64,000 nt of DNA, from positions 146,998-210,997 of the forward strand of contig CAYOQS010000002.1 in the NCBI GenBank assembly GCA_964406185.1. Direction: 5' to 3'. This document shows positions 1 to 64,000 of this stretch, one piece after another. A model generated the notes under the pieces. It did no database searches and was not told where the DNA came from. It saw nothing but the letters and a program-made list of their open reading frames with translations. A program made the position numbers and the translations under genes. How positions within the stretch are numbered: position 1 is the stretch's first letter; every line of letters begins with the position of its first letter. The stretch comes from an uncultured Methanosarcinales archaeon (GTDB lineage Archaea > Nanobdellota > Nanobdellia > Woesearchaeales > UBA11576).

Positions 1-103
1 GTCTAAGTCAAGGGATTATTTAAATATGCTTAAAGGTTCTATCCTGTTTGAAACCTATAGCACAGAGATATTTTACCACTTATGGAGAACAACGCACAGC
101 AAG

Positions 104-112
104 TTTTATATA
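104..112 (+). promoter_or_regulatory. TATA-like box (TTTTATATA) upstream of first ORF
   Basis: AT-rich box about 80 nt before the ATG at 192. An SD-like AAGGTG lies closer to the start. Confidence 0.3.
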
Positions 113-191
113 CGACTTCTTGCTGAAATATTTTTGAAGGGTTTTTCTGGTATTCCCCACAGCTTGGGCATAAGGTGTTGAGGGTATTATC

Positions 192-683
192 ATGCATGAC
201 AGATATGACGGGTCTCAGGATGACATCTCTACCCGTGTGGTGGAGCCTGTCGGAAATAAAGACGATATAGGCTCAAGGCTTTCTAAGGAGAAGACAGTGC
301 CTGTTACTCCGAAGCTTAATGTCCAGCGTTCTGATAGTGAACTGATGCGCACATACAGGAAGGCGAAAGGTCTCACCACGGGCTTCTACATGAGGCATAC
401 GGACAAGCTGATCGCTGCCGCGAGCATACTTTCTGTCGTTGCCCTTATCGGCTATGCTGCGAAGAAGACGGATTGCTTCTACCTGTGCAAGGATGAGCCC
501 GTACAGAGGGGGGTGGATGAGGAACTCTCTGCGCTTTATTCTGACGCTTCGACCGATCCTGCTGTCGAGGAGGGGGATGACTGGGTGAATCCTCTGTGGG
601 AGAAGATATATGGTGGTGGGGATGAAGATGAGGGTGGCAGGAAGATGCAGAAGAAAAATAAGCGCGGGAAGAAGCGGCGCTGA
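192..683 (+). CDS. hypothetical single-pass membrane protein, acidic with a Lys/Arg tail
   Basis: ORF track. Hydrophobic helix LIAAASILSVVALIGYAA. No recognisable family. Confidence 0.45.
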   Translation: MHDRYDGSQDDISTRVVEPVGNKDDIGSRLSKEKTVPVTPKLNVQRSDSELMRTYRKAKGLTTGFYMRHTDKLIAAASILSVVALIGYAAKKTDCFYLCKDEPVQRGVDEELSALYSDASTDPAVEEGDDWVNPLWEKIYGGGDEDEGGRKMQKKNKRGKKRR

Positions 684-737
684 CCCGCCAAAACCAAATT
701 TCTCTGAAACAAACTTTTTAAACCATGCGCGCTTATC

Positions 738-1385
738 ATGTTGTGTTGGCTGGTTGTGATCGTGGTGCGCCGAGAAAGGTTTTTGTTCTGGATCGCAGGT
801 TTAGCTATTTGCATCTCTATCATCCCTTTTGTATTTGCTGAGGATGGTGATCCCAGCGGTGCGATCAGTGTCGAGCTGACCAGGCTGGACGATGGCTTCT
901 CTGCGCTTACTCTTGTCTTCCTTGGCATTCTGATACTTGCCGCGCTTCTGGCTTCTGTGGCTCTTCTTGTGAGGCGCAGGCAGGCCGTGGGCAGGATGGT
1001 TGGTGGTCAAAAGAAGGGCTGCCCGTCCGTCTCTGTCAGTGACGCGTCTGGTGATGGGTTCAGGAAAGAAGGTTATTATGGTCGCGTGCTGGGCAGGTCT
1101 TCTCCAGATACTGTTGTCTGCGATGAGAAGGCGCGGCATGTGAGCTTCATCATGAAAAAAGAGGCCGCTGGTGATGGTGGTGTTGACCGTTACCTTAAGG
1201 AGGATGAGCGCATAGTCATCAACGTGCTGCGGATGAAGCACAACTCGTGCTCCCAGGCCACGTTGAAGGTGGTGACTGATTTCTCTAAGGCAAGGCTTTC
1301 CCGCATCCTTTCCGAGCTTGAGGAGAGGGGTGTCATCTTCAAGCAGCCTGCAGGTCGGAAGAACATGATTACCCTAAAGACCTGA
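738..1385 (+). CDS. membrane-anchored winged-helix DNA-binding protein
   Basis: Two N-terminal hydrophobic segments. The C-terminus (NSCSQATLKVVTDFSKARLSRILSELEERGVIFKQPAGRKNMITLK) looks like a MarR/ArsR-type wHTH. Confidence 0.55.
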   Translation: MLCWLVVIVVRRERFLFWIAGLAICISIIPFVFAEDGDPSGAISVELTRLDDGFSALTLVFLGILILAALLASVALLVRRRQAVGRMVGGQKKGCPSVSVSDASGDGFRKEGYYGRVLGRSSPDTVVCDEKARHVSFIMKKEAAGDGGVDRYLKEDERIVINVLRMKHNSCSQATLKVVTDFSKARLSRILSELEERGVIFKQPAGRKNMITLKT

Positions 1386-1612
1386 AAAAACGCAAATTTG
1401 TAACCACTAATGCATACTAAAAAAGGGAAACGTTTATATACCTTGCATCTAATACACAGTAATACTATTATTATATGTGAATCAAGGGGGTTGACCGCTT
1501 TTTTTGCGGTTTTAAGACATTTTTCGGGCTTTTTCCGGGCATAAAAAAAGTTTTGTAGCCATAAGCTATATTTGGTGGTATCAAAGACATAAAAAGCCTT
1601 AAGGTCGATATA

Positions 1613-4600
1613 ATGAGCGATAAAGAGAAAGATAAAGTGTTAGAGGAAATAATAATACTGGATAGGCGCGGGAAGGGCTCAACACACGATGTCCTTGAGA
1701 CCGGCATCGATGAGATGGAAAGGCATCTTGGAAGGAGCGTACCTCATTCATATTGTTCTTCAAAGACAGAGATTGACGAGAGGCTCGAGAACCTTCTTGC
1801 ATCCGAACATGACAGTAGGGTCGTGGTCGTCACGCCGATGACATACCGGGCACCTGGTGACGGGCTGACTTCGCTTTACTCCAGCTGGAGAGGCAAGGAT
1901 GTCTCTTTCGTGATCGTGGGTGACGAGGACCGCATCCGGGATGAGAAAAGGAGGAAAGAGGTGGGCAAGTACCTTGTACAATGGCAGGGTGCGGACAACA
2001 AGGATGGTGGGATCCCGCGCCTTATGTGCGCTCTCTCTTATGAGGAGGTGATCCCCAAGCTGGTCAGCTCAGGAATGTTCGTGCACGGCAAGGATGAAAA
2101 GGATACTCTGGAAAAGGAGGGGGTGGAGTCAACCCCGAGGCTTATGAACGCTTTTGTTTCTGGCTTTGCGAGCAGGGGCGGGCAGTTAGACATGAAAGGT
2201 GAGATGGAGTCTATCCTTCAGGATGTCAGGGGACTTGAGGTTTTCTATACTGATGCTGACATTGGCAGGCTCCTGAGGTCAGAAGGTTTTGCTGATTACT
2301 TCACCGCCTGGGCAGAGGAGCAGGGCGGTTTTGACAGGATGGTACTGGGTACTGAGGTGCTTGACGAGGACGGTAAGGTCACTCAGCTTATGGACCTTTC
2401 AGGGGTTATTAGGCTCATGAACAGTGTCGCTTCCAAAAGGTCGAAGATAGCAGCAGTATATGATTCTGATGATTATGTGGGTGAGATGGAGAAGCTTTCC
2501 GAAGAGGGTCTTTTTGGGACTTTCCAGGTATACCAGGACAGCACACGTGCGGTCAGGGACATGATATATGACGACGCCCAGAGGGCTGCACAGAATTCTG
2601 AACTTGGAGCATCTCCTGCATCTTCTGCGCTGCCTCCTGCGAGGATCATCGAGTTTGAGATACCGAAGAGGTTTTTTGTCGAGGATGAAGAAAAAGGATC
2701 ATCTGCGGGAGAGGAAGACGGTGGTGAGGGATCCGCTTTCAACTCTCCGCCTCCGGGCAGTGCATTGCTGTCGGGTGATGATGGTGAGGGCGTGCTGGCT
2801 TCCGCATTGCGGGGCAGGGCGACGCCGGAATCAATAAGCGCTATAATCGATGAGGACCTCACCGTAGAGGCAAAGAGGAAAAATGACCAGAGGGAAGCGT
2901 ATCGCGGACTTATGCAGAAGTACGCGGCGCATGATTCGATCAGGGATGCTGTAAGGTCTGTAGAGGAGAGCTTCGCACTCACTCTTGACCAGCAGGATTT
3001 CTACTTTGAGCTTATCGGTGTCATTGGTGACAAGGATACTGAAGAGATACCTCTTGATGAGGCTTCCACTTTGCTGCTCTCTTACCTTCCGCAGGTCATA
3101 CAGGAGCACGGCGAAGATTACCGTAGGATCGAGGGGGTGCTCAAGGCAGGGATCAGGAATTACGATGAAGGTGGCGCGGAGTTTCTTGAGGGCAGCCTGA
3201 AGCTCATAGAGAAGTATCCTGGTCTTAAGGAGGATGTTACAGGTCTTCTTGAGGGGGCCGCTTCTGCTGACATTGATACCGCGGTGGATTCTGTCCTTGA
3301 CGTGACGAAGAAGCTCGACGCTATAGATGATGATTATAACAGGGGGCTATACCTTCGTAATGTTGTTTCGGTATGCGCAAAGGAGGGAAGGTGGGATGAC
3401 ATGGGTGTTGTCGCTGATTCTGCTTACTCTGCTGTTGTCGAGCTTGAGCTGGAGAGCGAGCTTGAGGACGCGCCCGAAGTTGAGATAGGAGATGTAGATG
3501 AAGTCGAGATAGGAGATGTAGATGAAGTCGAGATAGGAAGTGCAGATGATGATCATGATTATGATGGAGGTCGTGGAAAAATGACAGATGATGATGTTTT
3601 GGCACAGGCCGGCACGGGCAATGCTGGCGGCGAAGAGGAGAAGGAGCCGAGGGACCTTGACCCTATACCTTCTGGTCCTGATGGTCTTCCAGATCCGCAC
3701 GCGGCAGATGGGGATGAGATCGATTTTGGAGACCTTGGTAGAGGTCCGCTTGCTCCACCGCCCGTGGCGCAGGTCGTCCCTGAAGATGAGCAGGATGAAG
3801 ATGAGATGTATGACGGTAAGACGCAGGATCCTATGCTTGATCCTGTAAGCGCTGATGACATGCCTGCAGAGGGTACTGATCCTTTTGTTGAGGACAGGTT
3901 GGATGAGATTGATGCAGAATCAAGGCAGCCTTACGTAGCGCCTGAAGTGCCTCCGGGACCTGCACCTTCCAGGGATGGCGGTAATGGCAGTAATGGCGGC
4001 AATGGCGGTGACCGCGGCGATGGTTCCGGCGCTGGAGACATGCGCGGGGGCATGAGCGGCGCGCGTGTCGGTCTTATCGCTCTCGGCGCGGCTGCGTTGG
4101 CTCTTGTCGGTGGTTATGCGATAAAGCACAGCATAGACCAGCATGTCCTGGTGCAGAATGCTGAAGAGCGTGCTGATGATTACATGAACAGGTTCAAGAA
4201 CCTTCCTGAGGGTGTGCAGGACTACATCAAGGCAGAGCACGGAGTGAGTATGTTCGGTGGTCCTGAGGGGAACTATGATTCTCTGAAGAGGCACGCAGGT
4301 CTTGCCGACGCTTATCTTGAGCTCGGCGGCGACGCAAGCAAGATTGAGGACATGAGCATCGATGACCTGGCTGGTGAAGTGCAGGATAAGCGCGCTTTCA
4401 ACAAGGCTGTCGACGCGAGGGTCGAGGACATTCTCGCTAGCTACGGTATCTTTGACGCGATGCAGTGTGTCGAAGAGGGCGCGGCACCGGCGGGTGCTGC
4501 ACCGGCTCCTGTTGTCGGGGACGGACCTGGTGAGCAGGACGTTCCTGCACCGGCAGTCACAAAGTCTGCCAAGAGGAGAGGTTCGACAGGCCAGTACAGG

Positions 4601-4765
4601 CACCACCAGCAGGCATACAAGGCCGGCTATGGCGGAAGCAAGGCGAAGGGAAATTACCTGACTTCGCCCGGCAATCTCGGTCCGGGTAAGGGTTACCCTG
4701 CAGCGCCTGGAAAGATGAAGATGCCGGGCACCGCCGGTCACGGGCATCGTGGTGGGGCTATCTGA
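1613..4765 (+). CDS. large acidic low-complexity protein with one TM segment near residue 830
   Basis: 1050-aa ORF. EVEIGDVD x3 tandem repeat (nt 3478-3545). Gly/Asn-rich stretch followed by helix GLIALGAAALALVGGYAI. No known domain recognised. Confidence 0.7.
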   Translation: MSDKEKDKVLEEIIILDRRGKGSTHDVLETGIDEMERHLGRSVPHSYCSSKTEIDERLENLLASEHDSRVVVVTPMTYRAPGDGLTSLYSSWRGKDVSFVIVGDEDRIRDEKRRKEVGKYLVQWQGADNKDGGIPRLMCALSYEEVIPKLVSSGMFVHGKDEKDTLEKEGVESTPRLMNAFVSGFASRGGQLDMKGEMESILQDVRGLEVFYTDADIGRLLRSEGFADYFTAWAEEQGGFDRMVLGTEVLDEDGKVTQLMDLSGVIRLMNSVASKRSKIAAVYDSDDYVGEMEKLSEEGLFGTFQVYQDSTRAVRDMIYDDAQRAAQNSELGASPASSALPPARIIEFEIPKRFFVEDEEKGSSAGEEDGGEGSAFNSPPPGSALLSGDDGEGVLASALRGRATPESISAIIDEDLTVEAKRKNDQREAYRGLMQKYAAHDSIRDAVRSVEESFALTLDQQDFYFELIGVIGDKDTEEIPLDEASTLLLSYLPQVIQEHGEDYRRIEGVLKAGIRNYDEGGAEFLEGSLKLIEKYPGLKEDVTGLLEGAASADIDTAVDSVLDVTKKLDAIDDDYNRGLYLRNVVSVCAKEGRWDDMGVVADSAYSAVVELELESELEDAPEVEIGDVDEVEIGDVDEVEIGSADDDHDYDGGRGKMTDDDVLAQAGTGNAGGEEEKEPRDLDPIPSGPDGLPDPHAADGDEIDFGDLGRGPLAPPPVAQVVPEDEQDEDEMYDGKTQDPMLDPVSADDMPAEGTDPFVEDRLDEIDAESRQPYVAPEVPPGPAPSRDGGNGSNGGNGGDRGDGSGAGDMRGGMSGARVGLIALGAAALALVGGYAIKHSIDQHVLVQNAEERADDYMNRFKNLPEGVQDYIKAEHGVSMFGGPEGNYDSLKRHAGLADAYLELGGDASKIEDMSIDDLAGEVQDKRAFNKAVDARVEDILASYGIFDAMQCVEEGAAPAGAAPAPVVGDGPGEQDVPAPAVTKSAKRRGSTGQYRHHQQAYKAGYGGSKAKGNYLTSPGNLGPGKGYPAAPGKMKMPGTAGHGHRGGAI

Positions 4766-4800
4766 GTTACCGACGATAATCTTCGACAATAATCTTTCAA

Positions 4801-4808
4801 TTTTTTTT
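4801..4808 (+). terminator. oligo-T tract downstream of the 1050-aa gene
   Basis: T8 run 36 nt after the stop; archaeal terminators are oligo-T. Confidence 0.3.
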
Positions 4809-5826
4809 CAATTTTTCATATCCTTCTCATATCTTTTTCTTTCCGTGTCTTTTCTTGTCTTTCCGTGTCTTTCCGTCGGGAGATTATCATATCCTGTCTT
4901 CTTCTCGTCGGGAAAGTTTTTCTGGACCTTATTTTAGGGCTTTTAAACAGGCATATGTCCAATATTTGTCTGTTTTTACATAAAAATAAGCATTTTTTGG
5001 CCTTTTCAGCACCATATCATAAGTATGGAACGATCAGGAACAGAAAGAAGCTATCAGAAGCGGCCTGGAACGGTCGTAAATCCATGTTCCCCTGGAAAAT
5101 CTTATATCTTTTCACGTCATATACTGTTGTACGATAGGAAAAAGCTCCTCGGGGAGAGGGTCGGGAGAGATTCTCCTCGTGGATGGGCTTCGGGCGATAC
5201 GGCCGCTATGCGATCAGGACACCACAGTAAGTGTTCACAGCACAAGATCATAGCACACCATCACAGGTTCAGGTCATGGGTTCACCATGACTTCACTTTC
5301 ACATTGATCAGGATCGATCACTCTGCCTTTCATGGCATGCGGACATCAGTAAAAGCATTGACTTCTGGGAATTCCTGTGTAATTTTTTTGTTTGCTTTTT
5401 TTTGTTTGCTTTGTTGGTGTGGCTGCTTTGGGGTTGTGGTTCCTTTATGTTGGATCCGAAAAGTCTGGAACGCTTAAGCGATCAGCGTGTTCATTTTCAA
5501 ACGCTTGGCACATCATCAATTTTTTTTTTTAAGATCTTTCAGAATGAGCAGCTTGAACTAAGTTGGGATGGCTTGCTTCATGTTTTAATGTTTTCGATTC
5601 GCGTTTTGTCGCGGTCATCTCCAGAACAGGGTTAAGCGGGCTGGAGGCATTTTTTACACACGACCCGTAAAAAATTCAAAATTCACTACGCAGCAATACT
5701 AAAAACACGAAACCTTTAAATACCAGCACCACCTAGTTGTAATAGTTTTCCAGGGGGTGGTGTTAGCAAAAAGGAGTGTTGATGCTAGCGTAAGTTAGCT
5801 GAAACTATGTTATAATCATCAAGGGG

Positions 5827-8778
5827 ATGGATAAAATGAATAATGGACCTAAATCAGACAATGGAGTTCTAGATAGCCTTGAAAACGCTGTAAACAGCGT
5901 AAATGAGGTTAAAATCGATGTCAGAAAAGCTTCCGCACCTGGCAGACTGGGCTTTGGCGTAGCGACTCTACTGACAGCTATGGGTGTTGCAGACACTGCT
6001 CACGCAGAACAGGGAGTGGATCACAGGACAGAGACCCTGACACAGCTCAGGCAGCACGCCATAAACCACGAGTCAAGTGAGGCTTACGGGGATGGCCATC
6101 CGAGCGACTTGCTTATCGGCCTCGGCCATGACGAGCTTGTTAGGGCTATGGAGATGATCGATGCATTTCCCACTATGAGTGTCGATACGCTATATCTGCT
6201 TGTGAGAGGTCCTGGTGCTCAATCCCCTAGCACTTCACACTCTAATCCAAGTTCTATCCACTACGGCACAGAGCCGATACTGATACCTCAGCATGCTGAT
6301 GCGGGCCAGGCATTGGCGAATTTCATCAACGCTCATTACGCTGATGAGGACGTCCAGGCCAAACAGTCCATACTGCAGGCCATGGTCCAGGAGGCACAGG
6401 AGCTCGGCCGAATAGGCATGACAACCCCTGGCGGTTATATCGCTCTTGCGCATGATGTTCTCCTCGCTGGTGAGGAGGCATTGATGGGGGTGTACGCTCC
6501 TACTCCCGCGACGGCACCAGCACCTTCAGATGCAGCTGCCGAGCCTTCTCCGCAGCCTACGCCGCCTGCACCGCAGGTCACGATAGTGCACGTTCCAGAG
6601 GAGGAGGCGGAACAGCCGACTCCATCACCGCAGCCAGCTCCTGCTGAATCAGCATCTGCTGAGCCTGAACAGGCAGAGCCCGCTCCGGAATACACACCTT
6701 CCGGGCCCGCTCCAGAGGATGCTGCATCACCAGCCGCTCCGGAAGTACCTGCAGAGCCAGCCCCAGAGACTGCTCCTGCAGAGCCGCAGCCTGACCCCTG
6801 CTCTGAGACAGCGGTGGACCAGGCGCAGCTGAACATTTATGAGTCTGCTGTAACGCAGCTCGAGGACCCCGCGGTTCCCGAAGGGACGGTACGCGCGAAT
6901 GCAGAGGCGAACCTCGACGCTCTCGTAGAGAGATGCCCTGATGCTGACAACACAGACACGCTAAGCGACGTAAACGAGGCGATAGAGAACTACGCCTGCC
7001 AGGACCCGAGACTTCAGGACGCTATCGACGCTGCGCAGCAGGAAGCGCAGGGCATGATGGACGATCACGTTCCTGCAGAGGACATACTCACATCTGCGGA
7101 GGAGAGATGGGGTGAAATCCAGGAGAGGTGCACTCTCAGTCCAGATTATTTTGACGGCGCGAGACAGGCATTGAATGATGTCCTGGCCTCATACCTGACT
7201 GAAGAGATAAACCGGATCCAGTTCAGCGGTCTTGACATGCAGGGCGGTTTCATGACAGGAGATCACGTCTCGCCTTCCAGCGCCGGCGGGCATCTTTTCC
7301 TTGCCTGGCAGAATGAGGCAGAGGCTGGCCAGGAGGGTCACAACCCTATGGGGCTCAGTCTTTTCCTTGACGGCGGAAACTATCTCGTCGAGGATGTCGA
7401 CGGCGGTGACATCGAGAATCCGTTCGGCGGTATGATATTCAACATGGGCACAGGCCAGCACCCTGGCCGGTCAGGTGACTGGGGCTTGAGGCTTTCATTG
7501 AACGGCCTCTGGTTCAGGCAGACTTCTGCCTATGACCTTGGCACCAGCGTGGAAGGCCCGACCACTTTGCCTATCGAGGGCGGCACTGAGACCACCACGA
7601 TAGAGCAGTCAGAGTCCGGCATGTCTGAGACGCAGGGCGACCTGCTCGGCAACTGGCTTGCTACAGGTGAGGGCTACGTTGAGATAGGCCAGCTTGAGAT
7701 CAATCTTGGTGTCGGCTTCGGCCAGTACGCAAGGCATGATGCCTCCTCAGCCCATATCGAGACAGGAACTGATGTTGAGCAGGACTCGCATGCTGACGGC
7801 CCGCCTGCAGTGGATGTCCATACTGAGGGCGGTTCCGACGTGACCACAGACACCCTGACATTGACAGATGTCCTGACTAACATGCTGCTTTTCAGGGCTG
7901 GCGGCCTTTACAGGCTGCAGGACCCGAACCTCGCGTTCGGTCTTGACGCTTTCGGCTCTTACATGTGGGGCGGCTCTGATTCAGTTACTTCAGTAGACAG
8001 CCATGTCGTGGTGCATGACACCGTGACTGGTATAGACATCGAGGGTTTCCCTTCAGAGCAGGAGGTTGTTCCCGGTTCTGAGAGTGATGTTCATGAGGAA
8101 GAGAGTGCTTCCTCAAGCCATTCGCAGTGGAACCTTGTGCTTAGGGCACGTGTGCTCTACGATGCTGAGAACATGGCTTTCAGGCTCGAGGCAGGACCTG
8201 TGTTCGGTGATTACGGCGATGGTGTGGAGATGAACGGTATGCCTGTCGGCGGCAATGTTACAGGCCTTGGCACTACACATGGTCTGATCTTCGGCGGCAA
8301 TGCAGGCTTTGACGGAGACAACTTCGATCTCGACGGTATGTTCGCGACTTATGATGACTTCCAGAGGTTTGTCGGCTATGTTGACATGGTCAATGAGCTT
8401 AGGAGCGGGAGCATAATTGATGACCAGCTGAGGGAGCAGTATCTTGACATGCTGTTCCACAGCATGATAGAGACCAATGACGGTTTCATGGTCACTGCGG
8501 GCATGAGGGTTGATGCGGAAGGTGATGTTTCAGGCCATGCGGCTCTTGGCTACGCGCACCAGTTCCCTGGTGTCGGCCCTCTCGGCCTTAGCGTCCAGGC
8601 TGACAGTGAGGACATGAGCATAGGCGCGACGGGTTACATACCTTTGACTCATGGATTTAGTGCCAGGTTAAGCGGCTACACCAGTGAGGATGAGCTCGTT
8701 GACGAGCGCGTCTGGGGAATGAACGGCGCCCTGGTTTACCATTGGGGCCTGCCGCAGGGCGGCGATGATGCTGAATGA
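5827..8778 (+). CDS. secreted protein with Pro/Ala/Glu-rich linker and Gly/Asp-rich C-terminal domain
   Basis: 983-aa ORF. Signal-like GFGVATLLTAMGVADTAHA. PAPE-type low-complexity region at residues 225-320. SD AAGGGG before the start. Confidence 0.7.
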   Translation: MDKMNNGPKSDNGVLDSLENAVNSVNEVKIDVRKASAPGRLGFGVATLLTAMGVADTAHAEQGVDHRTETLTQLRQHAINHESSEAYGDGHPSDLLIGLGHDELVRAMEMIDAFPTMSVDTLYLLVRGPGAQSPSTSHSNPSSIHYGTEPILIPQHADAGQALANFINAHYADEDVQAKQSILQAMVQEAQELGRIGMTTPGGYIALAHDVLLAGEEALMGVYAPTPATAPAPSDAAAEPSPQPTPPAPQVTIVHVPEEEAEQPTPSPQPAPAESASAEPEQAEPAPEYTPSGPAPEDAASPAAPEVPAEPAPETAPAEPQPDPCSETAVDQAQLNIYESAVTQLEDPAVPEGTVRANAEANLDALVERCPDADNTDTLSDVNEAIENYACQDPRLQDAIDAAQQEAQGMMDDHVPAEDILTSAEERWGEIQERCTLSPDYFDGARQALNDVLASYLTEEINRIQFSGLDMQGGFMTGDHVSPSSAGGHLFLAWQNEAEAGQEGHNPMGLSLFLDGGNYLVEDVDGGDIENPFGGMIFNMGTGQHPGRSGDWGLRLSLNGLWFRQTSAYDLGTSVEGPTTLPIEGGTETTTIEQSESGMSETQGDLLGNWLATGEGYVEIGQLEINLGVGFGQYARHDASSAHIETGTDVEQDSHADGPPAVDVHTEGGSDVTTDTLTLTDVLTNMLLFRAGGLYRLQDPNLAFGLDAFGSYMWGGSDSVTSVDSHVVVHDTVTGIDIEGFPSEQEVVPGSESDVHEEESASSSHSQWNLVLRARVLYDAENMAFRLEAGPVFGDYGDGVEMNGMPVGGNVTGLGTTHGLIFGGNAGFDGDNFDLDGMFATYDDFQRFVGYVDMVNELRSGSIIDDQLREQYLDMLFHSMIETNDGFMVTAGMRVDAEGDVSGHAALGYAHQFPGVGPLGLSVQADSEDMSIGATGYIPLTHGFSARLSGYTSEDELVDERVWGMNGALVYHWGLPQGGDDAE

Positions 8779-8785
8779 TTTTTTT
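8779..8785 (+). terminator. oligo-T tract
   Basis: T7 immediately after the stop codon at 8776-8778. Confidence 0.35.
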
Positions 8786-8923
8786 ACATTTTTATATTTT
8801 CATCAGATATTTTCCAAATATTTTCGATCAGATCAGGGGGACAGGATATGGATCATGAATCCTGTGCATTACAGAGATGATGTTCAAGCGTGATGCTTAA
8901 CAAATCATAAGGGGTTTAAAACA

Positions 8924-11900
8924 ATGGGCAACAAAAAAATCTGTACATTTGTCGTGTTGGCTGTGCTGCTCTCAGCACTGTTCGCTGTCAGCGCTTACGC
9001 GCTGCCTGACAATCCGCCGACATGCAGCTTGTCTTCCAACACGGAGGACGCGACTACTACTGCCGTATTGACTTCAGTATCTGTCGATACGTTGGCCAAC
9101 GCGGGTATATCTTCCATCAAGATATATGAGGGTGGGAGCAGGATATACACCAAGAGCTGCGGCTATGCCACGACTTGTGTGGCTACGAAGACCGTGGTGC
9201 ATACCACGCCAGGCGATCATGATTACCATGCTGTCTGCCGTGACAGGGCCGGCCAGGAGACAAGGTCAGGTACTGTGACTGTTGATTTTGAAGGCATGAA
9301 CAGGCCGCCTGTGATCGACAGCTTTGCGCCCGCTAGCCCGACCACTATCGATGAGGACGAGATCCTTGCTATCAGTGTTTCTGCCCATGACCCTGATGGT
9401 GATTCCCTGTCTTATGAGTGGAGGGTGGACGGTGTCACGCAGCCCGGCGAGACTTCTGATTCCTTTGATTTTGAGAGGAATGTAGGTGGCGACAGCGATT
9501 CTTTTGTAGTTGCGGTCTATGTTAGGGACGGCAATGGCGGTGTCGATGTGCAGACCTGGACTGTCATCGTGAACGACCTTGAGCCCGGGGTCGTCCTTGA
9601 TGGTGATGACGGCCTGACAGAATGCGACACTTTCGCTTTTGACGCTGATATAGACTCTTATGATGATATAGTGATGTACTCCTGGGATTTCGGTGATGGT
9701 GAAGTGCTGAACAGCGCGGATCCTGCTGATGCTTCAGTGACGCACCAGTTCCCTGAGGACGGCACTTACACAGTGGCAGTGACCGTGATGGATGCTGACG
9801 GCGACACCGCTTCCGATTCAATGGATGTGGAGGTTCTTGATATAGCTCCGGTAGTGGATGCCGGTGAGGACCAGGAGATGGTAGAGGGAGATACTGCTTT
9901 CTTCCATGGCGAGGCGACCATGCCCTGCGACGCTGACTCTATAGTCAGCTGGGACTGGGATTTCGGTGACGGCAATTCCGCTTCCGGCCAGGATGTGGAC
10001 AACACGTTCACTGATGACGGCACTTTTACGGTGATCCTTACTGTATGTGATGATGACGGCAGCTGCACTTCCGACACCCTTACCGTGACCGTGAACGATA
10101 CCGAGCCTGCAGCAGACTTTGATTACGTGCCTGCCGATCCTATAGAGGGGGATGAGGTCAATTTCACAGACACTTCTGTATCTTATGATGATATAGTCTC
10201 ATGGGAGTGGGACTTTGACGGTGACGGGGTCATAGACTCTGCCGATCAGGATCCTTCATGGACTTATGATATTGAGGGAGATTATACTGTCTGCCTGACA
10301 GTGACTGACGAGGACGGCGACGCTGACACGCACTGCGAGACTATAACAGTCGGCAACAACGCGCCTGAGGTCGACCTTGTTGCGAACGTTACTGCGGGTG
10401 ACGAGCCTCTGAGCGTGCATTTTGACTGCATCGTCACGGGCGGCAACGCTCCTTTCGATTTCATGATAGATTTCGGTGACGGTTCTGCGCCGGAGCCGAG
10501 CGGTTCTGCTGAGCATACCTACACTGATGATGGTGATTACAACGCGACCTGCACTGTGATGGATGCAGACGGTGATGTGGATTCAGACTCTGGGGACGTG
10601 ACCGTCTTCAATGTCGTGCCTGTCGTGGACCTGATGCTCAACACGACCAGCGGCACAGAGCCTCTTGACGTCCATGCTGACTGCATCGCGACTGACGGCA
10701 ACGAGCCTTATAATTACTCTATAGACTTCGGTGACGGCACTGTGGTCGACAGTGATTCTGCTGACCATACTTACGTGCAGGATGGAACTTATGAGGTCAT
10801 CTGCACTGTCGAGGACGCGGATGGCGACACTGCCTCGGATTCAGAGCTTGTCGATGTATTCGACACCGTGCCTGTGATAGACTTCACGTGGGATCCTGCC
10901 CTTCCTGAGGAGCATGACCTTGTGGATTTCGATTCCACGATCGATGTCTATGACGTCCCTTATGACGTGGAGTGGGATTTCGACGGCGATGGTGCTGCTG
11001 ATGATACTGTGGAGGATCCTTCATGGACTTTCGCTTCCGGCGGTGACTACAACGTGACGCTCACTGTCTGCGATGATGACGGGAGCTGTACTTCTGTGTC
11101 CCACGTTGTGCACGTGGCTTCCAACCCGCCTGAGGCTGAGATCATTGTAGACCCGCTTAGCGGGACAGAGCCTCTTGATGTTGACATAACGTGCAACGGA
11201 TATGATGGCGATGCGCCTCTCAGCTATGAGATAGATTTCGGTGACGGCACAGCGCCTTCTTCAGCTTCTGTGACGACGCACACTTTCGCTCAGAACGGCA
11301 CTTATAATATAACCTGTACAGTGACTGATATAGATGGTGACATGGATGTTGACTGGGAGGTCATCGATGTGTTCGATACCGTGCCGAACGTCTCTTTCAC
11401 CTACTCTCCGGCGGATCCGCTTGAGGGTGAGACTGTTGATTTCGACGCGACTATCGACGTGTATGACACTCCGGTGGATATCGTGTGGGATTTCGGTGAC
11501 GGCGGTTCAGATACTGTGGAGGACCCGTCCCATGTTTTCGTTGATGACGGATCTTATCCTGTTACTATGACTGTGACTGACGCTGACGGTTCTGTGGCGA
11601 GCTTCACAGAGGTTGTGAACGTGTCTGTCAACGCTGCTGACGTGATGCTTGTCGCAAACACGACTTCAGGCTACGAGCCTCTGGATGTAGAGTTCGCATG
11701 TGCGGCTCTTGACGGCAACCCGCCTTACACTTATGAGATAGACTTTGGTGACGGCACTGCTCCGGCCTCCAGCTCCAGCGCATCACATACTTATGTGCAG
11801 AACGGCACTTACACTGCTGTGTGCACGGTGACTGACGATGATGGTGACGTGACGAATGACACTGTCGTGATAGATGTGCTTGACACTGTTCCTTTCGTGG

Positions 11901-14900
11901 ACTTTGACTACACGCCTCTCTCTCCTGTTGAGGGTGATGATGTGGATTTCGACGGCACGATCACTGCTTATGACACTCCGGTAACATGGGAGTGGGATTT
12001 CGACGGTGACGGCGTGGCTGACTCATTTGATGAGGACCCGACATGGAATTTCGCGCTTGAGGGCGACTACAATGTCACGCTCACAGCGACGGACGATGAC
12101 GGCTCCGTGACTGTCTATTGGGAAGTTGTCAGCGTGGGCAACAACGAGCCTTTCGTCAACCTGCTCGCCGACCCGCTTTCCGGACCTGAGAACATGAACG
12201 TGACGTTCAACTGCACTGTTACGAACGGGAACGATCCGCTTTCATTCTCGATGGATTACGGTGACGGCAGCTCAGGCACTGACCAGGATTCTGTGCATCA
12301 GTACACCTCTCCTGGCAGCTACGTGGCTACATGCACGGTGACTGATGCTGACGGCGATGTGGACTCTGACTTCGTGATAATCAATGTGGCGAACAACGCG
12401 CCTAATGTGACCATGACTGCTGATGATACCAACCCGACCGAGGGTCAGGTAGTTGATTTTGAGTGCGGCATCACCGGCGGTGATGAGCCTTTCAGCATAC
12501 TGGTCGATTTCGGTGACGGAACCACGACGACTGACCCCAGCGAGGATCATGCTTACGCGCTTGAGGGCATCTACACCGCGTCCTGCACCGTGACTGACGA
12601 TGACGGCGACATAGGATTCGATGATATAGAGATAAACGTCTCTAACAATGCGCCTGTCGTGAACCTGGATACCAACGTGACTTCAGGTTACGAGCCTCTG
12701 AGCGTGGAGTACAACTGCTCTGTTGGCGGCGGCAACGGGCCGTTCTCCTACCTTGTCGATTTCGGTGACGGCAGCACCAGCACTAGCGCTACAGGTACGC
12801 ATGACTATCCGACGCCTGGCGTGTATCCTATGACCTGCACGGTGACTGACACTGACGGTGATGTTGATGACGATACTGTCGGCATCCACGTGCTGGACAA
12901 CCCGCCCGTGGTTGACCTGATAGTTACGCCGTCTACCAGCGGTGTGGAAGGGGATTCTTTCCATTTCTTCTGCAACGTGACCGGCGGCAACGAGCCGTTG
13001 GGCTACGTGCTTGATTTCGGTGACGGCACGAGCACGACCAGCGATACTGCTGACCATACTTATGGTCTTGAGGGCAGCTACAATGCTACGTGCACCGTGA
13101 CTGACCTTGATGGTGATGTCGGCTTGGACGATGAGGTAATAGACATAGCGAACAACCCGCCTACTGTGAACCTGGTGGCGAACACTACCAGCGGCCTTGA
13201 GCCTTTGACAGTTAACTTCACCTGTGAAGTGGGCGGCGGCAACGAGCCTTTCAGCTATGTGGTTGATTTCGGTGATGGCACACCTTCAGTGGCTGCTGAC
13301 AACGCGGTCCATACATACCCGACAGAGGGCGACTTCGACGCTACATGTACAGTGACTGATGTTGATGGTGATGTCGGCTCTGATATTGAGCATATCGAGG
13401 TCATCAACAACCCTCCTGTGGTTGATCTTGTGGCTGTACCTATGGCAGGTCTTGAAGGTGTCAATGTCTCGTTCACCTGCAACGTGGTCGGCGGCAACGA
13501 GCCTCTGGCTTATGTCCTTGATTTCGGTGACGGCACCTCTACCACAGACTCTTCCGCATGGCATGCTTACCCGCTTGAGGGCGACTACAATGCATCCTGT
13601 CAGGTCATCGACGATGATGGGGACATCGGTGAGGACTGGGAATGGATAAACGTGTCGAACAACCCGCCTGTCGTGAATCTTGTGGTGAATGATACTGTTG
13701 GCCTTGAGCCTCTTAGTGTGAATTATACCTGTAATGTCGGCGGCGGCAATGAGCCTTTCAGCTACGTGATGGATTTCGGCGATGGAAGCCCTGTAAGCTC
13801 AAGCCCTGAAGGCACCCATGACTACCCGCTTCCGGGCATATATGATATGGAGTGCACGGTGACTGATGTTGACGGTGATGTTGACAGTGATTCTGTATCT
13901 ATAGAGGTTATCGACAACCCTCCTGTTGTGGATCTTGTCGCGACGCCTTCGGTAGGTCCTGAAGGCATCAACGTGTCTTTTGACTGCCTTGTCACTGGCG
14001 GCAATGAGCCTTTCAGCTATGTGCTTGATTTCGGTGATGGCAGTGCGTCTGTCAGCACGGATTCAGCGAGTCATGTGTACCCGCTTGAGGGATTGTACGA
14101 TGCTACGTGCACCGTGACTGATCTTGACGGCGATGTTGGCAGTGACTGGGAAGAGATAAACGTGACGAACAACGTGCCTGTCGTGAATCTGGTCACTAAT
14201 GTGACTGACGGTACGGAGCCTCTTGACGTGTTCTTCAACTGCACGCTTGTGGGCGGCGGCAATGAGCCTTTCAGCTACGCTATCGATTTTGGGGATGGTA
14301 CTCCTGTCGTGGCTTCACAGACCGCTTCGCACACATATCCGCAGAACGGTACTTATGATGCTTCATGCACCATAACCGATTCTGATGGCGATGTTAGCGT
14401 GCCTGATGTTGAGAGCATCGACGTGTATGATTCAGAGCCGGATACCCTGTTCAACTTCACTCCGTCTAGCCCGATCGAGGGTGATATGGTGTCTTTCACA
14501 GACCTATCGACTGCTTATGATGGCATAGTGGCTTGGGACTGGGATCTTGGTGACGGCAACACGTCCACGCTGCAGAACCCGTCGCACGTTTACGACCTTG
14601 AGGGCAATTACTTCGTGACGCTCTGCACCACTGATGGTGACGGCAGCTCAACATGCCACAGTGAGTGGGTCGATGTGGGCAATAACGTTCCTGTTGTTGA
14701 TGTGACTGTTGTTCCTGATTCAGGCACGGAGCCTCTTGCGGTGGCTGTGACATGTACGGTGACTTCCGGCGGCAATGCGCCTTTCACTTATAATATGATG
14801 TATGGTGACGGCGACTCTACTTCGAGCGCCAGCAGCATGCATGGTTACGACCAGGATGGCTCTTATCCTGTCACGTGCCAGGTGACTGATGTTGACGGTG

Positions 14901-17347
14901 ATGTTGGCACTGATGTCGAGACCGTGACGGTCAATGACACAGAGCCTGTAGCGGACTTTACATGGGCTCCGGCGAGCCCGAGCGCGGGTGATCCGGTCAA
15001 TTTCACCGACCTTTCCACTGCTTATGACGGCATCGCCTCATGGGCTTGGGATTTCGAGAATGACGGCGTGACTGACGACACCGGCCAGCACCCGTCCCAC
15101 GTGTTCCCTGGTGCAGGATTGTATGTTGTCAACCTGACAGTGACTGACAATGACGGCAGCACCGACTGGACCATAAGGACTGTCGCTGTTAATATCAGCA
15201 CGCCTGCTCCGGTGATCTTCAGCGTGAATGTTGAGGACATCACTAATGTCTCGGCTAATGTGACCTGGGCTACTGACCAGGCGGCTGATTCGGATGTGGA
15301 GTACGGTCCGACCATGATGTTCGGCTCGAGCGTGTCTGACCCTGCTCTTGTTTTCAGCCATGAGATGGAGCTTTCAGGCCTTACGCCTAACACCACTTAT
15401 TATTTCCTGGTGACTTCGTGCAACACGTTCGGTGACTGTACCACTGAGGGTCCTTTCAACTTCACGACCCTGCCTACCGGCGCTATTGATGTTACAGCTC
15501 CGGTGGTGAGTCTGATGGCGCCTGCTGACGGCTCTACTGACGTTGATGGTGATGTCATGATCCAGTATGGTGTGACTGATGACATGGCCTCCACACTCTC
15601 TTGCGATATCTACTCTAACACGAGCGGTGCTTGGGCTGTGGATCTTGCCGGCCAGTCCACTGCTGATGGCGGCACGAACACCCATTCGTATGTGGGCCTG
15701 CCTGACGGCAGCTATATGTGGAATGTCGGGTGCAGTGACGGCTCTAACTCTGCTTTCGCTGCTGCTGACTGGACGTTTGATGTGAACACGAGCGCTCCTG
15801 CTGACGTGACTCCTCCCATTGTCACGTTGATGGCGCCTGCTGATGGCTCTTCTGATGCTGACGGTGACGTGGTGGTGCAGTACAATGTGACTGATGACAT
15901 GGCCGCGATAATGGCTTGCGATATATACTCCAATACCAGCGGTGCTTGGGCTGTGGATCTTGCCGGCCAGCTGACTGCTGACGGCGCGAGCAACATGCAT
16001 ACTTACCTTGGCCTTGCCGATGGTGATTATGGGTGGAACGTGGTGTGCAGTGACGGTACGAACAGCGCTTCAGCTCCTGCGAACTTCACTTTTGATGTGG
16101 ATTCCAGCGTTGCTGACGTGACTCCTCCCATTGTCACGTTGATGGCGCCTGCTGACGGCTCTTCTGATGCTGATGGTAATGTGACTGTGCAGTACAACGT
16201 GACTGATGACCTTGCGGCGACGATGTCTTGTGATATCTACTCTAACACGAGCGGTGCTTGGGCTGTGGATCTTGCCGGCCAGCTGACTGCTGACGGCGCG
16301 AGCGGCTCTTTTGATTACACAGGTCTTGCTGACGGCAGCTACAGGTGGAATGTCGGGTGCAGTGACGGCTCTAACTCTGCTTTTGCTGCTGCTGACTGGA
16401 CGTTTGACGTGAACACCAGCTCTCCTGGTGGCGCTCCGGTGGTGACCGCTTCCGCAAGTCCGGCTTCAGGTGCTGTACCTCTGCTGGTGCAGTTCAACGC
16501 TTCTGTCGTGGGCGGTGATGCTCCACTCTCTTTTGATTGGGATTTCGACGGTGACGGCACGGTGGACAGCACTGCGCAGGATCCGATGCACGTATTCAAC
16601 AGCGATGGGGTGTACACTGCAACTGTCAATGTGACTGATGATGATGGTGAGTGGGACACTGACAGCGTGACCGTTTCTGTGTCTTCGACTGTCCGTGACA
16701 TAGCTGTCAACACGATCACTGACTCAAAGGTGGGCACGACCGCTTACCTGTGGGATGTTATAGATGTGACTTCAGATGTTGAGAACCAGGGCGGTGCTGA
16801 CGAGACTGTCACTGTCGAGCTTGAGGTGGACGGCGTGGTCGTTGACAGCACTTCAGTGGTTGTCGGCGCTGGTGCGACTGTGCCTGTGACTCTCAGCTAC
16901 AACGCGACTGCAGAGGGCTTCAATACTGTCGTGATGCGCGCGGTCCCTCTCGCAGGAGAGGTAGACCTTGCTGATCAGACGCAGTCTGAGAGCCTGAGGG
17001 TGTGGTCTGTGGATGACATCGTGAGCATGTCGACAAGGGAAGTTTTCCTTTCCACCAACATAGTGATCGCCGGCGGGGCTTTCAGCGTGTTCCTGCCTGT
17101 GCAGAACAGTTATGCTATCCAGGGCTTCGATGACCTGAGGACAGAGGTATGGTCTTCTGACCTTGGCGCTTTCAGCGCTGCATCGCCGGCTCCTGTGCAG
17201 TATGTGGACCTTGCTGGCGGCGCGTTCGAGCTCGTCCAGTGGGATTTCAACGCTGTGATGCCGGGCACTTATGTGATGAGCGCTGAGCTGGGCAATGGCG
17301 AGATAGACCACACGATGATCACTTCCAAGATGATCACTGTGGTCTGA
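8924..17347 (+). CDS. giant secreted surface protein: about 23 PKD-like repeats, an Fn3-like module, three ~105-aa repeats, C-terminal CARDB-like domains
   Basis: 2807-aa ORF. Signal peptide MGNKKICTFVVLAVLLSALFAVSAYA. The motif (W/I/V)DFGDG or WDFDGDG recurs about every 90 aa. SD AAGGGG lies upstream. Confidence 0.9.
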   Translation: MGNKKICTFVVLAVLLSALFAVSAYALPDNPPTCSLSSNTEDATTTAVLTSVSVDTLANAGISSIKIYEGGSRIYTKSCGYATTCVATKTVVHTTPGDHDYHAVCRDRAGQETRSGTVTVDFEGMNRPPVIDSFAPASPTTIDEDEILAISVSAHDPDGDSLSYEWRVDGVTQPGETSDSFDFERNVGGDSDSFVVAVYVRDGNGGVDVQTWTVIVNDLEPGVVLDGDDGLTECDTFAFDADIDSYDDIVMYSWDFGDGEVLNSADPADASVTHQFPEDGTYTVAVTVMDADGDTASDSMDVEVLDIAPVVDAGEDQEMVEGDTAFFHGEATMPCDADSIVSWDWDFGDGNSASGQDVDNTFTDDGTFTVILTVCDDDGSCTSDTLTVTVNDTEPAADFDYVPADPIEGDEVNFTDTSVSYDDIVSWEWDFDGDGVIDSADQDPSWTYDIEGDYTVCLTVTDEDGDADTHCETITVGNNAPEVDLVANVTAGDEPLSVHFDCIVTGGNAPFDFMIDFGDGSAPEPSGSAEHTYTDDGDYNATCTVMDADGDVDSDSGDVTVFNVVPVVDLMLNTTSGTEPLDVHADCIATDGNEPYNYSIDFGDGTVVDSDSADHTYVQDGTYEVICTVEDADGDTASDSELVDVFDTVPVIDFTWDPALPEEHDLVDFDSTIDVYDVPYDVEWDFDGDGAADDTVEDPSWTFASGGDYNVTLTVCDDDGSCTSVSHVVHVASNPPEAEIIVDPLSGTEPLDVDITCNGYDGDAPLSYEIDFGDGTAPSSASVTTHTFAQNGTYNITCTVTDIDGDMDVDWEVIDVFDTVPNVSFTYSPADPLEGETVDFDATIDVYDTPVDIVWDFGDGGSDTVEDPSHVFVDDGSYPVTMTVTDADGSVASFTEVVNVSVNAADVMLVANTTSGYEPLDVEFACAALDGNPPYTYEIDFGDGTAPASSSSASHTYVQNGTYTAVCTVTDDDGDVTNDTVVIDVLDTVPFVDFDYTPLSPVEGDDVDFDGTITAYDTPVTWEWDFDGDGVADSFDEDPTWNFALEGDYNVTLTATDDDGSVTVYWEVVSVGNNEPFVNLLADPLSGPENMNVTFNCTVTNGNDPLSFSMDYGDGSSGTDQDSVHQYTSPGSYVATCTVTDADGDVDSDFVIINVANNAPNVTMTADDTNPTEGQVVDFECGITGGDEPFSILVDFGDGTTTTDPSEDHAYALEGIYTASCTVTDDDGDIGFDDIEINVSNNAPVVNLDTNVTSGYEPLSVEYNCSVGGGNGPFSYLVDFGDGSTSTSATGTHDYPTPGVYPMTCTVTDTDGDVDDDTVGIHVLDNPPVVDLIVTPSTSGVEGDSFHFFCNVTGGNEPLGYVLDFGDGTSTTSDTADHTYGLEGSYNATCTVTDLDGDVGLDDEVIDIANNPPTVNLVANTTSGLEPLTVNFTCEVGGGNEPFSYVVDFGDGTPSVAADNAVHTYPTEGDFDATCTVTDVDGDVGSDIEHIEVINNPPVVDLVAVPMAGLEGVNVSFTCNVVGGNEPLAYVLDFGDGTSTTDSSAWHAYPLEGDYNASCQVIDDDGDIGEDWEWINVSNNPPVVNLVVNDTVGLEPLSVNYTCNVGGGNEPFSYVMDFGDGSPVSSSPEGTHDYPLPGIYDMECTVTDVDGDVDSDSVSIEVIDNPPVVDLVATPSVGPEGINVSFDCLVTGGNEPFSYVLDFGDGSASVSTDSASHVYPLEGLYDATCTVTDLDGDVGSDWEEINVTNNVPVVNLVTNVTDGTEPLDVFFNCTLVGGGNEPFSYAIDFGDGTPVVASQTASHTYPQNGTYDASCTITDSDGDVSVPDVESIDVYDSEPDTLFNFTPSSPIEGDMVSFTDLSTAYDGIVAWDWDLGDGNTSTLQNPSHVYDLEGNYFVTLCTTDGDGSSTCHSEWVDVGNNVPVVDVTVVPDSGTEPLAVAVTCTVTSGGNAPFTYNMMYGDGDSTSSASSMHGYDQDGSYPVTCQVTDVDGDVGTDVETVTVNDTEPVADFTWAPASPSAGDPVNFTDLSTAYDGIASWAWDFENDGVTDDTGQHPSHVFPGAGLYVVNLTVTDNDGSTDWTIRTVAVNISTPAPVIFSVNVEDITNVSANVTWATDQAADSDVEYGPTMMFGSSVSDPALVFSHEMELSGLTPNTTYYFLVTSCNTFGDCTTEGPFNFTTLPTGAIDVTAPVVSLMAPADGSTDVDGDVMIQYGVTDDMASTLSCDIYSNTSGAWAVDLAGQSTADGGTNTHSYVGLPDGSYMWNVGCSDGSNSAFAAADWTFDVNTSAPADVTPPIVTLMAPADGSSDADGDVVVQYNVTDDMAAIMACDIYSNTSGAWAVDLAGQLTADGASNMHTYLGLADGDYGWNVVCSDGTNSASAPANFTFDVDSSVADVTPPIVTLMAPADGSSDADGNVTVQYNVTDDLAATMSCDIYSNTSGAWAVDLAGQLTADGASGSFDYTGLADGSYRWNVGCSDGSNSAFAAADWTFDVNTSSPGGAPVVTASASPASGAVPLLVQFNASVVGGDAPLSFDWDFDGDGTVDSTAQDPMHVFNSDGVYTATVNVTDDDGEWDTDSVTVSVSSTVRDIAVNTITDSKVGTTAYLWDVIDVTSDVENQGGADETVTVELEVDGVVVDSTSVVVGAGATVPVTLSYNATAEGFNTVVMRAVPLAGEVDLADQTQSESLRVWSVDDIVSMSTREVFLSTNIVIAGGAFSVFLPVQNSYAIQGFDDLRTEVWSSDLGAFSAASPAPVQYVDLAGGAFELVQWDFNAVMPGTYVMSAELGNGEIDHTMITSKMITVV

Positions 17348-17365
17348 GCTTTGGAGGCTGAAATA

Positions 17366-17374
17366 TTTTTTTTT
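17366..17374 (+). terminator. oligo-T tract
   Basis: T9 run 19 nt after the stop of the PKD gene. Confidence 0.35.
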
Positions 17375-17443
17375 ATGTTCCACATTTTTTTTGTGAGATT
17401 TTTGTGAGATCTTTCAAAATTTTTTCAAGAGGGAAGTTTAGGC

Positions 17444-19204
17444 ATGCTTGAGGAAGCAAGACAGGAAGCAATTGTTACGCAAAGGTTAAGAAAAATGAGA
17501 TCAAGAATGATATTTCAGATCGGCATATTGGCGCTGTTTCTGGTAGCGCTGAGCAGCTTCGCTTCAGCCCAGGTATGCCAGGCCACTCTTAGTGCGCCTA
17601 CAAAGGAGGTCTATGTGGGGGATGACTTTAACGTGACCTTCTTCAACGGAGAGCTTAACTCTACAGGGGACACGCTCACTTTGGGTCTTCCTCCTGAGAT
17701 AAGTCTTGTCGCGGGTTCCAATCCTGTGTCGCCTATAGCTCCGCTGACAGCTTATTCGTGGACTGTGCAGGCGTCTTCTGCAGGGACTTTTACGATAAAC
17801 GCGAGCATAAACGGCACTGTGAACTGCACCGTGCCTTTCGACTCTGTGGTTGTCGAGGCGGTGCCCGCACCTGTTATCGTGCCTGCTGTCACGGATATAG
17901 GCACTGTCACGCTCAACCAGCCTGTCGGTGTGGAGCTGAACCTGACGAATGTCGGCGGTCTTGCTAATGACGTGGACGGTTATATCGTGACCAGCAGCGG
18001 TAGCACGCTCTCTCCGAATGACTTTTCTCACGCTTCTATAGCTAACAGCACTACTGTCAGCACTTCACACATCCTGATTCCTCTGCATTGCGGTGTGGAT
18101 TCGGTGACTGCCCATGTGCAGGACATCCATGACGCGAACGGCATCGATGTCGCTCCTGTTCAGGTGACTGACATGTTCACTGTTGTCGGGAGTGATGTGG
18201 CTTTCACGACTGTGGATTTTGACACTGGCATAGCTCAGGGTGCTGTGCAGACCTTCGCTTTCACTGTGGAGAACATCGGTTTGATGGACACAACTAACGT
18301 GGAGGTGGAGGTGCTGGTCAACGGCACTTCTGTCGGGACAGAGGATCTGGGCAGCATAGCTGTGGGCGCTTCGTCTTCAGGCAGCGTTGACTACGATACA
18401 GGAAGCCTTTTTGTAGGGACTCATGATCTTACTTTCAGGGTCAGTTCTGATATTGAGTGCTCTTCCCTGAACAATGAGGTCAGCACGACCTTTGACGTCA
18501 CGTCAGCTACAGGCCCGTTCTGCGGTGATGGCTCCTGTAATGGCGGCGAGACCTGTTCTTCATGCCCTGCTGACTGCGGCTCATGCTCGAGCGGAAGCAG
18601 CTCCGGCGGTGGCGGTGGTGGTGGCGGCGGTGGCCGTACCGGCGACACGTACATACTTGTGCTGACTGAGGATAACCCTACCAAGTCTTTGAAGCTGAAG
18701 ACAGGGGACACTGTTAAGTACAGCTACAGGGATGAGGATTATTCCTTTGTCTATAGGTATGTTTATTCTGACAGGGCGAAGATGGGTGTATCGCACCAGG
18801 CCAGCTATAAGGAATTCACCCTTATGGAGGATACCAAGCACAACCTCAACCTTGACGACAACGTAGACCTTGACCTCAGGGTTACTCCGACCGACCTTCA
18901 TGGCGGTTCAGGCAACTTCACTTTCACCCTTTTGGGCGTGGTTCCTAAGAAGCCTATAATAACGCTTCCGTTCCCGTCCAAGAAGACTGTGGAGCCTGAG
19001 AAGACCGGCGCTTCTGCTGATCTTGAGGCTGAGCCTGACGAGCCTGAGCCTGAGGAGGAGACTTACTCCGAGGGGGTGCTTGAGTTCATCGAGTCGTTGA
19101 ACGTGAAGAGCTCCGCGCCTGTCTGGGCGGGTGTAGGCCTTGCGCTGCTGATAATACTGCTCGGTCTCGGGCTTTATTTCCTTGTCGCGAGGAAAGAGGA
19201 CTGA
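17444..19204 (+). CDS. surface protein with CARDB-like Ig-fold repeats, Cys-rich CGDGSCNGGETCSSCPADCGSC motif, poly-Gly and C-terminal TM anchor
   Basis: 586-aa ORF. The likely real start is M18 (nt 17495), giving signal MRSRMIFQIGILALFLVALSSFASA. C-terminal helix WAGVGLALLIILLGLGLYFLV. Confidence 0.8.
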   Translation: MLEEARQEAIVTQRLRKMRSRMIFQIGILALFLVALSSFASAQVCQATLSAPTKEVYVGDDFNVTFFNGELNSTGDTLTLGLPPEISLVAGSNPVSPIAPLTAYSWTVQASSAGTFTINASINGTVNCTVPFDSVVVEAVPAPVIVPAVTDIGTVTLNQPVGVELNLTNVGGLANDVDGYIVTSSGSTLSPNDFSHASIANSTTVSTSHILIPLHCGVDSVTAHVQDIHDANGIDVAPVQVTDMFTVVGSDVAFTTVDFDTGIAQGAVQTFAFTVENIGLMDTTNVEVEVLVNGTSVGTEDLGSIAVGASSSGSVDYDTGSLFVGTHDLTFRVSSDIECSSLNNEVSTTFDVTSATGPFCGDGSCNGGETCSSCPADCGSCSSGSSSGGGGGGGGGGRTGDTYILVLTEDNPTKSLKLKTGDTVKYSYRDEDYSFVYRYVYSDRAKMGVSHQASYKEFTLMEDTKHNLNLDDNVDLDLRVTPTDLHGGSGNFTFTLLGVVPKKPIITLPFPSKKTVEPEKTGASADLEAEPDEPEPEEETYSEGVLEFIESLNVKSSAPVWAGVGLALLIILLGLGLYFLVARKED

Positions 19205-19264
19205 GCTCAAAATGTTTTCTTTATTTTCATCTTTTTTTCTTGATTTTTTCGTTTTTTTCATGAT

Positions 19265-20119
19265 ATGTTTTGTGATACTATGACTGGTAAGCAGGGTTCC
19301 ATCGATGACATCTTCAGGCTTCATGTCCTGGGTGTCGGAAATTATTTTTCTGAGTTATGCTCGACTGTTTCGTTTGTCCTGCAGGCGGGGGAGCGGTTCA
19401 TAATGCTCGAGGCTCCTTCTGAGATCCCGCGTAAGCTGATGGTTTATAGGGAGGCTGTGAAGGGAAGGTATCTTGGCGGCTCGCTTGAGGTGCCTGGTAT
19501 CGATTCTCTTCTGCTGGACAACATCAAGGATTTTGTCGTTACACATTCCCATGGTGATCATTCTTCAGGTCTTGAGCTTGTGGCTTGGTATAAGATGTTC
19601 AAGCAGCAGCCGTCTGTCATGGATTTTTCTGCAGGCAGGATCGTGCCGGGGAACAGGCCGAGGCTTTACGGGACTGATGCTGTGCTTTGTGACCTGAGGA
19701 GGGTGGTAGGTTCTGGTCTGTTGAGCAGCGGCATGGGCTCTGATGATTTCTTTGACTTTGTGACTGTGGATTTCGGCAAGGTGGGCAGTGTCTGCGGTGT
19801 GGAGTTCGAGCCTTTGGAGAACTATCATGGGATGAATGGTTTTGCCTGTCTGTTCAGGTACGGTGGTAGGAGCCTTGCTTATAGCGGTGACACTAAGTTC
19901 GACAACATCCTTATGGAGCACATGAGTTCTGCTGATGTGATTGTCCATGAGTGTGACGCCAGTAATTTCATCCATACATCTCCTGTTGAGCTTGCCAGGT
20001 GGGCGGATAATAACCCTGCTGCTGCGGAGAAGCTGTACGTCTGCCACTTTCCTGACCCGGGGATTCCGAGGGGTTACGGCCTGAGGCCTCTTGAGGAGAA
20101 CACTTTCATAGATATCTAG
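19265..20119 (+). CDS. MBL-fold metallo-hydrolase
   Basis: HxHxDH motif VTHSHGDHSSGL plus downstream His/Asp ligands (HECD). Start codon uncertain. Confidence 0.75.
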   Translation: MFCDTMTGKQGSIDDIFRLHVLGVGNYFSELCSTVSFVLQAGERFIMLEAPSEIPRKLMVYREAVKGRYLGGSLEVPGIDSLLLDNIKDFVVTHSHGDHSSGLELVAWYKMFKQQPSVMDFSAGRIVPGNRPRLYGTDAVLCDLRRVVGSGLLSSGMGSDDFFDFVTVDFGKVGSVCGVEFEPLENYHGMNGFACLFRYGGRSLAYSGDTKFDNILMEHMSSADVIVHECDASNFIHTSPVELARWADNNPAAAEKLYVCHFPDPGIPRGYGLRPLEENTFIDI

Positions 20120-20320
20120 ATGCATCATAGCATCATTTCTCATCGGTTCTGTTCAGGATGGTCAGGACAAGCTGCGATACTGCCAGTGCCTGGGTGGACT
20201 TTATATGCTGCTGCGCCGCTGCCGTCCTGCGAGCATATTGAGGGTATGGTTGGTCTCGATAGGTGGTGGTTTGATATTTTGTTGATAGTATTGCTGGCTC
20301 GCGACGCTGCGGCGTGGCGA

Positions 20321-20494
20321 TTATAGTGATACTCTGCCTTGCGAGTCTTTAGATTTCTTCATTTTGCTGCGTGGTGTGTTTCCGTATCTTTGATTCGGGA
20401 ACATATCGCGGTCCGCAGGAGCTCGATATCCTGGTAGTATCTTATTAGGCATGCTGTGCTGCTCGCGCTCTGGCAGTATTGTAGATGCAGACAT
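20321..20494 (-). CDS. small basic hypothetical protein (57 aa)
   Basis: Internal ATG of the 88-aa ORF, preceded by AAGGAG 8 nt upstream and a TTTATAAAT box (20536-20544). Confidence 0.4.
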   Translation of the reverse strand: MSASTILPEREQHSMPNKILPGYRAPADRDMFPNQRYGNTPRSKMKKSKDSQGRVSL

Positions 20495-20566
20495 AGATGA
20501 CTTCTCCTTTCTGGACAGAGCATTTCTCACCGTAACATTTATAAACAGCTGATGACCTTGTTTAGC

Positions 20567-20574
20567 TTTAGATA
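20567..20574 (+). promoter_or_regulatory. TATA-like box (TTTAGATA) 28 nt before the tRNA-like fragment
   Basis: Spacing resembles the TATA-to-start spacing seen at leaderless genes in this window. Confidence 0.3.
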
Positions 20575-20602
20575 GCTCCAAAACCATACTTTAGGGCTAT
20601 TT

Positions 20603-20689
20603 GGGCGCGTAGTTTAGCAAGGCTGCATCTTTTCATAAAAGCTGCACCAAAACATTATGGGATGCGCTCCCTTCGGTCGCTTACCCATA
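20603..20689 (+). other. tRNA-like 5' fragment with no T arm or 3' acceptor strand
   Basis: The first 15 nt (GGGCGCGTAGTTTAG) are identical to the tRNA-Val 5' end 123 nt downstream. GTTT...AAAC could form a D stem around an insertion. A 6-bp hairpin TATGGG/CCCATA has a 22-nt loop. No CGCGCCC partner lies before 20820. Confidence 0.4.
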
Positions 20690-20725
20690 CAAGCACATGA
20701 AAACTCAAATTTTTTTCCCAAAATA

Positions 20726-20827
20726 TGGGCGCGTAGTTTAGTGGCTACATCGATACTGGTGTGTTGGTGCCGCAGATAACATCCCGTTGACGTCGGGAAG
20801 GTCCCCGGTTCAAGTCCGGGCGCGCCC
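20726..20827 (+). tRNA. tRNA-Val(GAC) with a ~29-nt insertion in the D-arm region
   Basis: Acceptor GGGCGCG/CGCGCCC plus discriminator A. Anticodon arm TCCCG-TTGACGT-CGGGA. Variable loop AGGTC. T arm CCCGG-TTCAAGT-CCGGG. 46 nt lie between positions 9 and 27 where 17 are expected (insertion about 20747-20775). Confidence 0.8.
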
Positions 20828-20837
20828 ATTTGAGAAA

Positions 20838-20874
20838 GACAAAATTCCGGACGAGTTTACGAGTCGGGATTTTG
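20838..20874 (+). repeat. GA-motif hairpin element, copy 1 (short form)
   Basis: Helix ACAAAATTCC/GGGATTTTGT, a bulged G, then GAC/GTC, tandem G.A/A.G and a G-C pair, closed by loop TTTA. Confidence 0.6.
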
Positions 20875-20888
20875 TGTTTTCAAATGCT

Positions 20889-20969
20889 TGATAATCCCGG
20901 ACGAGTTTCAAGCTCTGCTTGAAGTCTTACAGCATTTATGATGCTGAAAGAGTTGCGAGTCGGGATTAT
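20889..20969 (+). repeat. GA-motif hairpin element, copy 2, carrying a ~46-nt two-hairpin insertion in its loop
   Basis: Same arms as copy 1 (GATAATCCCGGACGAG ... GCGAGTCGGGATTATC). The loop holds TTCAAGC-tct-GCTTGAA (20906-20922) and CAGCAT-ttatg-ATGCTG (20929-20945). Confidence 0.6.
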
Positions 20970-21026
20970 CTTTGTATTGAATAAAGGCAGAAAATCGCCA
21001 AATGGTTTCCCAAAAAAGAGGTCATT

Positions 21027-21698
21027 ATGGAAGTACCGCAATACACGCTGCGGCCTGACACTAATGCGATGGTCGCTCCTTGGATACTGAAGCTTCTGCT
21101 GCTGGCGGCTGTCTTCTATGTGGGTATCTACATCAATGTCAAGCTTTTGTGGGATCGGAGCATACCTGCTGCTATCAACATCTTCATCTTTGTCTTTCTT
21201 GCTGTGCTTGTCGCTACGCAGGTCGTGCTGTATCGTGTGCGGTTCGGCAAGTACAAGTACAAGTTTTTCACGAACAGGATCGAGTTTGAGGGCAAGAAAA
21301 GCCAGACTTTCCTTTTCAATGATTTTTCTGAGGCGAAGCTGAAGCAGGGGTTGTTCGACAAGATGTTCAACACAGGGGATATTATCCTCAGCAAGAGCTT
21401 CTCTATCGATCATGTTCCTAATGTGGTTCAGATAAAGAATTATCTTGAGCAGTTGGTGAATTATTATCGTGCTATGCAGCAGAGGTATAGGCTGCAGCAG
21501 CAGCGCATGCAGGCAGGTGTTTCAGCGCAGCAGCCAGGGCAGGCGGGGCAGGCACCGCAGTCTCAGCAGCCTTTGCGGCAGCCTTCTCAGCAGAATTCGC
21601 AGCAGCCTGCTCAGTCTCAGCCTTCGGAGGGAGGGCAGGCTTCAGCTGGGCAGCCAGGCGGTGCTGCGGGTCAGGGTCAGTATGGTCAGGGTGGTTGA
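21027..21698 (+). CDS. membrane protein with bacterial-type PH (bPH_2/YdbT-like) domain and Gln-rich tail
   Basis: Two TM helices followed by FTNRIEFEGKKSQTFLFNDFSEAKLKQGLFDKMFNTGDIILS. C-terminal poly-Q/PGQ region. Confidence 0.6.
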   Translation: MEVPQYTLRPDTNAMVAPWILKLLLLAAVFYVGIYINVKLLWDRSIPAAINIFIFVFLAVLVATQVVLYRVRFGKYKYKFFTNRIEFEGKKSQTFLFNDFSEAKLKQGLFDKMFNTGDIILSKSFSIDHVPNVVQIKNYLEQLVNYYRAMQQRYRLQQQRMQAGVSAQQPGQAGQAPQSQQPLRQPSQQNSQQPAQSQPSEGGQASAGQPGGAAGQGQYGQGG

Positions 21699-22867
21699 TG
21701 ATGGCGAAGAAGAAAGGTTCTCATGATAAGAAAAACAGCAAGTCAGGCAGGAAGTCAGGCAGGAAGTCAGGCAGCAAGTCTGATGAGGGTGGTATAAAGA
21801 AGAAGCATTCAAAGTATCTTTTCTTTCTGTTCTTCCTTGCAGTGCTGGTGATGGCGGTCTACATAGTCAGGCCTTTCCTCACCACTTTGGCGATGAGCGC
21901 GATCCTTGCTTATGTTTTCTACCCTGTGTATAAGTATTTCTACAGGCTTACCGGGATGAAGGGTTTCTCTGCATTGGTGCTGATAGTCATGATCCTTCTG
22001 GTGTCATTGATACCGCTTCTTGTCGTGACTGGTGAGCTGACCAAGGAGTCTTATTCGATGTATTCAAAGGCGAAAAGTGTGTTCCTGACGTCAGGCAATA
22101 TCGAGGAGGCTTGCGCGTCTGATGAGGGTCTTTTTTGCAGCATATACAACACGTGGGATGTGCTTTCCGAGAAGTATGATCTTGATTTCCATCTGGCAAG
22201 GGGGTTCAGCAGTGTGGCGTCTTCTTTTGTGGGTAGGGCGTCTGATTTCATACTGAACATACCGCAGATACTGCTGAAGATATTCATCTCTCTTTTCGCT
22301 ATGTTCTACATGCTGACGCAGGGTGAGGACATGGTGCGTTCTGTGAGGCGTGCTCTTCCCCTGAGCGAGGAGCATAGCAAGAGGATACTGAACCATTTCA
22401 ATGATATAATCCATGCTACGATATATGGTGCCATCGTCATTTCTGTCGTTCAGGGTTCTGTGGCGGGTGTTGGGTATTTAATATTCGGTGTGGACTCTCC
22501 CATACTTCTCGCCCTCCTTACGATCGTGGCTGCTTTCCTGCCTTTTGTTGGCGGAGCGCTTGTCTGGGTGCCTGTGTCTTTGACTGTCATAATAAACGGT
22601 GCTATAGCTGATGACCAGACGATGCTGCTGAAGGGTGTGGGTCTTTTCATCTATGGCGCTCTGCTGGTATCTACCCTGGACAATCTTCTGAGGCCGAAGA
22701 TCGTGGGTGACAGGGCGAAGGTGCATCCTTTGGTCATCCTGTTGGGCGTTTTTGGCGGGCTTGCGCTGTTCGGCTTCACAGGCATAATGATAGGGCCTCT
22801 TCTCTTGACTCTTTTCATAGCTTCTTTGAGGATCTATGAGGAGGAGAAGGAGAACATAATGCAGTGA
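21695..22867 (+). CDS. AI-2E family (PerM/UPF0118) transporter
   Basis: 390 aa with multiple TM helices and a family-typical C-terminal half (LLRPKIVGDRAKVHPLVILLGVFGGLALFG). The start overlaps the upstream stop. Confidence 0.75.
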   Translation: MMMAKKKGSHDKKNSKSGRKSGRKSGSKSDEGGIKKKHSKYLFFLFFLAVLVMAVYIVRPFLTTLAMSAILAYVFYPVYKYFYRLTGMKGFSALVLIVMILLVSLIPLLVVTGELTKESYSMYSKAKSVFLTSGNIEEACASDEGLFCSIYNTWDVLSEKYDLDFHLARGFSSVASSFVGRASDFILNIPQILLKIFISLFAMFYMLTQGEDMVRSVRRALPLSEEHSKRILNHFNDIIHATIYGAIVISVVQGSVAGVGYLIFGVDSPILLALLTIVAAFLPFVGGALVWVPVSLTVIINGAIADDQTMLLKGVGLFIYGALLVSTLDNLLRPKIVGDRAKVHPLVILLGVFGGLALFGFTGIMIGPLLLTLFIASLRIYEEEKENIMQ

Positions 22868-22928
22868 TGTGATTGGTGGTACCGGTAGGGGTATCATCTG
22901 TGGCAGTATTGTTTGTTTTGGTGGTGTG

Positions 22929-24431
22929 ATGATGAAGTTCAAGGTAACTGATGTGGATATTGCGACAGGCGGAACTTTTGTCGCGATCCTGAACCATAAG
23001 GACGCTACGATGCTGGACCTTAACACAGGTGACAGGCTCCAGCTTTCCAGGGGGAATAGGTCGACCATAGCTGTGCTGGACATCGCCGCTTCTTCAAAGC
23101 TGGTGAAGCCGGGCAGGATAGGCCTGATGGAGGAGGTCCTTGCGAAGCTTGGCGCCAGGCAGGGCAGCGTTGTGAATGTCCGTCTGGCTGAGAAGCCGAA
23201 GTCGATAGCTCTTATCAAGAAGAAGCTGGACGGCAAGAGGTTGGGTGAGGATGAGATGAAGACCATCATCGATGATATAGTCTCGAACAGTCTCACCAGC
23301 GTCGAGATAACTTATTTTGTGGCTGCGGGCTACACGCATGGTATAGACATGGATGAGACCGTGGGTTTGACCCGGGCGATGATCAATACGGGTGATGTGC
23401 TGGAGTTCGACTCGCGTCCTGTCGTGGACAAGCATTGCATCGGTGGTGTTTCCGGGAACCGCACCACCATGGTGGTCGTTCCGATCCTGATCGCTGCTGG
23501 TTATTGCGTGCCTAAGACCTCTTCCCGTTCTATAACGAGCCCTGCGGGCACTGCTGATACCATGGAGGTGCTTGCTGACGTGGATCTTGACATACACCGC
23601 ATCAGGGATGTCGTGTCCAAGGTGGGGGGGTGTATGGTGTGGGGCGGCGCTGTGAACCTTGCCCCTGCTGATGATAAGATAATAACTGTTGAGCACCCGC
23701 TAAGCGTGGATGCTGAGGGTCAGCTTCTCGCGAGCATCCTTGCCAAGAAGGGGAGCGTGTCAGCCACGCATATACTTGTGGATATCCCTGTGGGGCGCGG
23801 CGCGAAAGTGACCCATATGAGGAAGGCGAAGCGGTTGAAGAAGCTGTTTATCAGCATAGGCAGGAAGCTTGGCATGAAGGTCAGGGTCATAATCACTGAC
23901 GGCAGCGAGCCTATAGGGAACGGCATCGGTCCTGCGCTTGAGGCGCGTGATGTGCTTTGGGTCCTGACCGGCGACTTCCGTGCTCCGAAGGACCTTCGTA
24001 GGAAGTCTTTGCTTATGGCTGCTGAGATCATGAAGTCGTATCCTCTGAAGGGCTGGAAGGCGAAGCACGGTTACCATTATGCCAAGCAGCTGCTCGATTC
24101 GGGCAGGGCGTGGGAGGCCATGCATTCTGTCATAAAGGCGCAGGGTGCGAAGATCATCGATCCTAAGAGGATCAGGCTAGGTAAGCGGAAATTTGATTAT
24201 AAGGCTGTCAAGGGCGGCACTGTGACGCATATCGATAATGTTTCCGTCTCGAGGATAGCGAAGGTGGCTGGTGCTCCTTTTGACAAGGGTGCTGGTATCT
24301 ACCTGCACCATCACGTCGGTGATAAGGTTAAGGAAGGCGATAAGCTGTTCACGATATATGCTGAGAACAAGACCAAGATGCAGTACGCGAAGGATTACCT
24401 TAAGCAGTATGACGGCGTGGAGATCAAGTAG
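22929..24431 (+). CDS. deoA: AMP phosphorylase / thymidine phosphorylase family protein
   Basis: N-terminal archaeal-type extension MMKFKVTDVDIATGG...LNTGDRL followed by a glycosyl-transferase family 3 core (KHCIGGVSGNRTT, TSPAGTADTME). Start moved to M21 of the ORF. Confidence 0.8.
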   Translation: MMKFKVTDVDIATGGTFVAILNHKDATMLDLNTGDRLQLSRGNRSTIAVLDIAASSKLVKPGRIGLMEEVLAKLGARQGSVVNVRLAEKPKSIALIKKKLDGKRLGEDEMKTIIDDIVSNSLTSVEITYFVAAGYTHGIDMDETVGLTRAMINTGDVLEFDSRPVVDKHCIGGVSGNRTTMVVVPILIAAGYCVPKTSSRSITSPAGTADTMEVLADVDLDIHRIRDVVSKVGGCMVWGGAVNLAPADDKIITVEHPLSVDAEGQLLASILAKKGSVSATHILVDIPVGRGAKVTHMRKAKRLKKLFISIGRKLGMKVRVIITDGSEPIGNGIGPALEARDVLWVLTGDFRAPKDLRRKSLLMAAEIMKSYPLKGWKAKHGYHYAKQLLDSGRAWEAMHSVIKAQGAKIIDPKRIRLGKRKFDYKAVKGGTVTHIDNVSVSRIAKVAGAPFDKGAGIYLHHHVGDKVKEGDKLFTIYAENKTKMQYAKDYLKQYDGVEIK

Positions 24432-24471
24432 TTACGATTCTGTTTTATTTTTTCCTGCCCACACAGTTAAC

Positions 24472-24479
24472 TTTATAAA
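24472..24479 (+). promoter_or_regulatory. TATA box (TTTATAAA)
   Basis: 45 nt upstream of the ATG at 24525. SD GGAGGAC at 24513-24519. Confidence 0.45.
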
Positions 24480-24524
24480 CCACCTTCTTTCCCGTCAGCA
24501 CCATCAAGGTGTTGGAGGACTTTC

Positions 24525-24926
24525 ATGATGGAGGATATTGACGAATACCCCGAGGACCTGAAGAAGTGCCTGGAGTGCGGTGCTGAGTGCTGCAAGAGCG
24601 TGGCGATCGAGCTGCCTGATCCTGAGGATGCGGATGATTACATGGATTTCAAGTGGTATCTTTACCATGGCTTTACCGTGTTCCAGGACAAGGATGGTGA
24701 CTGGCATGTGGACATTCCTCATCGCTGCCACAACTTGCTTGCAGACGACCGGTGCGCTGTGTACAAGGACCGCCCGCCTGTGTGCAGGGACTTTGAGGTT
24801 CGCAACTGCGACAGCGATGACGAGACGGACAATCTTGTCGATCTTGAGAAGCCTGAGGACGTTGACAAGCTGATGGACAGGCTGCGCGCAGAAGGCAGGC
24901 TGAAGCCTGGCAAGTTCTTCAAGTGA
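24525..24926 (+). CDS. YkgJ-family Cys-cluster (zinc/iron-chelating) protein
   Basis: CLECGAECCKSV plus downstream CxxxxxxPxxC pattern (CAVYKDRPPVCRDF). Confidence 0.7.
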   Translation: MMEDIDEYPEDLKKCLECGAECCKSVAIELPDPEDADDYMDFKWYLYHGFTVFQDKDGDWHVDIPHRCHNLLADDRCAVYKDRPPVCRDFEVRNCDSDDETDNLVDLEKPEDVDKLMDRLRAEGRLKPGKFFK

Positions 24927-25111
24927 TTTTTTGTTTTGTTCTATCTTTGTTTTGTTCTATCTTTGTTTTGTTTTACCTTCTTTTTTTCTGAATATCAGAA
25001 TCTTCTCCATAACTTTTTTAAACCCCTGTTTCTTTTTTCCAGGGTATTGGTGGTTGTAAGAGGCATGTCCAGTGATGACATGGACTGCGTCAAAAAGAGG
25101 ATTGAGCAGCT

Positions 25112-26875
25112 TTGCTGGGGAACATAACTTTAGTGCAGCCTTTGGAGAGATTGTATAATTCTGCTTTCCAGAAGGGTTGGGAGAAGACATTAGACCGTAT
25201 CAGGCTGACCTCTCCTGGCGACCTTGAGGAGATGGACGCTCATATAAGGAAGCTGGAGCGTCTTTATGAGATGTCGGGCATAAGGAAGCTCAGTACGTCT
25301 CTTGGCACTTATCCTGATGAGTACGCGAACCGTATCAGGAGGTTAAGGGGTGACCTTTGTGAGACTATCGGGAGGAAGTTCCGGAACGTGCAGCGCCAGG
25401 TGGTCGACACTCTTGGCGATCCTGACAGTCTGGAGGATTATGAGAAGGACAGGAAGCGTTTTGATGAGGCCCTCGCCCTTTTCCGTATGCTGCGAGCTTT
25501 CTATAAGCGGTGGAAGCTGTATGCTGACAGTTACAGGTATGCTGGTGAGCGTTTTGACTTCACTTACGCCCTGAAGGAGATGGCTCACAGGCTTGCGCGG
25601 AAGCGGACCGTTCTGATGAAGGAGCATTCTTCGATGAAGGGCGCTGTGGATTACAGGGCGAAGCTTGAGGTGCTTGAGGAGATTTCAGGTGAGGTGTCGA
25701 AGCTTTTTGACTGGTATCAGGGAAATTACCTGAACATGGACGGCTGGAACCCTTCTTGGATAGGTGTTGATGACCAGGAGATTGACAGGGGGGGTACTAT
25801 GTGGATGCCTGTGCGTTTCCTGGATGAGGATCCTGACATCGCTCCGCTTGAGAGGTTCAGGAACGTGCCGTCGGAGGCTGAGCTCGATGATGTGCAGAAG
25901 CTTTTCGGCCGTTTCGTGGATTTTTACCGCCGCCATGAGCTTGTGGACCTGAGCGAGTTGGGCGTGCTGTCTGACTATGTGAAGTTCAGGGATTATGCTG
26001 CCAACTTCTCATTGTACTCGGAGGATGCTGATGAACGCCTTAAGGCTGGGTTGATGGAGCACATGCTGCGCCTGCACCAGGTAGTTCGTGACGCGCGTGA
26101 GCGCGCGAATCTCAAGCAGCATACTGAGATGATGTTAGGGAACAGTTTCGGGATGTACTTCGCGCCTGTTGATGAGGTATATGATATTTTGAAGAAGGGA
26201 TACATCTCTTCTGAGGATTCTATCCATCACAGGATTTCAGGCAGGCATCATGATCAGCTGATCTTTGACGTGGATGCTGACATCAAGGACGGCGATATCG
26301 GTTTCATATTCCCTCTTACGAAGCTTCTTGACGGCCATAGGTTCTACCAGGTATCTTACAACCCGTTGGTGAAGGAGGGGCTTTCTGAGTCCAACACCAA
26401 TCTTCATCTTTTCGCCGGCCATCCGGGCAAGCCTGTGAAGATCGACATCCGTCTTGGGATCTTTGTGGCTCCGAGGGATAAGATCGTGAGGTATGAGGTG
26501 GATGGCCGTACTGTGCGGGAGACTTCTGAGCAGTATTTCAAACGTTTTTTTGCTTCGCTCGCGAACGTGTGCACTGACTGGTTTGACTGTTCCCGCCTGC
26601 ACAACTGGCTGAGCAGGCATTGCATCTTCTATGACAGCGGCACGCGCGAGGAGCTTCTGAACATGCTGCGGAACAAGAGGTTCGTGTCGATAATCAACAG
26701 GTTCACCAACCTGAAGTATGACAATCTTGCGTTGTCGCAGGTTCCGGGCACACTGAAGGCAAGCGATTATTACGTGACGCATAAGTTCGAGCGCATACCT
26801 GAGGACAAGAAGGAGATTCTCAGTTCCGACACATTCAACCTCACATTGTTCGAGTGGCAACGCAACGGGGATTGA
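25112..26875 (+). CDS. hypothetical protein (587 aa), start uncertain
   Basis: Long ORF with gene-like composition. It begins at TTG; the first ATG is at 25232. No family recognised. Confidence 0.6.
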   Translation: MLGNITLVQPLERLYNSAFQKGWEKTLDRIRLTSPGDLEEMDAHIRKLERLYEMSGIRKLSTSLGTYPDEYANRIRRLRGDLCETIGRKFRNVQRQVVDTLGDPDSLEDYEKDRKRFDEALALFRMLRAFYKRWKLYADSYRYAGERFDFTYALKEMAHRLARKRTVLMKEHSSMKGAVDYRAKLEVLEEISGEVSKLFDWYQGNYLNMDGWNPSWIGVDDQEIDRGGTMWMPVRFLDEDPDIAPLERFRNVPSEAELDDVQKLFGRFVDFYRRHELVDLSELGVLSDYVKFRDYAANFSLYSEDADERLKAGLMEHMLRLHQVVRDARERANLKQHTEMMLGNSFGMYFAPVDEVYDILKKGYISSEDSIHHRISGRHHDQLIFDVDADIKDGDIGFIFPLTKLLDGHRFYQVSYNPLVKEGLSESNTNLHLFAGHPGKPVKIDIRLGIFVAPRDKIVRYEVDGRTVRETSEQYFKRFFASLANVCTDWFDCSRLHNWLSRHCIFYDSGTREELLNMLRNKRFVSIINRFTNLKYDNLALSQVPGTLKASDYYVTHKFERIPEDKKEILSSDTFNLTLFEWQRNGD

Positions 26876-26900
26876 CTTCTGCGATCCCTGTTCTGCCAGG

Positions 26901-27499
26901 GTGGCAGCTGCCACCGTTCTTCGCGTGTCCTTAGGAGTCACATGTGGAATGAGCTGCACTTTACCAACAAACAATAGGTATTGCGCAAGCGAAGCAAGCA
27001 ACATCATAAGGCACATTAGATCGCAGCCAACATAATCTATAGCAACGTGGCAGCTGCCACCGCTTCTTACGTTGCTGCAGCCGCCGCTTGTTGCGCGTCC
27101 TAAGACAGCTCGGCGGGAATTGGCTGCACTTCCACCATCAGCTTTAGTCATTGCGCAAGCTTGCAAGCACGGTGAGGATGAAACATTAGTCAGCACGCCC
27201 ACAGAAGTCTAGCAGCGCGGCTGCAGCGTTCTGTATCCGCCCTCGTGGCAGCTGCCACCGCTTCTTACGTTGCTGCAGCCGCCGCTTATTGCGCGTCCTA
27301 AGACAGCTCGGCGGGAATTGGCTGCACTTCCACCATCAGCTTTAGTCATTGCGCAAGCTTGCAAGCACGGTGAGGATGAAACATTAGTCAGCACGCCCAC
27401 AGAAGTCTAGCAGCGCGGCTGCAGCGTTCTGTATCCGCCCTCGTGGCAGCTGCCACCGCTTCTTACGTTGCTGCAGCCGCCGCTTATTGCGCGTCCTAA
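26901..27499. repeat. tandem repeat: one diverged 146-bp unit, two 198-bp units, and a 57-bp partial unit
   Basis: GTGGCAGCTGCCACCG recurs at 26901, 27047, 27245 and 27443. Units 27047-27244 and 27245-27442 differ at one base. Confidence 0.95.
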
Positions 27500-27648
27500 G
27501 AACATATCATCTTATTCAACACAACACTGTCATCTCTCAAAACTTCCCATCACTCACTGGACATTCTAATCACGCCACTACAGCGCCTGAGCAGCAGGGA
27601 TTCTGACTTTCCAGCCTTTCACTGGACACAGGACAACCTGTAATGAGC

Positions 27649-27656
27649 TATATAAA
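27649..27656 (+). promoter_or_regulatory. TATA box (TATATAAA) in a non-coding region
   Basis: Canonical box followed by ACC, with no ORF downstream. It may drive a small RNA (see findings). Confidence 0.35.
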
Positions 27657-27918
27657 CCAGGCCAGACATATTATACTATGAAACCACGAAGTCAGGGGCT
27701 AAGGCCGCAGCGACAAAGCCTCTTCCAGCATCAGAGATGCTGCAAGCTTTCAAGCCACTACGTGTCTTGAAATGCTTCCGCTTGACTTCGTCAAGCTTCG
27801 GGGCACCACGCACGCCAGATTCATGATGTATCATTTTTGCCGAAGGCTGCAAATATTGATTGATCATGGATAAGACTGATGGCGTGCTGAATATGTGCCT
27901 CAGGCTTTTACGCTGCTT

Positions 27919-27955
27919 ATTAACGCAGACGGGGCTTTAGCCCGTCAGCGTTAAT
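27919..27955. repeat. symmetric hairpin (8 bp, A.A mismatch, 6 bp, 7-nt loop)
   Basis: ATTAACGC-A-GACGGG-gctttag-CCCGTC-A-GCGTTAAT. Confidence 0.7.
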
Positions 27956-27957
27956 CC

Positions 27958-28049
27958 CAAAGAATTTGTCAATCAATTTGCAAGCCCGTAATACCCCTGC
28001 CTTTAGGTCGGGGATAGGGCTTGCCTGTAGATTATTGACAAATTCTTTG
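27958..28049. repeat. 92-nt long inverted repeat / extended hairpin
   Basis: Perfect 16-bp outer arms CAAAGAATTTGTCAAT/ATTGACAAATTCTTTG. Inner 8-bp GCAAGCCC/GGGCTTGC. Apical CCCC/GGGG. Confidence 0.75.
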
Positions 28050-28097
28050 TTATCTTTACTGTAGCAGTTTTGCTATTGGTTAAACAAGGTGAATATC

Positions 28098-28568
28098 ATG
28101 CCATCATTGAAGATATCCAAAGACACACCCATCTCCGAGATAACTCTCCGTCGTTATGAGAAACCTTACGATCTGGACAAGCGAGAGCTCGTCCGCAAGC
28201 TCTGCCTTTCTTCAGGTCTTCTGCAGCCAGGTGATTCAAGGGATATCATCGTTGACATCCTTCATGTGCTTTTGGAGTCGAAGAGGGAGAACAGGCTGAT
28301 GAGTTCTGAAGATGTGCGTGACGCGGTCATCGACCTTCGCAAGGAGACAGGCCTTCCTCTTGTGGGTGTCGCCTCTTCGAACATCCGGAGGCAGATAAAG
28401 CGTCTGCGTGACATATTCCTTGTGGAAAAGGTGCGGAACAACTACCGCATCACAGAGTTCGACAACCTCAGCGCGATCTTCAACGAGAAGATTGAGCAGT
28501 ACCTCCTGTCTTCCATGCTGGACCGCGTCAGGGACTACTGCAAAAAGGTCGACGAGGAGTTTTCGTAG
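28098..28568 (+). CDS. hypothetical protein, possible winged-helix regulator
   Basis: ORF with SD AAGGTGA 7 nt before the ATG at 28098. Helical sequence with an HTH-like SSNIRRQIKRLRDIFLVEKV. Family not recognised. Confidence 0.5.
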   Translation: MPSLKISKDTPISEITLRRYEKPYDLDKRELVRKLCLSSGLLQPGDSRDIIVDILHVLLESKRENRLMSSEDVRDAVIDLRKETGLPLVGVASSNIRRQIKRLRDIFLVEKVRNNYRITEFDNLSAIFNEKIEQYLLSSMLDRVRDYCKKVDEEFS

Positions 28569-28569
28569 A

Positions 28570-29214
28570 TCATCTAAGCCGTTTCGGTCTTCTGTTGCGT
28601 CGTATGATGCCTCGTGTTCGTGATCTTCTCTGTTCCTGAAGATATCTTATGTGGTCCTCGAATTCATCGTCAGGTATCTTTTCTCTCGCGACTTCATTGG
28701 TTATCTCGTGTATCCTGTCGCCTATCAGGGTCTCGAATCCTTCGAGCTGGTACCATTGCTTCCTTATCGCACTTTCGAACATGTCTTCAGTGCATCTTAT
28801 ATCTATATCCTGTTCCTGGTATATCTTTATCATGCCTTCTGTGACCTCTTCGAGTGTCGTGCCTCTGATCTGCGTGAACTCTCTTTCTTTAAGGTGGATC
28901 ATCACGTACTCTTCCTCATCACGCCAGGAGACTTTCATGAAACCTCCTGTGGCGTTCCTTCCGTAATACACCAGCAGGGGTATCTTCATGGTCTCTCTTG
29001 TGTAAAGCTCATCAAATAGCAGCCCCGTGGTCCCTCTGCTCGAGAGAAATTTCCCGGATGTGTTCCTCTCGAAATCAGCATAGAACTCTGTTATTCTCGT
29101 ATGTAGAAGTGCGAGGTCTCCCTGTCGATAAGGGAATGTTTGACGCTCGTCACCGACTATGCACTCTCTCTGCGCGCCGGTCACGACAACATATTTCTTT
29201 TTATGATCTTGCAT
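28570..29214 (-). CDS. hypothetical protein with Arg-rich C-terminal tail
   Basis: Start moved to MQDHKKKY, preceded by GGAGGGG. Convergent with the previous gene, with a 1-nt gap. Confidence 0.55.
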   Translation of the reverse strand: MQDHKKKYVVVTGAQRECIVGDERQTFPYRQGDLALLHTRITEFYADFERNTSGKFLSSRGTTGLLFDELYTRETMKIPLLVYYGRNATGGFMKVSWRDEEEYVMIHLKEREFTQIRGTTLEEVTEGMIKIYQEQDIDIRCTEDMFESAIRKQWYQLEGFETLIGDRIHEITNEVAREKIPDDEFEDHIRYLQEQRRSRTRGIIRRNRRPKRLR

Positions 29215-29361
29215 GCTTCCCCTCCAACTCTTTGAATCAAGATTCCCAAGTCGTGGGGAATACCAAAAGAACCCGCCTAGAATACTGTGTTGTATCTTGT
29301 ATAAAATCATTTCGCTTCTTTCTTATCCTGTTTGGGTTATCATGTTCGGCCTATCAAAAAC

Positions 29362-29369
29362 TTTAAATA
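29362..29369 (+). promoter_or_regulatory. BRE/TATA (AAAAC TTTAAATA)
   Basis: 25 nt upstream of the ATG at 29395. Confidence 0.4.
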
Positions 29370-29394
29370 CCACCTTTCCTTTTCCGGAAAGAAC

Positions 29395-29550
29395 ATGGGA
29401 GAGGCAAGGCATACTATTCTGGTGAAGTCTGCGCAGATGCAGAGGATGAACTCTTATTTCCAGCACGATACGCTGATGGACACGATCAACATCAATCATT
29501 TTTCTGGTTCGGTTTCAGGAGATTATCATTTTAATCTTTTAGAGCAGTGA
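29395..29550 (+). CDS. possible leaderless small ORF (51 aa)
   Basis: The ATG sits at the leaderless spacing from a canonical TATA. No homology recognised. Confidence 0.3.
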   Translation: MGEARHTILVKSAQMQRMNSYFQHDTLMDTININHFSGSVSGDYHFNLLEQ

Positions 29551-29711
29551 AGCGCGCGCTTTCTGGTTTTTGTAGGATACCCTATTTTACAGGGTGAGCT
29601 GTGCGTCGTCTCATTTTTGGGACGACAAGACTATAACAAAATACATGTTCAGCACGACAAATGCTTATAAGCTGACCATCACACTTTTCCAAAAAATTTA
29701 AGGGTGATACT

Positions 29712-30539
29712 ATGGACAGGTTCCAGGAAGATTTTGCTGTGAAGCTCGCCTCTTCTGAGGGCGATCCTCTTTTCTTCGGTTCTAACCTGAAGCTTAAGGA
29801 CGGGCGTGAGACTCCTTACTTCGTGAACATCGGTGGTTTTCTCCAGTCTGCTGTAGGGCTGTGGACGATAGGGCATTATTTCAGCAGCATGACAGACAAG
29901 CTGATGAAGGAGAGGCAGCTGCCTGTGGATATGATCGCAGGGCCTTCTTACAAGGCAAGCTCTATAGCTGTGGCTGCTGCGATGGACCTTTTCAACTCAC
30001 ATAATGAAAACTGCGGTGTAGTGTATGACAGGAAGGAGGTTAAGGCGCACGGCGACGCGAGCGGCAAGGGCACGATGTTCGTGGGCGCGAAGTTCTACGA
30101 CGGGTGCAACGTGCTTGTCGTCGATGATGTCGGCACTTCCATGCGCACCAAGATTGATTTCATCGACAAGATCAGGGCAGAGGCTGAGGCCAGCAGCATA
30201 GATGTCAGGGTGTCTGGTGTACTTATCGGTGTTGACCGTGAGCAGGTCGGTCCTGTCTACAGGGAAGGTTACGACCCTGCTGTTCATTCAGGTGAGAATT
30301 CTGAATGGGTGATTCACGGGAAGCGTGGCGAGGACGCGATCGCAAGATTTACCGAGGAGACTGGCGTTCCGGTTTTCTCTGTTTTGGGCGTGAGGGAGCT
30401 GATGCAGTACTACGCTGACAAGAGGCTGGACGTCCCCTTCAGGCTGAGCGACGGGAAGTTTGAGAGGGTTACCGTGACTCCGGAGTTTCTTGAGGAGAAG
30501 TTTGAGCCTTACATGGAGAAGTACGGAGCAAAGAGGTGA
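29712..30539 (+). CDS. pyrE: orotate phosphoribosyltransferase-like type I PRTase
   Basis: FGSNLKLKDGRETPYFVNIGGF and PRPP motif VLVVDDVGTSMRT. Sits in a pyr gene context. TATA GCTTATAAGC and SD AAGGGTGA lie upstream. Confidence 0.65.
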   Translation: MDRFQEDFAVKLASSEGDPLFFGSNLKLKDGRETPYFVNIGGFLQSAVGLWTIGHYFSSMTDKLMKERQLPVDMIAGPSYKASSIAVAAAMDLFNSHNENCGVVYDRKEVKAHGDASGKGTMFVGAKFYDGCNVLVVDDVGTSMRTKIDFIDKIRAEAEASSIDVRVSGVLIGVDREQVGPVYREGYDPAVHSGENSEWVIHGKRGEDAIARFTEETGVPVFSVLGVRELMQYYADKRLDVPFRLSDGKFERVTVTPEFLEEKFEPYMEKYGAKR

Positions 30540-30543
30540 TATC

Positions 30544-32316
30544 TTGTCTGTAGAGGAGAGGCTCAGGATAAACGGGAAGCTGCCGAAGTCAAGGCTTGTG
30601 AGCGCTTCAGGATGCAGGATAACTTCTCTCGAGACCGTGCTTAACTATTCGGCGTGGAAGGATGGTTTCGGTATCTTCACGACGAAGAGCATAGGCCCTG
30701 AGCCCCGGCATGGCAACCACTCTCCTATCTACTGCGCTGATCCTGACAAAGGTGTCCGCGCGAGGCGCAATGCTGTGGGTCTTGCGAACCCGGGCCATGC
30801 TTATTTCAGGAAGGAGCTGGAGCGGTTGAGGGCTTCCTCGCCCGAGCTCAACGGCTCACTTCTTATGGGTTCTGTGTTTGGCAGTGACCTGGATGAGATC
30901 ACTGATGTGTGCGTCTCGATATCGGATCATGTCGACGCTATCGAGATCAACTTCTCCTGCCCGCATGCGAAGGGCTATGGTTTTGACACAGGTACTGACG
31001 CTGATGCCATGGCGGCGATAGTGCGCGCTGTCAGCACCATAACAGGCAGGGATATCTTTCCTAAGCTGTCGCCGAACCTTCCTGACGACGAGCTTGCCGC
31101 GATCGCCAGGTCCTGCGTCGATGCCGGCGCCAGGGGAGTGACTGTCATCAACACAGTTACTCCTGCAGAGACTTGCCTTCCGGGCACGGGATCCCCTGTC
31201 CTTTTCAACCGTGTCGGGGGTGGCTCGGGCAGTCACATACTTGAGCGCGGTCTCGACTGCGTCGGCATTGTGAGAGATGCTGTCGGCCCTGACCCTCTTA
31301 TCATCGGCATGGGCGGTGTGTATACCGGAAGTGATGCGAGGCAGTACATCGAGGCCGGCGCTGACTTTGTGGGTCTTGGGACTGTTATGGAGTTCATGAG
31401 CTCTGAGCTGCTGAGGCAGTACGTGTTCCGCATGAATTTTGACATCGACAACGATGCAGATACTGCAGAGCGTCTTCTCCCTTCCTGCAGCACTATCCAT
31501 TACGAGCCTTTTACCATAAGTGATATCGACGAGCGTTCAGATTCCATGAGGGTCTTTACTTTGGACCGCGGCCTCAGGTCAGGACCTGCGCAGTACGTCT
31601 TCCTTGCAGTGCCTGCTGACGATGAACGTCCGACGATGGAAGCGCCTTTCTCTGTCCCTGTGGACGACCCTCTCACCCTCGCGGTGAGGAGGTATCCCCG
31701 CAACGGCAGGAAGGATCATTTCACGTCGAGGCTTTGGGAGCTTGAGCAGGGCGGCAGAGTGTTTGTCCGTGGGCCTTATGGTGTCCCTTTCGGTTCAGAC
31801 CCCAACGGCAGGCTTGTGCTTGTGGGCGGCGGGACGGGTGTGGCCGCGCTCGCGTCGATAGCGAGGGATTACCGCAACCATCTTGCTTTCATCGGCGCAA
31901 AGACTGCTGGTGAGATACTCTTCTTCAACGAGTTCAAAAAGGGCAGGGTCGTGCCTGTTACTGAGGATGAGATCGTCGCTGTAGATGGCTACTGTCACGG
32001 TCTTGTCACTGACGTTTTTCGGGCGCGGGCTTTCCATAAGGATGGTTGCATGGGCAGGGTCGTCACCTGCGGCCCCCTGCCGATGATGGAGCGGGTCGTC
32101 GAGATCGCGATGAGGAAGGGCTTCCCTGCTGAGGACATCTTCGCGGTCATGGAGCCTTACATGAAGTGCGGCGTGGGCATCTGCGGTTCGTGCTCGCAGT
32201 ACGATGGATCTATCGCGTGCACTGATGGCCACATCCTCGACGGGAAGAGGTTCAGGCAGGCGCTCGAGGAGAGGAAGCTTAAGCGTGACGCGACAGGAGC
32301 GTGGGATCATGGTTGA
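30544..32316 (+). CDS. pyrD: dihydroorotate dehydrogenase fused to its electron-transfer subunit (PyrD-PyrK)
   Basis: N-terminal half NAVGLANPG, INFSCPH, GGV (class 1 DHOD). C-terminal half LVLVGGGTGVAALASI plus CGVGICGSCS (FAD/NAD and 2Fe-2S, PyrK). Start set at TTG 30544 after SD AAGAGGTGA. Confidence 0.8.
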   Translation: MSVEERLRINGKLPKSRLVSASGCRITSLETVLNYSAWKDGFGIFTTKSIGPEPRHGNHSPIYCADPDKGVRARRNAVGLANPGHAYFRKELERLRASSPELNGSLLMGSVFGSDLDEITDVCVSISDHVDAIEINFSCPHAKGYGFDTGTDADAMAAIVRAVSTITGRDIFPKLSPNLPDDELAAIARSCVDAGARGVTVINTVTPAETCLPGTGSPVLFNRVGGGSGSHILERGLDCVGIVRDAVGPDPLIIGMGGVYTGSDARQYIEAGADFVGLGTVMEFMSSELLRQYVFRMNFDIDNDADTAERLLPSCSTIHYEPFTISDIDERSDSMRVFTLDRGLRSGPAQYVFLAVPADDERPTMEAPFSVPVDDPLTLAVRRYPRNGRKDHFTSRLWELEQGGRVFVRGPYGVPFGSDPNGRLVLVGGGTGVAALASIARDYRNHLAFIGAKTAGEILFFNEFKKGRVVPVTEDEIVAVDGYCHGLVTDVFRARAFHKDGCMGRVVTCGPLPMMERVVEIAMRKGFPAEDIFAVMEPYMKCGVGICGSCSQYDGSIACTDGHILDGKRFRQALEERKLKRDATGAWDHG

Positions 32317-33586
32317 TGAAGGAAATATGATAGTGGAAGGTAAGTACCTGGACCCTTTGGGCGTTATGAAATACGGTCAGATAAGCATCGAGGGGGGCAT
32401 GATCGATGCTGTCGGCCGGCGTTCGGGCATTGCAGACCTGCGTTTCGGTGATGATTTTGTGATACTGCCCGGCTTCATAGATATCCACGTGCATGGCAGG
32501 CAGTTCGCTCTTCCGTGGCGTCCCGACGCGGACACTATCGAGAAGTATCAGGAGATGCTGAAGAAGGAGACGTTCAGCACGGTATGCGACGCCGCTGTGA
32601 ATGGTGGTGTTGTCGCGATCGGCCTGATGCCGAACGATCCTGTCCCTCCTTCCCGACCTGAATCTTACAGGGCAAAGGAGCTCCTTGCCGGCAGGGAGTG
32701 CACGATAGACCACGTGCTCTACGCGCTCATGACAGAGGATGTCGAGCCGTTCGGTGATGTGCCTTACAAGCTGTACACGCATGACTTCTCTCAGAGGGCT
32801 ATCAGGGATATGCTTCAGAGGTTTGCATCCCTGGATTATGATCCTTTGATATGTGTGCATGCTGAGAACAGGCAGGTATTGTCGCTCGACGACACCCGCC
32901 CTGCTGAGGCAGAGGTGCGTGACGTCGGCTTTGTGCTTGACCTTGCGGATAAGCACGGGCTCAGTGTGCATTTTGCCCATGTCTCGACAGCACGTGGGCT
33001 TGATCTGATAGTGCAGGCCAGACGACAGGGCACGAAGGTCTCGTGCGAGACAGCGCCGCATTACCTTTACTTCACGAAGGAAAGCGCGAAAGGGGTGCCT
33101 AACAGCGATTACATCTTCATGAAGCCTCCGTTGAGGGAGGATGCTGACCGTGAGCGTCTGCTTGAAGGTGTTGTCAGCGGCGAGATAGACTGCATCGCGA
33201 CTGATCACGCGCCCCACACTCCTGAGCAGAAGGATGCGGGCGCTTTCGGCATACCTGTGCTCGACAACTATACGCATTTCGTGGGCTGGCTGCTGCAGAA
33301 CAGGGTGAGTGAGAGGCGCGTCATCGAGGCGTGCTGTGGATGGCCGGGAAGGTTCGTCGGGCGCTACACAGGAGGGCGTTACGGAAGCATCAGCGAGGGG
33401 AGCGTAGGTTCTCTTGTCGTGCTTGGCAGGAAGGGCCAGGATGGGTTGGCGCACGAGCCGGTTAAGACGAAGTGCGGCTGGTCTGCGTTCCAGGGAGCGA
33501 AGCTCGGGGATGACTACCTCCTCTACGCGAACACGACGATAGTGAGAGGTGTTCCTCTGAAATACGGCCTGGATGATGCTGCTTAG
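32309..33586 (+). CDS. pyrC: dihydroorotase
   Basis: DIHVHGRQ and IATDHAPH metal-ligand motifs. Start moved to MVDEGNM, overlapping the pyrD-K stop by 8 nt. Confidence 0.85.
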   Translation: MVDEGNMIVEGKYLDPLGVMKYGQISIEGGMIDAVGRRSGIADLRFGDDFVILPGFIDIHVHGRQFALPWRPDADTIEKYQEMLKKETFSTVCDAAVNGGVVAIGLMPNDPVPPSRPESYRAKELLAGRECTIDHVLYALMTEDVEPFGDVPYKLYTHDFSQRAIRDMLQRFASLDYDPLICVHAENRQVLSLDDTRPAEAEVRDVGFVLDLADKHGLSVHFAHVSTARGLDLIVQARRQGTKVSCETAPHYLYFTKESAKGVPNSDYIFMKPPLREDADRERLLEGVVSGEIDCIATDHAPHTPEQKDAGAFGIPVLDNYTHFVGWLLQNRVSERRVIEACCGWPGRFVGRYTGGRYGSISEGSVGSLVVLGRKGQDGLAHEPVKTKCGWSAFQGAKLGDDYLLYANTTIVRGVPLKYGLDDAA

Positions 33587-33616
33587 TCAAAAAAAAGAAA
33601 GACGAGGTGTATTGAC

Positions 33617-35536
33617 GTGTCAGATGGTGTGAATCTTGAAGACAGGATGCGGGAAGGGCTGATAGATTTCAGCGACATACGTTCTTTTGAGGGCCGCGAT
33701 GTCCTGAGGATAGGTGATTTCAACCGTGATGAGATAACCTACGTGATGGAGGTCGCGAGGCTGATAGGCGCTGAGCACAGGAGGAACAGGCATGACCTGC
33801 GTGGTTTCGAGTTCAATGACCTGCTCGAAGGTCTTGTCGTCGGCACTAACTTCGCTGAGAACAGTTCCAGGACGCATGACAGCAGCTGGTTCGCTGCGGA
33901 GAACCTGGGCGCTCATGTCGTGCCTGTGAGGCGGAATGCTGAAGGCACGTCGAAGGCGAAGGGCGAGTCGATCGCTCATGACATGGCGGCGCTCCAGTCT
34001 TACGGCATCCACGCGGTGGTGATGCGGAACAGCCTTGAGGGCTCGCCTCAATGGACTGCTGATTATCTGCGCGAACTTGCGGCTTCGCATCCTGAGGATC
34101 TTTTCAAGCCGGTCATCATCAATGGGGGTGACGGCAGCCATGAGCACCCTACCCAGGCTTTCCTCGATCTTCTCAACCTTTACACGATATATGATGTCGA
34201 TTTTGAGGGGGGGTCGCGCAAGCCTTACGGTGAGCTCAGGCGTGATGATGTGCTCTCGGGCATGACGATGCTTGCTGTCGGCGACACTCTCAAGGGCAGG
34301 ACGTTCAAGAGCCTTGCCCGTGCGCTTGCTCAGTTCGAGGACAATGAGGTAGTGATAGTATCTCCTGAAGAGGTCAGGTCTCCGGAGGACGCGATCCTTG
34401 ACCTGAAGAAGCGCGGCCTCAAGGTAGGGGCATTTGATTCCATAGGGGAGGCTATCAAGTACGTGAACAGCAGGAACAGGAAGAGTTTTGTCTATGGCCT
34501 GAGGACGCAGGAGGAACGGCTCGATCCGAAGGTGTTTGAGAAGGTAAAAGGGCTTGTCAACCTGACTCCGGGACTGCTTGACATGTATGAAGGTACCAAT
34601 ATCCTGCCTATCATGCATCCGCTTCCCATGCACAAGGGCCATCCTGAGATCCACCCGTCTATAGACTTCCGCAAGGAGGCGGTGTATTTCAGGCAGATGG
34701 GGATGGGGCAGTTCGCCAGGATGGCATTGCTCGGACTGACCCTCGGCAGGATTAGTACGTGTGCCGACGAGGAGGGCAGGACTTACACTGATCCCCGTAT
34801 CAGGGAGAACGGCAGCAGGTTTGTGGAGCTTGACAGGCCGGAGCATAAGGATGACCGTGAGAGCATGATAATGACCCTTGCTGAAATTGTCAGGTCTGGG
34901 GAAGGGATTGGTTGTCTCAGGGATTATGTGGGTATGATGGCTGAAAGCAGGGATGGCAAGGATGATGCTTCCTTGGTCGATCAGTATGTTGAGCTGTTCG
35001 CAAAGCTTACCGACGGCGGCAGGGCTTTGGAGCTTCTCAGGCACTTCACTTTCCGTTTCAGGGAAGGCGAGGACGGTTTTGTCATAGATCATATCGAGAA
35101 CGGCAGGACCGGCCTGATAAAGTACCATCTTGACCTTTCCCACCAGATCGGCAGGAAGGGTTGTGACGGGAATCCTGTGGTCGTGTCTGCTGTCGATGGT
35201 CTTGACAGCAAGAAGTATGGTCTGAAAGGGGTCATAAAGATGAGGGGATATGAGATGCCTGCTGATGATGCGCTGCAGTACTGCCATCTTCTGTCTAAGA
35301 CTCCTGTGGTCGTGACGATGATTAAGGACGGAAGGCCTGTGAGGAAGTTCACGCCTAACAAGCCTTATGAGATCCGTGATTTCATACACTGCCCGAACCC
35401 ATTGTGCGTCTCGCGGCAGGAGCACAGCGAGCACGTTCCGACAGTGTTTTATAATGTCGGCGGTGATGATTACCAGTGCAGGTTCTGCGACACGGCAGTT
35501 CCGAGGGAGCGGTTCAGGCTGATAAAGACAGACTGA
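33617..35536 (+). CDS. pyrB: aspartate carbamoyltransferase catalytic chain fused to regulatory chain (PyrB-linker-PyrI)
   Basis: SSRTH (STRTR-like), HPTQAFLD and HPLP motifs in residues 1-375. PyrI-like GFVIDHIENG... and zinc domain CPNPLC...CRFC lie in residues 487-639. GTG start. Confidence 0.85.
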   Translation: MSDGVNLEDRMREGLIDFSDIRSFEGRDVLRIGDFNRDEITYVMEVARLIGAEHRRNRHDLRGFEFNDLLEGLVVGTNFAENSSRTHDSSWFAAENLGAHVVPVRRNAEGTSKAKGESIAHDMAALQSYGIHAVVMRNSLEGSPQWTADYLRELAASHPEDLFKPVIINGGDGSHEHPTQAFLDLLNLYTIYDVDFEGGSRKPYGELRRDDVLSGMTMLAVGDTLKGRTFKSLARALAQFEDNEVVIVSPEEVRSPEDAILDLKKRGLKVGAFDSIGEAIKYVNSRNRKSFVYGLRTQEERLDPKVFEKVKGLVNLTPGLLDMYEGTNILPIMHPLPMHKGHPEIHPSIDFRKEAVYFRQMGMGQFARMALLGLTLGRISTCADEEGRTYTDPRIRENGSRFVELDRPEHKDDRESMIMTLAEIVRSGEGIGCLRDYVGMMAESRDGKDDASLVDQYVELFAKLTDGGRALELLRHFTFRFREGEDGFVIDHIENGRTGLIKYHLDLSHQIGRKGCDGNPVVVSAVDGLDSKKYGLKGVIKMRGYEMPADDALQYCHLLSKTPVVVTMIKDGRPVRKFTPNKPYEIRDFIHCPNPLCVSRQEHSEHVPTVFYNVGGDDYQCRFCDTAVPRERFRLIKTD

Positions 35537-35604
35537 ACTTTTAAACAACACCCAAATCTTTTTATTTGTTGTTTTTTGTCTGATGGTTGTTTTTGGTGGG
35601 GGAT

Positions 35605-37053
35605 ATGGTATACCAATTGAGGCATAATTGTGGTTTTTGTGTTGCGCACAGCCTGGATGACGTGCATGAGATGATAGGCTATCTTCAGCATCGAGGAAGG
35701 GATGCTGTGGGCATCGCGTGCGTGGGCCATGACAGGATAGATGTCATAAAATGGGCTGGTGAGGTGGACCGGTTCGAGCTGAAGGATCTGCAGAACATCT
35801 TTCAGGGTCATAAGTACCATACGTATCTGGGTCATGTGAGGTACGCTACGCGGGGCAGGAAGGATATGATACTGCAGGACGCACATCCTCATGTGGTCGG
35901 CGGTGTGATGGAGGAGAAGGGCAGTCATACGATAATATGGGATTGCGAGGCGGCGATAGTTCATAATGGCCAGATTAACAGGAGGTATCTGGGTTGTGTG
36001 GATGATTCTTCACTGGTTTCGGGTTGCGACAGCGAGGCGGCGCTTCATTTTTTCAGGGAGAAGCACGAGCCGTATTTCCTTGAGCACGTTCCTGGCGCTT
36101 ATTCGATGGCTGTGGCTGACAGGGACAGGAAGTATGTGATGGTCTTGCGCGATCCGTGGGGCAACCGTCCTGCATGTCTCGGGCAGAAGAACGGTAAGGT
36201 GGTTGTAGCCTCTGAAGACCATGCCATAAAGAGTGTGAAAGGCGGCGAGTTTAGGATGAACCTTGATCCCGGGAGTGTCTATTATATCTCTCCTGAAGGC
36301 GCTGTGAGTTCTAAGAAGATAGTGTTGTCGCAGGGCCGCTCCCATTGCTTCTTTGAGTGGAACTATCTTGCTCATCGTGATTCTATCATGGATGGCGTGT
36401 TTGTGGATCTCCTGAGGCGCAACCTGGGAAGGAGATGCGCTGAGGAATTCCCTTTAAAGGGTGCTAACGTAAAGGTTACTTATGTCCCGCGCTGTCCACA
36501 GTCTGCTGCAGAGGGTTATGCAGACACTCTAGGTCTTCCTCTTATACATTCATTCTACAAGATGAGGAAGACGCGCGCGTTCCAGGGTCCTGACAGCGAG
36601 GAGAGGAAGAACTCGATAAAGCACAACCTGTTCCTCAACTCTGCATATGCGGATGAGATGCGAGGCTCGGTTCTTGTCATTCTTGAGGACAGTACTGTAA
36701 GGGGGACCAACTCTTCGTGGGTCGCTGAGCTGGTGGAGTCTGCGGGCGTGGAGCATGCGATACTGATCAATTACACTCCTCCTATCGGTATTTTCGGGGA
36801 TGATGGTGTGAGGAGGGGTTGCACAGAGGGTGTTGACATGCCTCCTGAACCGCCCGTCGAAGAGATGTTTGTTGCAAGGGATGAGGAGAACGGCCGTAAC
36901 AGGACTGTCGAGGAGATCAGTGACATCGTGGGCATGGAGATGCGCTACCTCAGCGAGAACGCGATGCTTGAGGAGTTCGAGGCGCAGGGGATGTCACGCG
37001 AGAACCTCTGCACAAAATGCATCGGCGGGCAGGATCCTTTCCGTAAGCCTTAG
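35605..37053 (+). CDS. purF: amidophosphoribosyltransferase-like protein (class II GATase + PRTase)
   Basis: Short propeptide then the Cys nucleophile (MVYQLRHN-CGFCVA). PRPP loop VLVILEDSTVRGTNS. SD GGTGGGGG before the ATG at 35605. Confidence 0.7.
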   Translation: MVYQLRHNCGFCVAHSLDDVHEMIGYLQHRGRDAVGIACVGHDRIDVIKWAGEVDRFELKDLQNIFQGHKYHTYLGHVRYATRGRKDMILQDAHPHVVGGVMEEKGSHTIIWDCEAAIVHNGQINRRYLGCVDDSSLVSGCDSEAALHFFREKHEPYFLEHVPGAYSMAVADRDRKYVMVLRDPWGNRPACLGQKNGKVVVASEDHAIKSVKGGEFRMNLDPGSVYYISPEGAVSSKKIVLSQGRSHCFFEWNYLAHRDSIMDGVFVDLLRRNLGRRCAEEFPLKGANVKVTYVPRCPQSAAEGYADTLGLPLIHSFYKMRKTRAFQGPDSEERKNSIKHNLFLNSAYADEMRGSVLVILEDSTVRGTNSSWVAELVESAGVEHAILINYTPPIGIFGDDGVRRGCTEGVDMPPEPPVEEMFVARDEENGRNRTVEEISDIVGMEMRYLSENAMLEEFEAQGMSRENLCTKCIGGQDPFRKP

Positions 37054-37077
37054 GCGGTCTTGCCAAACAGCGTTACC

Positions 37078-37085
37078 TTTATAAA
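37078..37085 (+). promoter_or_regulatory. TATA box (TTTATAAA)
   Basis: 25 nt before the ATG at 37111. It lies inside the longer ORF-track call, which argues for the downstream leaderless start. Confidence 0.5.
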
Positions 37086-37110
37086 GAAAAACCATATCTT
37101 TGATTGCATC

Positions 37111-38286
37111 ATGGTATACGACCCTGCTGAGGACTCGTTCCTTATCCAGAAAGAGGTGAAGCGTCTTGCGAAGGGCCGCGTGCTTGACATGGGCACTGGT
37201 TCCGGCATCCTTGCAGAGACTGCTGCAAATTTGAATAAGGTTAAGTCTGTCCTGGGTGTGGACATCAAGAAGTCTTCTGTCGAGCACTGCAAGGAGAATG
37301 TCAAGCACCGCAAGGTCAGGTGGAAGGTGTCTGACCTTTTCTCAGGGATACCTAAGACCACGAAGTTCGACACTATAATCTTCAACCCGCCTTACCTTCC
37401 TGAGCAGGAGGGTGAGTTGTGGGAGCTGAAGACCGAGATCTCCGGAGGGAAGAAGGGTTTTGAGATGATCCAGCGTTTCTTTGACCATGTTAATGATTAC
37501 CTTCAGCCGAATGGGATCATACTTCTGCTGTTCTCGACCATAACCGGTAAGATGCGTGTGGAGGATATCATAGAGCAGCACATGATGGAGTTCGAGCCTC
37601 TCAACAAGCTGAATATCATGTTCGAGCAGCTTCACGTTTACAAGGTCATGAAGGGAAGGTTCAGGAAGCTTCTTGAGAAGAGGGGTGTGAGGAAGATACG
37701 CCCTCTTGCCAGGGGCCATCGCGGCCTGGTATTCACAGGCATGTGGCGTGGGAAGAAGATCTCCATCAAGCTCCAGCGGCAGGATATCGGCGCGAAAGGC
37801 ACTGTGGACAATGAGGTCAGGCAGCTGAAGAAGCTTAACAGGAAGGGCATCGGTCCTAAGCTGCGCTTCAGCGGCAAGGACTACTTTGCTTATGATTATA
37901 TCGACGGCAGGTTTATCCGCGGGTATTTTGACGATCCGAAGACAAAGAAGAAGGATGTGCTGAAGGTTCTGCGGGACGTGTTCGAGCAGATGTACACCCT
38001 TGACAAGATGGGGCTGAACAAGGAGGAGATGCACCATCCTGTGAAGCACATCATCGTGACGAGGAAGGGCAAGCCGGTGCTTGTCGATTTTGAGCGCTGC
38101 AAGCCGAAGAAGAAGGTGCATAACGTGACGCAGTTCGTGCAGTTCGTGATAAGCAGCAGGCTCATCCATCTGCTTGAGAAGCATAAGATAAGGATTGACA
38201 TGCTGGAGATGCTCCATCGCGCTCAGGCCTACAGCAAAAAGAAGAACCGCGAGAACTTCGACAGGATACTTGAACTTCTGAAATGA
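37111..38286 (+). CDS. HemK/Mtq2-like N5-glutamine methyltransferase fused to an atypical protein-kinase-like domain
   Basis: N-terminal VYDPAEDSFLI, VLDMGTGSG, IIFNPPYLP (NPPY). The C-terminal ~200 aa has a Gly-loop/Lys (GHRGLVFTGMWRGKKISIKL) and VLVDFERC, like small RIO/Bud32-type kinases. Confidence 0.7.
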   Translation: MVYDPAEDSFLIQKEVKRLAKGRVLDMGTGSGILAETAANLNKVKSVLGVDIKKSSVEHCKENVKHRKVRWKVSDLFSGIPKTTKFDTIIFNPPYLPEQEGELWELKTEISGGKKGFEMIQRFFDHVNDYLQPNGIILLLFSTITGKMRVEDIIEQHMMEFEPLNKLNIMFEQLHVYKVMKGRFRKLLEKRGVRKIRPLARGHRGLVFTGMWRGKKISIKLQRQDIGAKGTVDNEVRQLKKLNRKGIGPKLRFSGKDYFAYDYIDGRFIRGYFDDPKTKKKDVLKVLRDVFEQMYTLDKMGLNKEEMHHPVKHIIVTRKGKPVLVDFERCKPKKKVHNVTQFVQFVISSRLIHLLEKHKIRIDMLEMLHRAQAYSKKKNRENFDRILELLK

Positions 38287-38432
38287 ATCCTGATTCTTCG
38301 ATAAAAATATTCGAGCAAAGTCCTGACCGTAGCCGCCTGCTTTTTCAGTTTCGCTCTGCGATATAGGCAACGCACGCATATCAGCTTAGAATATGGCGCG
38401 TGCGTGGCGCTTGGAAACGTGTTTTCAAGTCT

Positions 38433-38466
38433 GATAATGCCGATGAGCTTGCGAGTCGGCATTATC
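38433..38466 (+). repeat. GA-motif hairpin element, copy 3
   Basis: GATAATGCCGATGAGC-tt-GCGAGTCGGCATTATC. Same flanks (TGATAAT...ATTATCTTT) and tandem G.A/A.G as copies 1-2. ATCCC/GGGAT is replaced by ATGCC/GGCAT, which is compensatory. Confidence 0.6.
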
Positions 38467-38622
38467 TTTAGCGCGAGAGTTTTCCGCAGGAAAACGGAGC
38501 AGGGCAGGACTTTGCGTCCTGCTGGCTTTGTAGCTGCGTGATACTGAACCGGAGCAGGGCGTGGCTTGGCAACAATTAACATAGGCAATGCAGCTGCGTA
38601 ACCTTCTTGTCTACTCCCAAGC

Positions 38623-38631
38623 TTTTATAAA
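38623..38631 (+). promoter_or_regulatory. TATA box (TTTTATAAA)
   Basis: 22 nt before the ATG at 38654. Confidence 0.5.
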
Positions 38632-38653
38632 CCATCATCTTTTTTTCTCGTCT

Positions 38654-39991
38654 ATGAAGAACAAGGTGGATGGTTTCATCAGGAATCCGGGGAAGGCGTT
38701 GTTCACGCTGGCCCTGCCTATCATCATAGGCATGCTTGTCCAGTCGTTGTACAATATCGTGGACACCATCTACGTCGGCAGGCTCGGTGCGGATGCCATC
38801 GCCGCTCTGACTTTCGCTTTCCCTATCTTTTTTATCCTGATAGCTCTGAACGCGGGTATCGGTGTTGGCATGGGTTCGCGTATCTCCCGCTATTTAGGGG
38901 GGAAGAACAGGACCGCTGCTGAGAACACTGCGATGCATGGTGTCTTCATATCTCTTGGTCTGGGGGTGATCATATTTGTCCTTGGTATGATCTTCCTTGA
39001 GCCTTTGTTCTCCCTGTTCGGCGCTCATGACGCTGTGCTGGAGATGAGCATAAGCTACATGTCCATAATACTGATGGGTGTGTTCTTCATGTTTCCGGCT
39101 TTCGTGATGAGCAACATCTTCATCGCGCAGGGGGATACAAGGACACCCATGGTGGTGCAGATCATAGCGTTGGTGCTGAACATATTCATGGACCCGCTTT
39201 TCATCTTCGTCTTTGACATGGGTGTGGGCGGCGCTGCCCTTGCGACTGTATTGTCTTTCACGATCAATCTTATCATATTCCTCTTCCTGCTGAAGAGGCG
39301 GTCCTATCTCAAGTTGAGGATCAGGAGCTTCACCCCGTCTTTGTTTATCCTGAAGGAGATAGTGCGGGTGGGTATACCTGCCAGCACGACTATGATGCTG
39401 ATGTCTTTCAGCTTCATGTTCCTTAATCGTTTCATGGCGCATTTCGGGACGGATCATGTGGCGATGTTTGGCATCGTGTTCCGTCTGAACAGCCTTGCGT
39501 TCATGCCCATATCAGGTTTCGCTATGGGTGCTATGACTCTGGTCGCTATGTTCTATGGTGCTGGGCGGTACGATCTTCTGAAAGGCATCATCTGGTTCGC
39601 TGTGAGGATAGGTGTGGGGTTCACCGCTTTCATGGGTGCGTTGTTCTTTATCTTTCCCTCTTTATTCTTGCGCATTTTCACGCCGGACCAGTCGCTGATA
39701 TCCATGGGGATCCCGTATGTGCGCATAGTGGTGTTCGAGTTGCCCTTTTTTGCGATGAGCCTGTTCATCTCCCGGACACTGCAGGGCATGGGTCTGGGGA
39801 TTCCGGGCTTGGTGATAAATTCTGTTCGCATGATACTGGTAGCAGTCCCGCTGGCTTACCTGTTCGTTTTCGTGCTTGGGTATGGCTACCTGTATATTGC
39901 GGTGGCGACAGTGATAGGCGCTTCCCTGTCGATGGTTATTGCGGTTATCTGGCTCACTGTCAAGCTCCGCCGATGCCAGGAAGGTTGTTGA
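38654..39991 (+). CDS. MATE family efflux transporter
   Basis: 12-TM pattern. N-terminal LALPIIIGMLVQSLYNIVDTIYVGRLGADAIAAL is typical of MATE/NorM. Start moved to MKNKVDG. Confidence 0.8.
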   Translation: MKNKVDGFIRNPGKALFTLALPIIIGMLVQSLYNIVDTIYVGRLGADAIAALTFAFPIFFILIALNAGIGVGMGSRISRYLGGKNRTAAENTAMHGVFISLGLGVIIFVLGMIFLEPLFSLFGAHDAVLEMSISYMSIILMGVFFMFPAFVMSNIFIAQGDTRTPMVVQIIALVLNIFMDPLFIFVFDMGVGGAALATVLSFTINLIIFLFLLKRRSYLKLRIRSFTPSLFILKEIVRVGIPASTTMMLMSFSFMFLNRFMAHFGTDHVAMFGIVFRLNSLAFMPISGFAMGAMTLVAMFYGAGRYDLLKGIIWFAVRIGVGFTAFMGALFFIFPSLFLRIFTPDQSLISMGIPYVRIVVFELPFFAMSLFISRTLQGMGLGIPGLVINSVRMILVAVPLAYLFVFVLGYGYLYIAVATVIGASLSMVIAVIWLTVKLRRCQEGC

Positions 39992-40100
39992 TAAGATATC
40001 TGAAAGATATCCTGACATTCACTTCCACTTTGGGACATCAGAATGTTTTTATAGCTCGCGCTTAGATGGGTTCTCAATAAGATATAGAGGGTGATATGTT

Positions 40101-40859
40101 GTGGTCGAGTTGAGTGATGAGTTGAGAAGGGCAAGGGACAGGGTTTGTTTTGCGCTTGATTTCCCTCATCCCGAAGAGGCTTTGAGGGCTGTTCAGGAGA
40201 TTTATCCTTTTGTGGGAAGCTTCAAGGTTGGTAAGGAGCTGCATACTGCTGCGGGTAATGCTGGTGTCAATATAGTCCAGGCGATACGCCAGGCAGGGGG
40301 AAGTTCATTCCTTGACCTGAAATATCATGACACTCCTGCTACTGTGGAGGGTGCTGCGAAGGCTGCTGCAGTTCCTGGTGTTTACATGTTCAACATACAC
40401 GTCGGCGGCGGTGAGAAGATGTGCAGGAAGGCTGTCGAAGGAGCTTATGAGGGTGCTGAGATGAATGGTGTTGAGCGCCCGCTTGTGATCGGCGTGACTG
40501 TGCTGACAAGCCTTGATGATTCTGACCTTCTGGCTCAGGGTATTACCTGTTCTTATGATGACCTTGTGGCTAAGAGGACTGAGCTGGCTCAGCGTTGGGG
40601 TCTTGACGGCATTGTATGTCCTGCTAAGAAGGCAGGCGATCTTGAGAAGCGGTTCGGTGACAGCCTCCTGTACGTGACTCCGGGTGTTTCCTACAAAGGC
40701 AAGGAGGGTGAGGGTCAGAAGCAGGTGTATGACCCGGGTGATGCTGTGCATGACTGTGGTAATTCAGTTCTTGTGATAGGCAGTGCTATAAGGAAAGCGA
40801 AGGACAGGCCGGCGACCGCTTATGAGATACTGGAGGTCATTGCAGAGAACATGCGTTGA
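40101..40859 (+). CDS. pyrF: orotidine-5'-phosphate decarboxylase
   Basis: FALDF..., FLDLKYHDTPATV (DxKxxD motif), IVCP. GTG start after SD GAGGGTGAT. Confidence 0.8.
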   Translation: MVELSDELRRARDRVCFALDFPHPEEALRAVQEIYPFVGSFKVGKELHTAAGNAGVNIVQAIRQAGGSSFLDLKYHDTPATVEGAAKAAAVPGVYMFNIHVGGGEKMCRKAVEGAYEGAEMNGVERPLVIGVTVLTSLDDSDLLAQGITCSYDDLVAKRTELAQRWGLDGIVCPAKKAGDLEKRFGDSLLYVTPGVSYKGKEGEGQKQVYDPGDAVHDCGNSVLVIGSAIRKAKDRPATAYEILEVIAENMR

Positions 40860-40934
40860 TACGCGTCAGCTTTGTCCTGGATGGTCAAGTAAGCTGCAAT
40901 ACTGCCTGCGGACAGAGCATAACTGCCATAAATC

Positions 40935-40941
40935 TTTTATA
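40935..40941 (+). promoter_or_regulatory. TATA box (TTTTATA)
   Basis: 24 nt before the ATG at 40966. Confidence 0.45.
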
Positions 40942-40965
40942 CCCTTTTTTCTTTTTCCTTCTTTT

Positions 40966-41850
40966 ATGATAAGTGAGTCTGAGCTGAAGCATCTCAAGGA
41001 TAGGATAGTCAGCTACAGGGAAGATGCTGAGCGGCTTGCTGACGAGAAGAACAAGGCCATAGCTGATATGGCTGAGCTGGGCCAGGCTGCTGAGCTGAAG
41101 TTCAAGCTTCTTTCTCTTGAGACGATAGTCCATGACCAGATAAAGAACTACCGCAATATCATAAGGTGTGTGAACAGGCTGAAGCGTGTCCAGCGGGATG
41201 AGACTTTCAGGGAATGGGAGAAAGTGTGCAGGGTGACTGAAGAGATAGCTGGATGGGAGAAGGAACTGGGTATATTTCTGGGGCTGATCATGAGGTCCTT
41301 GAAGCGTCAGAGGCGGGCGCTGCATAAGAAGCTCGGCGCGTACATATGGGTCATGGGTTTTCTTTTCAGGTTCGAGTCCAAGCGGTCGAAGAAGGATCGT
41401 TTCAGGTCTGCTTTTGATGATTTCTATTCTGAGTATGAGAAGGAGCTCGCACTGGACAGGAGGTATCGGAGGAAGCTCACGGACATGCTTGAGCAGGTGA
41501 AGGCGAAGGTGTCTCTGCTTGACAGGGCCGCGATAGTCCTGCGGGACCCTGAACTGAGGGAGATTATAGGCGGTGCCGCGGCTGGTGCCGGAAGGAGGGA
41601 TATAGATGCCTTGCGTTCAGAGATAGATCATGTTCTGGAGCACAGGATGGGCAAGCGTCTTTTCACTTCTTTGTTCTACAGGAATGCGAAGTGGACCGTG
41701 AAGCGTGTGGCCCCTTTCACCATGTTCAGTCCCGTGCCGGGCACTAACGTGGCTGTCATGACTGGTGTCATGCTCTTCACTTTGGGACAGGCTGCCAGGA
41801 GCGTGTATGTCGACAGGAAGGCTGCGAAGGTGAAGAGGCTTGCAGCATGA
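40966..41850 (+). CDS. coiled-coil protein with C-terminal hydrophobic segment
   Basis: Start moved to MISESELKHLKD at the leaderless spacing. Heptad-like charged sequence. C-terminal VAVMTGVMLFTLGQAA. Confidence 0.55.
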   Translation: MISESELKHLKDRIVSYREDAERLADEKNKAIADMAELGQAAELKFKLLSLETIVHDQIKNYRNIIRCVNRLKRVQRDETFREWEKVCRVTEEIAGWEKELGIFLGLIMRSLKRQRRALHKKLGAYIWVMGFLFRFESKRSKKDRFRSAFDDFYSEYEKELALDRRYRRKLTDMLEQVKAKVSLLDRAAIVLRDPELREIIGGAAAGAGRRDIDALRSEIDHVLEHRMGKRLFTSLFYRNAKWTVKRVAPFTMFSPVPGTNVAVMTGVMLFTLGQAARSVYVDRKAAKVKRLAA

Positions 41851-42176
41851 GATTTGATCAACGTGTCTGGAAACTCTGCAAACGCATCCCGAAAGGGCAG
41901 GTCTCCACCTATGGCGAGCTCGCAAGGGCGCTCGGCACAAAGGCGTACCGCGCGGTGGGCAATGCCCTGAACCGTAACCCTTATAGCGCTTGGGGGCGGG
42001 CGGGAGGAAGACCAAGTCCTTCGGACTTGGTACCTTGCCACAGGGTAGTCAACAGTGACGGAAGGGTTGGCGGCTTTGCGCTGGGCACGAAGAAGAAGAT
42101 AGCCCTTCTCAAGAAAGAAGGCATCATCATCGATGAAGAAAAGATAGACCTCGATAGATACATGTTCAGTTTCTAG
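41847..42176 (+). CDS. ogt: methylated-DNA-protein-cysteine methyltransferase (MGMT C-terminal domain)
   Basis: VPCHRVV active-site motif and YGELARALG helix. ATGA overlap with the upstream gene. Confidence 0.8.
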   Translation: MRFDQRVWKLCKRIPKGQVSTYGELARALGTKAYRAVGNALNRNPYSAWGRAGGRPSPSDLVPCHRVVNSDGRVGGFALGTKKKIALLKKEGIIIDEEKIDLDRYMFSF

Positions 42177-43314
42177 TGCTGTATTCTGTTGAGGGCAGCG
42201 GTGTGTCTGCAGGTATTGGAGGTGGTGTGGTCCTGAGCTGAACTCTCATCCGGACGCCTCTTTCAAGGTTCTCGACGCTCATCTCTCCGCCTGTGCTGGT
42301 TATGCTCTGCTGTGCTGCGTATATGTCTCCTACCCTGTCGTCAAGGGGTGCGTTTTCCTGCGCTATTGTGAATATCATGTCTGCCTGTTGGTGGGGTATT
42401 GTGGGTCCGTTGTCTGTCACGTATACGACTGCGTTCTCACCGTATTGTCCGTAGCCTAGCTGTACTTCAGGGTTTTTTGTGCTTCTGAGCGTGAAAGGCT
42501 TGCTCATCAGTATGTTGAGTATTGCTTTCCTTATGGTGTCTTCATCTCCTTCTATCTCGACTTCGGGCGGGATGTGATCTATTGACAGTTTTATACCTAC
42601 GGGCGCGTAATCAAGCATTGCCATTTCTGCTGCTGATCTGACTGTCTTCTCAAGGTTTGCTGTATCTGTGTGGGCTGATCCCTGCAGCAGTGTCTTCCTG
42701 CACTTGTCAAGCTCTTCCCTCAGCTCTCTTGTGCAGTCTAGCAGGTGTTGGAATGCTTCAAAAGATGGTGTGTAGAATCCGTCTTCTTCTTTCTTTATTA
42801 CTTCTGTCACTGACATCGAGACTGAGGCTACTGGTGTGCTGAGCTTTCTGAATATCGCGCCGTATATGGCGTTGATCATCCTGAGCCTGTTAAGCTCTTT
42901 TCTGCTGTCTTCCTCTTTGCTTAGGGGGTATCTGCAGTCTGGTATGGGTTCTGCGTCTTCTATCAGCTCGTATATGTCGTGGCTGAGTTTGGTGCCGTAG
43001 CTTTCGGACAGCCAAGCGTTTCTCGATCCGGAATATAGTCCGCGCGTTCCTATTATTATGTGGTATATCTCTTTTGATCTTCTGACAAAATCCTGAAAGA
43101 TATTCGCGTTTACTGTGTACTCGCCTATGGGTCTTGGCACAGGGCTTTCCCGTACTGAGCGGTCCATCCTTGCTGAGGATATGGTGGTCATGAGTTTTTG
43201 CGCGAGTTCGTCAAGCTTGTTGAATGCCTTTCCGGCTATCTCTATCTTGTACTTTTGTGCTTCTACGTCTTTTCCGGTCAGATAGTCTTCCAGACGTTCT
43301 TCTTCCAGATCCAC
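42166..43314 (-). CDS. histidine-kinase-like ATPase domain protein (degenerate sensor kinase?)
   Basis: The C-terminal region has N-box-like AILNILMS, G1-like VTDNGPTIP and a later GG. No clear H-box or TM sensor region. Confidence 0.4.
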   Translation of the reverse strand: MDLEEERLEDYLTGKDVEAQKYKIEIAGKAFNKLDELAQKLMTTISSARMDRSVRESPVPRPIGEYTVNANIFQDFVRRSKEIYHIIIGTRGLYSGSRNAWLSESYGTKLSHDIYELIEDAEPIPDCRYPLSKEEDSRKELNRLRMINAIYGAIFRKLSTPVASVSMSVTEVIKKEEDGFYTPSFEAFQHLLDCTRELREELDKCRKTLLQGSAHTDTANLEKTVRSAAEMAMLDYAPVGIKLSIDHIPPEVEIEGDEDTIRKAILNILMSKPFTLRSTKNPEVQLGYGQYGENAVVYVTDNGPTIPHQQADMIFTIAQENAPLDDRVGDIYAAQQSITSTGGEMSVENLERGVRMRVQLRTTPPPIPADTPLPSTEYSTRN

Positions 43315-43506
43315 CTTATTTCACCAGAAGCTAGAGAGCGTAATCTCGTGTTGTCAAGTTACGCAAAGCTCCCCCCCACCTCTCTAACCTGTTTTTTTTT
43401 TCTGTATATACTATGTTTTCAGGATTAATAAAGGTTGTTATAAGTCTTTTAAACTGATAAAGAAAGAATAAGTGGAAATAGAAAGATTTTGGAAAAAGGG
43501 AGGTCT

Positions 43507-44448
43507 TTACTCCTTTTTCTTCTTTTTCTTGGTCTTCTTGATCTCTTTTTCAAGGTCAAGCTTTTCGAGGAGCTCTTTGTACCTGTTCCTGATCGTGACT
43601 TCTGTCACTCCGGCCACGTCCGCCACTTCTCTTTGCGTCCTCTTCTCGCCATGTATCAGTGCTGATACGTATAGCGCCGCTGCTGCTATGCCTGTGGGAC
43701 CTCTTCCTGAGGTCAGCTCAGCCTTCTGGGCCTTCTCGAGTATCTCTACCGCTTTTGACTGTGTCTCTGCTGACAGCCTGAGTGAGCTTGAGAACCTTGC
43801 GATGTAGTCTGCAGGGTTTGAGGGCAGTATCGTGATGCCCAGCTCTCTGGTGACGAACCTGTAGGTCCTTCCGACCTCTTTCTTCTCTATGTTTGATGCT
43901 TCTGAGAGCTCGTCGAGTGTCCTTGGCACTTCATGCCTCCTGCATGCTGCGTAGAGCGAGCCTGCGACCACTGATTCCATGCTCCTTCCTCTCACGAGGC
44001 CTCTCTGCACTGCGAGGGTGTATATCCTTGCAGCCTCTTCCTCGACTGATTTCGGGAGTTTGAGGTATGAGCTGACTCTTTTCAGCTCTGCTAGCGCGAG
44101 TTTCAGGTTTCTTTCGATGGCTGTGCTTATCCTGTACTGCCATTTTCTGAGCCTGAAGAACTTGTTCTTGTCTTTTGACCCGAGCTTGTACAGGTCTGCT
44201 TTCTGCCCGACTTCTGTGCCGAGTCCCTGGTCGTACTGTGTGTACGTCATGGGAGCGCCTGTCCTGCGCTTGCTTTCGGTATCTTCGCTATCGAAGTCTC
44301 TCCATTCCTGTGTGAAGTCGACCATCTTCTCTTCGACGACAAGGCCGCAGTCTTTGCATATGACTTCTCCCTTGTCCTTGTTTATGAAGAGGTTTATCCC
44401 TCCACACTCCGGGCATTTCTTGATATATTCCTGGGTCATGATCGTCAC
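43507..44448 (-). CDS. tfb: transcription initiation factor IIB (TFB)
   Basis: Zn ribbon CPECGG...CKDCG, two cyclin-fold repeats (RGRSMESVVAGSLYAACR, GPTGIAAAALYVSA). SD AAGGTGA upstream. Lys-rich tail. Confidence 0.95.
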   Translation of the reverse strand: MTIMTQEYIKKCPECGGINLFINKDKGEVICKDCGLVVEEKMVDFTQEWRDFDSEDTESKRRTGAPMTYTQYDQGLGTEVGQKADLYKLGSKDKNKFFRLRKWQYRISTAIERNLKLALAELKRVSSYLKLPKSVEEEAARIYTLAVQRGLVRGRSMESVVAGSLYAACRRHEVPRTLDELSEASNIEKKEVGRTYRFVTRELGITILPSNPADYIARFSSSLRLSAETQSKAVEILEKAQKAELTSGRGPTGIAAAALYVSALIHGEKRTQREVADVAGVTEVTIRNRYKELLEKLDLEKEIKKTKKKKKKE

Positions 44449-44884
44449 CTTGATCGTTAGATAGAGCAGTCTGCCTGCTCTTTGGAAAGATTATTTATTT
44501 ACCACCCCAACTTTTTGCGAAAAAAATTTAAACCGTATTTATTTGAGTATCATGGTTACTACAATAGATTTATATAATTGTGATGTGCTTCTATATATAA
44601 ATATTTCGGTTTTGCGTAAGCTTTATATATTTCCGTAATGGTGAAAAAAGAAGCTGTTTAATGCTTTATATGATTTCTAAAGGAAATATGGGTGCTTTTT
44701 ATTGTTTTAGGGGGTTTATTAGGTTTTTTGGGGATTATTGATGATTTAAAGAGGTTTTCAAAGCCCTAAAATTTATATTCTGCTTTCCAAAGTTCTTTTT
44801 AAAGTCCGCCTGCCTTCTGATTTCTCTGCCCTGAAGATGGTGATGTGATCCACTCCATTTTCCCATATCCCTCCAAGAGATAGT

Positions 44885-44892
44885 TTTTTAAA
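44885..44892 (+). promoter_or_regulatory. TATA-like box (TTTTTAAA) upstream of the tRNA-Ser locus
   Basis: 31 nt before GCCGACG at 44924. No comparable box precedes the inner tRNA at 45033. Confidence 0.35.
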
Positions 44893-44923
44893 CAGAAATC
44901 TTAACCGCTCTCCCGGACCATTT

Positions 44924-45009
44924 GCCGACGTCGCATACTCAAAGCTTTTGGGCTTTGGTCGCGCCGTCAGCTTCATTCAAGACTGGAGAACCAGTTTCCT
45001 GACGGATAC
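44924..45009 (+). other. Ser-type tRNA 5' portion (acceptor 5' strand, D-arm region with hairpin insertion, variable-arm homologue), no T arm
   Basis: The first 17 nt match tRNA-Ser(UGA) at 14/17. 44977-45009 is 28/33 identical to 45109-45141. Contains hairpin CAAAGC-ttttgg-GCTTTG and a 7-bp helix CCGTCAG/CTGACGG. No canonical anticodon loop found. Confidence 0.4.
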
Positions 45010-45032
45010 ACAAAAAAATCCTTTGACGCTAA

Positions 45033-45166
45033 GCCAGCGTCGCATAATCTGGTACTTCGCGCGAGCGAAGGTTTACGCGAAGCGGAAAATTGCGCTGGTC
45101 TTGAAACCTCAAGACGAGATAACCAGTTTCCTAACGGATATCCCGGTTCAAATCCGGGCGCTGGCG
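45033..45166 (+). tRNA. tRNA-Ser(UGA), class II, with two insertions (D loop ~45055-45089; after position 37, 45106-45120)
   Basis: Acceptor GCCAGCG/CGCTGGC plus G. D stem GCAT/TTGC. Anticodon stem CTGGT/ACCAG with loop CTTGAA..A. Variable arm TTTCCTAACGGATAT. T arm CCCGG-TTCAAAT-CCGGG. Confidence 0.8.
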
Positions 45167-45185
45167 TCATATAGAAGGATTTTTT

Positions 45186-45290
45186 GGTACTGGAAACTCC
45201 TACGGAGTTTCCATGTATCCCGGTTCAAAATTTAAGCTACGCTTAAATGCTCAGCAAAGCGGAGCTTTGATGAATCTCCGGGCGTCGGCG
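45186..45290 (+). other. Ser-type tRNA 3' portion: perfect 10-bp hairpin, T arm split by a 47-nt insertion, 3' acceptor strand
   Basis: TGGAAACTCC-tac-GGAGTTTCCA (45191-45213). CCCGG TTCAAA [45230-45276] T CCGGG. CGTCGGC+G is the exact complement of GCCGACG at 44924. Confidence 0.45.
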
Positions 45291-45326
45291 TAACAAGCGT
45301 AAGCGGGTGGAGTTGGCGGACGGGCC
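45278..45326 (+). repeat. direct repeat R1 (begins in the tRNA 3' end)
   Basis: The 49 nt CCGGGCGTCGGCGTAACAAGCGTAAGCGGGTGGAGTTGGCGGACGGGCC recur at 46119-46167 with 3 mismatches. Confidence 0.9.
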
Positions 45327-45388
45327 AGCGCCCGAAGGGGGTAAGCGTGTCCGGGTGGAGGGTTTAGTTAGAAAAGAAAGTCCTGCTA

Positions 45389-45799
45389 TTATTTGCTCTT
45401 CAATATCTCGACTACTTCTTGTGTCTGGTATATCTTAACAGCATCCTGATCCTTCAATCGTTTATCGTTCGACCAGATTCCGCAATTCAATTTCATCGCC
45501 AATGCTAAATACATCGCGTCTTTTTCATCGGGAGAAATTAGTTTGGCTCGACCCGATAATTGAGCAGTTTCCTCTTTTGGAATGGTTGAGATAACTTCTT
45601 TTAGGCAATGCATGATTTCAATAAAATTCTCTCGTGTCCTTCCGGTCTTTTGCAGTATTAAATCTTCATATTTCATGAATTCTGTAATCAAGAATTCGGG
45701 AGCGTACAACTTTAAGTTCTCGTCGAACAACAATTCAGAAGTATAACTGTCTTTGATCAATGCGGCGAACAGGATATTTGCATCAAGAACAAGTTCCAT
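45389..45799 (-). CDS. vapC: PIN-domain toxin (VapC-like)
   Basis: MELVLDANILFAA (first acidic residue), later acidic residues, 136 aa. Abuts the upstream antitoxin gene. Confidence 0.8.
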   Translation of the reverse strand: MELVLDANILFAALIKDSYTSELLFDENLKLYAPEFLITEFMKYEDLILQKTGRTRENFIEIMHCLKEVISTIPKEETAQLSGRAKLISPDEKDAMYLALAMKLNCGIWSNDKRLKDQDAVKIYQTQEVVEILKSK

Positions 45800-45800
45800 C

Positions 45801-46025
45801 TTAATTATTGTTATATCTCTTTGCAGCTTTGGCGCTTAGTTCTCTGCCTAGCTTAAGAGCATCTTCTTCTGTAAACTCGCTGTCTTTGGTAAACTTCTTG
45901 AACTTCTCCATCATCTCAAGCTTTCTTTTGATTGCTTCTCTTGCTACAGCACTCCAGTTAAGTTCGGGAAATTTGTCCATGTCCTGCTTCATGTTTTCAG
46001 GTACTGATAGGGTTATACTTACCAT
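45801..46025 (-). CDS. vapB: antitoxin (VapB-like)
   Basis: 74 aa. MVSITLSVPENMKQDMDKF...AREAIKRKLE. Operon partner of the PIN gene. AT-rich promoter region 46026-46100. Confidence 0.6.
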   Translation of the reverse strand: MVSITLSVPENMKQDMDKFPELNWSAVAREAIKRKLEMMEKFKKFTKDSEFTEEDALKLGRELSAKAAKRYNNN

Positions 46026-46118
46026 ATTATCACCTTATGTGTATTACGTTTAATATGTATAATATGTTTATATATTTAAAGGTTTTGTTTAGCCATGCCT
46101 GATCCGTGCTGCTCGTGT

Positions 46119-46167
46119 CCGGGCGTCGGCGTAACGAGTGTAAGCGGGTGGAGCTGGCGGACGGGCC
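46119..46167 (+). repeat. direct repeat R2
   Basis: 46/49 identity to R1. Preceded by CTCGTGT, so 46112-46131 (CTCGTGTCCGGGCGTCGGCG) also repeats at 46186-46205. Confidence 0.9.
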
Positions 46168-46185
46168 CAGAGCATCTATGATGCT

Positions 46186-46205
46186 CTCGTGTCCGGGCGT
46201 CGGTG
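46186..46205 (+). repeat. short direct repeat R3 (tRNA 3'-end-like)
   Basis: CTCGTGTCCGGGCGTCGGTG, 19/20 identical to 46112-46131. Confidence 0.85.
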
Positions 46206-46216
46206 TTTTTATCCTC

Positions 46217-46567
46217 TCACATCCTCTCCATCCCGAATGACTTGAGCACATCCTTTATCTCATCGATCACTTTCTGTTGGTCTTTCTTTTCGGACATCCT
46301 GACGAATTTTATCAGAAGATGGGCTAGTTCATCTTCTGATGCGAACTTGAGCATGTGTCCGTCTGTGATGAAATAGAAGCGGTACTTGCCATGCTTCAGC
46401 TCTTTTATTGCTACTCCGCCGACATTTGCCAGGCTCTTTCCTTTCTTCGGGTGTCTCTCAAGAGACTTTAGTAGAAGGAATATCTTCCCTGATCCGCCTT
46501 TGAACCTGCGGATTACCTCCTTCACCAGGAGGTCAGTTATTATGACTCTGGCCATTTTTCTTGGCAT
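46217..46567 (-). CDS. RelE/ParE-like toxin (tentative)
   Basis: 116 aa. KELKHGKYRFYFITDG resembles the RelE/HigB-type core. Overlaps the upstream small antitoxin ORF by 35 nt as called, so the start is uncertain. Confidence 0.45.
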   Translation of the reverse strand: MPRKMARVIITDLLVKEVIRRFKGGSGKIFLLLKSLERHPKKGKSLANVGGVAIKELKHGKYRFYFITDGHMLKFASEDELAHLLIKFVRMSEKKDQQKVIDEIKDVLKSFGMERM

Positions 46568-46745
46568 AGGCTATCGCGTCATCTATGCTTACAGAGTCTG
46601 ATTCGTCGTACAGGTAGTCCCGCAGAAGCTGCTTGTGTGCGATCTCATACATCTTTCGTATGACATCTTCATATGAGTCGCCCGCCCTGCCGAGGTTGCG
46701 CAGCTTATCCTTCAGCTCGTTTGATATTGCTATTGTGGTTGCCAT
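46533..46745 (-). CDS. small antitoxin-like protein
   Basis: 70 aa. MATTIAISNELKDKLRNLGRAGDSYEDVIRKMYE (beta strand then helices). Positioned upstream of the toxin-like ORF. Confidence 0.5.
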   Translation of the reverse strand: MATTIAISNELKDKLRNLGRAGDSYEDVIRKMYEIAHKQLLRDYLYDESDSVSIDDAIAYAKKNGQSHNN

Positions 46746-46805
46746 ATATCATATAAGTTCTATAGAATATATAAATTTTTCTGTCTGACAGGGCGCAAAG
46801 CGTCT

Positions 46806-47978
46806 TTATGCTTGCTCGAACTCTTTCAATTGCTCTTCATAGCCTTCTTTTTCCAGGTCTTCTTTGGGTATGAACCGCAGCGATGCTGAGTTTATGCAGT
46901 ACCTGAGTCCTGTCGGTTCAGGCCCGTCATGGAACACGTGTCCGAGGTGTGAGTCCGCGTGCGCGCTCCTGACTTCTGTCCTTGTGCCGAAAAGTCCTGG
47001 GTCTTCTTTTTCAACTATGTTTGTGGGTTCGAGCGGTCTTGTGAAGCTCGGCCATCCTGTGCCTGACTTGAACTTGTCTTTTGAGCTGAACAGCACCTCT
47101 CCTGATACTATGTCCACGTATATGCCTTCTTCGTAGTTGTCCCAGTATTTGTTCTTGAACGGGGGCTCTGTGGCTTCGTTCTGTGTGACGTCGCACTGCA
47201 GCTTTGTGAGGTTCTTTTTGGCCTCTGCGTACTTGTCTTCCTGTGCTGCTGTCTCTTCTTCCTCTTCTTCTGTCAGGTCTGTCTCGTCGCCCCAGGTATT
47301 TTCTTTGAATGCTTTCCTTCCTGATCCGAGAGCGTAAAGCGCGTATCTGGCCTTGTGCTTCTCCCAGTAGTCCTGATGGTATTCTTCTGCCATGTAGAAC
47401 TCTTCTGCCTGTTTTATCTCTGTGGCTATTGGCTTGTCGAACTTGCCTGACATGTGCAGTTCTCTCTTGCTCTCTTCTGCGAGTCTTTTCTGCTTTTCAT
47501 CATGGTAGAATATCGCTGTCCTGTACTGCGGTCCCCTGTCTGCGAACTGCCCTTCTTCGTCGGTGGGGTCTATCTGCCTCCAGAATGTGTTGAGCAGGTC
47601 AGTATAGCTTATCTTTTCAGGGTCATACTTCATCTGTACCGCTTCGTAATGTCCTGTCGTGCCTGTGCTGACTTCTTTGTATGTAGGGTCTGGCTTGTCC
47701 CCTCCGGTGTAGCCTGACACCACGTCGGTGACGCCTTCGATGCCTTCAAACGCTTTTTCCATGCACCAGAAGCATCCTCCTGCGAACGTGGCTTTTTTCA
47801 TACCCTGATTGTCTTCTGGTCTTTCCATGGGTTCCGCCTCCTCTGGCATGGGCGCTTCCGCCATCGCGTCTTCCTGTGTGGTGATGCTGTCATGTCTGCT
47901 TTGCGTATCTGCCGCGCATCCTGAGAGCATAAGGATTGAAGCGATCATGATCAGGTGTAAGATTTTCACCGCTTTCAT
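46806..47978 (-). CDS. msrAB: bifunctional methionine sulfoxide reductase MsrA-MsrB, lipoprotein-type signal
   Basis: GGCFWCME (MsrA). [16 protein letters not shown] and GHVF (MsrB). N-terminal [11 protein letters not shown] lipobox. Confidence 0.9.
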
Positions 47979-48032
47979 CGTGTTGTGGACGTGACTGTTA
48001 TTTATAAACTTGTTCGTTTACCGACCCAAAAC

Positions 48033-48040
48033 TTAAATAT
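48033..48040 (+). promoter_or_regulatory. BRE/TATA (AAAAC TTAAATAT)
   Basis: 22 nt before the ATG at 48063. Confidence 0.5.
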
Positions 48041-48062
48041 TGATTGCTTATGATGTTTATGC

Positions 48063-48587
48063 ATGGTATGGTATAGCATATTCCTGGATTTTATATGGCA
48101 GATAGGCATTACTGTCTTCATAATGATTCTGGCTATAGTCCTTTACAAGGTGATGGGCCATGCCATAGCCAGGCACACTTTCAGGAGGAGTGTGGGCAAG
48201 CGTACTGAGGTCCTGACAAGGAAGGCGCTCGCGTGGATAACTGCTTTGGTCGCGGCTCTTATCATTGTGCTTCTTTGGGGCGGCAGTCTTGAGAACTTCT
48301 GGATATCTTTGACGAGCATCATCGCGGTGGTCGCTATAGGTTTTTTTGCTGTCTGGAGTATACTCAGCAATGTGGTGGCCGGCGTTATACTGCTGGTCTC
48401 CCGCCATATCAATGTCGAGGATCAGGTGGAGCTGATGCCTGATGGCGTGAAGGGAAGGATAAAGGACATAAGCCTTATGTTCGTGACGCTGGAGAGTGGG
48501 GGTGACAAGATACAGGTGCCTAACAATCTCATGCTTCAGCGCATGGTGAAGATAAAGATAAGGAGCAAGAAGGATTTCTTCCGCTGA
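48063..48587 (+). CDS. small MscS-type mechanosensitive channel
   Basis: Three TM helices, then the pore-helix/beta-domain pattern SNVVAGVILLVSRHINVEDQVEL...GRIKDISLMFVTLE. Confidence 0.7.
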   Translation: MVWYSIFLDFIWQIGITVFIMILAIVLYKVMGHAIARHTFRRSVGKRTEVLTRKALAWITALVAALIIVLLWGGSLENFWISLTSIIAVVAIGFFAVWSILSNVVAGVILLVSRHINVEDQVELMPDGVKGRIKDISLMFVTLESGGDKIQVPNNLMLQRMVKIKIRSKKDFFR

Positions 48588-48947
48588 ACTGTCAACAGCA
48601 TTTTTGTATTTGTTTAGCTGTTTCTACCTGCGCCGCCACTGTCCTCTTGCGTTTTGACGGGCTAGCGCAGCGTCAACTTAGGTGCGCGGCCCTCAATACA
48701 GTTACGTGGCGGCTGCCCTTTGAAACCATCATGCACAAAAACTTCGCCAGAAGTTTTTGGGTGGGGTTTCTTTCAGCATCAAAGATGCTGTAAGCCTTCA
48801 AGGAAACCTTGAAGTGACACCCCGCCCTTTAGGGCTGGGTAAGGTGCTTTCGGCCGATTTTTATGATGTCATTTTCTTCGCAGTGCCTGCTCCTCTAGCA
48901 CTGGCGTGGCGCCGCAGAGTAAGAAGCTAAACAAATGCTTTTTTTTC

Positions 48948-49568
48948 TTATTCTCTTTCTTGCTCTTTCTCGTAGAGCCCGTATATCTCTGTTCTCTCAA
49001 GCACGTGGTCTTCTATCTCTTTCTCAAGTTCTGCTTTTGTCGAGCTTACGGGTATGTCAAGCTTCTTGTCGAGCGCGTAGAGCTTGAAGAAGTACCTGTG
49101 CTTTCCTGACGGCGGGCACGGCCCTCCGTATTCGTGTTTCTTGAAGTCGTTCATGCCCTGTTCTGCCCCTTCAGGCACGCTGCCCTCTTCGAAATCTGCT
49201 TCAGGAGGTATGTTCCATACCACCCAGTGCACCCAGTTCCCGCCTGGCGCGTCCGGGTCGTCTACGATGAGCGCGAGGCTCTCGGTTCCTTCAGGCACGC
49301 CGGTCATGCTCAGCGGTGGGCTTGTGTCCTGGCCCTGGCATGTGTACTTTTTTGGTATGTCTTCTTTGTGCTTGAATGCTGTGCTTGTTATTTCCATTTT
49401 TTCCTCTTGTTCTGCTTCTTGTTCTTTTAATTGTGTGGGCGCTGCCTGTGCCTGCTCTGTCACGGGAGTCTCTGCCTGGCTTCCGGTGTTCATGTCTCCA
49501 TCGGTTGCGCAGCCTGCAAGCAGTATTATGGCGGTTAGTGCGAGAATTAAGATGCTCATCTCTTTCAT
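48948..49568 (-). CDS. YbhB/YbcL (PEBP) family protein, lipoprotein-type signal
   Basis: LIVDDPDAPGGNWVHWVVWNIP and GPCPPSGKHRYFFKLYAL. N-terminal ILLAGC. Confidence 0.8.
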   Translation of the reverse strand: MKEMSILILALTAIILLAGCATDGDMNTGSQAETPVTEQAQAAPTQLKEQEAEQEEKMEITSTAFKHKEDIPKKYTCQGQDTSPPLSMTGVPEGTESLALIVDDPDAPGGNWVHWVVWNIPPEADFEEGSVPEGAEQGMNDFKKHEYGGPCPPSGKHRYFFKLYALDKKLDIPVSSTKAELEKEIEDHVLERTEIYGLYEKEQERE

Positions 49569-49695
49569 GCACAGGATTATGGATTGCGTGTTTAATAAGG
49601 TTTTGTATATTCATAACCGCTATCATGGTTGTTTTCGAAATCCGTAAATTCCTTTTCCCAAACCTTTAAGAATGCTCCTGCCCTGAAAATATTGT

Positions 49696-50295
49696 ATGGG
49701 GTTGAGGGAGATCGTCATCACAGCGTGCGCGGCAGCGGCTCTTGCTCTGCCTGCGTGCCGTTACCAGAACATGAACGCGGTCAATGCAGATGGTTTGACC
49801 GCTCCGTTCTATGACCTCGAGTGCCATTTCGAGTCTTCTTCTGATGATGGTTTTGAGCAGGACGTCGCATTCTCTTTCACCCCTTACGGCTGTTCCTGCA
49901 ACCCCCGGATGAGTTACGCAGTAGGTACTGGGGAGGGGCAGGAATTGGAGCGAAGGTTCGAGCTTGACTTTGAGCTCAGCGCGGCAGGTGATACGCATGT
50001 TCATGCGACTTCTACATATATGGGCGGACCTCAGCAGATATTTATGTACGCCCGTTCCGACCCCGGGGCGACGATGCAGGAGTTGCCTATGCAGGGAGGT
50101 TCTGCCGAAGAGCAGGTCATACGAGAGAGGATGATCGAGATGTGGGATGGACTCTGGCCCATGTTCTACGATGAGACTATCTCGGGCGGGGGTCCTGTCA
50201 TGGATCGCATGTTCCGTGTATGTGTGGAGGATGGAATAAGCTCTCAGGCAGATGTTATTTCAGAAGAGGTTTTCTTCATAAGGGAAACATACTGA
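49696..50295 (+). CDS. hypothetical secreted/lipoprotein
   Basis: Signal-like ITACAAAALALPAC. No family recognised. Confidence 0.5.
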   Translation: MGLREIVITACAAAALALPACRYQNMNAVNADGLTAPFYDLECHFESSSDDGFEQDVAFSFTPYGCSCNPRMSYAVGTGEGQELERRFELDFELSAAGDTHVHATSTYMGGPQQIFMYARSDPGATMQELPMQGGSAEEQVIRERMIEMWDGLWPMFYDETISGGGPVMDRMFRVCVEDGISSQADVISEEVFFIRETY

Positions 50296-50311
50296 TCATA
50301 TCAATGTCGTA

Positions 50312-51037
50312 TCAGTAGTTGAACTTGAGTCCGTTCGACAGCATGCTCTGCTCGACAGGTCTTTCCTCTTTCTTCTGCGCGAAGCCGATCTTCTTGAGCT
50401 TCTGCGCTATCTCGCACAGGACCGTGGTGTGGTATGAGGGGTGCTCGAACATGTCTGTCTCTGCGTTTATCGCTAGCTTGTGGTGCGGATACTCATCAAA
50501 TAGTTTGTCGTAGTTGTCGTTGAGCTTCTGCAGGTATTCCATGTCTATCTGTTTCTCCTCATCCCTGCCTCTCTTGAGTATCCTTTTCTTGAGCACGTTG
50601 ACGTCGTTGACCTTGAGGTAGACGAGCAGTGTGGGCGGGCTGAAGCTGTTGCATATCTCCTTGTATGTCTTCTCATACACGAAGTATTCGAGCTCGTGCA
50701 TGTTTCCCATGGCGAAGTTGGTGTCTCCGAATACCTGCTTGTCCTCGAATATGGTCCTGTCCTCGACCGCGATGCCGGGGAATTCATTTATCCTCTTCAG
50801 CGTGCCCAGCCTGAGCGAGAAGTAGTACATCTGCGATGCGAAGGCCCATCTTTTCTTGTTCTTGTAGAACTCTCCGAGAAGCCGCTTGTCTATATTCTCC
50901 TGGAATGCCTTTATGCCTTCTCCGTTCCGCAGGAAGCTGAGCAGCAGTGCCCTGCTCGGCTCTTTGAGAGCCTGCTGGGTGAACTCAGTCTTTCCCACTC
51001 CTATGTTGCCTGCGAATGCTAGATGTATTTCAGCCAT
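50312..51037 (-). CDS. deoxynucleoside kinase family protein
   Basis: P-loop FAGNIGVGKTEF, ERTIFEDKQVF (ERS-type motif), Arg-rich lid KRILKRGRDEE. Confidence 0.75.
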   Translation of the reverse strand: MAEIHLAFAGNIGVGKTEFTQQALKEPSRALLLSFLRNGEGIKAFQENIDKRLLGEFYKNKKRWAFASQMYYFSLRLGTLKRINEFPGIAVEDRTIFEDKQVFGDTNFAMGNMHELEYFVYEKTYKEICNSFSPPTLLVYLKVNDVNVLKKRILKRGRDEEKQIDMEYLQKLNDNYDKLFDEYPHHKLAINAETDMFEHPSYHTTVLCEIAQKLKKIGFAQKKEERPVEQSMLSNGLKFNY

Positions 51038-51161
51038 CTTAACCCATCAGAATGGGCTTGAGAGGGCTTGTAGATTATATAAACTTTTTGTCGGTTTTTT
51101 CCAAATGTTTTAAATACTAGTGTGGGTTTAAAAAGGCCATTAACCAAAAAAGGTGATCTTG

Positions 51162-51728
51162 ATGAAGAGGCTTTTTATGTTCATTGTCATTCTTGTGTTC
51201 ATCTTCGCTCTGGGCTGCGCAGAAGAAGCTCCCGCTCCGAAAGAGATAGAGGCTCCTGAGCCAGCTCCCGCTCCTGAGATGAAGCAGGTCGAGGATGTGC
51301 CGGAGGAGGAAGATGTTGGTGAGCCGCCTGGAACCGAAGTCTCTGATCCTGAGTCGGAGTACAAGGTGGCTTCTGAAGAGGAGGACCCAACGCCTATGGG
51401 CTCCCGTGTCGAGGGCACAGAGCAGGATGCTGCAGAAGAAGAGGTCAGTGACGAGGATATCGAGGAGATAGGCCTCACTGCAGAGAAGATCATGACCTCC
51501 AGCAACATGACTGTCAGTGTGGGCACGACACTTGCCTGGAAGAACTATGATTCCTGGCCTCACCAGCTCGCTGTGGAGTCAGGCAGCGGATGGGATACTG
51601 TGCGCCATGCAGAGTCTGACAGGCTGCTTGAGGGCAATGTCTGGGAGTACACTTTCGAGGAGAAAGGCACTTTCCTTGTCCGCGACATATTCTCAGGCCC
51701 TATGAGGATGTATGTGACAGTGGAATGA
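51162..51728 (+). CDS. cupredoxin-fold lipoprotein with acidic linker
   Basis: Start at ATG 51162 after SD AAAGGTGAT. Lipobox FALGC. The C-terminal ~95 aa has a beta-sandwich pattern like plastocyanin-family proteins, but the Cu ligands are not obvious. Confidence 0.6.
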   Translation: MKRLFMFIVILVFIFALGCAEEAPAPKEIEAPEPAPAPEMKQVEDVPEEEDVGEPPGTEVSDPESEYKVASEEEDPTPMGSRVEGTEQDAAEEEVSDEDIEEIGLTAEKIMTSSNMTVSVGTTLAWKNYDSWPHQLAVESGSGWDTVRHAESDRLLEGNVWEYTFEEKGTFLVRDIFSGPMRMYVTVE

Positions 51729-51740
51729 GGCAGTAATCTT

Positions 51741-51748
51741 TTTATATT
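51741..51748 (+). promoter_or_regulatory. TATA box (TTTATATT) 25 nt before tRNA position +1
   Basis: Same spacing as at the leaderless mRNAs in this window. Confidence 0.45.
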
Positions 51749-51773
51749 CTCTCTTTTTCTTTTATTCTCAAAC

Positions 51774-51968
51774 GCCACCGTGGCACAATCCGGTACAGGT
51801 CATGACCAGTTGTCTGGTCGCCGATTGCGGCGGTCTCGAAACGCAAGCTGTGATCAAGAACTGAGCTGTTGCGATTCGCGTAAACCGCTTTCCTTCGGGA
51901 TATCCCGGTTCAAATATCAAAGCGGGGCTTTGATGCTCAAGCTTTGCTTGAAAGTCCGGGCGGTGGCG
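51774..51968 (+). tRNA. tRNA-Ser(CGA), class II, with three insertions (D loop 51796-51824; after position 37, 51841-51882; T loop 51916-51955)
   Basis: Acceptor GCCACCG/CGGTGGC plus G. D stem GCAC/TTGC. Anticodon stem GCGGT/ACCGC with loop CTCGAA..A. Variable arm TTTCCTTCGGGATAT. T arm CCCGG-TTCAAAT...CCGGG. 195 nt against about 87 mature. Confidence 0.8.
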
Positions 51969-51995
51969 TTGTTTTTTCCCTATGTTTATCTTCTC

Positions 51996-52454
51996 TCACC
52001 CAAATGTATAAGTGTCCATCTCCCAGTCTTTGAGTTTCATGTTTACTCTTATCTTCTCTGTCTTGTCCGGGTAGTATGGCCTGTCGCGCATGAATGTCAT
52101 CTCGACTATCCAGCACCCTTCACATCCTGACTTTGCTGCGTTGAGCACGTTGGTGCCTCTTCCTCTGTAGTCTTTGAACCCTGCCAGTGTCTCCAGCTCT
52201 TGTTTGGCGACTGCTATGGCTTTCTCTTTCTCTTCATCAAAGCTCATCTCCGGCTCTGGTTCGGGTTCCGGTTCTGGCTCCGGGGCTGTGTATTCCTGTT
52301 CCGGCTCTTCAAATTTTTCTTCGGTTTTCTCTTCTGCCTGGACCGGTCCTGTCTCTACAGGTTCGGAACTGAGTGTCCCTGGCTGCTGCATCACTCCACA
52401 GCCTGCTATAAGAATAGTTAAAACCACAAAAAACAAAAGGTATACATGTCTCAT
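51996..52454 (-). CDS. hypothetical lipoprotein with PE-repeat linker
   Basis: Lipobox LIAGC. (PE)n acidic linker. Small C-terminal domain. Confidence 0.55.
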   Translation of the reverse strand: MRHVYLLFFVVLTILIAGCGVMQQPGTLSSEPVETGPVQAEEKTEEKFEEPEQEYTAPEPEPEPEPEPEMSFDEEKEKAIAVAKQELETLAGFKDYRGRGTNVLNAAKSGCEGCWIVEMTFMRDRPYYPDKTEKIRVNMKLKDWEMDTYTFG

Positions 52455-52540
52455 CTTACCACCCCATAAGTGATACTGCTCAATAATGGCTTGTAGGATA
52501 TAAAGTTTGCTTCTTTCCCTATCTTTCAGTTAATAGAAAC

Positions 52541-52548
52541 TTTAAAAA
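52541..52548 (+). promoter_or_regulatory. BRE/TATA (GAAAC TTTAAAAA)
   Basis: 23 nt before the ATG at 52572. Confidence 0.5.
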
Positions 52549-52571
52549 GGCAGGTTCCGCTACAGGATTTC

Positions 52572-53306
52572 ATGGTCACTATAGCGCATATTTCCGACCT
52601 GCACTGCGGCAGCAGGGGATTCTATCCTAAGAAGCTTTCTGCTGCGATCAAGGAGATCAACAGGCTCAGGCCTGACGCGGTTGTAGTCACCGGAGACCTC
52701 ACGCATTCGGGTTTCAGGGACAACTACATTCTCGCGAAGAGATATCTTGACAGGATAAAGGCTGAGAAGCTTATAGTGCCGGGCAATCATGACGCAAGGC
52801 TGTGCGGCTATAAGTATTTCGATGAGTTCTTCGGGCATGGCAACAACAAGGTATCCCTGGATGGTGTGAAGATATTGGGTATTGACACGACCGTGCCTGA
52901 CCTTGATGAGGGTGATGTTGGCCGTGGCAAGCTGCGCTGGCTTGAGTCTGAGTTGAATAAGATGCCTGACGGCCATAAGATCATCGCGATGCACCACCAT
53001 CTGGTTTCCATACCTGATACGGGAAGGGAACGTTCCACTGTGGCTGACGCGGGTGATGTGCTGAAGACTCTTGTTAAGGGTGGTGTTGACCTGGTGCTGT
53101 GTGGGCACAAGCACACGCCTTACTCGTGGCTTGTCAATGACGTGGCGATAGTGAATGCGGGTTCTGTGTCGTGCAGGAAGCTGCGCGCGCATATCAACAA
53201 CAGTTATAACATGATCAAGATCAAGGACGGTTCTATCGAGGTCTTACTTAAGGAGATAGGCAAGAGGCCTGTGTCCATGGCGGTGTATGAGCACACGCCG
53301 GAATGA
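52572..53306 (+). CDS. calcineurin-like metallophosphoesterase
   Basis: ISDLHCG, GDLTH, GNHD, MHHH and GHKH motifs in canonical order. Confidence 0.8.
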   Translation: MVTIAHISDLHCGSRGFYPKKLSAAIKEINRLRPDAVVVTGDLTHSGFRDNYILAKRYLDRIKAEKLIVPGNHDARLCGYKYFDEFFGHGNNKVSLDGVKILGIDTTVPDLDEGDVGRGKLRWLESELNKMPDGHKIIAMHHHLVSIPDTGRERSTVADAGDVLKTLVKGGVDLVLCGHKHTPYSWLVNDVAIVNAGSVSCRKLRAHINNSYNMIKIKDGSIEVLLKEIGKRPVSMAVYEHTPE

Positions 53307-54015
53307 GTGGGTCGTGAAGATGGGTTCGGGCATGCCAATCAAGGATGCGAAGAAGCTTAAGCTTGACGTCACTTACAGGCGCGGCTTTGCTGTGAGCAAG
53401 AGTGTTTCTGTGGTCGTCAACTCTGCAAATGGCTTCCTTCTTCTTGGCACGAGCGGTGCAGGCGCTATCCGTGAGAGGTCGCAGCCTTTGACTCCTGCAG
53501 AGCGGCACGAGTATAAGCGTCTTCTCAACCGCCTTCCGCGGGATGTGAAGAATGATTACATCCGCGTGTACAGGGAGCGCGGCTGGAGGCCGACTTATGC
53601 CCAGCTTGGCTGCCTGCGCCTGCTGGTCGCGAAGCCGGGTAACCGGTTCAGGCGTGGTGATGCTGTGCTGCAGAAGGAATGGTCAAGGTCTGACGCGCGT
53701 CCGTTGATACATGCTGTGGGTATGTCTTACCGTCTTCGCATGCATGACTCTTCGCGTCTTCCTGCTACGGATGCGTCGATCCGAAATTCGGTAAGGAAGA
53801 GCCTGGCGATAGCGGACCGTCTCGGCGCGAGGAGCATAGCTCTTCCGGTCATGTGTGCCCGTCCGACTTACGGTCTTGGCCCTGAGACTTCATTCAGGAT
53901 AATCAGGAAAACGATAGATTCTTTCAGGGGCTCTTCATTGCGCCGTGCTGTGCTCTGCTTCGATAATAAGGTGACTTCAGATTTTCTTGCGCGTCTTTCT
54001 GATGGTAAGAAGTGA
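53287..54015 (+). CDS. macro-domain-like protein (tentative)
   Basis: VVNSANGFLLLGTSGAGAIRE resembles the macro-domain NAAN...GGG motif. The start may be ATG 53320. Confidence 0.5.
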   Translation: MSTRRNEWVVKMGSGMPIKDAKKLKLDVTYRRGFAVSKSVSVVVNSANGFLLLGTSGAGAIRERSQPLTPAERHEYKRLLNRLPRDVKNDYIRVYRERGWRPTYAQLGCLRLLVAKPGNRFRRGDAVLQKEWSRSDARPLIHAVGMSYRLRMHDSSRLPATDASIRNSVRKSLAIADRLGARSIALPVMCARPTYGLGPETSFRIIRKTIDSFRGSSLRRAVLCFDNKVTSDFLARLSDGKK

Positions 54016-54140
54016 TAGTTTGGCAGAGGGTTCTGATTGTTGATTTTTATACCCTTCAGCTTGCTGCGGGAAAAAAAATTCTCCACTTCTTAGTGGTCTG
54101 ATGCTTCTGGGCGGTATATCGTAATATGATGCCAAACATT

Positions 54141-54148
54141 TTTAAATA
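54141..54148 (+). promoter_or_regulatory. BRE/TATA (CCAAACA TTTTTAAATA)
   Basis: 22 nt before the ATG at 54171. Confidence 0.5.
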
Positions 54149-54170
54149 TTGTATAGCTGTATGATCTAAA

Positions 54171-56378
54171 ATGGTGGTGAAGAAGACCGGCTCGAGAAGC
54201 CTCGGGATGTTTGTAGGTGTGTTCGTCCCGACTTTCCTTACCATCATGGGTGTTATACTTTTCCTGCGCCTTGGTTTTATCGTGGGCGCTGGCGGTGTCC
54301 TTCCTGCTCTTCTCATAATATTTCTCGCGACTTCTGTCACTATCGCAACAGGCCTCTCGCTGAGTTCGATCACGACCAATATCAAGATAGGTGCGGGCGG
54401 TGTTTATTCTATCGTCTCAAAGACTTTGGGTATGGAGATCGGCGGCAGTGTCGGCATCCCTCTTTTCCTGGCGCAGGTCTTCTCTGTGGCGCTTTACCTG
54501 TTCGGTTTCACCGAGGTGTGGCGGTACATTTTCCCTGACCATCCTAAGATACTGGTGGTCGCGGGCGCGTTCATCCTGATACTTCTCCTGACTTACACGA
54601 GCACCAAGTGGGCGCTTAAGGCGCAGATTTTCGTGTTCGCCATCCTTGTCGCGTCGATAATATCTGTCTTTGCTGGCGGCGGCTGGTGGACTTCTTCCAT
54701 GCAGATACCGCTTATAGGCTCTTTTGAGGGTACTGATTTCTGGAAGCTTTTCGCATTGTTCTTTCCTGCCGTGACAGGTCTTATGGCGGGTATAGGCATG
54801 TCGGGTGAGCTTACAAATCCCAAGAAGCAGATCCCGCGCGGTGTGCTGACAGCTCTTGGCGTTACGACTGTGGTGTACATGGTCATGGTGTTCTGGTTTG
54901 CCTTCAGCACATCTCCCGGCACTCTGTTGGGCAACAACCTGGCTATCGTCGAGCTTGCGGCATTCAGTCCCCTGGTGCTTGCAGGCATACTGGCCTCGAC
55001 TTTCTCGAGCGCATTGACCACCGCTGTTGCCGCGCCGAGGATAATGCAGGCCATGAGCGACAATTCGCTGCTTCCTTTCAGTGATTTCCTTGCTAGGAAG
55101 ACCAAAAGAGGTGAGCCGAAGCACGCGATAATGGTCACTGCTTTCCTTTTGGCCATTGTCCTTCTCAGCGGCGGTATAGATGCTGTCGCGCCTGTCCTGA
55201 CCATGATCTTCCTGTGGGCTTACGCTCTGATAAACATGGTAGTGTTCATAGAGCAGTCGATGGGCCTTGTGAGCTACCGGCCGACTTTCCGCATCCCCCG
55301 TTTCGTTCCTTTCTATGGCATGGTCGCTTCGGTGGTGTTTGCATTCTACATTAACCTGATAGCGGGAATCATGGCGTTCAGCCTTCTCGTCCTGACTTAC
55401 CTTTTCCTTGTTCACAGGAACCTTAAGCAGACTGAAGGCACTGTGAGGTCAGGTCTTTTCATCGCGATCTCTGAGTGGGCTGCCAAGAAGGTCATCTCCC
55501 TTGCCGAGTCCAAGGAGCACATCTGGAAGCCTAACTTTCTCCTGCCTGTGATCGACACGAGGAATCTTGAGGGCTCTTTCCCTGTCGTCAAGTCTATAGC
55601 TTATCCTGACGGCACGCTTTCAGTGCTGGGCATGAACCTGAAGAGCAGGAAGCTCTACAAGGGAAGCAAGCTTTCAGAGAAGGAGATGAAGGAGGACCTC
55701 AAGATGATCCCCGGGCTTGTTAAGAAGTTCAGCGGAGAGGGTGTTTTCACGAACTATTCTGAGATCAAGGCGGATGATTTTGACAGCGCGATAAACGTAT
55801 CGCTCCAGGCCGTCCGCGGCCAGGTGTTCCATCCTAACATGATATTTCTCCCTATCCATTCGATGAAGCTGGACGTGAAGGGGATAGGCAAGCTGATCAG
55901 GACAGCGAAGAGGACTGATGCGGGTGTGGTGCTTTTCAATAAGGATCTTGCTCTCGGTCTTGGTTCTGAGGAGGATATCCATGTGTGGATGCCCTCGATA
56001 CTTCCTGAGGATGATGAGGGTTTCCATGATTTCGTGAGGGGCTGCCATTTCGACCTGGCGCTTCTTGTCGCTTATAAGATATACAAAAACTGGGCAGGCA
56101 ATATCCATCTTAGGATGTGCGTTGAGAAGAAGCAGGAGGATGCGGCGAAGGCTTACCTGCGCAAGCTCGTGCAGGAGGCCAGGTTCCCTCCTTCAACTGA
56201 TATCCAGGTCTATACAGATACGCTCAACAGCGCGATGCGCAAGGTGCAGGGCGGCGACATACATATCATGCCTGTCAAGGACCTTTCTGACCTGCGCAGG
56301 GTTATGCGGAGCACTGAGAAGATATCGCGGACTTACCTGTTCGTGATGGACTCCGGCCTGGAGGATGTGCTTGCATGA
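54171..56378 (+). CDS. APC-superfamily cation-chloride-cotransporter-like permease with cytosolic C-terminal domain
   Basis: About 12 TM helices with an amino-acid-permease pattern (FFPAVTGLMAGIGMSGEL). A ~280-aa soluble C-terminal domain as in SLC12-type archaeal homologues. Confidence 0.7.
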   Translation: MVVKKTGSRSLGMFVGVFVPTFLTIMGVILFLRLGFIVGAGGVLPALLIIFLATSVTIATGLSLSSITTNIKIGAGGVYSIVSKTLGMEIGGSVGIPLFLAQVFSVALYLFGFTEVWRYIFPDHPKILVVAGAFILILLLTYTSTKWALKAQIFVFAILVASIISVFAGGGWWTSSMQIPLIGSFEGTDFWKLFALFFPAVTGLMAGIGMSGELTNPKKQIPRGVLTALGVTTVVYMVMVFWFAFSTSPGTLLGNNLAIVELAAFSPLVLAGILASTFSSALTTAVAAPRIMQAMSDNSLLPFSDFLARKTKRGEPKHAIMVTAFLLAIVLLSGGIDAVAPVLTMIFLWAYALINMVVFIEQSMGLVSYRPTFRIPRFVPFYGMVASVVFAFYINLIAGIMAFSLLVLTYLFLVHRNLKQTEGTVRSGLFIAISEWAAKKVISLAESKEHIWKPNFLLPVIDTRNLEGSFPVVKSIAYPDGTLSVLGMNLKSRKLYKGSKLSEKEMKEDLKMIPGLVKKFSGEGVFTNYSEIKADDFDSAINVSLQAVRGQVFHPNMIFLPIHSMKLDVKGIGKLIRTAKRTDAGVVLFNKDLALGLGSEEDIHVWMPSILPEDDEGFHDFVRGCHFDLALLVAYKIYKNWAGNIHLRMCVEKKQEDAAKAYLRKLVQEARFPPSTDIQVYTDTLNSAMRKVQGGDIHIMPVKDLSDLRRVMRSTEKISRTYLFVMDSGLEDVLA

Positions 56379-58099
56379 GCGGCAGGACCGGGTTCGGGAA
56401 GTTCGCGGATCTCTGCAGCAGGCTTGAGGGCATATCGTCGAACACGAAGTTGCGGGATGAGATTGCCGGTTTCTTCAAGGGTCTTGACAAGAGCTCTGTC
56501 AGGCCCGCGTCTTATTTTCTGCTGGGCAGGATAGGCCCGAAGTATGAGGACATAGATCTTGGGCTGGGCAGCAAGAGCGTGATACCTATCCTGGCAGGAG
56601 CTTTCGACGAGGAAGAGTCGAAGGTGAAGAGTATGTTCTCGAAGGAGGGTGATCTCGGTACGGTGGCCGGCAAGCTTAGCGGCAGGAAGCGCAGCTCTCT
56701 CACTCTCAAGGACGTATATGATGGGCTCTGGAAGGTTAAGTCCGCAGAGGGGAAGGGCAGCAGGAAGAGGAAAGAGGAACTTCTCGCAGGTCTTATATCT
56801 GACGCTTCTGCTGTCGAGGCAAAGTATATAGTCCGCATCGCGCTGTCATCACTCAGGCTGGGTGTCGGTGAGAAGACAGTGATTGACGCTTTCGCGATAG
56901 CTTTCACAGGTGACAAGGATAACAAGGGAAAGATAGAGGACGGCTATGATGTCTGCACAGATATAGGGAAGCTTGGCGAGTCCCTTGCCAGGAACGGTAT
57001 GAAGGGTGTCAGGCGTTTCACCATATCGCTCGGCAGGCCTGTCCAGTCGATGCTGGCGCAGCGCGTGGACGAGGTCTCTGACATACTGGAGAAGCTAAAG
57101 GATGATGATGGGTTCGCTGCTGAGGAGAAGTACGACGGCGAGCGCGTGCAGATACATAAGGACGGCGATGACGTCACTCTTTTTTCGAGGAGGCTTGAGG
57201 ATATCAGCGGGCAGTATCCTGACGTGATAGAATATGCGAAGAAGGCGGTAAAGCCGAAGCAGGTGGTGCTTGACGGCGAGATCGTGGCTTACAGGAAGGG
57301 CAGGTTCCTCTCTTTCCAGAAGCTGATGGAGCGCAGGAGGAAGTACGACGTGGAGAGCTATCGGAAGAAGGTTCCTGTGGTCGTATTTGTATTTGACATC
57401 CTCTACAAAAATGGCAGGTCCCTGCTGAAGAGGCCGTACCCTGAGCGGCGGGAGATGCTCGAGTCTTCCCTGAAGCGCTCCAACAAGATACGCGCCGCAG
57501 GGAGGAAGGTTGCAGAGGATTTCAAGGTGATAAAAAAGTTCTTCAGGGACTGCGTCGACAAGGGTCTTGAGGGCATCATAGTCAAGTCCACAGCGAAGAA
57601 GAGCGTGTACCAGCCGGGCAGCAGGGGCTGGCTATGGATAAAGTGGAAGAAGGAATATGCCGAGGGCATGCAGGAGAGTTTTGACCTTGTCGTCATCGGC
57701 AGCTTCCACGGCAGGGGGAAGCGAAAGGGCGTGTTCGGCGCGCTGCTCTGCGCTGTCTACAACAAGGACAATGATCGTTTCGAGTCTTTCACCAAGGTCG
57801 GTACGGGCTTCACTGATGAGAAGCTGGAGAGCATCAGCAAGGCGCTGAAGAAGCACGCCACGGACGACAAGCCGAAGGATGTTTCCATCAAGAAGCGGAT
57901 GAGGCCTGACAGGTACTACGAGCCGAAGATGGTCGTCGAGGTGATGGGCGCTGAGATCACGCGCAGCCCGTCGCATGCTGCAGGGGAGAAGGGCGGCAAG
58001 GGCCTTGCTTTGCGCTTCCCGCGCTTCACGCGCGTGCGTAAGGACAAGGGACCGCGTGACGCGACTACAGTGAAGGAGGTCAGTTCGCTGAAAAGATGA
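56375..58099 (+). CDS. lig: ATP-dependent DNA ligase
   Basis: Adenylation motif EEKYDGERVQIH (KxDG), LDGEIV, EGIIVK, WIKWK. ATGA overlap with the upstream gene. Confidence 0.9.
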   Translation: MSGRTGFGKFADLCSRLEGISSNTKLRDEIAGFFKGLDKSSVRPASYFLLGRIGPKYEDIDLGLGSKSVIPILAGAFDEEESKVKSMFSKEGDLGTVAGKLSGRKRSSLTLKDVYDGLWKVKSAEGKGSRKRKEELLAGLISDASAVEAKYIVRIALSSLRLGVGEKTVIDAFAIAFTGDKDNKGKIEDGYDVCTDIGKLGESLARNGMKGVRRFTISLGRPVQSMLAQRVDEVSDILEKLKDDDGFAAEEKYDGERVQIHKDGDDVTLFSRRLEDISGQYPDVIEYAKKAVKPKQVVLDGEIVAYRKGRFLSFQKLMERRRKYDVESYRKKVPVVVFVFDILYKNGRSLLKRPYPERREMLESSLKRSNKIRAAGRKVAEDFKVIKKFFRDCVDKGLEGIIVKSTAKKSVYQPGSRGWLWIKWKKEYAEGMQESFDLVVIGSFHGRGKRKGVFGALLCAVYNKDNDRFESFTKVGTGFTDEKLESISKALKKHATDDKPKDVSIKKRMRPDRYYEPKMVVEVMGAEITRSPSHAAGEKGGKGLALRFPRFTRVRKDKGPRDATTVKEVSSLKR

Positions 58100-59832
58100 G
58101 TGCCGGGATCAACAGGGAGCTTGCGAAGATGTTCGGTCAGATGGCCGCGATGCTCGAGATAGAGGAGGTGGAGTGGAAACCCCGCGCTTACAGGGATGCG
58201 GCCAGGGGTGTCAGGGGGCTGAAGCGGAGCGTCGAGGATATCTATGATGATGATGGCAAGAAAGGGCTGAAAGATATATCTGGCGTGGGGGACAGCATAG
58301 CTGACCACATCATCGAGTACATCGAGAAGGGGAAGATCAAGAAGTTTGATCGCCTCCGGAAGAAGTATCCCGAGAAGTTCACGGAGCTGATGGAGCTCGA
58401 GGGTATCGGCCCGAAGAAGCTGAAGAAGCTGTACAAGGAGCTTGACATCGATTCGGAGACCGACCTGAAGAAGGCTGCGAGGAAGCATAAGATACAGGAG
58501 CTTGAGGGTTTCGGCGAGAAGACGGAAGAGGACATCATCGACGCGCTGAAGGCGCACAAGAAGGGCAAGGGCCGCATGCTGCTGAACCAGGCGCTGCCTC
58601 TCGCGGAAGAGATTGTCGGATATCTGAAGGAGGAGACTGACATAGAGAAGATAGATTATGTCGGCTCGTTGAGGAGGATGAAGGAGACCATCGGCGACAT
58701 CGACATTCTTGTCGTGTCGAAGGATAACAAGAAGGTGATGGATGCCTTCACGGGCATGGACGGCGTCAAGCGTGTCGTGTCCAGGGGCTCGACGAGAAGC
58801 TCTGTGGTGCTTGAGGAGGACAGCATCCATGTTGACCTGCGTGTGATCCCGAAGCCGGGCTATGCGGCTGCTTTGATGTACTTCACAGGCAGCAAGCCGC
58901 ACAACATAGCGGTCAGGAAGATCGCGATAAAGAAGGGGTATAAGCTTTCTGAGTACGGCCTTTTCAGGAAGAAGTCTGGCAACAAGATATCCATGACGAG
59001 CGAGAAGTCGCTCTATAAGAAGCTTGGCATGCAGTACGTGCCTCCTGAGCTGAGGGAGGACAGGGACGAGATAGATGCTGCGAAGAAGAAGGCGCTTCCG
59101 TCGCTGGTGGAGCTTGATGACATCAGGGGGGACCTGCAGATGCACACGACTTACAGCGACGGCAATGCGGGTATCAGGGACATGGCGAAGAAGGCTTCTG
59201 ACCTGGGTTATGATTACGTGGCCATAACCGACCATTCAAGATCTTCAAGGGTGGCGAAGGGCATGGATGTTAAGAGGCTGAAGAAGCAGTGGAGCGAGAT
59301 CAGCAAGGCGGCAAGGGGGCGCAAGCTGAAGATATTCCGTGGGGCAGAGGTTGACATACTCAAGGACGGGAAGCTGGACTACCCTGATAAGGTGCTTAAG
59401 GAATCTGACATCATCGTGGCTTCGGTGCATTCCAATTTTAGGCAGTCGAAGAAGAAGATGACTGACAGGATAGTCGGGGCGTTGGAGAATGATTATGTGG
59501 ATATATTGAGCCACCCGACCGGCAGGATCATAGGCAGGCGCAAGCCGATAGGTTTTGATGAGGATAAGGTCTTCCAGGCTGCTGAGGACAATGATGTGGT
59601 GCTTGAGATCAATGCGCATCCTGAACGGCTCGACCTGAATGATGAGATGATACTGAAGGCGAATGAGTTCGGGGTGAAGTTCTCCATAGATACCGATTCG
59701 CATTCCGTCTCCAATCTTGATTTCATGAAGTTCGGCGTGGGCCAGGCCAGGCGCGGCTGGCTTGAGAAGAAGGATGTGGTCAACACTTACACCTACAACA
59801 GGTTGAAGAAGGTTTTCACGAGGCTGGGATGA
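58096..59832 (+). CDS. polX: family X DNA polymerase with C-terminal PHP domain (PolX)
   Basis: HhH motifs (GVGDSIADHI, GIGPKKLKKL), GSLRRMKETIGDIDILV catalytic Asp pair, PHP LQMHTTYSDG ... TDHS. ATGA overlap with the ligase gene. Confidence 0.9.
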   Translation: MSAGINRELAKMFGQMAAMLEIEEVEWKPRAYRDAARGVRGLKRSVEDIYDDDGKKGLKDISGVGDSIADHIIEYIEKGKIKKFDRLRKKYPEKFTELMELEGIGPKKLKKLYKELDIDSETDLKKAARKHKIQELEGFGEKTEEDIIDALKAHKKGKGRMLLNQALPLAEEIVGYLKEETDIEKIDYVGSLRRMKETIGDIDILVVSKDNKKVMDAFTGMDGVKRVVSRGSTRSSVVLEEDSIHVDLRVIPKPGYAAALMYFTGSKPHNIAVRKIAIKKGYKLSEYGLFRKKSGNKISMTSEKSLYKKLGMQYVPPELREDRDEIDAAKKKALPSLVELDDIRGDLQMHTTYSDGNAGIRDMAKKASDLGYDYVAITDHSRSSRVAKGMDVKRLKKQWSEISKAARGRKLKIFRGAEVDILKDGKLDYPDKVLKESDIIVASVHSNFRQSKKKMTDRIVGALENDYVDILSHPTGRIIGRRKPIGFDEDKVFQAAEDNDVVLEINAHPERLDLNDEMILKANEFGVKFSIDTDSHSVSNLDFMKFGVGQARRGWLEKKDVVNTYTYNRLKKVFTRLG

Positions 59833-59833
59833 A

Positions 59834-60832
59834 GTGAACGTGATCATAACACTGTTGGCGCTTGGCATGGTATCCTATCTTTTCACCGTCGCATCCAAGC
59901 GGGTTAAAGTGCCGACAGTCATCGCATGGATAGTCGCGGGCCTGCTCCTGGGCCTTCCGCATGTGGAGGATTTTCTGATAGCTCCCAATACAGAGGTTGT
60001 CTACATACTGGGTGATGTTGGTCTTATAGTGCTGATGTTCCTTGCAGGGCTTGAGAGCTCGTGGCGGCTGATGCTGAAGGAGAAGAAGGACGCTGCATGC
60101 ATAGCTGTCTGCTCTGCTCTTGTCCCTTTCGCCGCCGGCTTCGCGGGCATGGTCCTGTTCGGCTTCTCTGTCGGTGTCGCTGCGATCACAGGCATCTGCA
60201 TGAGCATAACCGCTGAGGCGACGAAGGCGAAGGTACTCCTTGACCTTGACAGGATAAAGACGAAGGTGGGCTCTGCGATGATAGGCGCGGGCATCATCGA
60301 TGATATTCTGGGCCTTTCGATATTTGTGATGATAACTGTTTTCCTGAGAGAGGCGAGCCTTCATGAGGATATCCTTATCGTGGCTGTGATCCTTGCTTTT
60401 TTTGCAGGCATCGTGACCAACCGTTTCGTCGACAAGCGCAGGAGGAAGGTGAAGGTGACTGAGAGTGTGTCGCATCTTTTTATCGTGCCTTTCTTCTTCA
60501 TATCTATGGGGCTTCATTTCGATTTCGCTTCTCTTGTGCTGAGCCCTCATGTTCTTCTGGTGATAATATTCGTGGGGATCGCCGGCAAGCTCGGAGGTGC
60601 TTTTCTCACGCGGCCCATGACCGGTTTTACCTGGCGCCAGCTTTTCATAGTGGGCTGGGGCATGAACAGCAGGGGTGCTGTGGGTCTCGCGCTTGCACTT
60701 ATCGCTTTCAGGACAGAGATAATACCGGTAGATGTCTATTCAAGCCTTGTGGTCATGGCGCTCATCTCGACGTTGATCTTCCCTTTCATCATCACGTCGA
60801 TGGTCAAGAAGGATCCTCGCGTCATGGGCTGA
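59834..60832 (+). CDS. cation:proton antiporter (CPA family)
   Basis: Polytopic. LGDVGLIVLMFLAGLE and GAGIIDDILG are typical of Na+/H+ exchanger-family proteins. GTG start. Confidence 0.7.
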   Translation: MNVIITLLALGMVSYLFTVASKRVKVPTVIAWIVAGLLLGLPHVEDFLIAPNTEVVYILGDVGLIVLMFLAGLESSWRLMLKEKKDAACIAVCSALVPFAAGFAGMVLFGFSVGVAAITGICMSITAEATKAKVLLDLDRIKTKVGSAMIGAGIIDDILGLSIFVMITVFLREASLHEDILIVAVILAFFAGIVTNRFVDKRRRKVKVTESVSHLFIVPFFFISMGLHFDFASLVLSPHVLLVIIFVGIAGKLGGAFLTRPMTGFTWRQLFIVGWGMNSRGAVGLALALIAFRTEIIPVDVYSSLVVMALISTLIFPFIITSMVKKDPRVMG

Positions 60833-60912
60833 CACGGGTTGCACTTTCTCTGCCTTACCACCTTAACAGGTCACCGGAGCGATCCGTGCTTTTTTTGAAT
60901 TGTTTGGCAACA

Positions 60913-60920
60913 TTTATATA
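60913..60920 (+). promoter_or_regulatory. TATA box (TTTATATA)
   Basis: It overlaps the first ATG of the ORF-track call, which argues for the later start at 60986 with SD GAGG. Confidence 0.45.
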
Positions 60921-60985
60921 TGCTGATGTCCCTTGATTCTTTTATCGGGTTGATGCTTTTTTTTGTTTTCAGCCAGAGGTTTTTG

Positions 60986-62665
60986 ATGATGGTCGATTTT
61001 GATTTCAGTTCGTGTGAGATCGCTTATTTCACCATGGAGATAGGCATCAAGAAGGACATGCCGACTTACGCCGGCGGCCTTGGCGTGCTCGGCGGTGATA
61101 CTATGCGCTCCGCTGCTGACCTGGAGCTGCCTTTCATCTGCATCACGCTGGTGCATCGTAAGGGATATTACAGGCAGGAGCTTGTGGACGGCAGCCAGGA
61201 GGACAGGCCGGAGGGCTGGGACCCTTCACAGCATCTTGAGAAGCTTGACGATGTCGTCGAGATTGAGATCGAGGGCAGGAATGTCAGGATCGCCGGCTGG
61301 GTCTATCTTTTTGAGGGCGTGACAGGCCATAAGGTCCCTGTGGTGTTCCTGGATACTGATATGGACGGAAATTCTGATTATGACAGGCAGCTCACGCATC
61401 ATCTTTACGGCAAGGATGACAAGTATAGGCTCGCCCAGGAGATGGTGCTTGGCATAGGGGGAGTGAAGATGCTGGAGTCGCTTAAGTGCGGGATAAGGAA
61501 GTATCATATGAATGAGGGTCATTCCGCCCTGCTCGCTCTCGCCCTGTGCGGCAGGTGCCTTGCTGAGGGGGAGGATGATGTCCTGCAGGCTGTGCGGAAG
61601 AGGTGTGTGTTCACCACCCACACTCCTGTGCCTGCGGGCCATGACAAGTTCCCGAAGGAGCTTGCCCTGAAGATGCTCGGCTCTTACGCGCATGATGAGA
61701 TGCGGGATGTCCTGTTCAGGGATGGTGTGCTGAACATGACTTATGTGGGCCTGGAGCTCAGCGACTGCGTCAACGGGGTGAGCAGGAAGCATACTGAGGT
61801 CTCGACCGAGATGTTCCCGGGTCATAACATCTATTCGATAACTAACGGCGTGCATGCTGTTTTCTGGACTTCAGGGCCTTTCAGGGATCTTTTCGATGAG
61901 TACGTCAGCGTGTGGCGCGTGGACCCTTTTAATCTTAGGACTGTCTTCAGCATTCCTGACAGGAGGATCTGGGACGCGCATCAGGAGTCGAAGAAGGCTC
62001 TTATCGATTTTGTCAACAGCGAGTACGACGCGGGCATGGACGTGGACGCTTTTACCATCGGCTTTGCCAGGCGTGTCGCTCCTTACAAGAGGGCGAACCT
62101 GATCTTTACCGATCCTGAGCGTCTCAAGAGGATTGGTGAGCGTGGTCTGCAGCTCATTTTCTCAGGCAAGCCCCACCCGGGTGACACCAAGGGCAGGGAG
62201 CTTCTCGAGGAGATATTCAGGAATTTCAGGAAGGTTAGTGATGTGATCAGGGTAGTGTATATCGAGGATTATGATATTGACGTCGCGAAGATGATGGTGT
62301 CAGGTGTTGACCTTTGGCTCAACACGCCGATGCGCCCGAAGGAGGCTTCAGGAACTTCAGGCATAAAGGCTGCGTTCAACGGCGTTCCCCAGTTTTCGAT
62401 TCTCGACGGGTGGTGGCTTGAGGGCCATATAGAGGGCGTGACGGGCTGGAGCATAGGGGCTCATCCTGAGAAGAAGGAGAAGAGCGAGCACGAGGAGGAT
62501 GTTGAGGACATGTACAGCAAGCTCCAGGAGGTCATACTTCCCAGGTTCTATGATGGCCGTGATTCCTGGATACAGATGATGAAGATGACTATAGCCGTGA
62601 ACGGCTCTTTCTTCAACAGCCACAGGATGCTGCAGGAGTACGTGCTTAACGCGTACAGCCGTTAG
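60986..62665 (+). CDS. glgP: alpha-glucan (glycogen/maltodextrin) phosphorylase, GT35
   Basis: IAYFTMEIG, GGLGVLGGD, HMNEGH, EASGTSGIKAAFNG (PLP-Lys region). Start moved to MMVDFDF. Confidence 0.85.
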   Translation: MMVDFDFSSCEIAYFTMEIGIKKDMPTYAGGLGVLGGDTMRSAADLELPFICITLVHRKGYYRQELVDGSQEDRPEGWDPSQHLEKLDDVVEIEIEGRNVRIAGWVYLFEGVTGHKVPVVFLDTDMDGNSDYDRQLTHHLYGKDDKYRLAQEMVLGIGGVKMLESLKCGIRKYHMNEGHSALLALALCGRCLAEGEDDVLQAVRKRCVFTTHTPVPAGHDKFPKELALKMLGSYAHDEMRDVLFRDGVLNMTYVGLELSDCVNGVSRKHTEVSTEMFPGHNIYSITNGVHAVFWTSGPFRDLFDEYVSVWRVDPFNLRTVFSIPDRRIWDAHQESKKALIDFVNSEYDAGMDVDAFTIGFARRVAPYKRANLIFTDPERLKRIGERGLQLIFSGKPHPGDTKGRELLEEIFRNFRKVSDVIRVVYIEDYDIDVAKMMVSGVDLWLNTPMRPKEASGTSGIKAAFNGVPQFSILDGWWLEGHIEGVTGWSIGAHPEKKEKSEHEEDVEDMYSKLQEVILPRFYDGRDSWIQMMKMTIAVNGSFFNSHRMLQEYVLNAYSR

Positions 62666-62704
62666 GGTTTGCGCCTTTGCATGCTAATTCATCGAATATT
62701 ATTT

Positions 62705-62836
62705 TCAGTTCTTCTTCTTGGAGTGTTTCTTGGCGAGGTATGCCTTGTAAGCTCTCATCGCTGAGGCTTTTGTCTTGTACATGCACTTTCCGTCTCCTAT
62801 CTTCCACTTCCCGTTGGAGCATTTCCTTACTGGCAT
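62705..62836 (-). CDS. small basic Cys-containing protein (43 aa), not in the ORF track
   Basis: Hand translation gives MPVRKCSNGKWKIGDGKCMYKTKASAMRAYKAYLAKKHSKKKN. SD GGTGA 5 nt upstream. Confidence 0.5.
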   Translation of the reverse strand: MPVRKCSNGKWKIGDGKCMYKTKASAMRAYKAYLAKKHSKKKN

Positions 62837-62861
62837 CTGTTCACCTATGTTCTTATGTTGT

Positions 62862-63104
62862 CTAGAACGGGTTGCCGAAGCCGGTTATGGCGAATATCCC
62901 GTGCAGCAGCACTGATATTATCAGGAAGTACCAGTATATACAGTGGTGCTTGTATATTTTCATGAAAATGTTTGACTTGTTGAGCCTGCTGAGTCCCCAG
63001 TTGTTGAGCAGGCATCTGCAGGATATTATCACCAGCAGCAGGAACAGTATGTTGGTCCATCCGAGTATGTACGTCGCCTTCATGTAGAATATTGGGTCTG
63101 CCAT
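62862..63104 (-). CDS. small two-TM membrane protein
   Basis: 80 aa with two hydrophobic helices. SD GAGGTGA 8 nt upstream. Confidence 0.55.
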   Translation of the reverse strand: MADPIFYMKATYILGWTNILFLLLVIISCRCLLNNWGLSRLNKSNIFMKIYKHHCIYWYFLIISVLLHGIFAITGFGNPF

Positions 63105-63169
63105 TTTTTTTCACCTCTTCAGGTCGATGAGAAGGTCAGGGAGGCAGGAATTGCGGGAATCTCCCCACA

Positions 63170-63502
63170 TCATTCCTTCCCTTCGGTCTTGTTTCCTGCC
63201 TCTTCCCATTCCTTGATGCCGCCTTCGTAGTCGTACACGTTGCTGTATCCCATCTGTTCTAGTTTCTTGGCTGCTTTAGGGCTTGCCTGACAGTCTTTGC
63301 TCGCGCAGTACACGACTATCTTGGCGTCCTTGTCAGGGTATTTCTCTTTTATCTTGTCTTCGAAATCATCGTCGACAGGCACGTTCACCGATCCTGGTAT
63401 GTGTTTCATCTCGAACTGTTCCCTGCCCAGGACGTTGATGAGCTCGAAATCTTCATCATCGTCCATCATCTTCTTCAGGTCTTCTGTCTCTATCGTTTCC
63501 AT
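63170..63502 (-). CDS. rhodanese-like sulfurtransferase domain protein
   Basis: VVYCASKDCQASPKAAKKLEQMGYSNVYDYEGGIKEWE (active-site Cys loop). SD AGGTGA upstream. Confidence 0.85.
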   Translation of the reverse strand: METIETEDLKKMMDDDEDFELINVLGREQFEMKHIPGSVNVPVDDDFEDKIKEKYPDKDAKIVVYCASKDCQASPKAAKKLEQMGYSNVYDYEGGIKEWEEAGNKTEGKE

Positions 63503-63539
63503 TTTGTTTTCACCTCATTTTACTATCCTGCTTTTACTA

Positions 63540-64000
63540 TCATTCTTCTACTATTACGGTGCCCTTCATGTACGGGTGCGGTGTGCAGTGGTAGTCGTAC
63601 GTGCCTGCCTCTTCGAACGTGTGGCTCCATGATTCGTCCTGTGCCAGAATTCCTGAGTCGAACACGTCTTCTTCGTCGGATGTGGCTGTATGCTCTGCTG
63701 TGTCGAGGTTCATCCACGTCACGGTGCCACCTGTTCTTATGGTGACAGTCTCTGGCCTGAATTCAAAAGCTTCTATGTCGATGTCTGCATATACTGCTGT
63801 ATCTCTTGTATCTGACGGGCCGTCTTTCAGTGTGTGGGTGTGCGGGCCTGAGCCTGCGGCTTGTGCCATCTCGGTGTCAAGGTCTATTCTGTGCCTGTGG
63901 CAGTCATCTTCTGCTAGGCAGTGTTCGTCTGTATATTCCCAGTCGTCGCACCAGTCATGGGTATGGTCTGTGGCCTCGCCTGAAGTCCATACGGTCGTGT
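63540..64000 (-). CDS. plastocyanin/halocyanin-type blue copper protein, 5' end probably outside the window
   Basis: Type-1 Cu ligands H...C..H....M (AEHTATS; YHCTPHPYMKG). The frame stays open upstream of M63869 to the window edge, through a His/Asp/Cys-rich stretch, and no SD precedes M63869. Confidence 0.65.
   Translation of the reverse strand, partial: TTVWTSGEATDHTHDWCDDWEYTDEHCLAEDDCHRHRIDLDTEMAQAAGSGPHTHTLKDGPSDTRDTAVYADIDIEAFEFRPETVTIRTGGTVTWMNLDTAEHTATSDEEDVFDSGILAQDESWSHTFEEAGTYDYHCTPHPYMKGTVIVEE

Follow-up and report, generated by a model that had tools for sequence, protein, structure and literature searches.

A lineage-specific family of strand-specific hairpin elements behind tRNA genes and in dispersed repeats of Woesearchaeales

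The tRNA-Val locus and the three hairpin copies

The window, by which we mean the whole 64-kb stretch of DNA that was analysed, comes from a Woesearchaeota/Nanoarchaeota-like archaeon and contains a tRNA-Val(GAC) gene with two long hairpins, h1 and h2, directly behind it (Table 1). ARAGORN and Rfam annotate only 20757-20828 of this gene; its acceptor strands can be read in the sequence as GGGCGCG and CGCGCCC+A, and the bulge-helix-bulge (BHB) motif of its D-loop intron lies at 20741-20776 (GTGG[CTA]..CCGC[AGA]). In h1 an A-rich 5' arm pairs with a U-rich 3' arm, and the latter includes the first oligo-T runs after the tRNA. The second hairpin is closed by an outer clamp in which ATGC (20884-87) pairs with GTAT (20974-77).

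An earlier note on this DNA had described three hairpins, here copies 1 to 3, with a lower helix, a short upper helix, tandem G.A/A.G mismatches and a closing G-C pair. Reading and folding of the sequence recovered all three on the plus strand with that anatomy, together with the bulged G common to copies 1 and 2 (G20849 and G20899) and the exchange of a C-G pair for G-C between copies 2 and 3. Copies 1, 2 and 3 have fold energies of -17.2, -35.3 and -18.8 kcal/mol (z-scores of -3.8, -4.7 and -2.7), and the reverse strand of copies 1 and 3 folds less well than the forward strand. A covariance model trained on relatives and copy 1 only gave 47.9 bits for copy 1 (E 2e-12) and 41.6 bits for copy 3 (E 2e-10), while the minus strand of the window reached only 11-19 bits. 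No further copies were found in the 64-kb window with the unfiltered covariance model, a long-form regex or a short-form regex. Extension along the source contig added only 3.4 kb.

Table 1. Positions of the tRNA gene, hairpins and associated features in the window
Feature	Position	Strand	Details
tRNA-Val(GAC) with D-loop BHB intron	20727..20828	+	Gene directly 5' of the hairpin pair
h1, long hairpin	20829..20883	+	Begins directly after the tRNA discriminator base; core 20840-20874 is copy 1
Copy 1, lower helix		+	C20840-C20848 with G20866-G20874, including the T20846.G20868 wobble
Copy 1, upper part		+	G20849 bulged; GAC 20850-52 with GTC 20863-65
Copy 1, apex	20853..20862	+	Tandem mismatches G20853.A20862 and A20854.G20861; G20855-C20860 closes a TTTA loop
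h2, long hairpin (copy 2)	20884..20977	+	Abuts h1 directly
Copy 2, lower helix		+	G20890-C20898 with G20962-C20970; G20899 bulged
Copy 2, upper part		+	GAC 20900-02 with GTC 20959-61; GA 20903-04 opposite GA 20957-58; top pair G20905-C20956
Apical insertion in h2	20906..20955	+	50 nt: mini-hairpin 20907-20923, GUCU, hairpin 20925-20951, GUUG
Composite multi-hairpin intergenic element with module	38397..38540	+	Fold -96.5 kcal/mol, z -3.6
Mini-hairpin CUUGGAAA-CGUG-UUUUCAAG	38410..38429	+	First arm of the module holding copy 3; from sequence and fold
Copy 3	38433..38466	+	G38433-C38441 with G38458-C38466, no bulge; GA hairpin of the complete module
Copy 3, upper helix		+	GAT 38442-44 with GTC 38455-57, one U.G
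Copy 3, apex		+	GA 38445-46 opposite GA 38453-54; CTTG loop closed by G38447-C38452

Conservation and covariation of the hairpins

Two long abutting hairpins corresponding to h1 and h2 were found in the 3' flanks of at least 19 related tRNA genes, which include Val-GAC, Val-UAC, Gly-GCC and other types. At least 16 of the 19 units begin 1-12 nt past the tRNA 3' end, and their strand is always that of the tRNA. Orthologous tRNA-Val genes are present in the related loci L005-L010, and the unit has been retained at this orthologous locus although the adjacent protein is only 61-68% identical. In L036, the h1 of a second unit, associated with a GGGCCC-type tRNA, is almost identical to the h1 of tRNA-Val in L005 and clearly unlike the h1 of the other L036 unit. 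We conclude that copies 1 and 2 make up a tRNA trailer unit of two consecutive long hairpins, which is old and has been inherited vertically. Relatives that have no unit were also found (L004, L011-L014 and L016). Where the unit is present, the first oligo-T after the tRNA falls within the h1 3' arm; in L013 and L004 a plain T-run directly follows the tRNA. Some relatives have the unit between two tRNA genes and, as the next tRNA is only 13-15 nt further on, there is no room for a promoter before it. A role for h2 itself as promoter of the downstream gene or tRNA was rejected, as its AT-rich arms are at the wrong distance: in L036 and L052 they lie between -10 and -20 relative to the next tRNA.

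The proposal in the earlier note that the copies are a conserved structure formed by a single strand is strongly backed by compensatory changes across dozens of related sequences. In the core alignment, pairing is kept in 97.8% of cells and 8 of the 13 core pairs show compensatory changes, a level of covariation that was reached by none of 500 shuffles; slid controls fall to 30-42%. The consensus structure of the whole unit, derived from 16 related loci, has 17 of its 35 pairs compensated. The h2 clamp also covaries among relatives (AAUGC/GCAUU, AAUGU/ACAUU and CAUGU/ACAUG), and the h1 arms covary freely, whereas the h2 arms ATAATCCC/GGGATTAT are conserved in sequence. Tandem GA opposite GA is invariant in the aligned long-form hairpins (25/25), and in the same 25 hairpins the cap pair above the G.A covaries (GC in 14, AU in 6, CG in 4 and GU in 1). 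Related loci score 40-57 bits on the forward strand versus approximately 19 on the reverse strand. U.G pairs are present in the GAU/GUC helix, and G.T wobbles are found on one strand only.

Further copies of the kind that the earlier note anticipated were returned by the covariance model, with 65 forward matches in 377 kb of related loci, all of them intergenic once spurious ORF calls are set aside. The spacing between the arms varies from 15 to >60 bp. In short forms the whole cap has been swapped for a GAA-type triloop, and as short forms without tandem GA exist (L007, L052 and L056-58), the GA cap is dispensable in some members. The lower part of the family core is made up of an A/U-rich stem with CC/GG at its end, in some members one bulged base, and a 3-bp GAC/GUC helix, and the upper part comprises the tandem G.A/A.G mismatches, fixed in long forms, a covarying 1-2 bp cap and a tri- or tetraloop.

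Sites that act as double-stranded DNA, whether palindromic operators, promoter elements or recombination (att) sites, are a very improbable explanation for these features. In their favour, the h2 arms are conserved in sequence, we read the AT-rich linker TTTTTTAATG as similar to the TATA box of archaea, and this lineage has small insertions with tRNA-end repeats of 12-34 nt on either side. However, the variable arm spacing, the retention of the mismatches as GA on both arms, the confinement of G.T wobbles to one strand and the free covariation of the h1 arms all argue against a duplex site. One version, in which copies 2 and 3 would be the att sites of a 17.5-kb island, was rejected because the 21-38 kb interval has pyrimidine-biosynthesis and other housekeeping genes and no integrase. 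Integron attC sites are recombination sites that act as folded single strands. In these sites, as in the family hairpins, an extrahelical base protrudes from the stem, mismatches form a small internal bubble, and the terminal structure varies greatly in size. The attC sites differ in that their arms are RYYYAAC/GTTRRRY, which those of h2 are not, in that the core sequence is strongly conserved here, and in that the window includes neither an integrase nor a cassette array.

Tandem G.A/A.G mismatches beside a Watson-Crick helix and near a terminal loop are reminiscent of the K-turn or K-loop bound by L7Ae, a classic protein-docking feature of archaeal RNAs. The family hairpins differ in having neither a 3-nt bulge nor an open loop, and carry instead a single bulged base 3 bp below the GA. 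As the pair directly above the G.A covaries, leaving no 3-nt bulge, the motif is not a K-turn. We consider it improbable that the copies act in trans, as small RNAs in their own right or as RNP scaffolds, in the manner of C/D or H/ACA-type sRNAs and with L7Ae bound to a K-loop-like apex. The presence of tandem sheared-type G.A beside a small loop in all long forms would fit such RNAs, and there is a precedent in the dicistronic tRNA-sRNA transcripts known from Nanoarchaeum (PMC3491384). Against this, covariation of the cap pair indicates that neither a 3-nt K-turn bulge nor an open K-loop is selected, the GA cap is missing in short forms, and no promoter belonging to the hairpins is visible. 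No C/D or ACA box, guide region or pseudouridylation pocket is present in the sequence, and identification as a C/D or H/ACA sRNA was rejected on these grounds. A hammerhead was also rejected: CUGAYGA-stem-CGAG resembles CUGAUGA-stem-CGAAA, but A14 is a G and GAC pairs with GUC.

An Rfam check, which the earlier note had suggested, found no Rfam 15 family, with either gathering or lenient thresholds, that matches the window, the tRNA locus or any of 26 related loci. At the gathering score the window and 20 loci gave no match, and lenient searches, of 20400-21100 at E<=10 and of 10 related loci at E<=1, returned only noise. Full-text searching of the literature found no description of this hairpin element. 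A viral origin was rejected: the full hairpin pattern was not found in IMG/VR viral sequences, and the stem of the only core match, which lies in a replication gene of a bacterial phage, is unrelated. We conclude that the three copies belong to an undescribed, lineage-specific family of strand-specific hairpin elements in Woesearchaeales/Nanoarchaeota (DPANN).

A two-hairpin module and its dispersal

The GA hairpin that constitutes copy 3 is the second part of an ORF-less module of approximately 60 nt, made up of a CUUG..CAAG mini-hairpin, UCU, a GA hairpin and CUUUA, which is complete at 38410-38470. The same mini-hairpin was found 5' of the GA hairpin in >20 related loci. By pairwise alignment, the composite element that includes this module has a homologue in L034, where the genomic locus is a different one, and the window copy has an additional mini-hairpin of approximately 21 nt (about 38500-38520).

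Modules are also nested at CCGAUG^ in the apex of other family hairpins (L006, L057, L047 and L054). In the case of copy 2, the earlier note had reported an enlarged loop of about 46 nt with two hairpins. The two hairpins are present, the first with 7 bp, and the insertion is 50 nt long, a net gain of 46 nt over a tetraloop. A three-way-junction fold, which corresponds to that note's reading of copy 2, has an energy of -32.1 kcal/mol versus -35.3 kcal/mol for the MFE structure. In the orthologous h2 of L005, L008, L009 and L010, apexes are only 5-7 nt, and the two-hairpin layout of the copy 2 loop is also nested in L006, L057 and L047. We conclude that the copy 2 loop is a degenerate two-hairpin module nested in the apex.

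This loop had also been described as intron-like and as having the same architecture as the tRNA insertions, neither of which was borne out. The tRNA-Val insertion (20745-20773) is a single-hairpin BHB intron. A BHB has two 3-nt bulges with a 4-bp helix between them and further helices on the outside, and a custom scan for it recovered this D-loop intron as positive control (flanking helices of 3 and 9 bp). Where the copy 2 insertion begins and ends, the scan found no BHB, its sole candidate being weak and misplaced (helices of 3 and 2 bp), and it found none at the homologous module junctions of L006 and L057. It is thus extremely improbable that copy 2 is an intron-containing precursor from which the tRNA splicing endonuclease would cut out the 46-nt insertion at a BHB to leave a short hairpin, even though non-canonical tRNA introns abound in this lineage, in D-loops as well as T-loops, and the insertion is located exactly at the apical loop. 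Mobile tRNA introns of the BHB type are known in Thermoproteales. Archaeal BHB introns are, like the module, small structured insertions in the loops of structured RNAs; the module differs in having no BHB at the copy 2 borders and in occurring outside a host RNA as well.

Among 21 distinct insertions, the left flank of the module is GNUG in about half (CCGAUG in four) and UUA or AUA in others, and the right end is YUUUA in most. Near-identical module-bearing repeats (95-99%) were found at unrelated loci of one metagenome, and the module is exactly missing from one copy of a 290-nt repeat. L022 and L050 were considered as a strict pair of filled and empty alleles, and this was rejected; as their common flanks extend for only 47 nt, the exact module indel is between paralogous copies rather than alleles. 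No target duplication was found at the module borders, either at the exact indel or in the nested copies, and terminal inverted repeats were also not found. The modules in dispersed repeats are in either orientation with respect to the flanking protein genes, and in ten cases they oppose both neighbours.

The dispersed repeats that host the module are MITE-like, that is, they resemble miniature non-autonomous transposons. The TIR and TSD of a MITE are missing from the GA hairpin and from the module, and are present only in some of the larger host elements; in L032, L038 and L059 the TIR is 15 bp long and the direct repeats are 8-10 bp. Identification of the larger host RNAs of L032, L059 and L049 as SRP or RNase P RNA was rejected, as Rfam supports neither; these RNAs instead show a TIR and flanking direct repeats of the lengths just given. 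Cyanobacterial SDR mini-elements are tiny hairpin repeats that nest within one another to generate multi-branch structures. The family resembles them in its nested tiny hairpin repeats and differs in sequence and host, which are unrelated, and in including conserved tRNA-linked copies.

That this is a new ORF-less, hairpin-only mobile module of DPANN archaea appears rather unlikely in its full form, which would involve site-specific insertion without target duplication, a putative enzyme that would read the bulge, GAC and tandem GA on one strand, and tRNA-trailer hairpins that are domesticated descendants of the module or its source. For such a module the insertion sites would be after GAUG in the apexes of related hairpins and beside tRNA 3' ends. 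A nested, travelling module of 60 nt would rank among the smallest mobile or duplicating units described in archaea and would be a source of new structured RNA.

RNA trailer or single-stranded DNA element

The reading that we favour, and to which we give slightly less than an even chance, is that the unit is a conserved RNA trailer or spacer structure of tRNA transcripts with a protein-docking GA motif, and that the module also proliferates. The h1-h2 unit would act as RNA, co-transcribed with the tRNA, and would fold into a rigid structured trailer or spacer bearing the first U-tract after the tRNA. This structured trailer may end, punctuate or protect the tRNA transcript, with the GA motif serving as a putative docking site for a protein. 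The short tRNA-unit-tRNA gaps and the position of the first oligo-T within the h1 3' arm are consistent with this reading, as is the lack of mobile-element genes among the window ORFs and among the best 25 of the 134 families near copies. The covariation, strand specificity, tRNA linkage and age of the unit also count in its favour, as does the recurrence of the module. However, the oligo-U tract within h1 would be expected to impede transcription through to h2 and the tRNAs beyond it, the GA cap is missing from the short forms noted above, and several relatives do not have the unit. In addition, modules are found either way round relative to neighbouring protein genes, an arrangement that suits a DNA element better than an RNA acting in cis.

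It also counts against this reading that archaea can terminate transcription without hairpins and that general use of hairpin terminators in the window is not enriched (22 found versus 17.7 expected). Hairpins followed by oligo-T are the intrinsic terminators of bacteria, and similar inverted repeats are found after tRNA and rRNA genes in Methanococcus. As a hairpin right behind the tRNA with A-rich and U-rich arms and the first T-runs inside it, h1 is similar. In contrast, the U-runs of h2 and copy 3 are limited to U3-U5, many modules run opposite to the genes on both sides, and the family unit has a fixed GA cap and a second abutting hairpin and also occurs between two tRNAs.

The principal alternative to an RNA trailer, which is possible though doubtful, is that the copies are DNA-level non-autonomous mobile elements that fold in single-stranded DNA, where an enzyme acting in trans, of the REP/RAYT or IS200/IS605 (palindrome-associated transposable element, PATE) type, would read one strand; the copies in tRNA flanks would then be old insertions at a preferred target, and any RNA would be incidental. 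GNA triloops and Y-GA-R tandem mismatches are very stable in DNA too, and this counts in favour of DNA. So do the two same-strand hairpins without a terminal inverted repeat or target duplication, the recurrent left junction (CCGAUG^/GNUG^) and conserved right end (CUUUA^), the near-identity of module-bearing repeats at unrelated loci, the strictly intergenic location of copies in either orientation relative to genes, and their nesting within their own kind. However, the left junction is not fixed, the tRNA-linked units are old paralogues under structural constraint rather than recent copies, and there is neither a GTAG/CGTC tag nor inverted REPIN pairing. The earlier note had allowed for an association with a transposase, but Y1/HUH transposase, TnpB and integrase genes are missing from the approximately 40 window ORFs, which were scanned individually. 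When 135 neighbouring ORFs were compared, no transposase or integrase family recurring near copies was found among the best 25 of 134 matched families.

REP and REPIN elements are repetitive extragenic palindromes of bacteria associated with RAYT. Like them, members of the family are imperfect palindromes 30-40 nt long that lie between genes in many copies, occur in clusters, are asymmetric between strands and in some cases look like terminators (PMC3733652, PMC3116915). The family differs in its flanks, where there is no GTAG/CGTC tag but UCUG/UUCA or AAUGCU upstream and CUUUA or UUUGCAU downstream, in its archaeal DPANN host, and in the head-to-tail rather than inverted arrangement of the hairpins. 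Furthermore, no RAYT gene was seen in the approximately 40 window ORFs, and the position behind tRNA genes is fixed and old. Like the PATEs derived from IS200/IS605, the module has two hairpins on the same strand, is free of terminal inverted repeats and target duplications, and shows a preference for certain insertion-site sequences 5' of its left hairpin. However, its two hairpins are unlike each other, its left junction is only loosely conserved, it is much smaller (approximately 60 nt), and neither TnpA nor TnpB was seen among the window ORFs or the best 25 of the 134 families matched near copies.

The genomes of DPANN archaea are tiny, their tRNA genes are highly fragmented and rich in introns, and little is known of how they process RNA. 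A conserved, structured two-hairpin unit directly behind many tRNAs would suggest an unrecognised step in the formation of tRNA transcripts or a so far unrecorded protein that binds RNA or hairpin DNA. The family also provides a covariance model for annotating Woesearchaeales genomes and accounts for intergenic 'palindromes' that break assemblies.

Both of the alternatives given in the earlier note, REP/IS200-type DNA hairpins and terminator-like elements, have some plausibility in modified form. Copy 1 lies within a long hairpin that includes the first oligo-U tract after the tRNA, and the family also behaves as a small dispersed palindromic repeat would.

The GA hairpins and their conserved core

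The three GA-motif hairpins described in an earlier note on this sequence are present where it placed them, all on the plus strand. In copy 1, the bulge is succeeded by GAC/GUC and then by the mismatches G20853.A20862 and A20854.G20861; a G-C pair caps these and closes the UUUA loop. Copy 2 had been described as copy 1-like with an enlarged two-hairpin loop, and this proved correct; its cap pair, G20905-C20956, encloses 50 nt, made up of a 7-bp mini-hairpin and a second hairpin. The three-way-junction fold originally proposed for copy 2 is less stable than the minimum-free-energy fold by 3.2 kcal/mol.

Features of the window
Feature	Position	Strand	Description
Giant ORF	8924-17347		One 2807-aa ORF, with a 586-aa CARDB-domain protein after it
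Promoter-like boxes	20535-20580		ACATTTATAAAC and GCTTTAGATAGCT; conserved, archaeal type
tRNA-Val 5' duplicate	20603-20617, 20727-20741		First 15 nt (GGGCGCGTAGTTTAG)
tRNA-Val(GAC)	20727-20828		
D-loop insertion	20741-20776 (bulge-helix-bulge motif)		~29 nt; GUGG[CUA]-hairpin-CCGC[AGA]
Copy 1 core	20840-20874	+	9-bp lower helix including one U.G pair; bulged G20849
Copy 2	20890-20970	+	Layout as copy 1
Copy 2 loop	20906-20955		Mini-hairpin 20907-20923; second hairpin 20925-20951
Hypothetical membrane protein	21027-21698		
ORF-free stretch	26876-28088		1.2 kb, no long ORF
Tandem repeat	27046-27501		198-nt unit, 2.3 copies, 99% identity
Long hairpin	~27953-28050		~100 nt, after the repeat
Copy 3 mini-hairpin	38410-38429		
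Copy 3	38433-38466	+	Bulge absent; GAU/GUC with U.G pair; apex G-CUUG-C
Extra mini-hairpin	38500-38520		GCAGGAC-UUUG-CGUCCUGC

Copies 1, 2 and 3 are more stable than shuffled sequences (z = -3.8, -4.7 and -2.7, respectively), and for copies 1 and 3 the plus strand folds clearly better than the opposite strand. A covariance model scored copy 1 at 47.9 bits and copy 3 at 41.6 bits, with 11-19 bits for the opposite strand. The further copies that the earlier note had proposed searching for were found in related loci and not in the 64-kb window, where neither the covariance model nor regex scans for the long form (tandem GA cap) and the short form (cap replaced by a triloop) returned any.

Of the cells in the 34-nt core, 97.8% are paired, a level reached by 0 of 500 shuffles and falling to 30-42% in slid registers. 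The conserved structure previously claimed from covariation is borne out by compensatory changes in 8 of 13 core pairs and, across 16 of the tRNA-linked units described below, in 17 of 35 pairs. The GA dinucleotides of the long form are invariant and the pair directly above them varies (GC, AU, CG or GU). The GAC/GUC helix is sometimes UAC/GUA or GAU/AUC; a bulged base accompanies C-G and no bulge accompanies U.G. In some members (L007, L052 and L056-58) the whole cap is replaced by a GAA, GUA or AAG triloop. As the GA hairpin is never flipped among covariance-model matches in related loci, its strand matters. The hairpin structure is strand-specific and under evolutionary constraint, and its GA core does not vary in the long form.

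Covariation of the cap pair, which directly adjoins the G.A pairs, excludes a K-turn or K-loop. Hammerhead, C/D and H/ACA RNAs were ruled out by reading of the sequence, and a trans-acting L7Ae RNP is a minor alternative. The Rfam check suggested earlier gave no family matching the window, and neither Rfam nor the literature searched yielded a matching family or description of the hairpin element. It shares traits with REP-like palindromic repeats, with terminator hairpins and with protein-binding GA motifs, and combines these traits in an undescribed way, in an archaeal lineage that has been little studied.

L062, a bacterial-phage-like IMG/VR contig (RusA, DnaC-like loader, HTH replication protein), has a perfect GAC-GA-G-CUUG-C-GA-GUC apex at 7137-7175, inside the replication-protein gene; it includes a bulged G, and the GC-rich 9-bp stem beneath it is unrelated. 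The likeness is probably convergent, and the apex is perhaps an origin hairpin.

A hairpin pair stacked behind tRNA genes

tRNA-Val(GAC) precedes copies 1 and 2, and a hypothetical membrane protein gene, with homologues only in Woesearchaeota/Nanoarchaeota bins, follows them; copy 3 is flanked by methyltransferase and MatE transporter genes. Relatives retain the order MBL hydrolase, tRNA-Val, hypothetical protein, AI-2E transporter and AMP phosphorylase. Both hairpins follow tRNA-Val in L005-L010 and are missing from L004, L011-L014 and L016, where the tRNA gives way to a plain T-run or to unrelated sequence. A metagenome pattern scan added 44 loci. The unit, comprising h1 (core, copy 1) and h2 (copy 2), is found behind several different tRNAs; in at least 16 of 19 cases it lies on the tRNA strand and starts 1-12 nt past the tRNA 3' end. 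RNAalifold (16 units) gave two long hairpins abutting each other and the tRNA, with UUAAAGAAAGG... paired with ...CCUUUUUUAA in h1 and a covarying outer clamp in h2 (AAUGC/GCAUU, AAUGU/ACAUU, CAUGU/ACAUG). In L036, the h1 of the second unit is nearly identical to that behind tRNA-Val in L005 and clearly unlike that of the other L036 unit. On this comparison, the tRNA-linked units are old and constrained, not recent copies.

In L036 and L052 the unit sits between two tRNAs, the next only 13-15 nt away, and such arrangements, without promoter space, suggest that the unit is transcribed together with the tRNA. We tentatively favour a reading in which the pair would act as RNA, a rigid trailer or spacer that supplies the first U-tract downstream of the tRNA and ends, punctuates or protects its transcript, with the GA motif as a putative protein contact and the module form spreading via a DNA-level process. 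Hairpin terminators as a general style of this genome are not supported in the window.

The tRNA-Val D-loop insertion forms a good bulge-helix-bulge (BHB), and because of it the ARAGORN and Rfam calls cover no more than the 3' two-thirds of the gene. This intron is conserved in L004-L006 and L011; T-loop introns occur in L035, L036, L047 and L058. A BHB scan that recovered it as positive control (helices of 3 and 9 bp) found no BHB where the copy 2 insertion or the nested modules begin and end. The intron-like reading of the copy 2 loop was not upheld, and an intron precursor is a minor alternative.

The two copies of the tRNA-Val 5' end are separated by a structured insert of 109 nt, absent from relatives; either copy can form BHB-like pairing with 20653-20670. 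A conserved promoter-like box, TTTAGATA, precedes the first (fragment) copy. The two boxes at 20535-20580, upstream of tRNA-Val, have equivalents in L005 and L006 and overlap a doubtful 88-aa minus-strand ORF (20321-20587).

Modular, nested and dispersed copies

At more than 20 loci, a mini-hairpin (CUUG...CAAG base, variable interior), UCU(G), the GA hairpin and (C)UUUA occur in series. Copy 3 has exactly this arrangement, within a ~150-nt composite element with a homologue at a different locus in L034. Modules also occur inside dispersed multi-hairpin repeats: in one metagenome a 290-nt repeat occupies at least five loci (95-99% identity, unrelated flanks), and one of these copies is missing precisely the second of its 50-nt modules. 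Some other host elements are bounded by a 15-bp terminal inverted repeat, with direct repeats of 8-10 bp on either side. Modules also nest inside other hairpins of the family: their apical site is one and the same phosphodiester, CCGAUG^, in L006/L037, L057, L047 and L054, and GAUG^ in L049 and L059; flanking bases are not duplicated. The copy 2 loop has the module's order (mini-hairpin, GUCU, hairpin, AAGAGUUG) and may be read as a degenerate nested module.

The junction preference, lack of target duplication, dispersal and mixed orientation of copies would also suit a REP or IS200/IS605-PATE type of single-stranded-DNA mobile element, with the hairpins as its recognition structures, and such loops and mismatches are very stable in DNA too. 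This main rival is somewhat less likely than the RNA reading. Against it stand a loose target sequence, the age of the tRNA-linked copies and the absence of a cognate enzyme among the scanned ORFs. About 40 ORFs in the window were scanned; they are of housekeeping or unknown function (pyrimidine synthesis, TFB, DNA ligase, PolX) and include no transposase or integrase. The transposase association that the earlier note had considered was not seen among them. Hairpin copies are intergenic, in either orientation relative to protein genes, and among the 135 ORFs next to them, which are unrelated housekeeping genes, no mobile-element family recurs in the best 25 of 134 matched families. Gene content of the window ORFs ruled out att sites of an island; a double-stranded DNA site is a minor alternative.

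Mini-hairpin interiors are flipped between copies. In L020 (2800-3010) the interior is inverted relative to the same repeat in L027 and L053 (AAATCCCTAAAAGATTT versus AAATCTTTTAGGGATTT), a flip of the palindrome apex. The extra mini-hairpin beyond copy 3, relative to the L034 homologue, is a further case of a small hairpin present as an indel.

MITE-like elements of 200-300 nt are present in L032 (~54-358, minus strand), L059, L049, L038, L054 and L060. Their ends form a 15-bp terminal inverted repeat, GGCTCTGTCCTGAAT...ATTCAGGACAGAGCC, flanked by direct repeats of 8-10 bp (GGCGGTAT, CCTCCAAC, ATTATGGTGA/ATTAGGGTGA), each holds a small CGAGC-GNA-GCGAG hairpin, and the family had no Rfam match. 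Insertions of ~85-330 nt between long direct repeats occur in L004 (2960-3110), L018 (190-420) and, on the minus strand, L043 (around 1450-1620) and L033 (around 2720-3050). The repeats copy the tRNA 3' end in L004 (34 nt), L018 (13-17 nt) and L043 (13 nt), and are 14 nt in L033; their lengths recall att-site or casposon-type duplications. Two of the four carry GA modules.

Elsewhere in the window, the 2807-aa product and the CARDB-domain protein probably belong to the giant surface proteins that typify DPANN archaea, and a public assembly of the same organism (L001) terminates within the 198-nt repeat.

Follow-up and report, generated by a model that had tools for sequence, protein, structure and literature searches.

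The DNA analysed here, a 64,000-nt stretch referred to as the window, comes from an uncultured Woesearchaeota (a DPANN archaeon) and carries a tRNA-Ser gene with introns that is enclosed by a second, older tRNA-Ser gene (Table 1). The inner gene, a complete tRNA-Ser(UGA), is flanked by matching 5′ and 3′ parts of the outer, Ser-type gene. The latter is divergent from tfb and occupies a conserved tRNA-Ser position; about 20 tfb-linked loci of Woesearchaeota have one tRNA-Ser at the matching position. Judged from sequence and position, the outer gene and the lone tRNA-Ser(UGA) gene located 5′ of tfb in many Woesearchaeota are positional orthologues. A tRNA-Ser immediately upstream of tfb was absent in the two TFB relatives inspected, P0001 and P0002, and exact-protein look-ups with the 313-aa TFB (transcription factor B) and the PIN toxin gave no matches. 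The region 44885-44908 was identical (24/24) to the sequence upstream of the single tRNA-Ser(UGA) gene in locus L001, and 44883-44908 is the putative promoter of the nested locus.

Using unspliced sequence, no match was obtained at the nested locus with ARAGORN or Rfam (gathering threshold). Neither Ser gene is detected by these programs, and loci of this kind can mislead tRNA inventories of DPANN genomes and claims of missing tRNAs.

Table 1. Features of the nested tRNA-Ser locus and its 3′ flank (positions in the window)
Feature	Position	Strand	Description and basis
Putative promoter region	44883..44908	+	TATA-like TTTTTTAAAC at 44883-92, ~36 nt 5′ of outer gene start
Outer gene, 5′ part, degenerate	44924..45008	+	Sequence reading, alignment to inner gene
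Outer acceptor, 5′ strand	44924-30	+	
Outer D region	44937-63	+	Hairpin inserted at 44940-57
Diverged anticodon stem/loop homologue	44964-76	+	CCGTCAG-CTTCAT vs expected CTGGT-CTTGAA
3′ end of outer canonical intron	44977-89	+	
Outer anticodon stem, 3′ strand	44990-94	+	ACCAG
Outer variable arm, intact	44995-45008	+	
Palindromic unit 1	45009..45187	+	Inverted-repeat search; MFE fold pairs arms
Inner tRNA-Ser(UGA) gene	45033..45166	+	Exons 45033-45053, 45089-45105, 45121-45166; discriminator G45166; no encoded CCA
D-loop intron of inner gene, 35 nt	45054..45088	+	Full BHB motif; top match in BHB register scan
Canonical 37/38 intron of inner gene, 15 nt	45106..45120	+	Top match in BHB scan; spliced alignment gives same boundaries
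T6 run in 3′ arm of unit 1	45180..45185	+	14 nt 3′ of inner tRNA
Palindromic unit 2	45190..45215	+	CTGGAAACTCC-TACG-GGAGTTTCCATG; perfect 10-bp hairpin 45191-45213
Outer gene, 3′ part	45218..45290	+	Sequence reading, spliced alignment
Outer T stem, 5′ strand	45219-23	+	
Outer T loop	45224-29 plus 45277	+	
T-loop intron (59/60) of outer gene, 47 nt	45230..45276	+	Intact BHB motif
Outer T stem, 3′ strand	45278-82	+	
Outer acceptor, 3′ strand	45283-89	+	
Outer discriminator G	45290	+	
att-like direct repeat, copy 1	45277..45326	+	Last 14 nt of outer tRNA plus 36 nt 3′; 94% identical to copy 2 over 50 nt
Toxin-antitoxin-like cassette between copies 1 and 2	45389..46025	-	PIN-domain protein 45389-45799; 74-aa upstream partner 45801-46025
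att-like direct repeat, copy 2	46118..46167	+	
Third copy of outer tRNA 3′ end	46192..46210	+	TCCGGGCGTCGGTG, then TTTTT

The inner and outer genes

Following removal of both introns, the inner gene was called by ARAGORN as a class II tRNA-Ser(tga) with G73 and a clean cloverleaf; the construct retained one extra base, A45088. The BHB motif of the D-loop intron consists of H UCUG (45048-51) and H′ CGGA (45083-86) with bulges GU|A and AA|A, an inner helix of 7 bp (45055-61/45076-82) and an outer helix of 3 bp, and the D arm obtained after splicing (GCAUAAUCUGGUAUUGC) is the same as that of L002. The 37/38 intron has H CUUG (45100-03), H′ CGAG (45115-18), bulges AA|A and AU|A and an outer helix of 6 bp. 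The top solution of the register scan for each intron was found at offset 0/0, restoring the tRNA exactly. A stand-alone gene in L208, located 3′ of a TATA-like box, closely resembles the 5′ part of the inner gene including its D-loop intron. Introns of the Woesearchaeota orthologues are found in the D loop and at 29/30, 37/38, 53/54 and 59/60. Archaeal transcription terminates at oligo-T runs, and the T6 run 3′ of the inner gene is likely such a terminator.

In the outer gene, GCCGACG of the 5′ acceptor strand is exactly complementary to CGTCGGC of the 3′ strand; the chance expectation of this 7/7 match at fixed positions beside the T arm is about 6e-5, and the stem differs from that of the inner gene by two compensated pairs. 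The T stem (CCCGG/CCGGG) closes a loop that is split by 47 nt, an intron whose BHB is formed by H UUCA (45224-27) and H′ UGAA (45271-74) with bulges AA|A and UC|U and the T stem as outer helix. In the scan, the register restoring the T loop (outer helix 5 bp, inner helix 2 bp) scored the same as its −1/+1 neighbour. BHB introns at this site or within one base of it were found in L007, L008, L016, L029, L048, L062, L070 and L208. A C/D-box sRNA within the T-loop intron was rejected for want of a D box, although UGAUGA occurs.

The two genes share 14/17 positions over the first 17 nt, 28/33 for 44977-45009 versus 45109-45141, and an identical 14-nt segment of the T arm. The initial annotation, made by reading the sequence, had reported both of the identity counts, the acceptor and split T-arm pairings and an inner class-II tRNA in need of two excisions, all of which were reproduced. 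It had also noted a 7-bp helix, CCGTCAG/CTGACGG (44964-70/44999-45005), and the 10-bp hairpin now assigned to unit 2. Both are present; the 7-bp helix is at chance level, with roughly 0.2 expected per 87-nt stretch (estimate). Two further proposals, that CTGGAGA and CTGGAAA were Ser(GGA)-type anticodon loops, were rejected. CTGGAGA had been placed at 44883-89 and lies at 44983-89; by homology with the inner gene and L002, it provides the H′ strand and bulge with which the canonical intron ends. Hairpin unit 2 begins with CTGGAAA, in its 5′ arm, and UGA is the anticodon of the outer as well as the inner gene in the related locus L092.

When the insert and the T-loop intron were removed, no cloverleaf was obtained for the outer gene with ARAGORN. 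Similarly, none was obtained for 215,425 variants with one or two deletions, which gave only heterogeneous, mutually inconsistent and contrived calls. Decay is limited to the D/anticodon region, while the acceptor, the variable arm, the T arm and the T-loop BHB are intact, which counts against replacement of this gene by the inner one.

Palindromic units and att-like repeats

The outer gene is split at a palindromic DNA site, GGA-TA-TCC, on the boundary of the variable arm and the T stem, by an insertion of 209 nt. In unit 1, the inner tRNA lies between two 12-bp arms (45013-45024, AAAAAATCCTTT; 45174-45185, GAAGGATTTTTT), separated from them by spacers of 8 nt on the 5′ side (45025-32, GACGCTAA) and 7 nt on the 3′ side (45167-73, TCATATA). 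Unit 1 is flanked by TA at 45007-08 and 45188-89, and unit 2 by TA at 45188-89 and 45216-17. The layout of unit 1 recurs at the same tRNA position in the metagenome contig L092, with a passenger tRNA, and in L006, where the unit is empty with a 3-nt loop; units homologous to unit 2 occupy the matching site in both. Filled sites (window, L006, L092) read TA-unit-TA-unit-TA, and the empty sites of the uninterrupted genes in L002, L003 and L209 carry a single TA (GGATATCCC and GGTATTGCG). Blunt insertion of ACA...TGT explains the TA junctions equally well.

Arms of all units in these three diverged genomes are perfectly paired (12, 10, 13, 8, 10 and 9 bp), which points to selection on structure or to insertions that were recent and independent of one another. 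Perfectly paired arms are not expected from passive decay, and this again counts against the replacement of the outer gene.

The palindromic insertions were analysed with the BHB register scan, covering ±14 nt at both junctions of four elements (window, L006 and two sites in L092). The three ordinary introns of the locus served as positive controls and all came out top or tied top. No consistent tRNA-restoring register with a BHB was found at the four insertions. In the window, the insert junctions face each other within the unbulged helix GGAUACA/UGUAUCC. A BHB search of this kind had been suggested in the initial annotation for the detection of a split tRNA; the three introns were recovered and no BHB was found at the 209-nt insertion.

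Paired units were seen only in tRNA-Ser genes, once each in the window and L006 and at two places in L092; those of L006 and L092 were the only ones in a hairpin scan of ~0.66 Mb. Across about 0.66 Mb of Woesearchaeota loci, 20 TA-flanked palindromes were counted versus 9-18 in shuffled sequence, no clear excess. All element-bearing copies seen (4/4) adjoin an intact tRNA-Ser(UGA). A metagenome scan for TGTATCCCRGTTCAAA returned at least 120 stretches, with L092 the sole relevant one among the matches listed, and two scans of viral contigs for further unit copies gave nothing or only phage tRNA arrays. A cluster of hairpins in L047, considered as an RNase P RNA gene with insertions, had no Rfam support. 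No cognate transposase was identified in the material examined, and mobility of the units is a proposal.

L092 shows the same nesting with fully intact outer exons, and its outer gene minus the inserts was called by ARAGORN as a flawless tRNA-Ser(UGA); this fits both a very recent insertion and an outer gene that still works. The inner alleles differ, that of L092 being intronless and of type TGGCAC and that of the window of type TCGCAT. L092 has a second two-unit insertion at a different TA, in the D loop, and a T6 run in the D-loop unit lies upstream of the inner gene, which fits poorly with co-transcription from the promoter of the outer gene. The outer gene of L092 has A4:U69 in the acceptor stem where that of the window has G4:C69, and A52:U62 in the T stem against G52:C62. 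The relatives L209 to L211 have the same resident gene as L092, with no units and no nested gene.

Integrases of the pNOB8 and SSV types target tRNA genes. The 3′ end of the outer gene is repeated downstream (Table 1), and the third copy probably represents the 3′ end and terminator that the resident gene had at first. The PIN-domain protein (Pfam PIN_2, E = 2.9e-25) was the sole Pfam match between the repeats; no integrase or recombinase was found there by Pfam. A Phage_integrase gene lies 3′ of the orthologous tRNA in L070, and tRNA 3′-end repeats or remnants (att-like scars) were found in L030, L032 and L208. Orphan tRNA 5′ fragments were seen for Ser in L006 and for tRNA-Val in the window itself. 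The 12-bp helix (45013-24/45174-85), the TA at each junction, the T6 run and the 3′-end copies starting at 46118 and 46192 are additions to the initial annotation.

History of the locus and alternative explanations

In our opinion, the resident tRNA-Ser(UGA) gene was probably, with appreciable room for doubt, disrupted and functionally replaced by the nested second tRNA-Ser(UGA) gene. Because the second metagenome has the same nesting, the locus looks like a recurring route of tRNA gene replacement, not a new mode of splicing. In behaviour, the hairpin units resemble small TA-duplicating inverted-repeat elements of the MITE (miniature inverted-repeat transposable element) or foldback kind. Since a spare copy arrives with the element, its insertion would be tolerated even in an essential tRNA gene; this step is the least certain. 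On this reading, integrating elements have used the 3′ end of the outer gene as an attachment site and so left the three direct copies and the PIN-toxin cassette.

At present, transcription from the outer promoter would pass through the decayed outer 5′ half, giving a leader of about 110 nt, run on over the inner pre-tRNA and end where the 3′ arm of unit 1 has its T6 run. The inner pre-tRNA would be freed by RNase P and a 3′ nuclease, after which the splicing endonuclease would cut out the two BHB introns, a ligase join the exons, and CCA be added. The predicted product is an 84-nt tRNA-Ser(UGA), and the outer gene would no longer yield a tRNA. Transcription start, terminator and processing steps are all predicted from the sequence.

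The initial annotation had left two options, a nested or split tRNA with unusual processing and a gene broken by recombination or integration. Breakage agrees with the tfb-side orthologue, the TA-flanked units, the degenerate D and anticodon arms and the triplicated 3′ end, and is retained here; the split tRNA finds no support in the window, where no BHB exists at the large insertion and the flanks give no cloverleaf. A functional cis-split tRNA is unlikely in the window and conceivable in L092. In such a tRNA-in-tRNA arrangement, to which we give a low probability, a single transcript would yield both tRNAs, the inner one cut out by RNase P and a 3′ nuclease, and the outer halves, paired through the 12-bp helix, GGAUACA/UGUAUCC and the acceptor, would be trimmed and ligated or serve as a two-piece tRNA. 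The perfect acceptor with its two compensated differences from the inner gene speaks for it, as do the placement of the 12-bp helix, which resembles that of the leader/trailer helices of split tRNAs, the flawless outer gene of L092, the compensated acceptor- and T-stem pairs between the L092 and window outer genes, and hairpins that remain perfect across genomes. Against it, all ordinary introns pass the scan but no tRNA-restoring register at the insert has a BHB, the junctions lie opposite each other in an unbulged helix, the outer gene of the window has no usable D or anticodon arm, and, in L092 as in the window, T5-T6 runs separate the inner gene from the 3′ half of the outer one. A second copy would moreover be superfluous in L092, both genes being the same isoacceptor, and the inner alleles of the two nested loci are non-orthologous (TCGCAT versus TGGCAC), so that repeated insertion is favoured over an old conserved design. 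That an L092-type locus, perhaps formerly also that of the window, gives one transcript and two tRNA-Ser, with the outer halves rejoined without BHB, has a similarly low probability. The variable region of the outer pre-tRNA would then contain a hairpin from whose loop the inner tRNA is excised, while the arms hold the halves together. If true, this would establish a novel kind of disrupted tRNA gene (a cis-split tRNA, or an intron that bears a tRNA) and a new RNA excision signal, the TA-flanked palindromes.

Scars of local duplication and recombination, without a mobile element, are a possible though unlikely source of the arrangement. Integrase-mediated or homologous exchange between tRNA-Ser alleles, occurring repeatedly, would have given rise to a partial duplication in which the hairpins play no part of their own, being for instance bidirectional A-run/T-run terminator hairpins. 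This is consistent with the 28/33 identity over the intron 3′ end and variable arm together with the identical T-arm segment, with a locus that is a demonstrated recombination hot spot, with the orphan 5′ fragments, and with the Woesearchaeota loci scanned (~0.66 Mb), in which no extra unit copies were found; a published model likewise has tRNA fragments arising from mobile-element integration (PMC3293823). An integrase crossover, however, gives direct repeats of tRNA ends, not a whole gene between perfect inverted arms inside another gene. Also against such scars, three genomes share the two-unit architecture, with TA at every junction, at one tRNA position, L092 repeats it at another TA, and close relatives of L092 have no units at all. 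An unusual tRNA in the outer gene, such as a tRNA-Sec-like species with anticodon UCA, is highly improbable. Its acceptor might reach 9 bp, its D stem would be long and close a loop of 4 nt, and CCGUCAG/CUGACGG would form an anticodon stem of 6-7 bp; indeed the loop 3′ of CCGUCAG starts CUUCA, the hairpin at 44940-57 has 7 bp and a 4-nt loop, the acceptor can be extended by U8·G and C9:G, and ARAGORN called 329 of the brute-force variants SeC(tca). These calls depend on arbitrary deletions and have mispaired stems, and the ordinary inner gene shares the potential for an extended acceptor; the stretch itself aligns as a diverged normal anticodon arm. tRNA-Sec(UCA) was rejected for the outer 5′ half by its stem lengths (acceptor plus T stem 9/3 or 8/4 bp, not the 13 of 9/4 or 8/5), by a U at position 37, where a purine is expected, and by the lack of a removable intron, no BHB being available to excise the 21 extra loop nucleotides. 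Finally, a chimeric read join between two tRNA-Ser alleles in a mixed population could be imagined, as the alleles are alike and contigs end at the att repeat. Logan contigs from two separately assembled sequencing runs were 100% identical to 43393-45306 of the window, spanning the whole locus (1.9 kb), so that misassembly is unlikely; with an unrelated metagenome contig of the same architecture but different sequences, an artefact is scarcely credible. Sequencing runs SRR15425350 and SRR15425351 mark a source of the organism.

Under replacement of the resident gene, members of one gene family can be arranged in a series, from intact (L209) through fresh insertions with a spare copy (L092) and a decaying gene (window) to fragments (L006, L208). 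Such a series points to a way in which a tRNA gene may be replaced in place, and to a candidate class of tiny palindromic elements carrying a copy of the gene that they interrupt.

Relation to known systems

Disrupted tRNA genes of archaea (intron-rich, split and permuted) are central to the debate on the breakage and re-formation of tRNA genes, and the DNA-level events behind them are seldom caught. A literature search turned up no tRNA gene with another tRNA nested in it, and we know of no described passenger tRNA with the same specificity as its target gene.

Thermoproteales, ARMAN and other DPANN archaea have tRNA genes with several introns, in which BHB introns lie at non-canonical positions (PMC4090602, PMC4033280). 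The present locus is like them in the D-loop and 37/38 introns of the inner gene and the 59/60 intron of the outer gene, all with proper BHB motifs, and unlike them in its 209-nt insertion without BHB, its TA-flanked palindromes and the whole tRNA gene inside. Split and tri-split tRNAs are known from Nanoarchaeum equitans and Caldivirga maquilingensis, and permuted tRNAs from Thermofilum pendens (PMC3218864). As in split tRNAs, parts of a tRNA are apart in the DNA with a complementary helix, here of 12 bp, beside the break. In contrast to those, the parts in the window are in cis, 209 nt apart and apparently under one promoter, there is no BHB by the helix, the 5′ part is unable to fold into D and anticodon arms, and the intervening sequence is a tRNA of the same specificity.

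For a tRNA-Thr fragment of Caldiarchaeum subterraneum, disruption of the gene by an integrating mobile element has been modelled (Sugahara et al. 2012, PMC3293823). Shared with integration models are the direct repeats of the tRNA 3′ end flanking cargo, the integrase beside the L070 orthologue, and orphan fragments next to a complete replacement gene (L006, L208 and the tRNA-Val of the window). The locus departs from them in that the replacement gene lies within the disrupted gene, between inverted arms, that no integrase is left in the window, and that the disrupting units are palindromes of 26 nt, not kilobase elements.

Small palindromic or inverted-repeat elements include MITEs of the IS630/Tc1-mariner type, which duplicate TA, and foldback elements; Rickettsia palindromic elements insert into coding as well as RNA genes. 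Although far smaller than known MITEs, the units described here resemble MITEs, foldback and Rickettsia elements in the TA at both junctions, the terminal inverted repeats, the insertion into a loop of a structured RNA and the non-autonomous size.

Constitution of the inner and outer genes

Window positions 43393-45306 were matched at 100% by two Logan assemblies from different sequencing runs, and misassembly of the locus is therefore unlikely. The initial annotation had placed a complete tRNA-Ser(UGA), the inner gene, between the ends of a second Ser-type gene, the outer gene (delimited here as 44924-45008 and 45218-45290), and all its sequence statements were borne out on recheck, apart from a 100-nt slip in the coordinate of one CTGGAGA motif (44983-89). 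The reading of this motif as a Ser(GGA)-type anticodon loop, raised there although flanking stems are lacking, was rejected: by alignment with the inner gene and the comparison locus L002, the motif corresponds to the final bases (H′ strand and bulge) of the canonical intron.

Inner-gene exons were delimited by spliced alignment and a bulge-helix-bulge (BHB) register scan. Following removal of both introns, the inner gene was called tRNA-Ser(tga) by ARAGORN, using a construct that retained one extra base, A45088. Spliced at the BHB boundaries, its D arm is identical to that of L002, and a stand-alone tRNA-Ser(UGA) gene in the Woesearchaeota locus L208, preceded by a TATA-like box, has the same D-loop intron and a closely similar 5′ part. 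The inner gene thus belongs to the normal tRNA-Ser(UGA) genes of this lineage. The L208 gene (1822-2090) carries three introns, of which the T-loop intron resembles that of the outer gene in the window. A 13-nt remnant TCGGGCGTTGGCG of a different, resident-type 3′ end lies 66 nt past it, and the opposite strand carries a seryl-tRNA synthetase gene ∼400 nt further downstream.

Features of the nested tRNA-Ser locus (window coordinates; H and H′, strands of the BHB central helix)
Feature	Position	Description
Inner gene exons	45033-53, 45089-105, 45121-66	Spliced alignment and BHB register scan
Inner-gene D-loop intron	45054-88	H UCUG pairs with H′ CGGA; bulges GU/A and AA/A; inner helix 7 bp
Inner-gene 37/38 intron	45106-20	H CUUG pairs with H′ CGAG; outer helix is the anticodon stem
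Outer-gene T-loop intron	45230-76	47 nt; proper BHB in register scan: H UUCA, H′ UGAA, T stem as outer helix
Insert	45009-45217	Between GGATA and TCCCGG; TA / unit 1 / TA / unit 2 / TA
Unit 1	45009-45187	Arms 45013-24 and 45174-85, 12 bp, perfectly complementary
Unit 2	45190-45215	26-nt palindrome, 10-bp stem

Locus L001, which has a single tRNA-Ser gene, matches window positions 44885-44908 in its promoter region at all 24 nt, and this identifies the outer gene as the resident copy. The outer gene has kept an intact acceptor stem (7/7), variable arm and T arm, and BHB introns occur in orthologues at, or at most one base from, the position of its T-loop intron. Where ...GGTATTGCG-CTGGT-CTTGAA is expected, the outer gene has ...GGTCGCG-CCGTCAG-CTTCAT, with an additional hairpin in front of it. 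ARAGORN called no tRNA once the large insert and T-loop intron had been taken out. A scan of 215,425 variants with one or two deletions gave only scattered, mutually inconsistent calls, each at the cost of mispaired stems, anticodons of 4 nt or deletions that are implausible.

The adjacent gene (43507-44448, −) encodes a homologue of transcription factor B (TFB), whose close relatives lie almost exclusively in Woesearchaeota/Nanoarchaeota metagenome-assembled genomes, which assigns the window to a DPANN archaeon. A single tRNA-Ser gene is found divergently upstream of tfb in ∼20 of 79 tfb-linked loci, mostly with anticodon UGA (GGA in L048 and L061). ARAGORN and Rfam miss the window locus because these orthologues are so rich in introns (D loop, 29/30, 37/38, 53/54 and 59/60). 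Up to four introns per gene occur in L039, L048, L017 and L062; the 29/30 introns of L039 and L048 are homologous, both ending in GCGUAA, and large 53/54 introns separate T stem and T loop in L017, L048 and L062. In the two introns checked by hand, one 29/30 (L048) and one 53/54 (L017), the BHB rule fits.

Palindromic units and their recurrence

The uninterrupted insertion site is itself a DNA palindrome, GGATATCC. The arms of unit 1 enclose the inner gene with flanks of 8 and 7 nt. In the BHB register scan, the three ordinary introns of the locus ranked at or tied for the top with the correct offset; no consistent solution was obtained for the four palindromic insertions (one each in the window and L006, two in L092), in each of which both junctions are opposed within an unbulged helix (GGAUACA/UGUAUCC) and not in bulges. 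T4-T6 runs are present inside the units, the T6 run at 45180-85 lying 14 nt past the inner tRNA. All element-bearing copies seen (4/4) adjoin an intact tRNA-Ser(UGA), and none was found in a lone gene.

The metagenome contig L092, retrieved by junction pattern, contains the full nested arrangement. Its outer tRNA-Ser(UGA), GCCAACG...CGTTGGCG, has every exon intact; its inner tRNA-Ser(UGA), GCCGTGG...CCACGGCG, is intronless and enclosed by the arms of unit 1, here 13 bp long, with unit 2 adjoining. Another two-unit insertion occupies a different TA, in the D loop (GGTA/.../TATTGCG). The inner gene, and the outer gene minus inserts, were both called tRNA-Ser(tga) by ARAGORN. The same resident gene, with neither units nor nested gene, occurs in L209-L211, relatives of L092 (Nudix neighbour 84% identical). 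As the inner alleles differ in D-arm type (TCGCAT in the window, TGGCAC in L092), the two nested loci probably originated, or were reloaded, independently. In locus L006, both units are found at the same tRNA position as in the window, with a unit 1 loop of only 3 nt.

Other hairpins were observed. In L092, two adjoining perfect hairpins (9 and 10 bp; 9847-9899) lie in frame within an ORF; unaided reading of the translation suggests that they fall in the linker of a SelU-like protein (tRNA 2-selenouridine synthase), reminiscent of palindromic elements inserted in coding genes. Locus L047 (2400-2860) has five hairpins in ∼450 nt that follow the pattern (T)GCA(C)-AAGAAnnnn-loop-nnnnTTCTT-TGTGC/GCAC, with no Rfam match and no convincing gene across them, just short overlapping ORFs; their layout is similar to that of the TA-flanked units, but GCAC replaces GTAC. 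In the window, a tRNA-Val(GAC) gene (20727-20829; misplaced by ARAGORN at 20757-20828) contains a D-loop intron of ∼27-29 nt. An exact 15-nt copy of its 5′ end (20602-20616) precedes the full gene by a 110-nt spacer, the same layout of orphan 5′ fragment and full gene as the L006 tRNA-Ser; 20602-20829 contains no second 3′ end. Just downstream (20840-20975) are long imperfect palindromes, ACAAAATTCCGGACGAG...CGAGTCGGGATTTTGT, which resembles L006 unit 1, and GATAATCCCGGACGAG...CGAGTCGGGATTATC.

Integration scars at the tRNA 3′ end

The final 14 nt of the outer gene and 36 nt downstream are repeated at 46118-67 (94% identity), with a PIN-toxin cassette between these two copies; the 14-mer recurs at 46192-205, followed by TTTTT. 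A Phage_integrase gene directly follows tRNA-Ser in L070, a Bro-N protein is encoded in L001, and comparable 3′-end remnants occur in L030, L032 and L208. These features mark the locus as a hot spot for integrating elements, which explains 45277-45326 and its two downstream copies; it does not account for the tRNA nesting. Within 45277-46210, an 841-bp unit between the 50-nt direct repeats, which start within the tRNA 3′ end, encodes a PIN-domain toxin, with a small ORF as its partner. Next come a second, truncated unit (46132-46191) and the third tRNA-end copy, then more small toxin-antitoxin-like ORFs (46217-46745), one with a sub-threshold VapB-antitoxin match. Direct repeats of the tRNA-Ser(UGA) 3′ end and flank downstream of the gene in L030 (∼3670-3474, −) and L032 (∼3680-3498, −) are att-like scars as well, at the locus orthologous to that of the window.

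Origin of the nested locus

The most economical reading is that the resident gene was opened by palindromic units, functionally replaced by the nested copy, and is decaying. Small units would open it at a TA, one carrying a complete tRNA-Ser(UGA) that takes over its function; decay would have reached different stages, the resident gene being intact in L092, half decayed in the window and fragmentary in L006 and L208. Expression would proceed from the outer promoter through the decayed 5′ half as leader and on through the inner pre-tRNA, with the T6 run as terminator. The units are called mobile because of their TA flanks, inverted arms and presence at two different TA sites; this claim is weakened by the lack of a known transposase and of further copies in 0.66 Mb of Woesearchaeota loci. 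Alternatively, the outer gene may still be matured by a non-BHB route, to which a small probability is assigned because of the flawless outer gene in L092, the compensated pairs by which it differs from the outer gene of the window, and hairpins that have perfect pairing in all three genomes.

The literature search turned up no account of one tRNA gene nested within another. Closest among published models is the formation of tRNA fragments in Caldiarchaeum via mobile-element integration (PMC3293823).

Follow-up and report, generated by a model that had tools for sequence, protein, structure and literature searches.

Hairpin modules of tRNA ends and the apparent capture of a vapBC operon at an archaeal tRNA-Ser locus

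How archaeal tRNA genes come to be interrupted, split, or surrounded by fragments of tRNA genes is an open question, and the leading idea, that mobile elements integrate at tRNA termini, has few natural cases behind it. A stretch of 64,000 nucleotides from the genome of an uncultured DPANN archaeon (Woesearchaeota), referred to here as the window, raises this question in a compact form. The last 14 nucleotides of a tRNA-Ser recur downstream of that tRNA, in an array that also holds toxin-antitoxin (TA) genes. The array was read in a first-pass annotation as the product of serial insertion of TA cassettes at one att site. We consider here what the repeats are, which of the genes between them have been inserted, and whether an integrase is needed to account for them.

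The tRNA-Ser locus and its repeated 3' end

The 14-mer TCCGGGCGTCGGCG is found exactly at 45277-45290 (copy 1) and 46118-46131 (copy 2), and copy 3, TCCGGGCGTCGGTG at 46192-46205, differs from it by one mismatch, all as first annotated. A diverged fourth copy, TCCGGGTGGAGGGT, occupies 45350-45363. When up to two mismatches are allowed, the window contains six matches to the 14-mer, against 0.40 expected, a number that was reached in none of 100 shuffles; of the three besides copies 1 to 3, two belong to the 3' ends of real tRNA-Ser genes (at 45153 and 51955) and one is a chance match. Copies 1 and 2 also open a longer direct repeat, initially described as 49 nt (46/49 identical) and in its fuller extent 50 nt (45277-45326 versus 46118-46167), with 47 of 50 positions identical and mismatches at 45295, 45298, and 45313. 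In the left copy, on the forward strand, the 14-mer is followed by a loop and by its own complement, such that 36 nt of this potentially recombining segment belong to the loop of the module described below and not to the tRNA. The search of the whole genome for further copies that had been proposed returned a single one, a paralog at 140461-140510 of contig C2 with 88-90% identity. Copies 2 and 3 are separated by 60 nt (46132-46191), the first 36 of which are part of the 50-nt repeat; a hairpin does lie in this interval, as had been noted, but its length is not the 54 nt originally given.

The locus is built from two tRNA-Ser genes, one nested in the remains of the other. Upstream lies a TATA-like box, TTTTTTAAAC (44884-44893, forward strand), whose position suggests that it is the promoter, and the same box, AACTTTTTAAACAGAAATC.., precedes tRNA-Ser(UGA) in L029, L015, and L170 as well. 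The working gene is the inner tRNA-Ser(UGA) at 45033-45166 (forward strand), called as tRNA-Ser(tga) by ARAGORN once its D-loop intron (45055-45090) and canonical intron (45106-45120) are spliced out. It is bracketed by an inverted repeat (45010-45039 and 45159-45188), and the synteny of TFB with tRNA-Ser(UGA) is kept in other genera.

The 14-mer, by contrast, belongs to an inactive outer copy. One remnant of this outer tRNA-Ser, at 44977-45008 (forward strand), comprises the tail of a canonical intron, the 3' strand of the anticodon stem, and the variable arm; it is recognized as an 88% direct repeat of 45109-45140 and by its colinearity with the intact outer tRNA of contig G011:C7. The 3' part, at 45218-45290 on the same strand, comprises the 5' half of the T arm (45218-45229), a T-loop intron of 47 nt at position 59/60 (45230-45276), and copy 1, and is identical at 75 of 76 positions to the 3' part of an intact, three-intron tRNA-Ser(GGA) on contig L171. 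Neither ARAGORN nor Rfam calls a tRNA at the repeat locus, nor does ARAGORN when the outer pieces present in the window are spliced in silico, the 3' strand of the D arm and the anticodon arm being missing. The attribution of copy 1 to a Ser-type tRNA is right as regards the origin of the 3' end, but the gene itself is dead. In G011:C7 the nested pair is intact, and the locus carries neither the X module described below nor the TA genes. The anticodon half of the outer tRNA in the window had already been lost, and the locus would therefore have been free to gather such insertions. The 47-nt insert itself has, by inspection, the bulge-helix-bulge (BHB) form of an archaeal intron, with the T stem, a UUCA/UGAA helix, and AA|A and UC|U bulges. 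An identical insert is present in the intact tRNA-Ser(GGA), and the same intron is common to Ser, Leu, and other tRNA genes.

Hairpin modules at both ends of tRNA genes

Comparison across genomes indicates that what recurs here as a tRNA 3' end is one of the flanking repeats built into a small hairpin module, here called X. Such modules are specific to this lineage and are found behind many tRNA genes of the genus. An X module runs from a 14-mer through a loop, the complement of the 14-mer, and a conserved hairpin to the 14-mer again. The window contains two. X-b (46118-46205, forward strand) is formed by copy 2, the loop and complement (46132-46167), the hairpin CAGAGCATC-TAT-GATGCTCTC plus GTG (46168-46191), and copy 3, and is followed by a T-run. 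It matches the covariance model R1 over 46150-46205 (E 6.5e-5), folds with z = -2.3, and keeps its hairpin pairing through changes elsewhere (CAGAACAGC/GCTGTTCTC in G010:C8, CAGAGCC/GGCTCTC in L170). The X-a hairpin unit (45309-45363, forward strand) is made up of the complement of the 14-mer, the core AGCGCCCGAAGGGGGTAAGCGTG (45327-45349), and the diverged fourth copy as its terminal repeat. It matches R1 with 62 bits (E 2e-14), and its core, with about 20 nt of flank, is homologous to a stand-alone X on contig C1 of the same genome (180985-181050).

The Y module is the mirror of X and is placed at tRNA 5' ends. In the window it covers 44924-44975 (forward strand), with a copy of tRNA nucleotides 1-14 (GCCGACGTCGCATA, 44924-44937), a hairpin (CTCAAAGC..GCTTTGG, 44938-44958), and an imperfect complement of nucleotides 1-11 (44961-44971), and it folds with z = -3.56. 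The same architecture is seen in G004:C121, G003:C3, G011:C8 (at least four tandem units), and L170, each time with the 5' end of the tRNA concerned and with compensatory changes in the hairpin. The hairpins of X and Y also contain intron-like words.

In the same genome, X modules without cargo lie after tRNA-Glu (C8:21754-21830) and after tRNA-Gly (C11:38987-39083), and others lie behind tRNA-Ser, tRNA-Gly, and other tRNA genes in the genomes G001, G004, G005, and G010, and in every case it is the 14-mer of that particular tRNA that is repeated. The helix between complement and 14-mer shows two-sided changes in 5 of 8 pairs, with 87% pairing cells versus 73% in shuffles. R1 had matches in 8 of the 12 genomes of the genus; among 200 genomes from the rest of the order, only one gave a match. 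At the tRNA-Glu locus the presence and absence of a module can be cleanly compared, the difference including a duplication of 14 nt: X is present on contig C8 and absent from G011, G004, and G005, and in G011 and G004 the downstream gene is the same one. The modules come and go between close genomes. Between G001 and G005, the second 14-mer of tRNA-Gly(UCC) tracks compensatory changes in the acceptor stem. Their duplications range from 12 to 26 nt, and are 14 nt at tRNA-Glu, tRNA-Gly, and tRNA-Ser. Tandem arrays of modules occur on contig C1 (180910-181028, two 54-nt units) and in G010:C82 (two units). No genome has cargo between the equivalents of copies 2 and 3. The alternative raised at the outset, that the repeat might prove to be a dispersed element unrelated to tRNA ends, is thus half right, in that the family is dispersed but is tied to tRNA ends.

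The modules do not correspond to a catalogued RNA. Rfam returned nothing relevant for 44000-47500 at E <= 1, and nothing at E <= 0.1 for nine core-hairpin loci, four of which are X modules; the RNase P and SRP RNAs of the genome map to contig C3 and not to the hairpin loci. Inspection ruled out the X core as a K-turn or a BHB.

It could be argued that the 14-mers act at the level of RNA, as 3' exons between which a T-loop-interrupted or split tRNA-Ser could choose, with everything from 45229 to copy 3, vapBC included, removed as one giant intron. All of the repeats begin precisely at the 59/60 intron position, a terminator follows copy 3 alone, in the paralog (P, described below) the upstream T stem fits only the last 14-mer, and splicing endonucleases of broad specificity are described for DPANN archaea (PMC3239211). 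The outer tRNA, however, has no anticodon arm. The 3' junction of X gives no BHB with the 14-mer on either strand, the CCA and GAAA bulges both lying 5' of the 4-bp GCGC/GCGY helix, and UUCA is unable to pair with the intron nucleotides required. In L130 and L129 the repeats run into the trailer or begin at nucleotide 69, as fits a duplication of DNA and not the definition of an exon. A split, trans-spliced tRNA was likewise rejected: the candidate 5' half at 44924 is the Y module, and a search for a 5' half for P found none. We regard splicing of this sort as highly improbable, and return to the repeats as parts of DNA modules.

The vapBC insertion and the older TA block

The segment from 45327 to 46167 is a true insertion of 841 bp, bounded by direct repeats that start with the tRNA-derived 14-mer. 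The evidence is the uninterrupted X-b found in two places. In P, at 140395-140560 of contig C2, where the whole block of intron, 14-mer, and X sits at position 59/60 of another tRNA, ..GGCGGACGGGCC continues directly into CAGAGC.., as it also does in L170, and the alignment is unbroken with 45210-45326 joined to 46168-46230. The related contig L170 has the order tRNA-Ser(UGA), 14-mer, 36 nt, hairpin, and 14-mer, with TFB and the second TA pair as neighbors and with no vapBC; its X-b lies behind the inner and not the outer tRNA, so it is a close homolog of the site and not a strict positional ortholog.

Within the insertion lie the X-a core hairpin, terminal repeat, and flank, vapC, vapB and its promoter, an X-type leader, and the right-hand 50-nt repeat. 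The first-pass placement of vapBC between copies 1 and 2 is borne out. Both genes are on the reverse strand and are 1 nt apart: vapC (45389-45799) encodes a PIN_2 toxin of 136 aa (PF10130, E 2.9e-25), and vapB (45801-46025) an antitoxin of 74 aa with a sub-threshold match to NF050799 VapB, preceded by a putative AT-rich promoter/operator at 46026-46087. With a PIN-domain toxin and a small antitoxin adjacent and upstream, the operon is predicted to be a type II VapBC system. Its GC content is 38%, versus 51% for the genome. The leader (46088-46117, forward strand) contains the degenerate TATA box TTTAGCCATGCCTGATCCGTGCTGCTCGTG and aligns with the leaders (TTTAAATAGCTCATCCGGGCGTG) that precede X genes of the stand-alone type, and vapBC occupies the exact interval between the X-a flank and this leader. 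VapC homologs share at most 74% amino acid identity and lie in unrelated contexts, the closest being paired with RHH_12 partners; no exact match to VapC is on record elsewhere. X was absent from the vicinity of the vapBC homologs in G002, G005, and G011 and of the two closest metagenomic homologs, and two metagenome scans, with a 36-mer of the repeat and with the X-a core, gave 0 matches. This is the only cargo-bearing X found.

The second TA-like pair does follow copy 3, as originally described, but its status as an att-bounded cassette is not sustained, since it has no repeat on its far side. It consists of a partner protein (46217-46567) and an antitoxin-like protein (46533-46745), both on the reverse strand, and belongs to a conserved block (46192-46791) that includes copy 3, the T-run at 46206-46210, the gene pair, and its promoter up to ..TCTGACAG. 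This block is 92.6% identical to L170, 88.6% to L171, where the order is tRNA-Ser(GGA), 14-mer, T-run, and TA pair, and 88% to L172, where homology begins at 46193 and a ferredoxin-like ORF lies to the left. In these other contigs it adjoins tRNA-Ser ends or a solo 14-mer (a 13-mer in L172). The T-run and the second TA pair form, together with copy 3, a single older block, and TA genes have landed repeatedly at the site behind tRNA-Ser. The TA family as a whole showed no general linkage to tRNA genes, members of about 65% identity being found between RPA-like and large genes.

The array thus probably represents two nested insertions beside an old tRNA-Ser/TA neighborhood, and not three integrase att sites. 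The starting state, as comparison shows, was a tRNA-Ser 3' end followed by an oligo-T terminator and the second TA pair, with copy 3 as the original 3' end. Comparison also shows that X-b then came to occupy tRNA position 59/60-73, duplicating the last 14 nt. The geometry of the second event can be seen, and the 841-bp unit, consisting only of a stand-alone-type X-a gene and the low-GC vapBC operon, may have entered through one reciprocal, Campbell-type crossover within the 50 nt that open the resident module, which would have left the 50-nt repeat now found around vapBC. The joined ends of the insertion rebuild one complete stand-alone X-a unit adjoining vapBC and colinear from end to end with four stand-alone X genes, and this fits a single crossover of the resident module with a small circle. 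Against this model, the repeats at the two ends of the incoming X-a would have differed (TCCGGGCGTCGGCG versus TCCGGGTGGAGGGT), which is not the case in the other stand-alone X genes. The crossover could have been made by host homologous recombination on 50 bp or by a recombinase that recognizes the X hairpin, and TA genes would be the type of cargo that persists at the locus.

The same arrangement could have arisen if unequal crossing-over had made X-a and X-b in tandem and vapBC had later entered the spacer by illegitimate recombination, the 50-nt repeat then reflecting paralogy with no role in the insertion. Tandem arrays are known, including those on C1, in G010:C82, and in G011:C8, TA operons move without recognizable sites, and the homologs of this vapBC do lie in unrelated contexts. 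This history nevertheless requires two hybrid units, one tRNA-linked with a stand-alone-type terminus and flank and the other with a stand-alone leader and a b-type core, whereas the crossover model requires just two pure parental types. P and L170 have the pure b-type resident form, and the exact fit of vapBC between flank and leader also counts against a chance entry. We consider local duplication unlikely.

Serial insertion by a tRNA-Ser-targeting tyrosine integrase, with the 14-mers as att cores and decay leaving TA cassettes and remnants of about 60 nt (X and Y), has several observations on its side. Junctions fall at one tRNA nucleotide (59/60-61) in the T-loop introns, the X modules, P, and L172; in L172, ORF-bearing DNA abuts the solo 13-mer; and an integrase-like N-terminal fragment lies behind tRNA-Ser(UGA) in L029. 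Apart from Xer, the genome has a single tyrosine recombinase, a protein of 392 aa on contig C7, and its gene directly follows a duplicated 12-mer of tRNA-Gly(GCC). Archaeal tRNA genes are known to serve as attachment sites at either terminus, 5' or 3', and an intron can arrive together with attP (PMC3293823). Against this, a genome-wide search with PF00589 matched only C11:551-1024, which is XerA-like, and C7:1343-2518, and nothing in the window or on contig C2, in keeping with the earlier remark that the window has no integrase. The assembly has no third copy of the C7-linked 12-mer, and the C7 enzyme is absent from all 11 other genomes of the genus, 7 of which carry X. A linked integrase is thus rejected, there being none on the contig and the C7 enzyme not being common to X-bearing genomes. 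The tRNA-specific repeats and complements at many tRNAs would call for many specificities that had all decayed to the same 40-60 nt, and neither the cargo-less interval between copies 2 and 3 nor the second TA pair with its single repeat is as expected. Serial integration is distinctly improbable. What survives of the original reading is vapBC as a repeat-bounded insertion at a site where TA genes land repeatedly; the second and third copies, instead, are the two ends of one hairpin module.

A broader possibility, offered tentatively and with considerable doubt, is that X (3') and Y (5') are small, enzyme-less mobile or recombinogenic elements of tRNA ends. The hairpin stem would be a double-stranded replica of the element's own target, insertion would produce the 12-26-nt duplication, and mini-circles such as the 841-bp X-a/vapBC unit would dock in an attC-like manner; such elements could also seed T-loop and D-loop introns. 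In this genus small modules are dense and polymorphic and repeat the exact terminal 14 nt at both tRNA ends, the boundary of the duplication coincides with the T-loop intron position, and one module has captured a TA operon without a linked integrase. Whether recombination at tRNA ends is connected with the gain of introns and the capture of genes thereby becomes testable in DPANN archaea. The locus also carries a warning for annotation, in that it combines a working tRNA with a dead one and with several tRNA-end decoys that standard finders miss.

Relationship to known systems

The locus is a case of tRNA-linked gene capture, with a vapBC unit inside an X module, and is unlike a classical integrase att array. 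With SSV-type and pNOB8-type integrative elements it shares accessory DNA between direct repeats of a tRNA terminus, although this holds for the vapBC unit only and not for the second TA pair. Further features in common with these elements and with the tRNA-disruption model of Sugahara et al. 2012 (PMC3293823) are the build-up of tRNA fragments and introns at the locus, uninterrupted sites in relatives, and the involvement of both termini. The differences are that no integrase is linked, that the repeats comprise 12-16 nt and module sequence in place of 40-60 nt of tRNA, that the usual element is a 40-60-nt hairpin with a complement of its own target and is found at many tRNAs, and that insertion restores no functional tRNA, the working tRNA-Ser(UGA) being a separate inner gene.

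The 14-nt target duplication at a tRNA 3' end also recalls the casposons. These depend upon Cas1 and produce target duplications of 14-15 bp, often at tRNA 3' ends. Here Cas1 (PF01867) is absent from all 12 genomes of the genus, which rules out a casposon; terminal inverted repeats and a polymerase are lacking as well, and the duplications span 12-26 nt.

Integron cassettes consist of an ORF and a folded attC, and their chromosomal arrays often contain TA operons. The resemblance lies in a sub-kilobase unit, putatively once a circle, with one operon and one imperfect-palindrome site, in TA cargo, and in the proposed recombination at that site. In contrast, the locus has no IntI, attI, or Pc, and its contig no tyrosine recombinase. 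On inspection of 45277-45363 and 46118-46205, X has no R''/R' cores (RYYYAAC/GTTRRRY), the nearest sequences, GCGTAAC and GTTGGCG, breaking the consensus. There is a single site-bounded cassette, and the stems are tRNA-specific.

Non-canonical archaeal tRNA introns, whose transposition between tRNA genes is the subject of two reviews (PMC4090602, PMC4033280), likewise involve insertions at T-loop position 59/60 and in the D loop. X and Y, in contrast, are external to the mature tRNA, repeat its 14 terminal nucleotides, and form no BHB. Finally, the vapBC operon follows other type II VapBC systems in having a PIN_2 toxin after a small RHH-type antitoxin, low GC, and a patchy context; the proteins are ordinary, and it is the landing site alone that is unusual.

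The repeat array and its parent tRNA

Only 16 tRNA genes were found by ARAGORN, with introns allowed, in the whole genome of 1.52 Mb (19 contigs, GC about 50-51%) from which the window (C2:146998-210997) comes, and the majority of this organism's tRNA genes are interrupted at non-canonical positions by D-loop and/or T-loop insertions. Within the region of interest, neither ARAGORN nor Rfam gave a match. A complete inner tRNA-Ser(UGA), containing D-loop and canonical introns, was nonetheless identified at 45033-45166 by eye and by ARAGORN on the spliced sequence; the neighboring TFB gene (43507-44448, minus strand) has its nearest relatives in Woesearchaeota/Nanoarchaeota MAGs. The repeated 14-mer is owned by a second, outer tRNA-Ser, which is represented by a 5' piece (GCCGACG.., 44924) and a T-arm half (45218-45229), the latter followed by a 47-nt T-loop insert and then by the first copy of the 14-mer. 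In a same-genus genome (G011:C7) the outer tRNA-Ser is intact, its spliced form being tRNA-Ser(UGA), and the inner gene sits in an insertion bounded by inverted repeats. In the window the D-arm 3' strand and the anticodon arm of the outer gene have been replaced, no tRNA could be assembled from its pieces, and this copy is dead.

In the nesting itself (window 44924-45290; G011:C7, locus L013, 580-1120), the inserted stretch separates the variable arm from the T stem of the second tRNA-Ser(UGA); both genes are intact in G011 and the outer one is degraded here. Nearly identical 47-nt T-loop (59/60) introns are shared by several genomes (L016, L017, L018, L019, L171), where they interrupt Leu, Ser and other tRNA genes, and the window copy (45230-45276) is identical to that in the tRNA-Ser(GGA) of contig L171.

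The 14-mer TCCGGGCGTCGGCG lies at 45277 (copy 1) and 46118 (copy 2), with the variant TCCGGGCGTCGGTG at 46192 (copy 3). At 45350 there is a fourth copy, which has diverged. Allowing up to 2 mismatches, the window holds 6 matches against 0.40 expected. Copies 1 and 2 lengthen into a 50-nt direct repeat (47/50 identical) that flanks vapBC, which bears out the first-pass annotation (49 nt there); its 54-nt segment between copies 2 and 3 measures 60 nt. Genome-wide, the 50-mer has one additional copy, in a paralogous site, P (C2:140461-140510).

X and Y modules at tRNA ends

The array is made up of a hairpin module, X, which follows several same-genus tRNA genes in the order tRNA's last 14 nt, loop, complement of nt 60-69, CC, hairpin, G, second 14-mer, and oligo-T. 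The 14-mer runs from T-loop nt 60 to the discriminator of the module's own tRNA, the second copy is exact, and in the tRNA-linked modules of same-genus genomes no gene lies between the two. The hairpin is of type a (AGCGCC-loop-GGGG-AAAGCGYG) or type b (CAGAGCATC-TAT-GATGCTCTC-GTG). R1, a covariance model built on the unit, has matches in 8 of the 12 genus genomes but in just 1 of 200 genomes from elsewhere in the order. X is found behind Ser(CGA) and Ser(GGA) in G005, Ser(UGA) in G004, Glu(CUC) and Gly(CCC) in the source genome (C8:21754-21830 and C11:38987-39083), and Gly and other tRNAs in G001, G004, G005 and G010; tRNA-Phe has another 14-nt duplication 3' of the gene, with different hairpins. 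In the helix between complement and 14-mer, 5 of 8 pairs carry compensatory changes, and on folding the complement is able to pair with either 14-mer copy.

The tRNA-Glu locus carries X in the source genome and none in G011, G004 or G005; with the next gene the same and the T-rich flank similar in G011 and G004, the difference amounts to a clean insertion or deletion of X with a 14-nt duplication. The duplication continues 12 nt into the trailer in G001:C25 and starts at nt 69 in G010:C82, boundaries that argue for duplication at the DNA level over an exon. Between the orthologous tRNA-Gly(UCC) genes of G001:C47 (L137) and G005:C17 (L024), a compensatory acceptor-stem change from C5-G68 to U5-A68 recurs in the second 14-mer downstream, at a position outside the X helix, which suggests gene conversion or selection acting on that copy.

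X also occurs alone with its own promoter (own C1:180910-181028, G002:C30, G008:C10, G002:C5). The C1 example comprises two tandem 54-nt units, is syntenic beside a helicase-like gene in three genomes (with G002:C30 and G008:C10) and has the appearance of a conserved small RNA gene. The X-a core hairpin (CCAGCGCC-UACG-GGGAAAGCGYG) is seen as well inside further structured RNAs, about 190-240 nt in length and closed by long helices (own C13:12400-12900 and C9:15640-15760; L131, L136, L143, L145, L146; motifs GCCUAGCGAG and CAACGAGCGCAGUGG), which have no Rfam match and differ from RNase P and SRP RNA.

A mirror module, Y, stands 5' of tRNAs in G003, G004, G011 (in tandem) and the metagenomic contig L170, and combines a repeat of tRNA nt 1-14, a hairpin (CUCAAAGCC-loop-GGCUUUGG) and the complement of nt 1-11; the segment 44924-44975 of the window is such a module. 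X and Y appear to be undescribed so far, with no match in Rfam and no description found in the literature searched.

In the window, copy 1 through 45363 is an X-a unit (R1, 62 bits) whose terminal repeat TCCGGGTGGAGGGT and some 20 nt of flank match the stand-alone X of C1, not a tRNA. Copies 2 and 3, with the intervening hairpin, are a single X-b module (R1 match 46150-46205). Of the three att-like borders proposed at first, the pair of 50-nt repeats around vapBC thus stands, but copies 2 and 3 are the built-in repeats of one module.

The vapBC insertion and the second toxin-antitoxin pair

Between copies 1 and 2 sit vapC (PIN_2, E 2.9e-25) and vapB, and empty sites with an uninterrupted X-b were found in both P and L170. 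P, in which a T-arm half and the 47-nt insert are followed by a Ser-type 14-mer, 36 nt, the b hairpin, CGTG, another tRNA's 14-mer and T10, aligns unbroken to 45210-45326 plus 46168-46230. L170 reads TFB, Trm112-like gene, promoter, Y, tRNA-Ser(UGA), 14-mer, 36 nt, b hairpin, 14-mer, outer T-arm remnant and second TA pair, with vapBC absent from the locus. Accordingly, 45327-46167 is an 841-bp insertion flanked by the 50-nt repeat, and contains an X-a core, terminal repeat, flank, vapC, vapB, vapB promoter, leader and 50-mer. Its leader is akin to those of stand-alone X (TTTAGCCATGCCTGATCCG.. versus TTTAAATAGCTCATCCG..), and its ends, when joined, run colinear with four stand-alone X genes over the entire length between TATA box and flank. 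In the simplest history, a small circle carrying an X-a gene and vapBC would have recombined with a resident X-b by one reciprocal crossover. This is the one case found of a cargo-bearing X. The GC content of vapBC is 38% versus 51% for the genome, its homologs (at most 74% aa identity) occur in unrelated contexts without X, and metagenome scans for the repeat 36-mer and the X-a core gave no matches.

About 6.5 kb before the window, at C2:140162-140560, and in G009:C126 (L016), hairpins and a duplicated tRNA 3' fragment bearing the 47-nt T-loop insert come after a tRNA-Leu. In the source-genome version the insert additionally holds a Ser-type 14-mer and an X-b unit, as though another tRNA had received a copy of the whole block in its T loop.

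Beyond copy 3, on the minus strand, lies a second small pair, comprising an antitoxin-like RHH protein (46533-46745) and a 116-aa partner (46217-46567) to which no family could be assigned. Close homologs of the partner (89-93% aa) occur in three further contexts. L170 is one. In L171 the pair stands some 40 nt past a T-run that follows an intact three-intron tRNA-Ser(GGA); over the final 76 nt of this tRNA, with the same 47-nt T-loop intron included, 75 positions agree with 45216-45291. In L172, which has a ferredoxin-like ORF on the left, similarity to the window extends from the second base of copy 3 (46193) onward. From these contexts, the second TA pair moves as one block with copy 3 and the T-run, and copy 3 most plausibly represents the tRNA-Ser 3' end present from the start, rather than a border made by the pair's arrival. 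More distant members of the family are without tRNA linkage. A paralog in the source genome (C9:15786-16345) encodes 112-aa and 74-aa proteins, with about 75% nt identity over its 3' end.

Between L170 and the window, nucleotide identity is 82% in TFB and 92.6% in the second pair, a difference that suggests recent exchange; the region 3' of tRNA-Ser is thus a hot spot, as had been supposed.

Recombinases and likeness to known systems

The source genome encodes two tyrosine recombinases, one XerA-like (C11) and the other a 392-aa protein (C7) lying directly after a duplicated 12-mer of tRNA-Gly(GCC), which shows that integrase-type insertion at tRNA ends occurs in this genome. The C7 element (1343-2800, minus strand) reads tRNA-Gly(GCC), a 72-nt hairpin-rich spacer, the second copy of the last 12 nt and the recombinase, and extends past the contig end. 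In another genus (L029, about 2500-3800, reverse strand), an integrase-like N-terminal fragment, flanked by direct repeats of about 40 nt (GAGCGCGGCATATATT..ACTTATTAC), lies 3' of a tRNA-Ser(UGA) adjoining TFB. The search for an integrase serving the present locus came up short: the C7 enzyme is not on the window's contig and is missing from the other genus genomes, and Cas1 is absent throughout the genus (12 genomes). We therefore infer the step that moved the 841 bp, which may have been either homologous recombination across the 50 bp or the action of a recombinase on the X hairpin.

The nearest concept is integration at tRNA termini with intron import and fragment scattering (PMC3293823). 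The geometry is like that of integron cassettes, although the array has neither IntI nor attC cores. The 14-nt duplication is also a trait of casposons, but Cas1 is missing here, and BHB introns share their position with X, which has no BHB motif. We regard the array as a variant form of tRNA-linked insertion.
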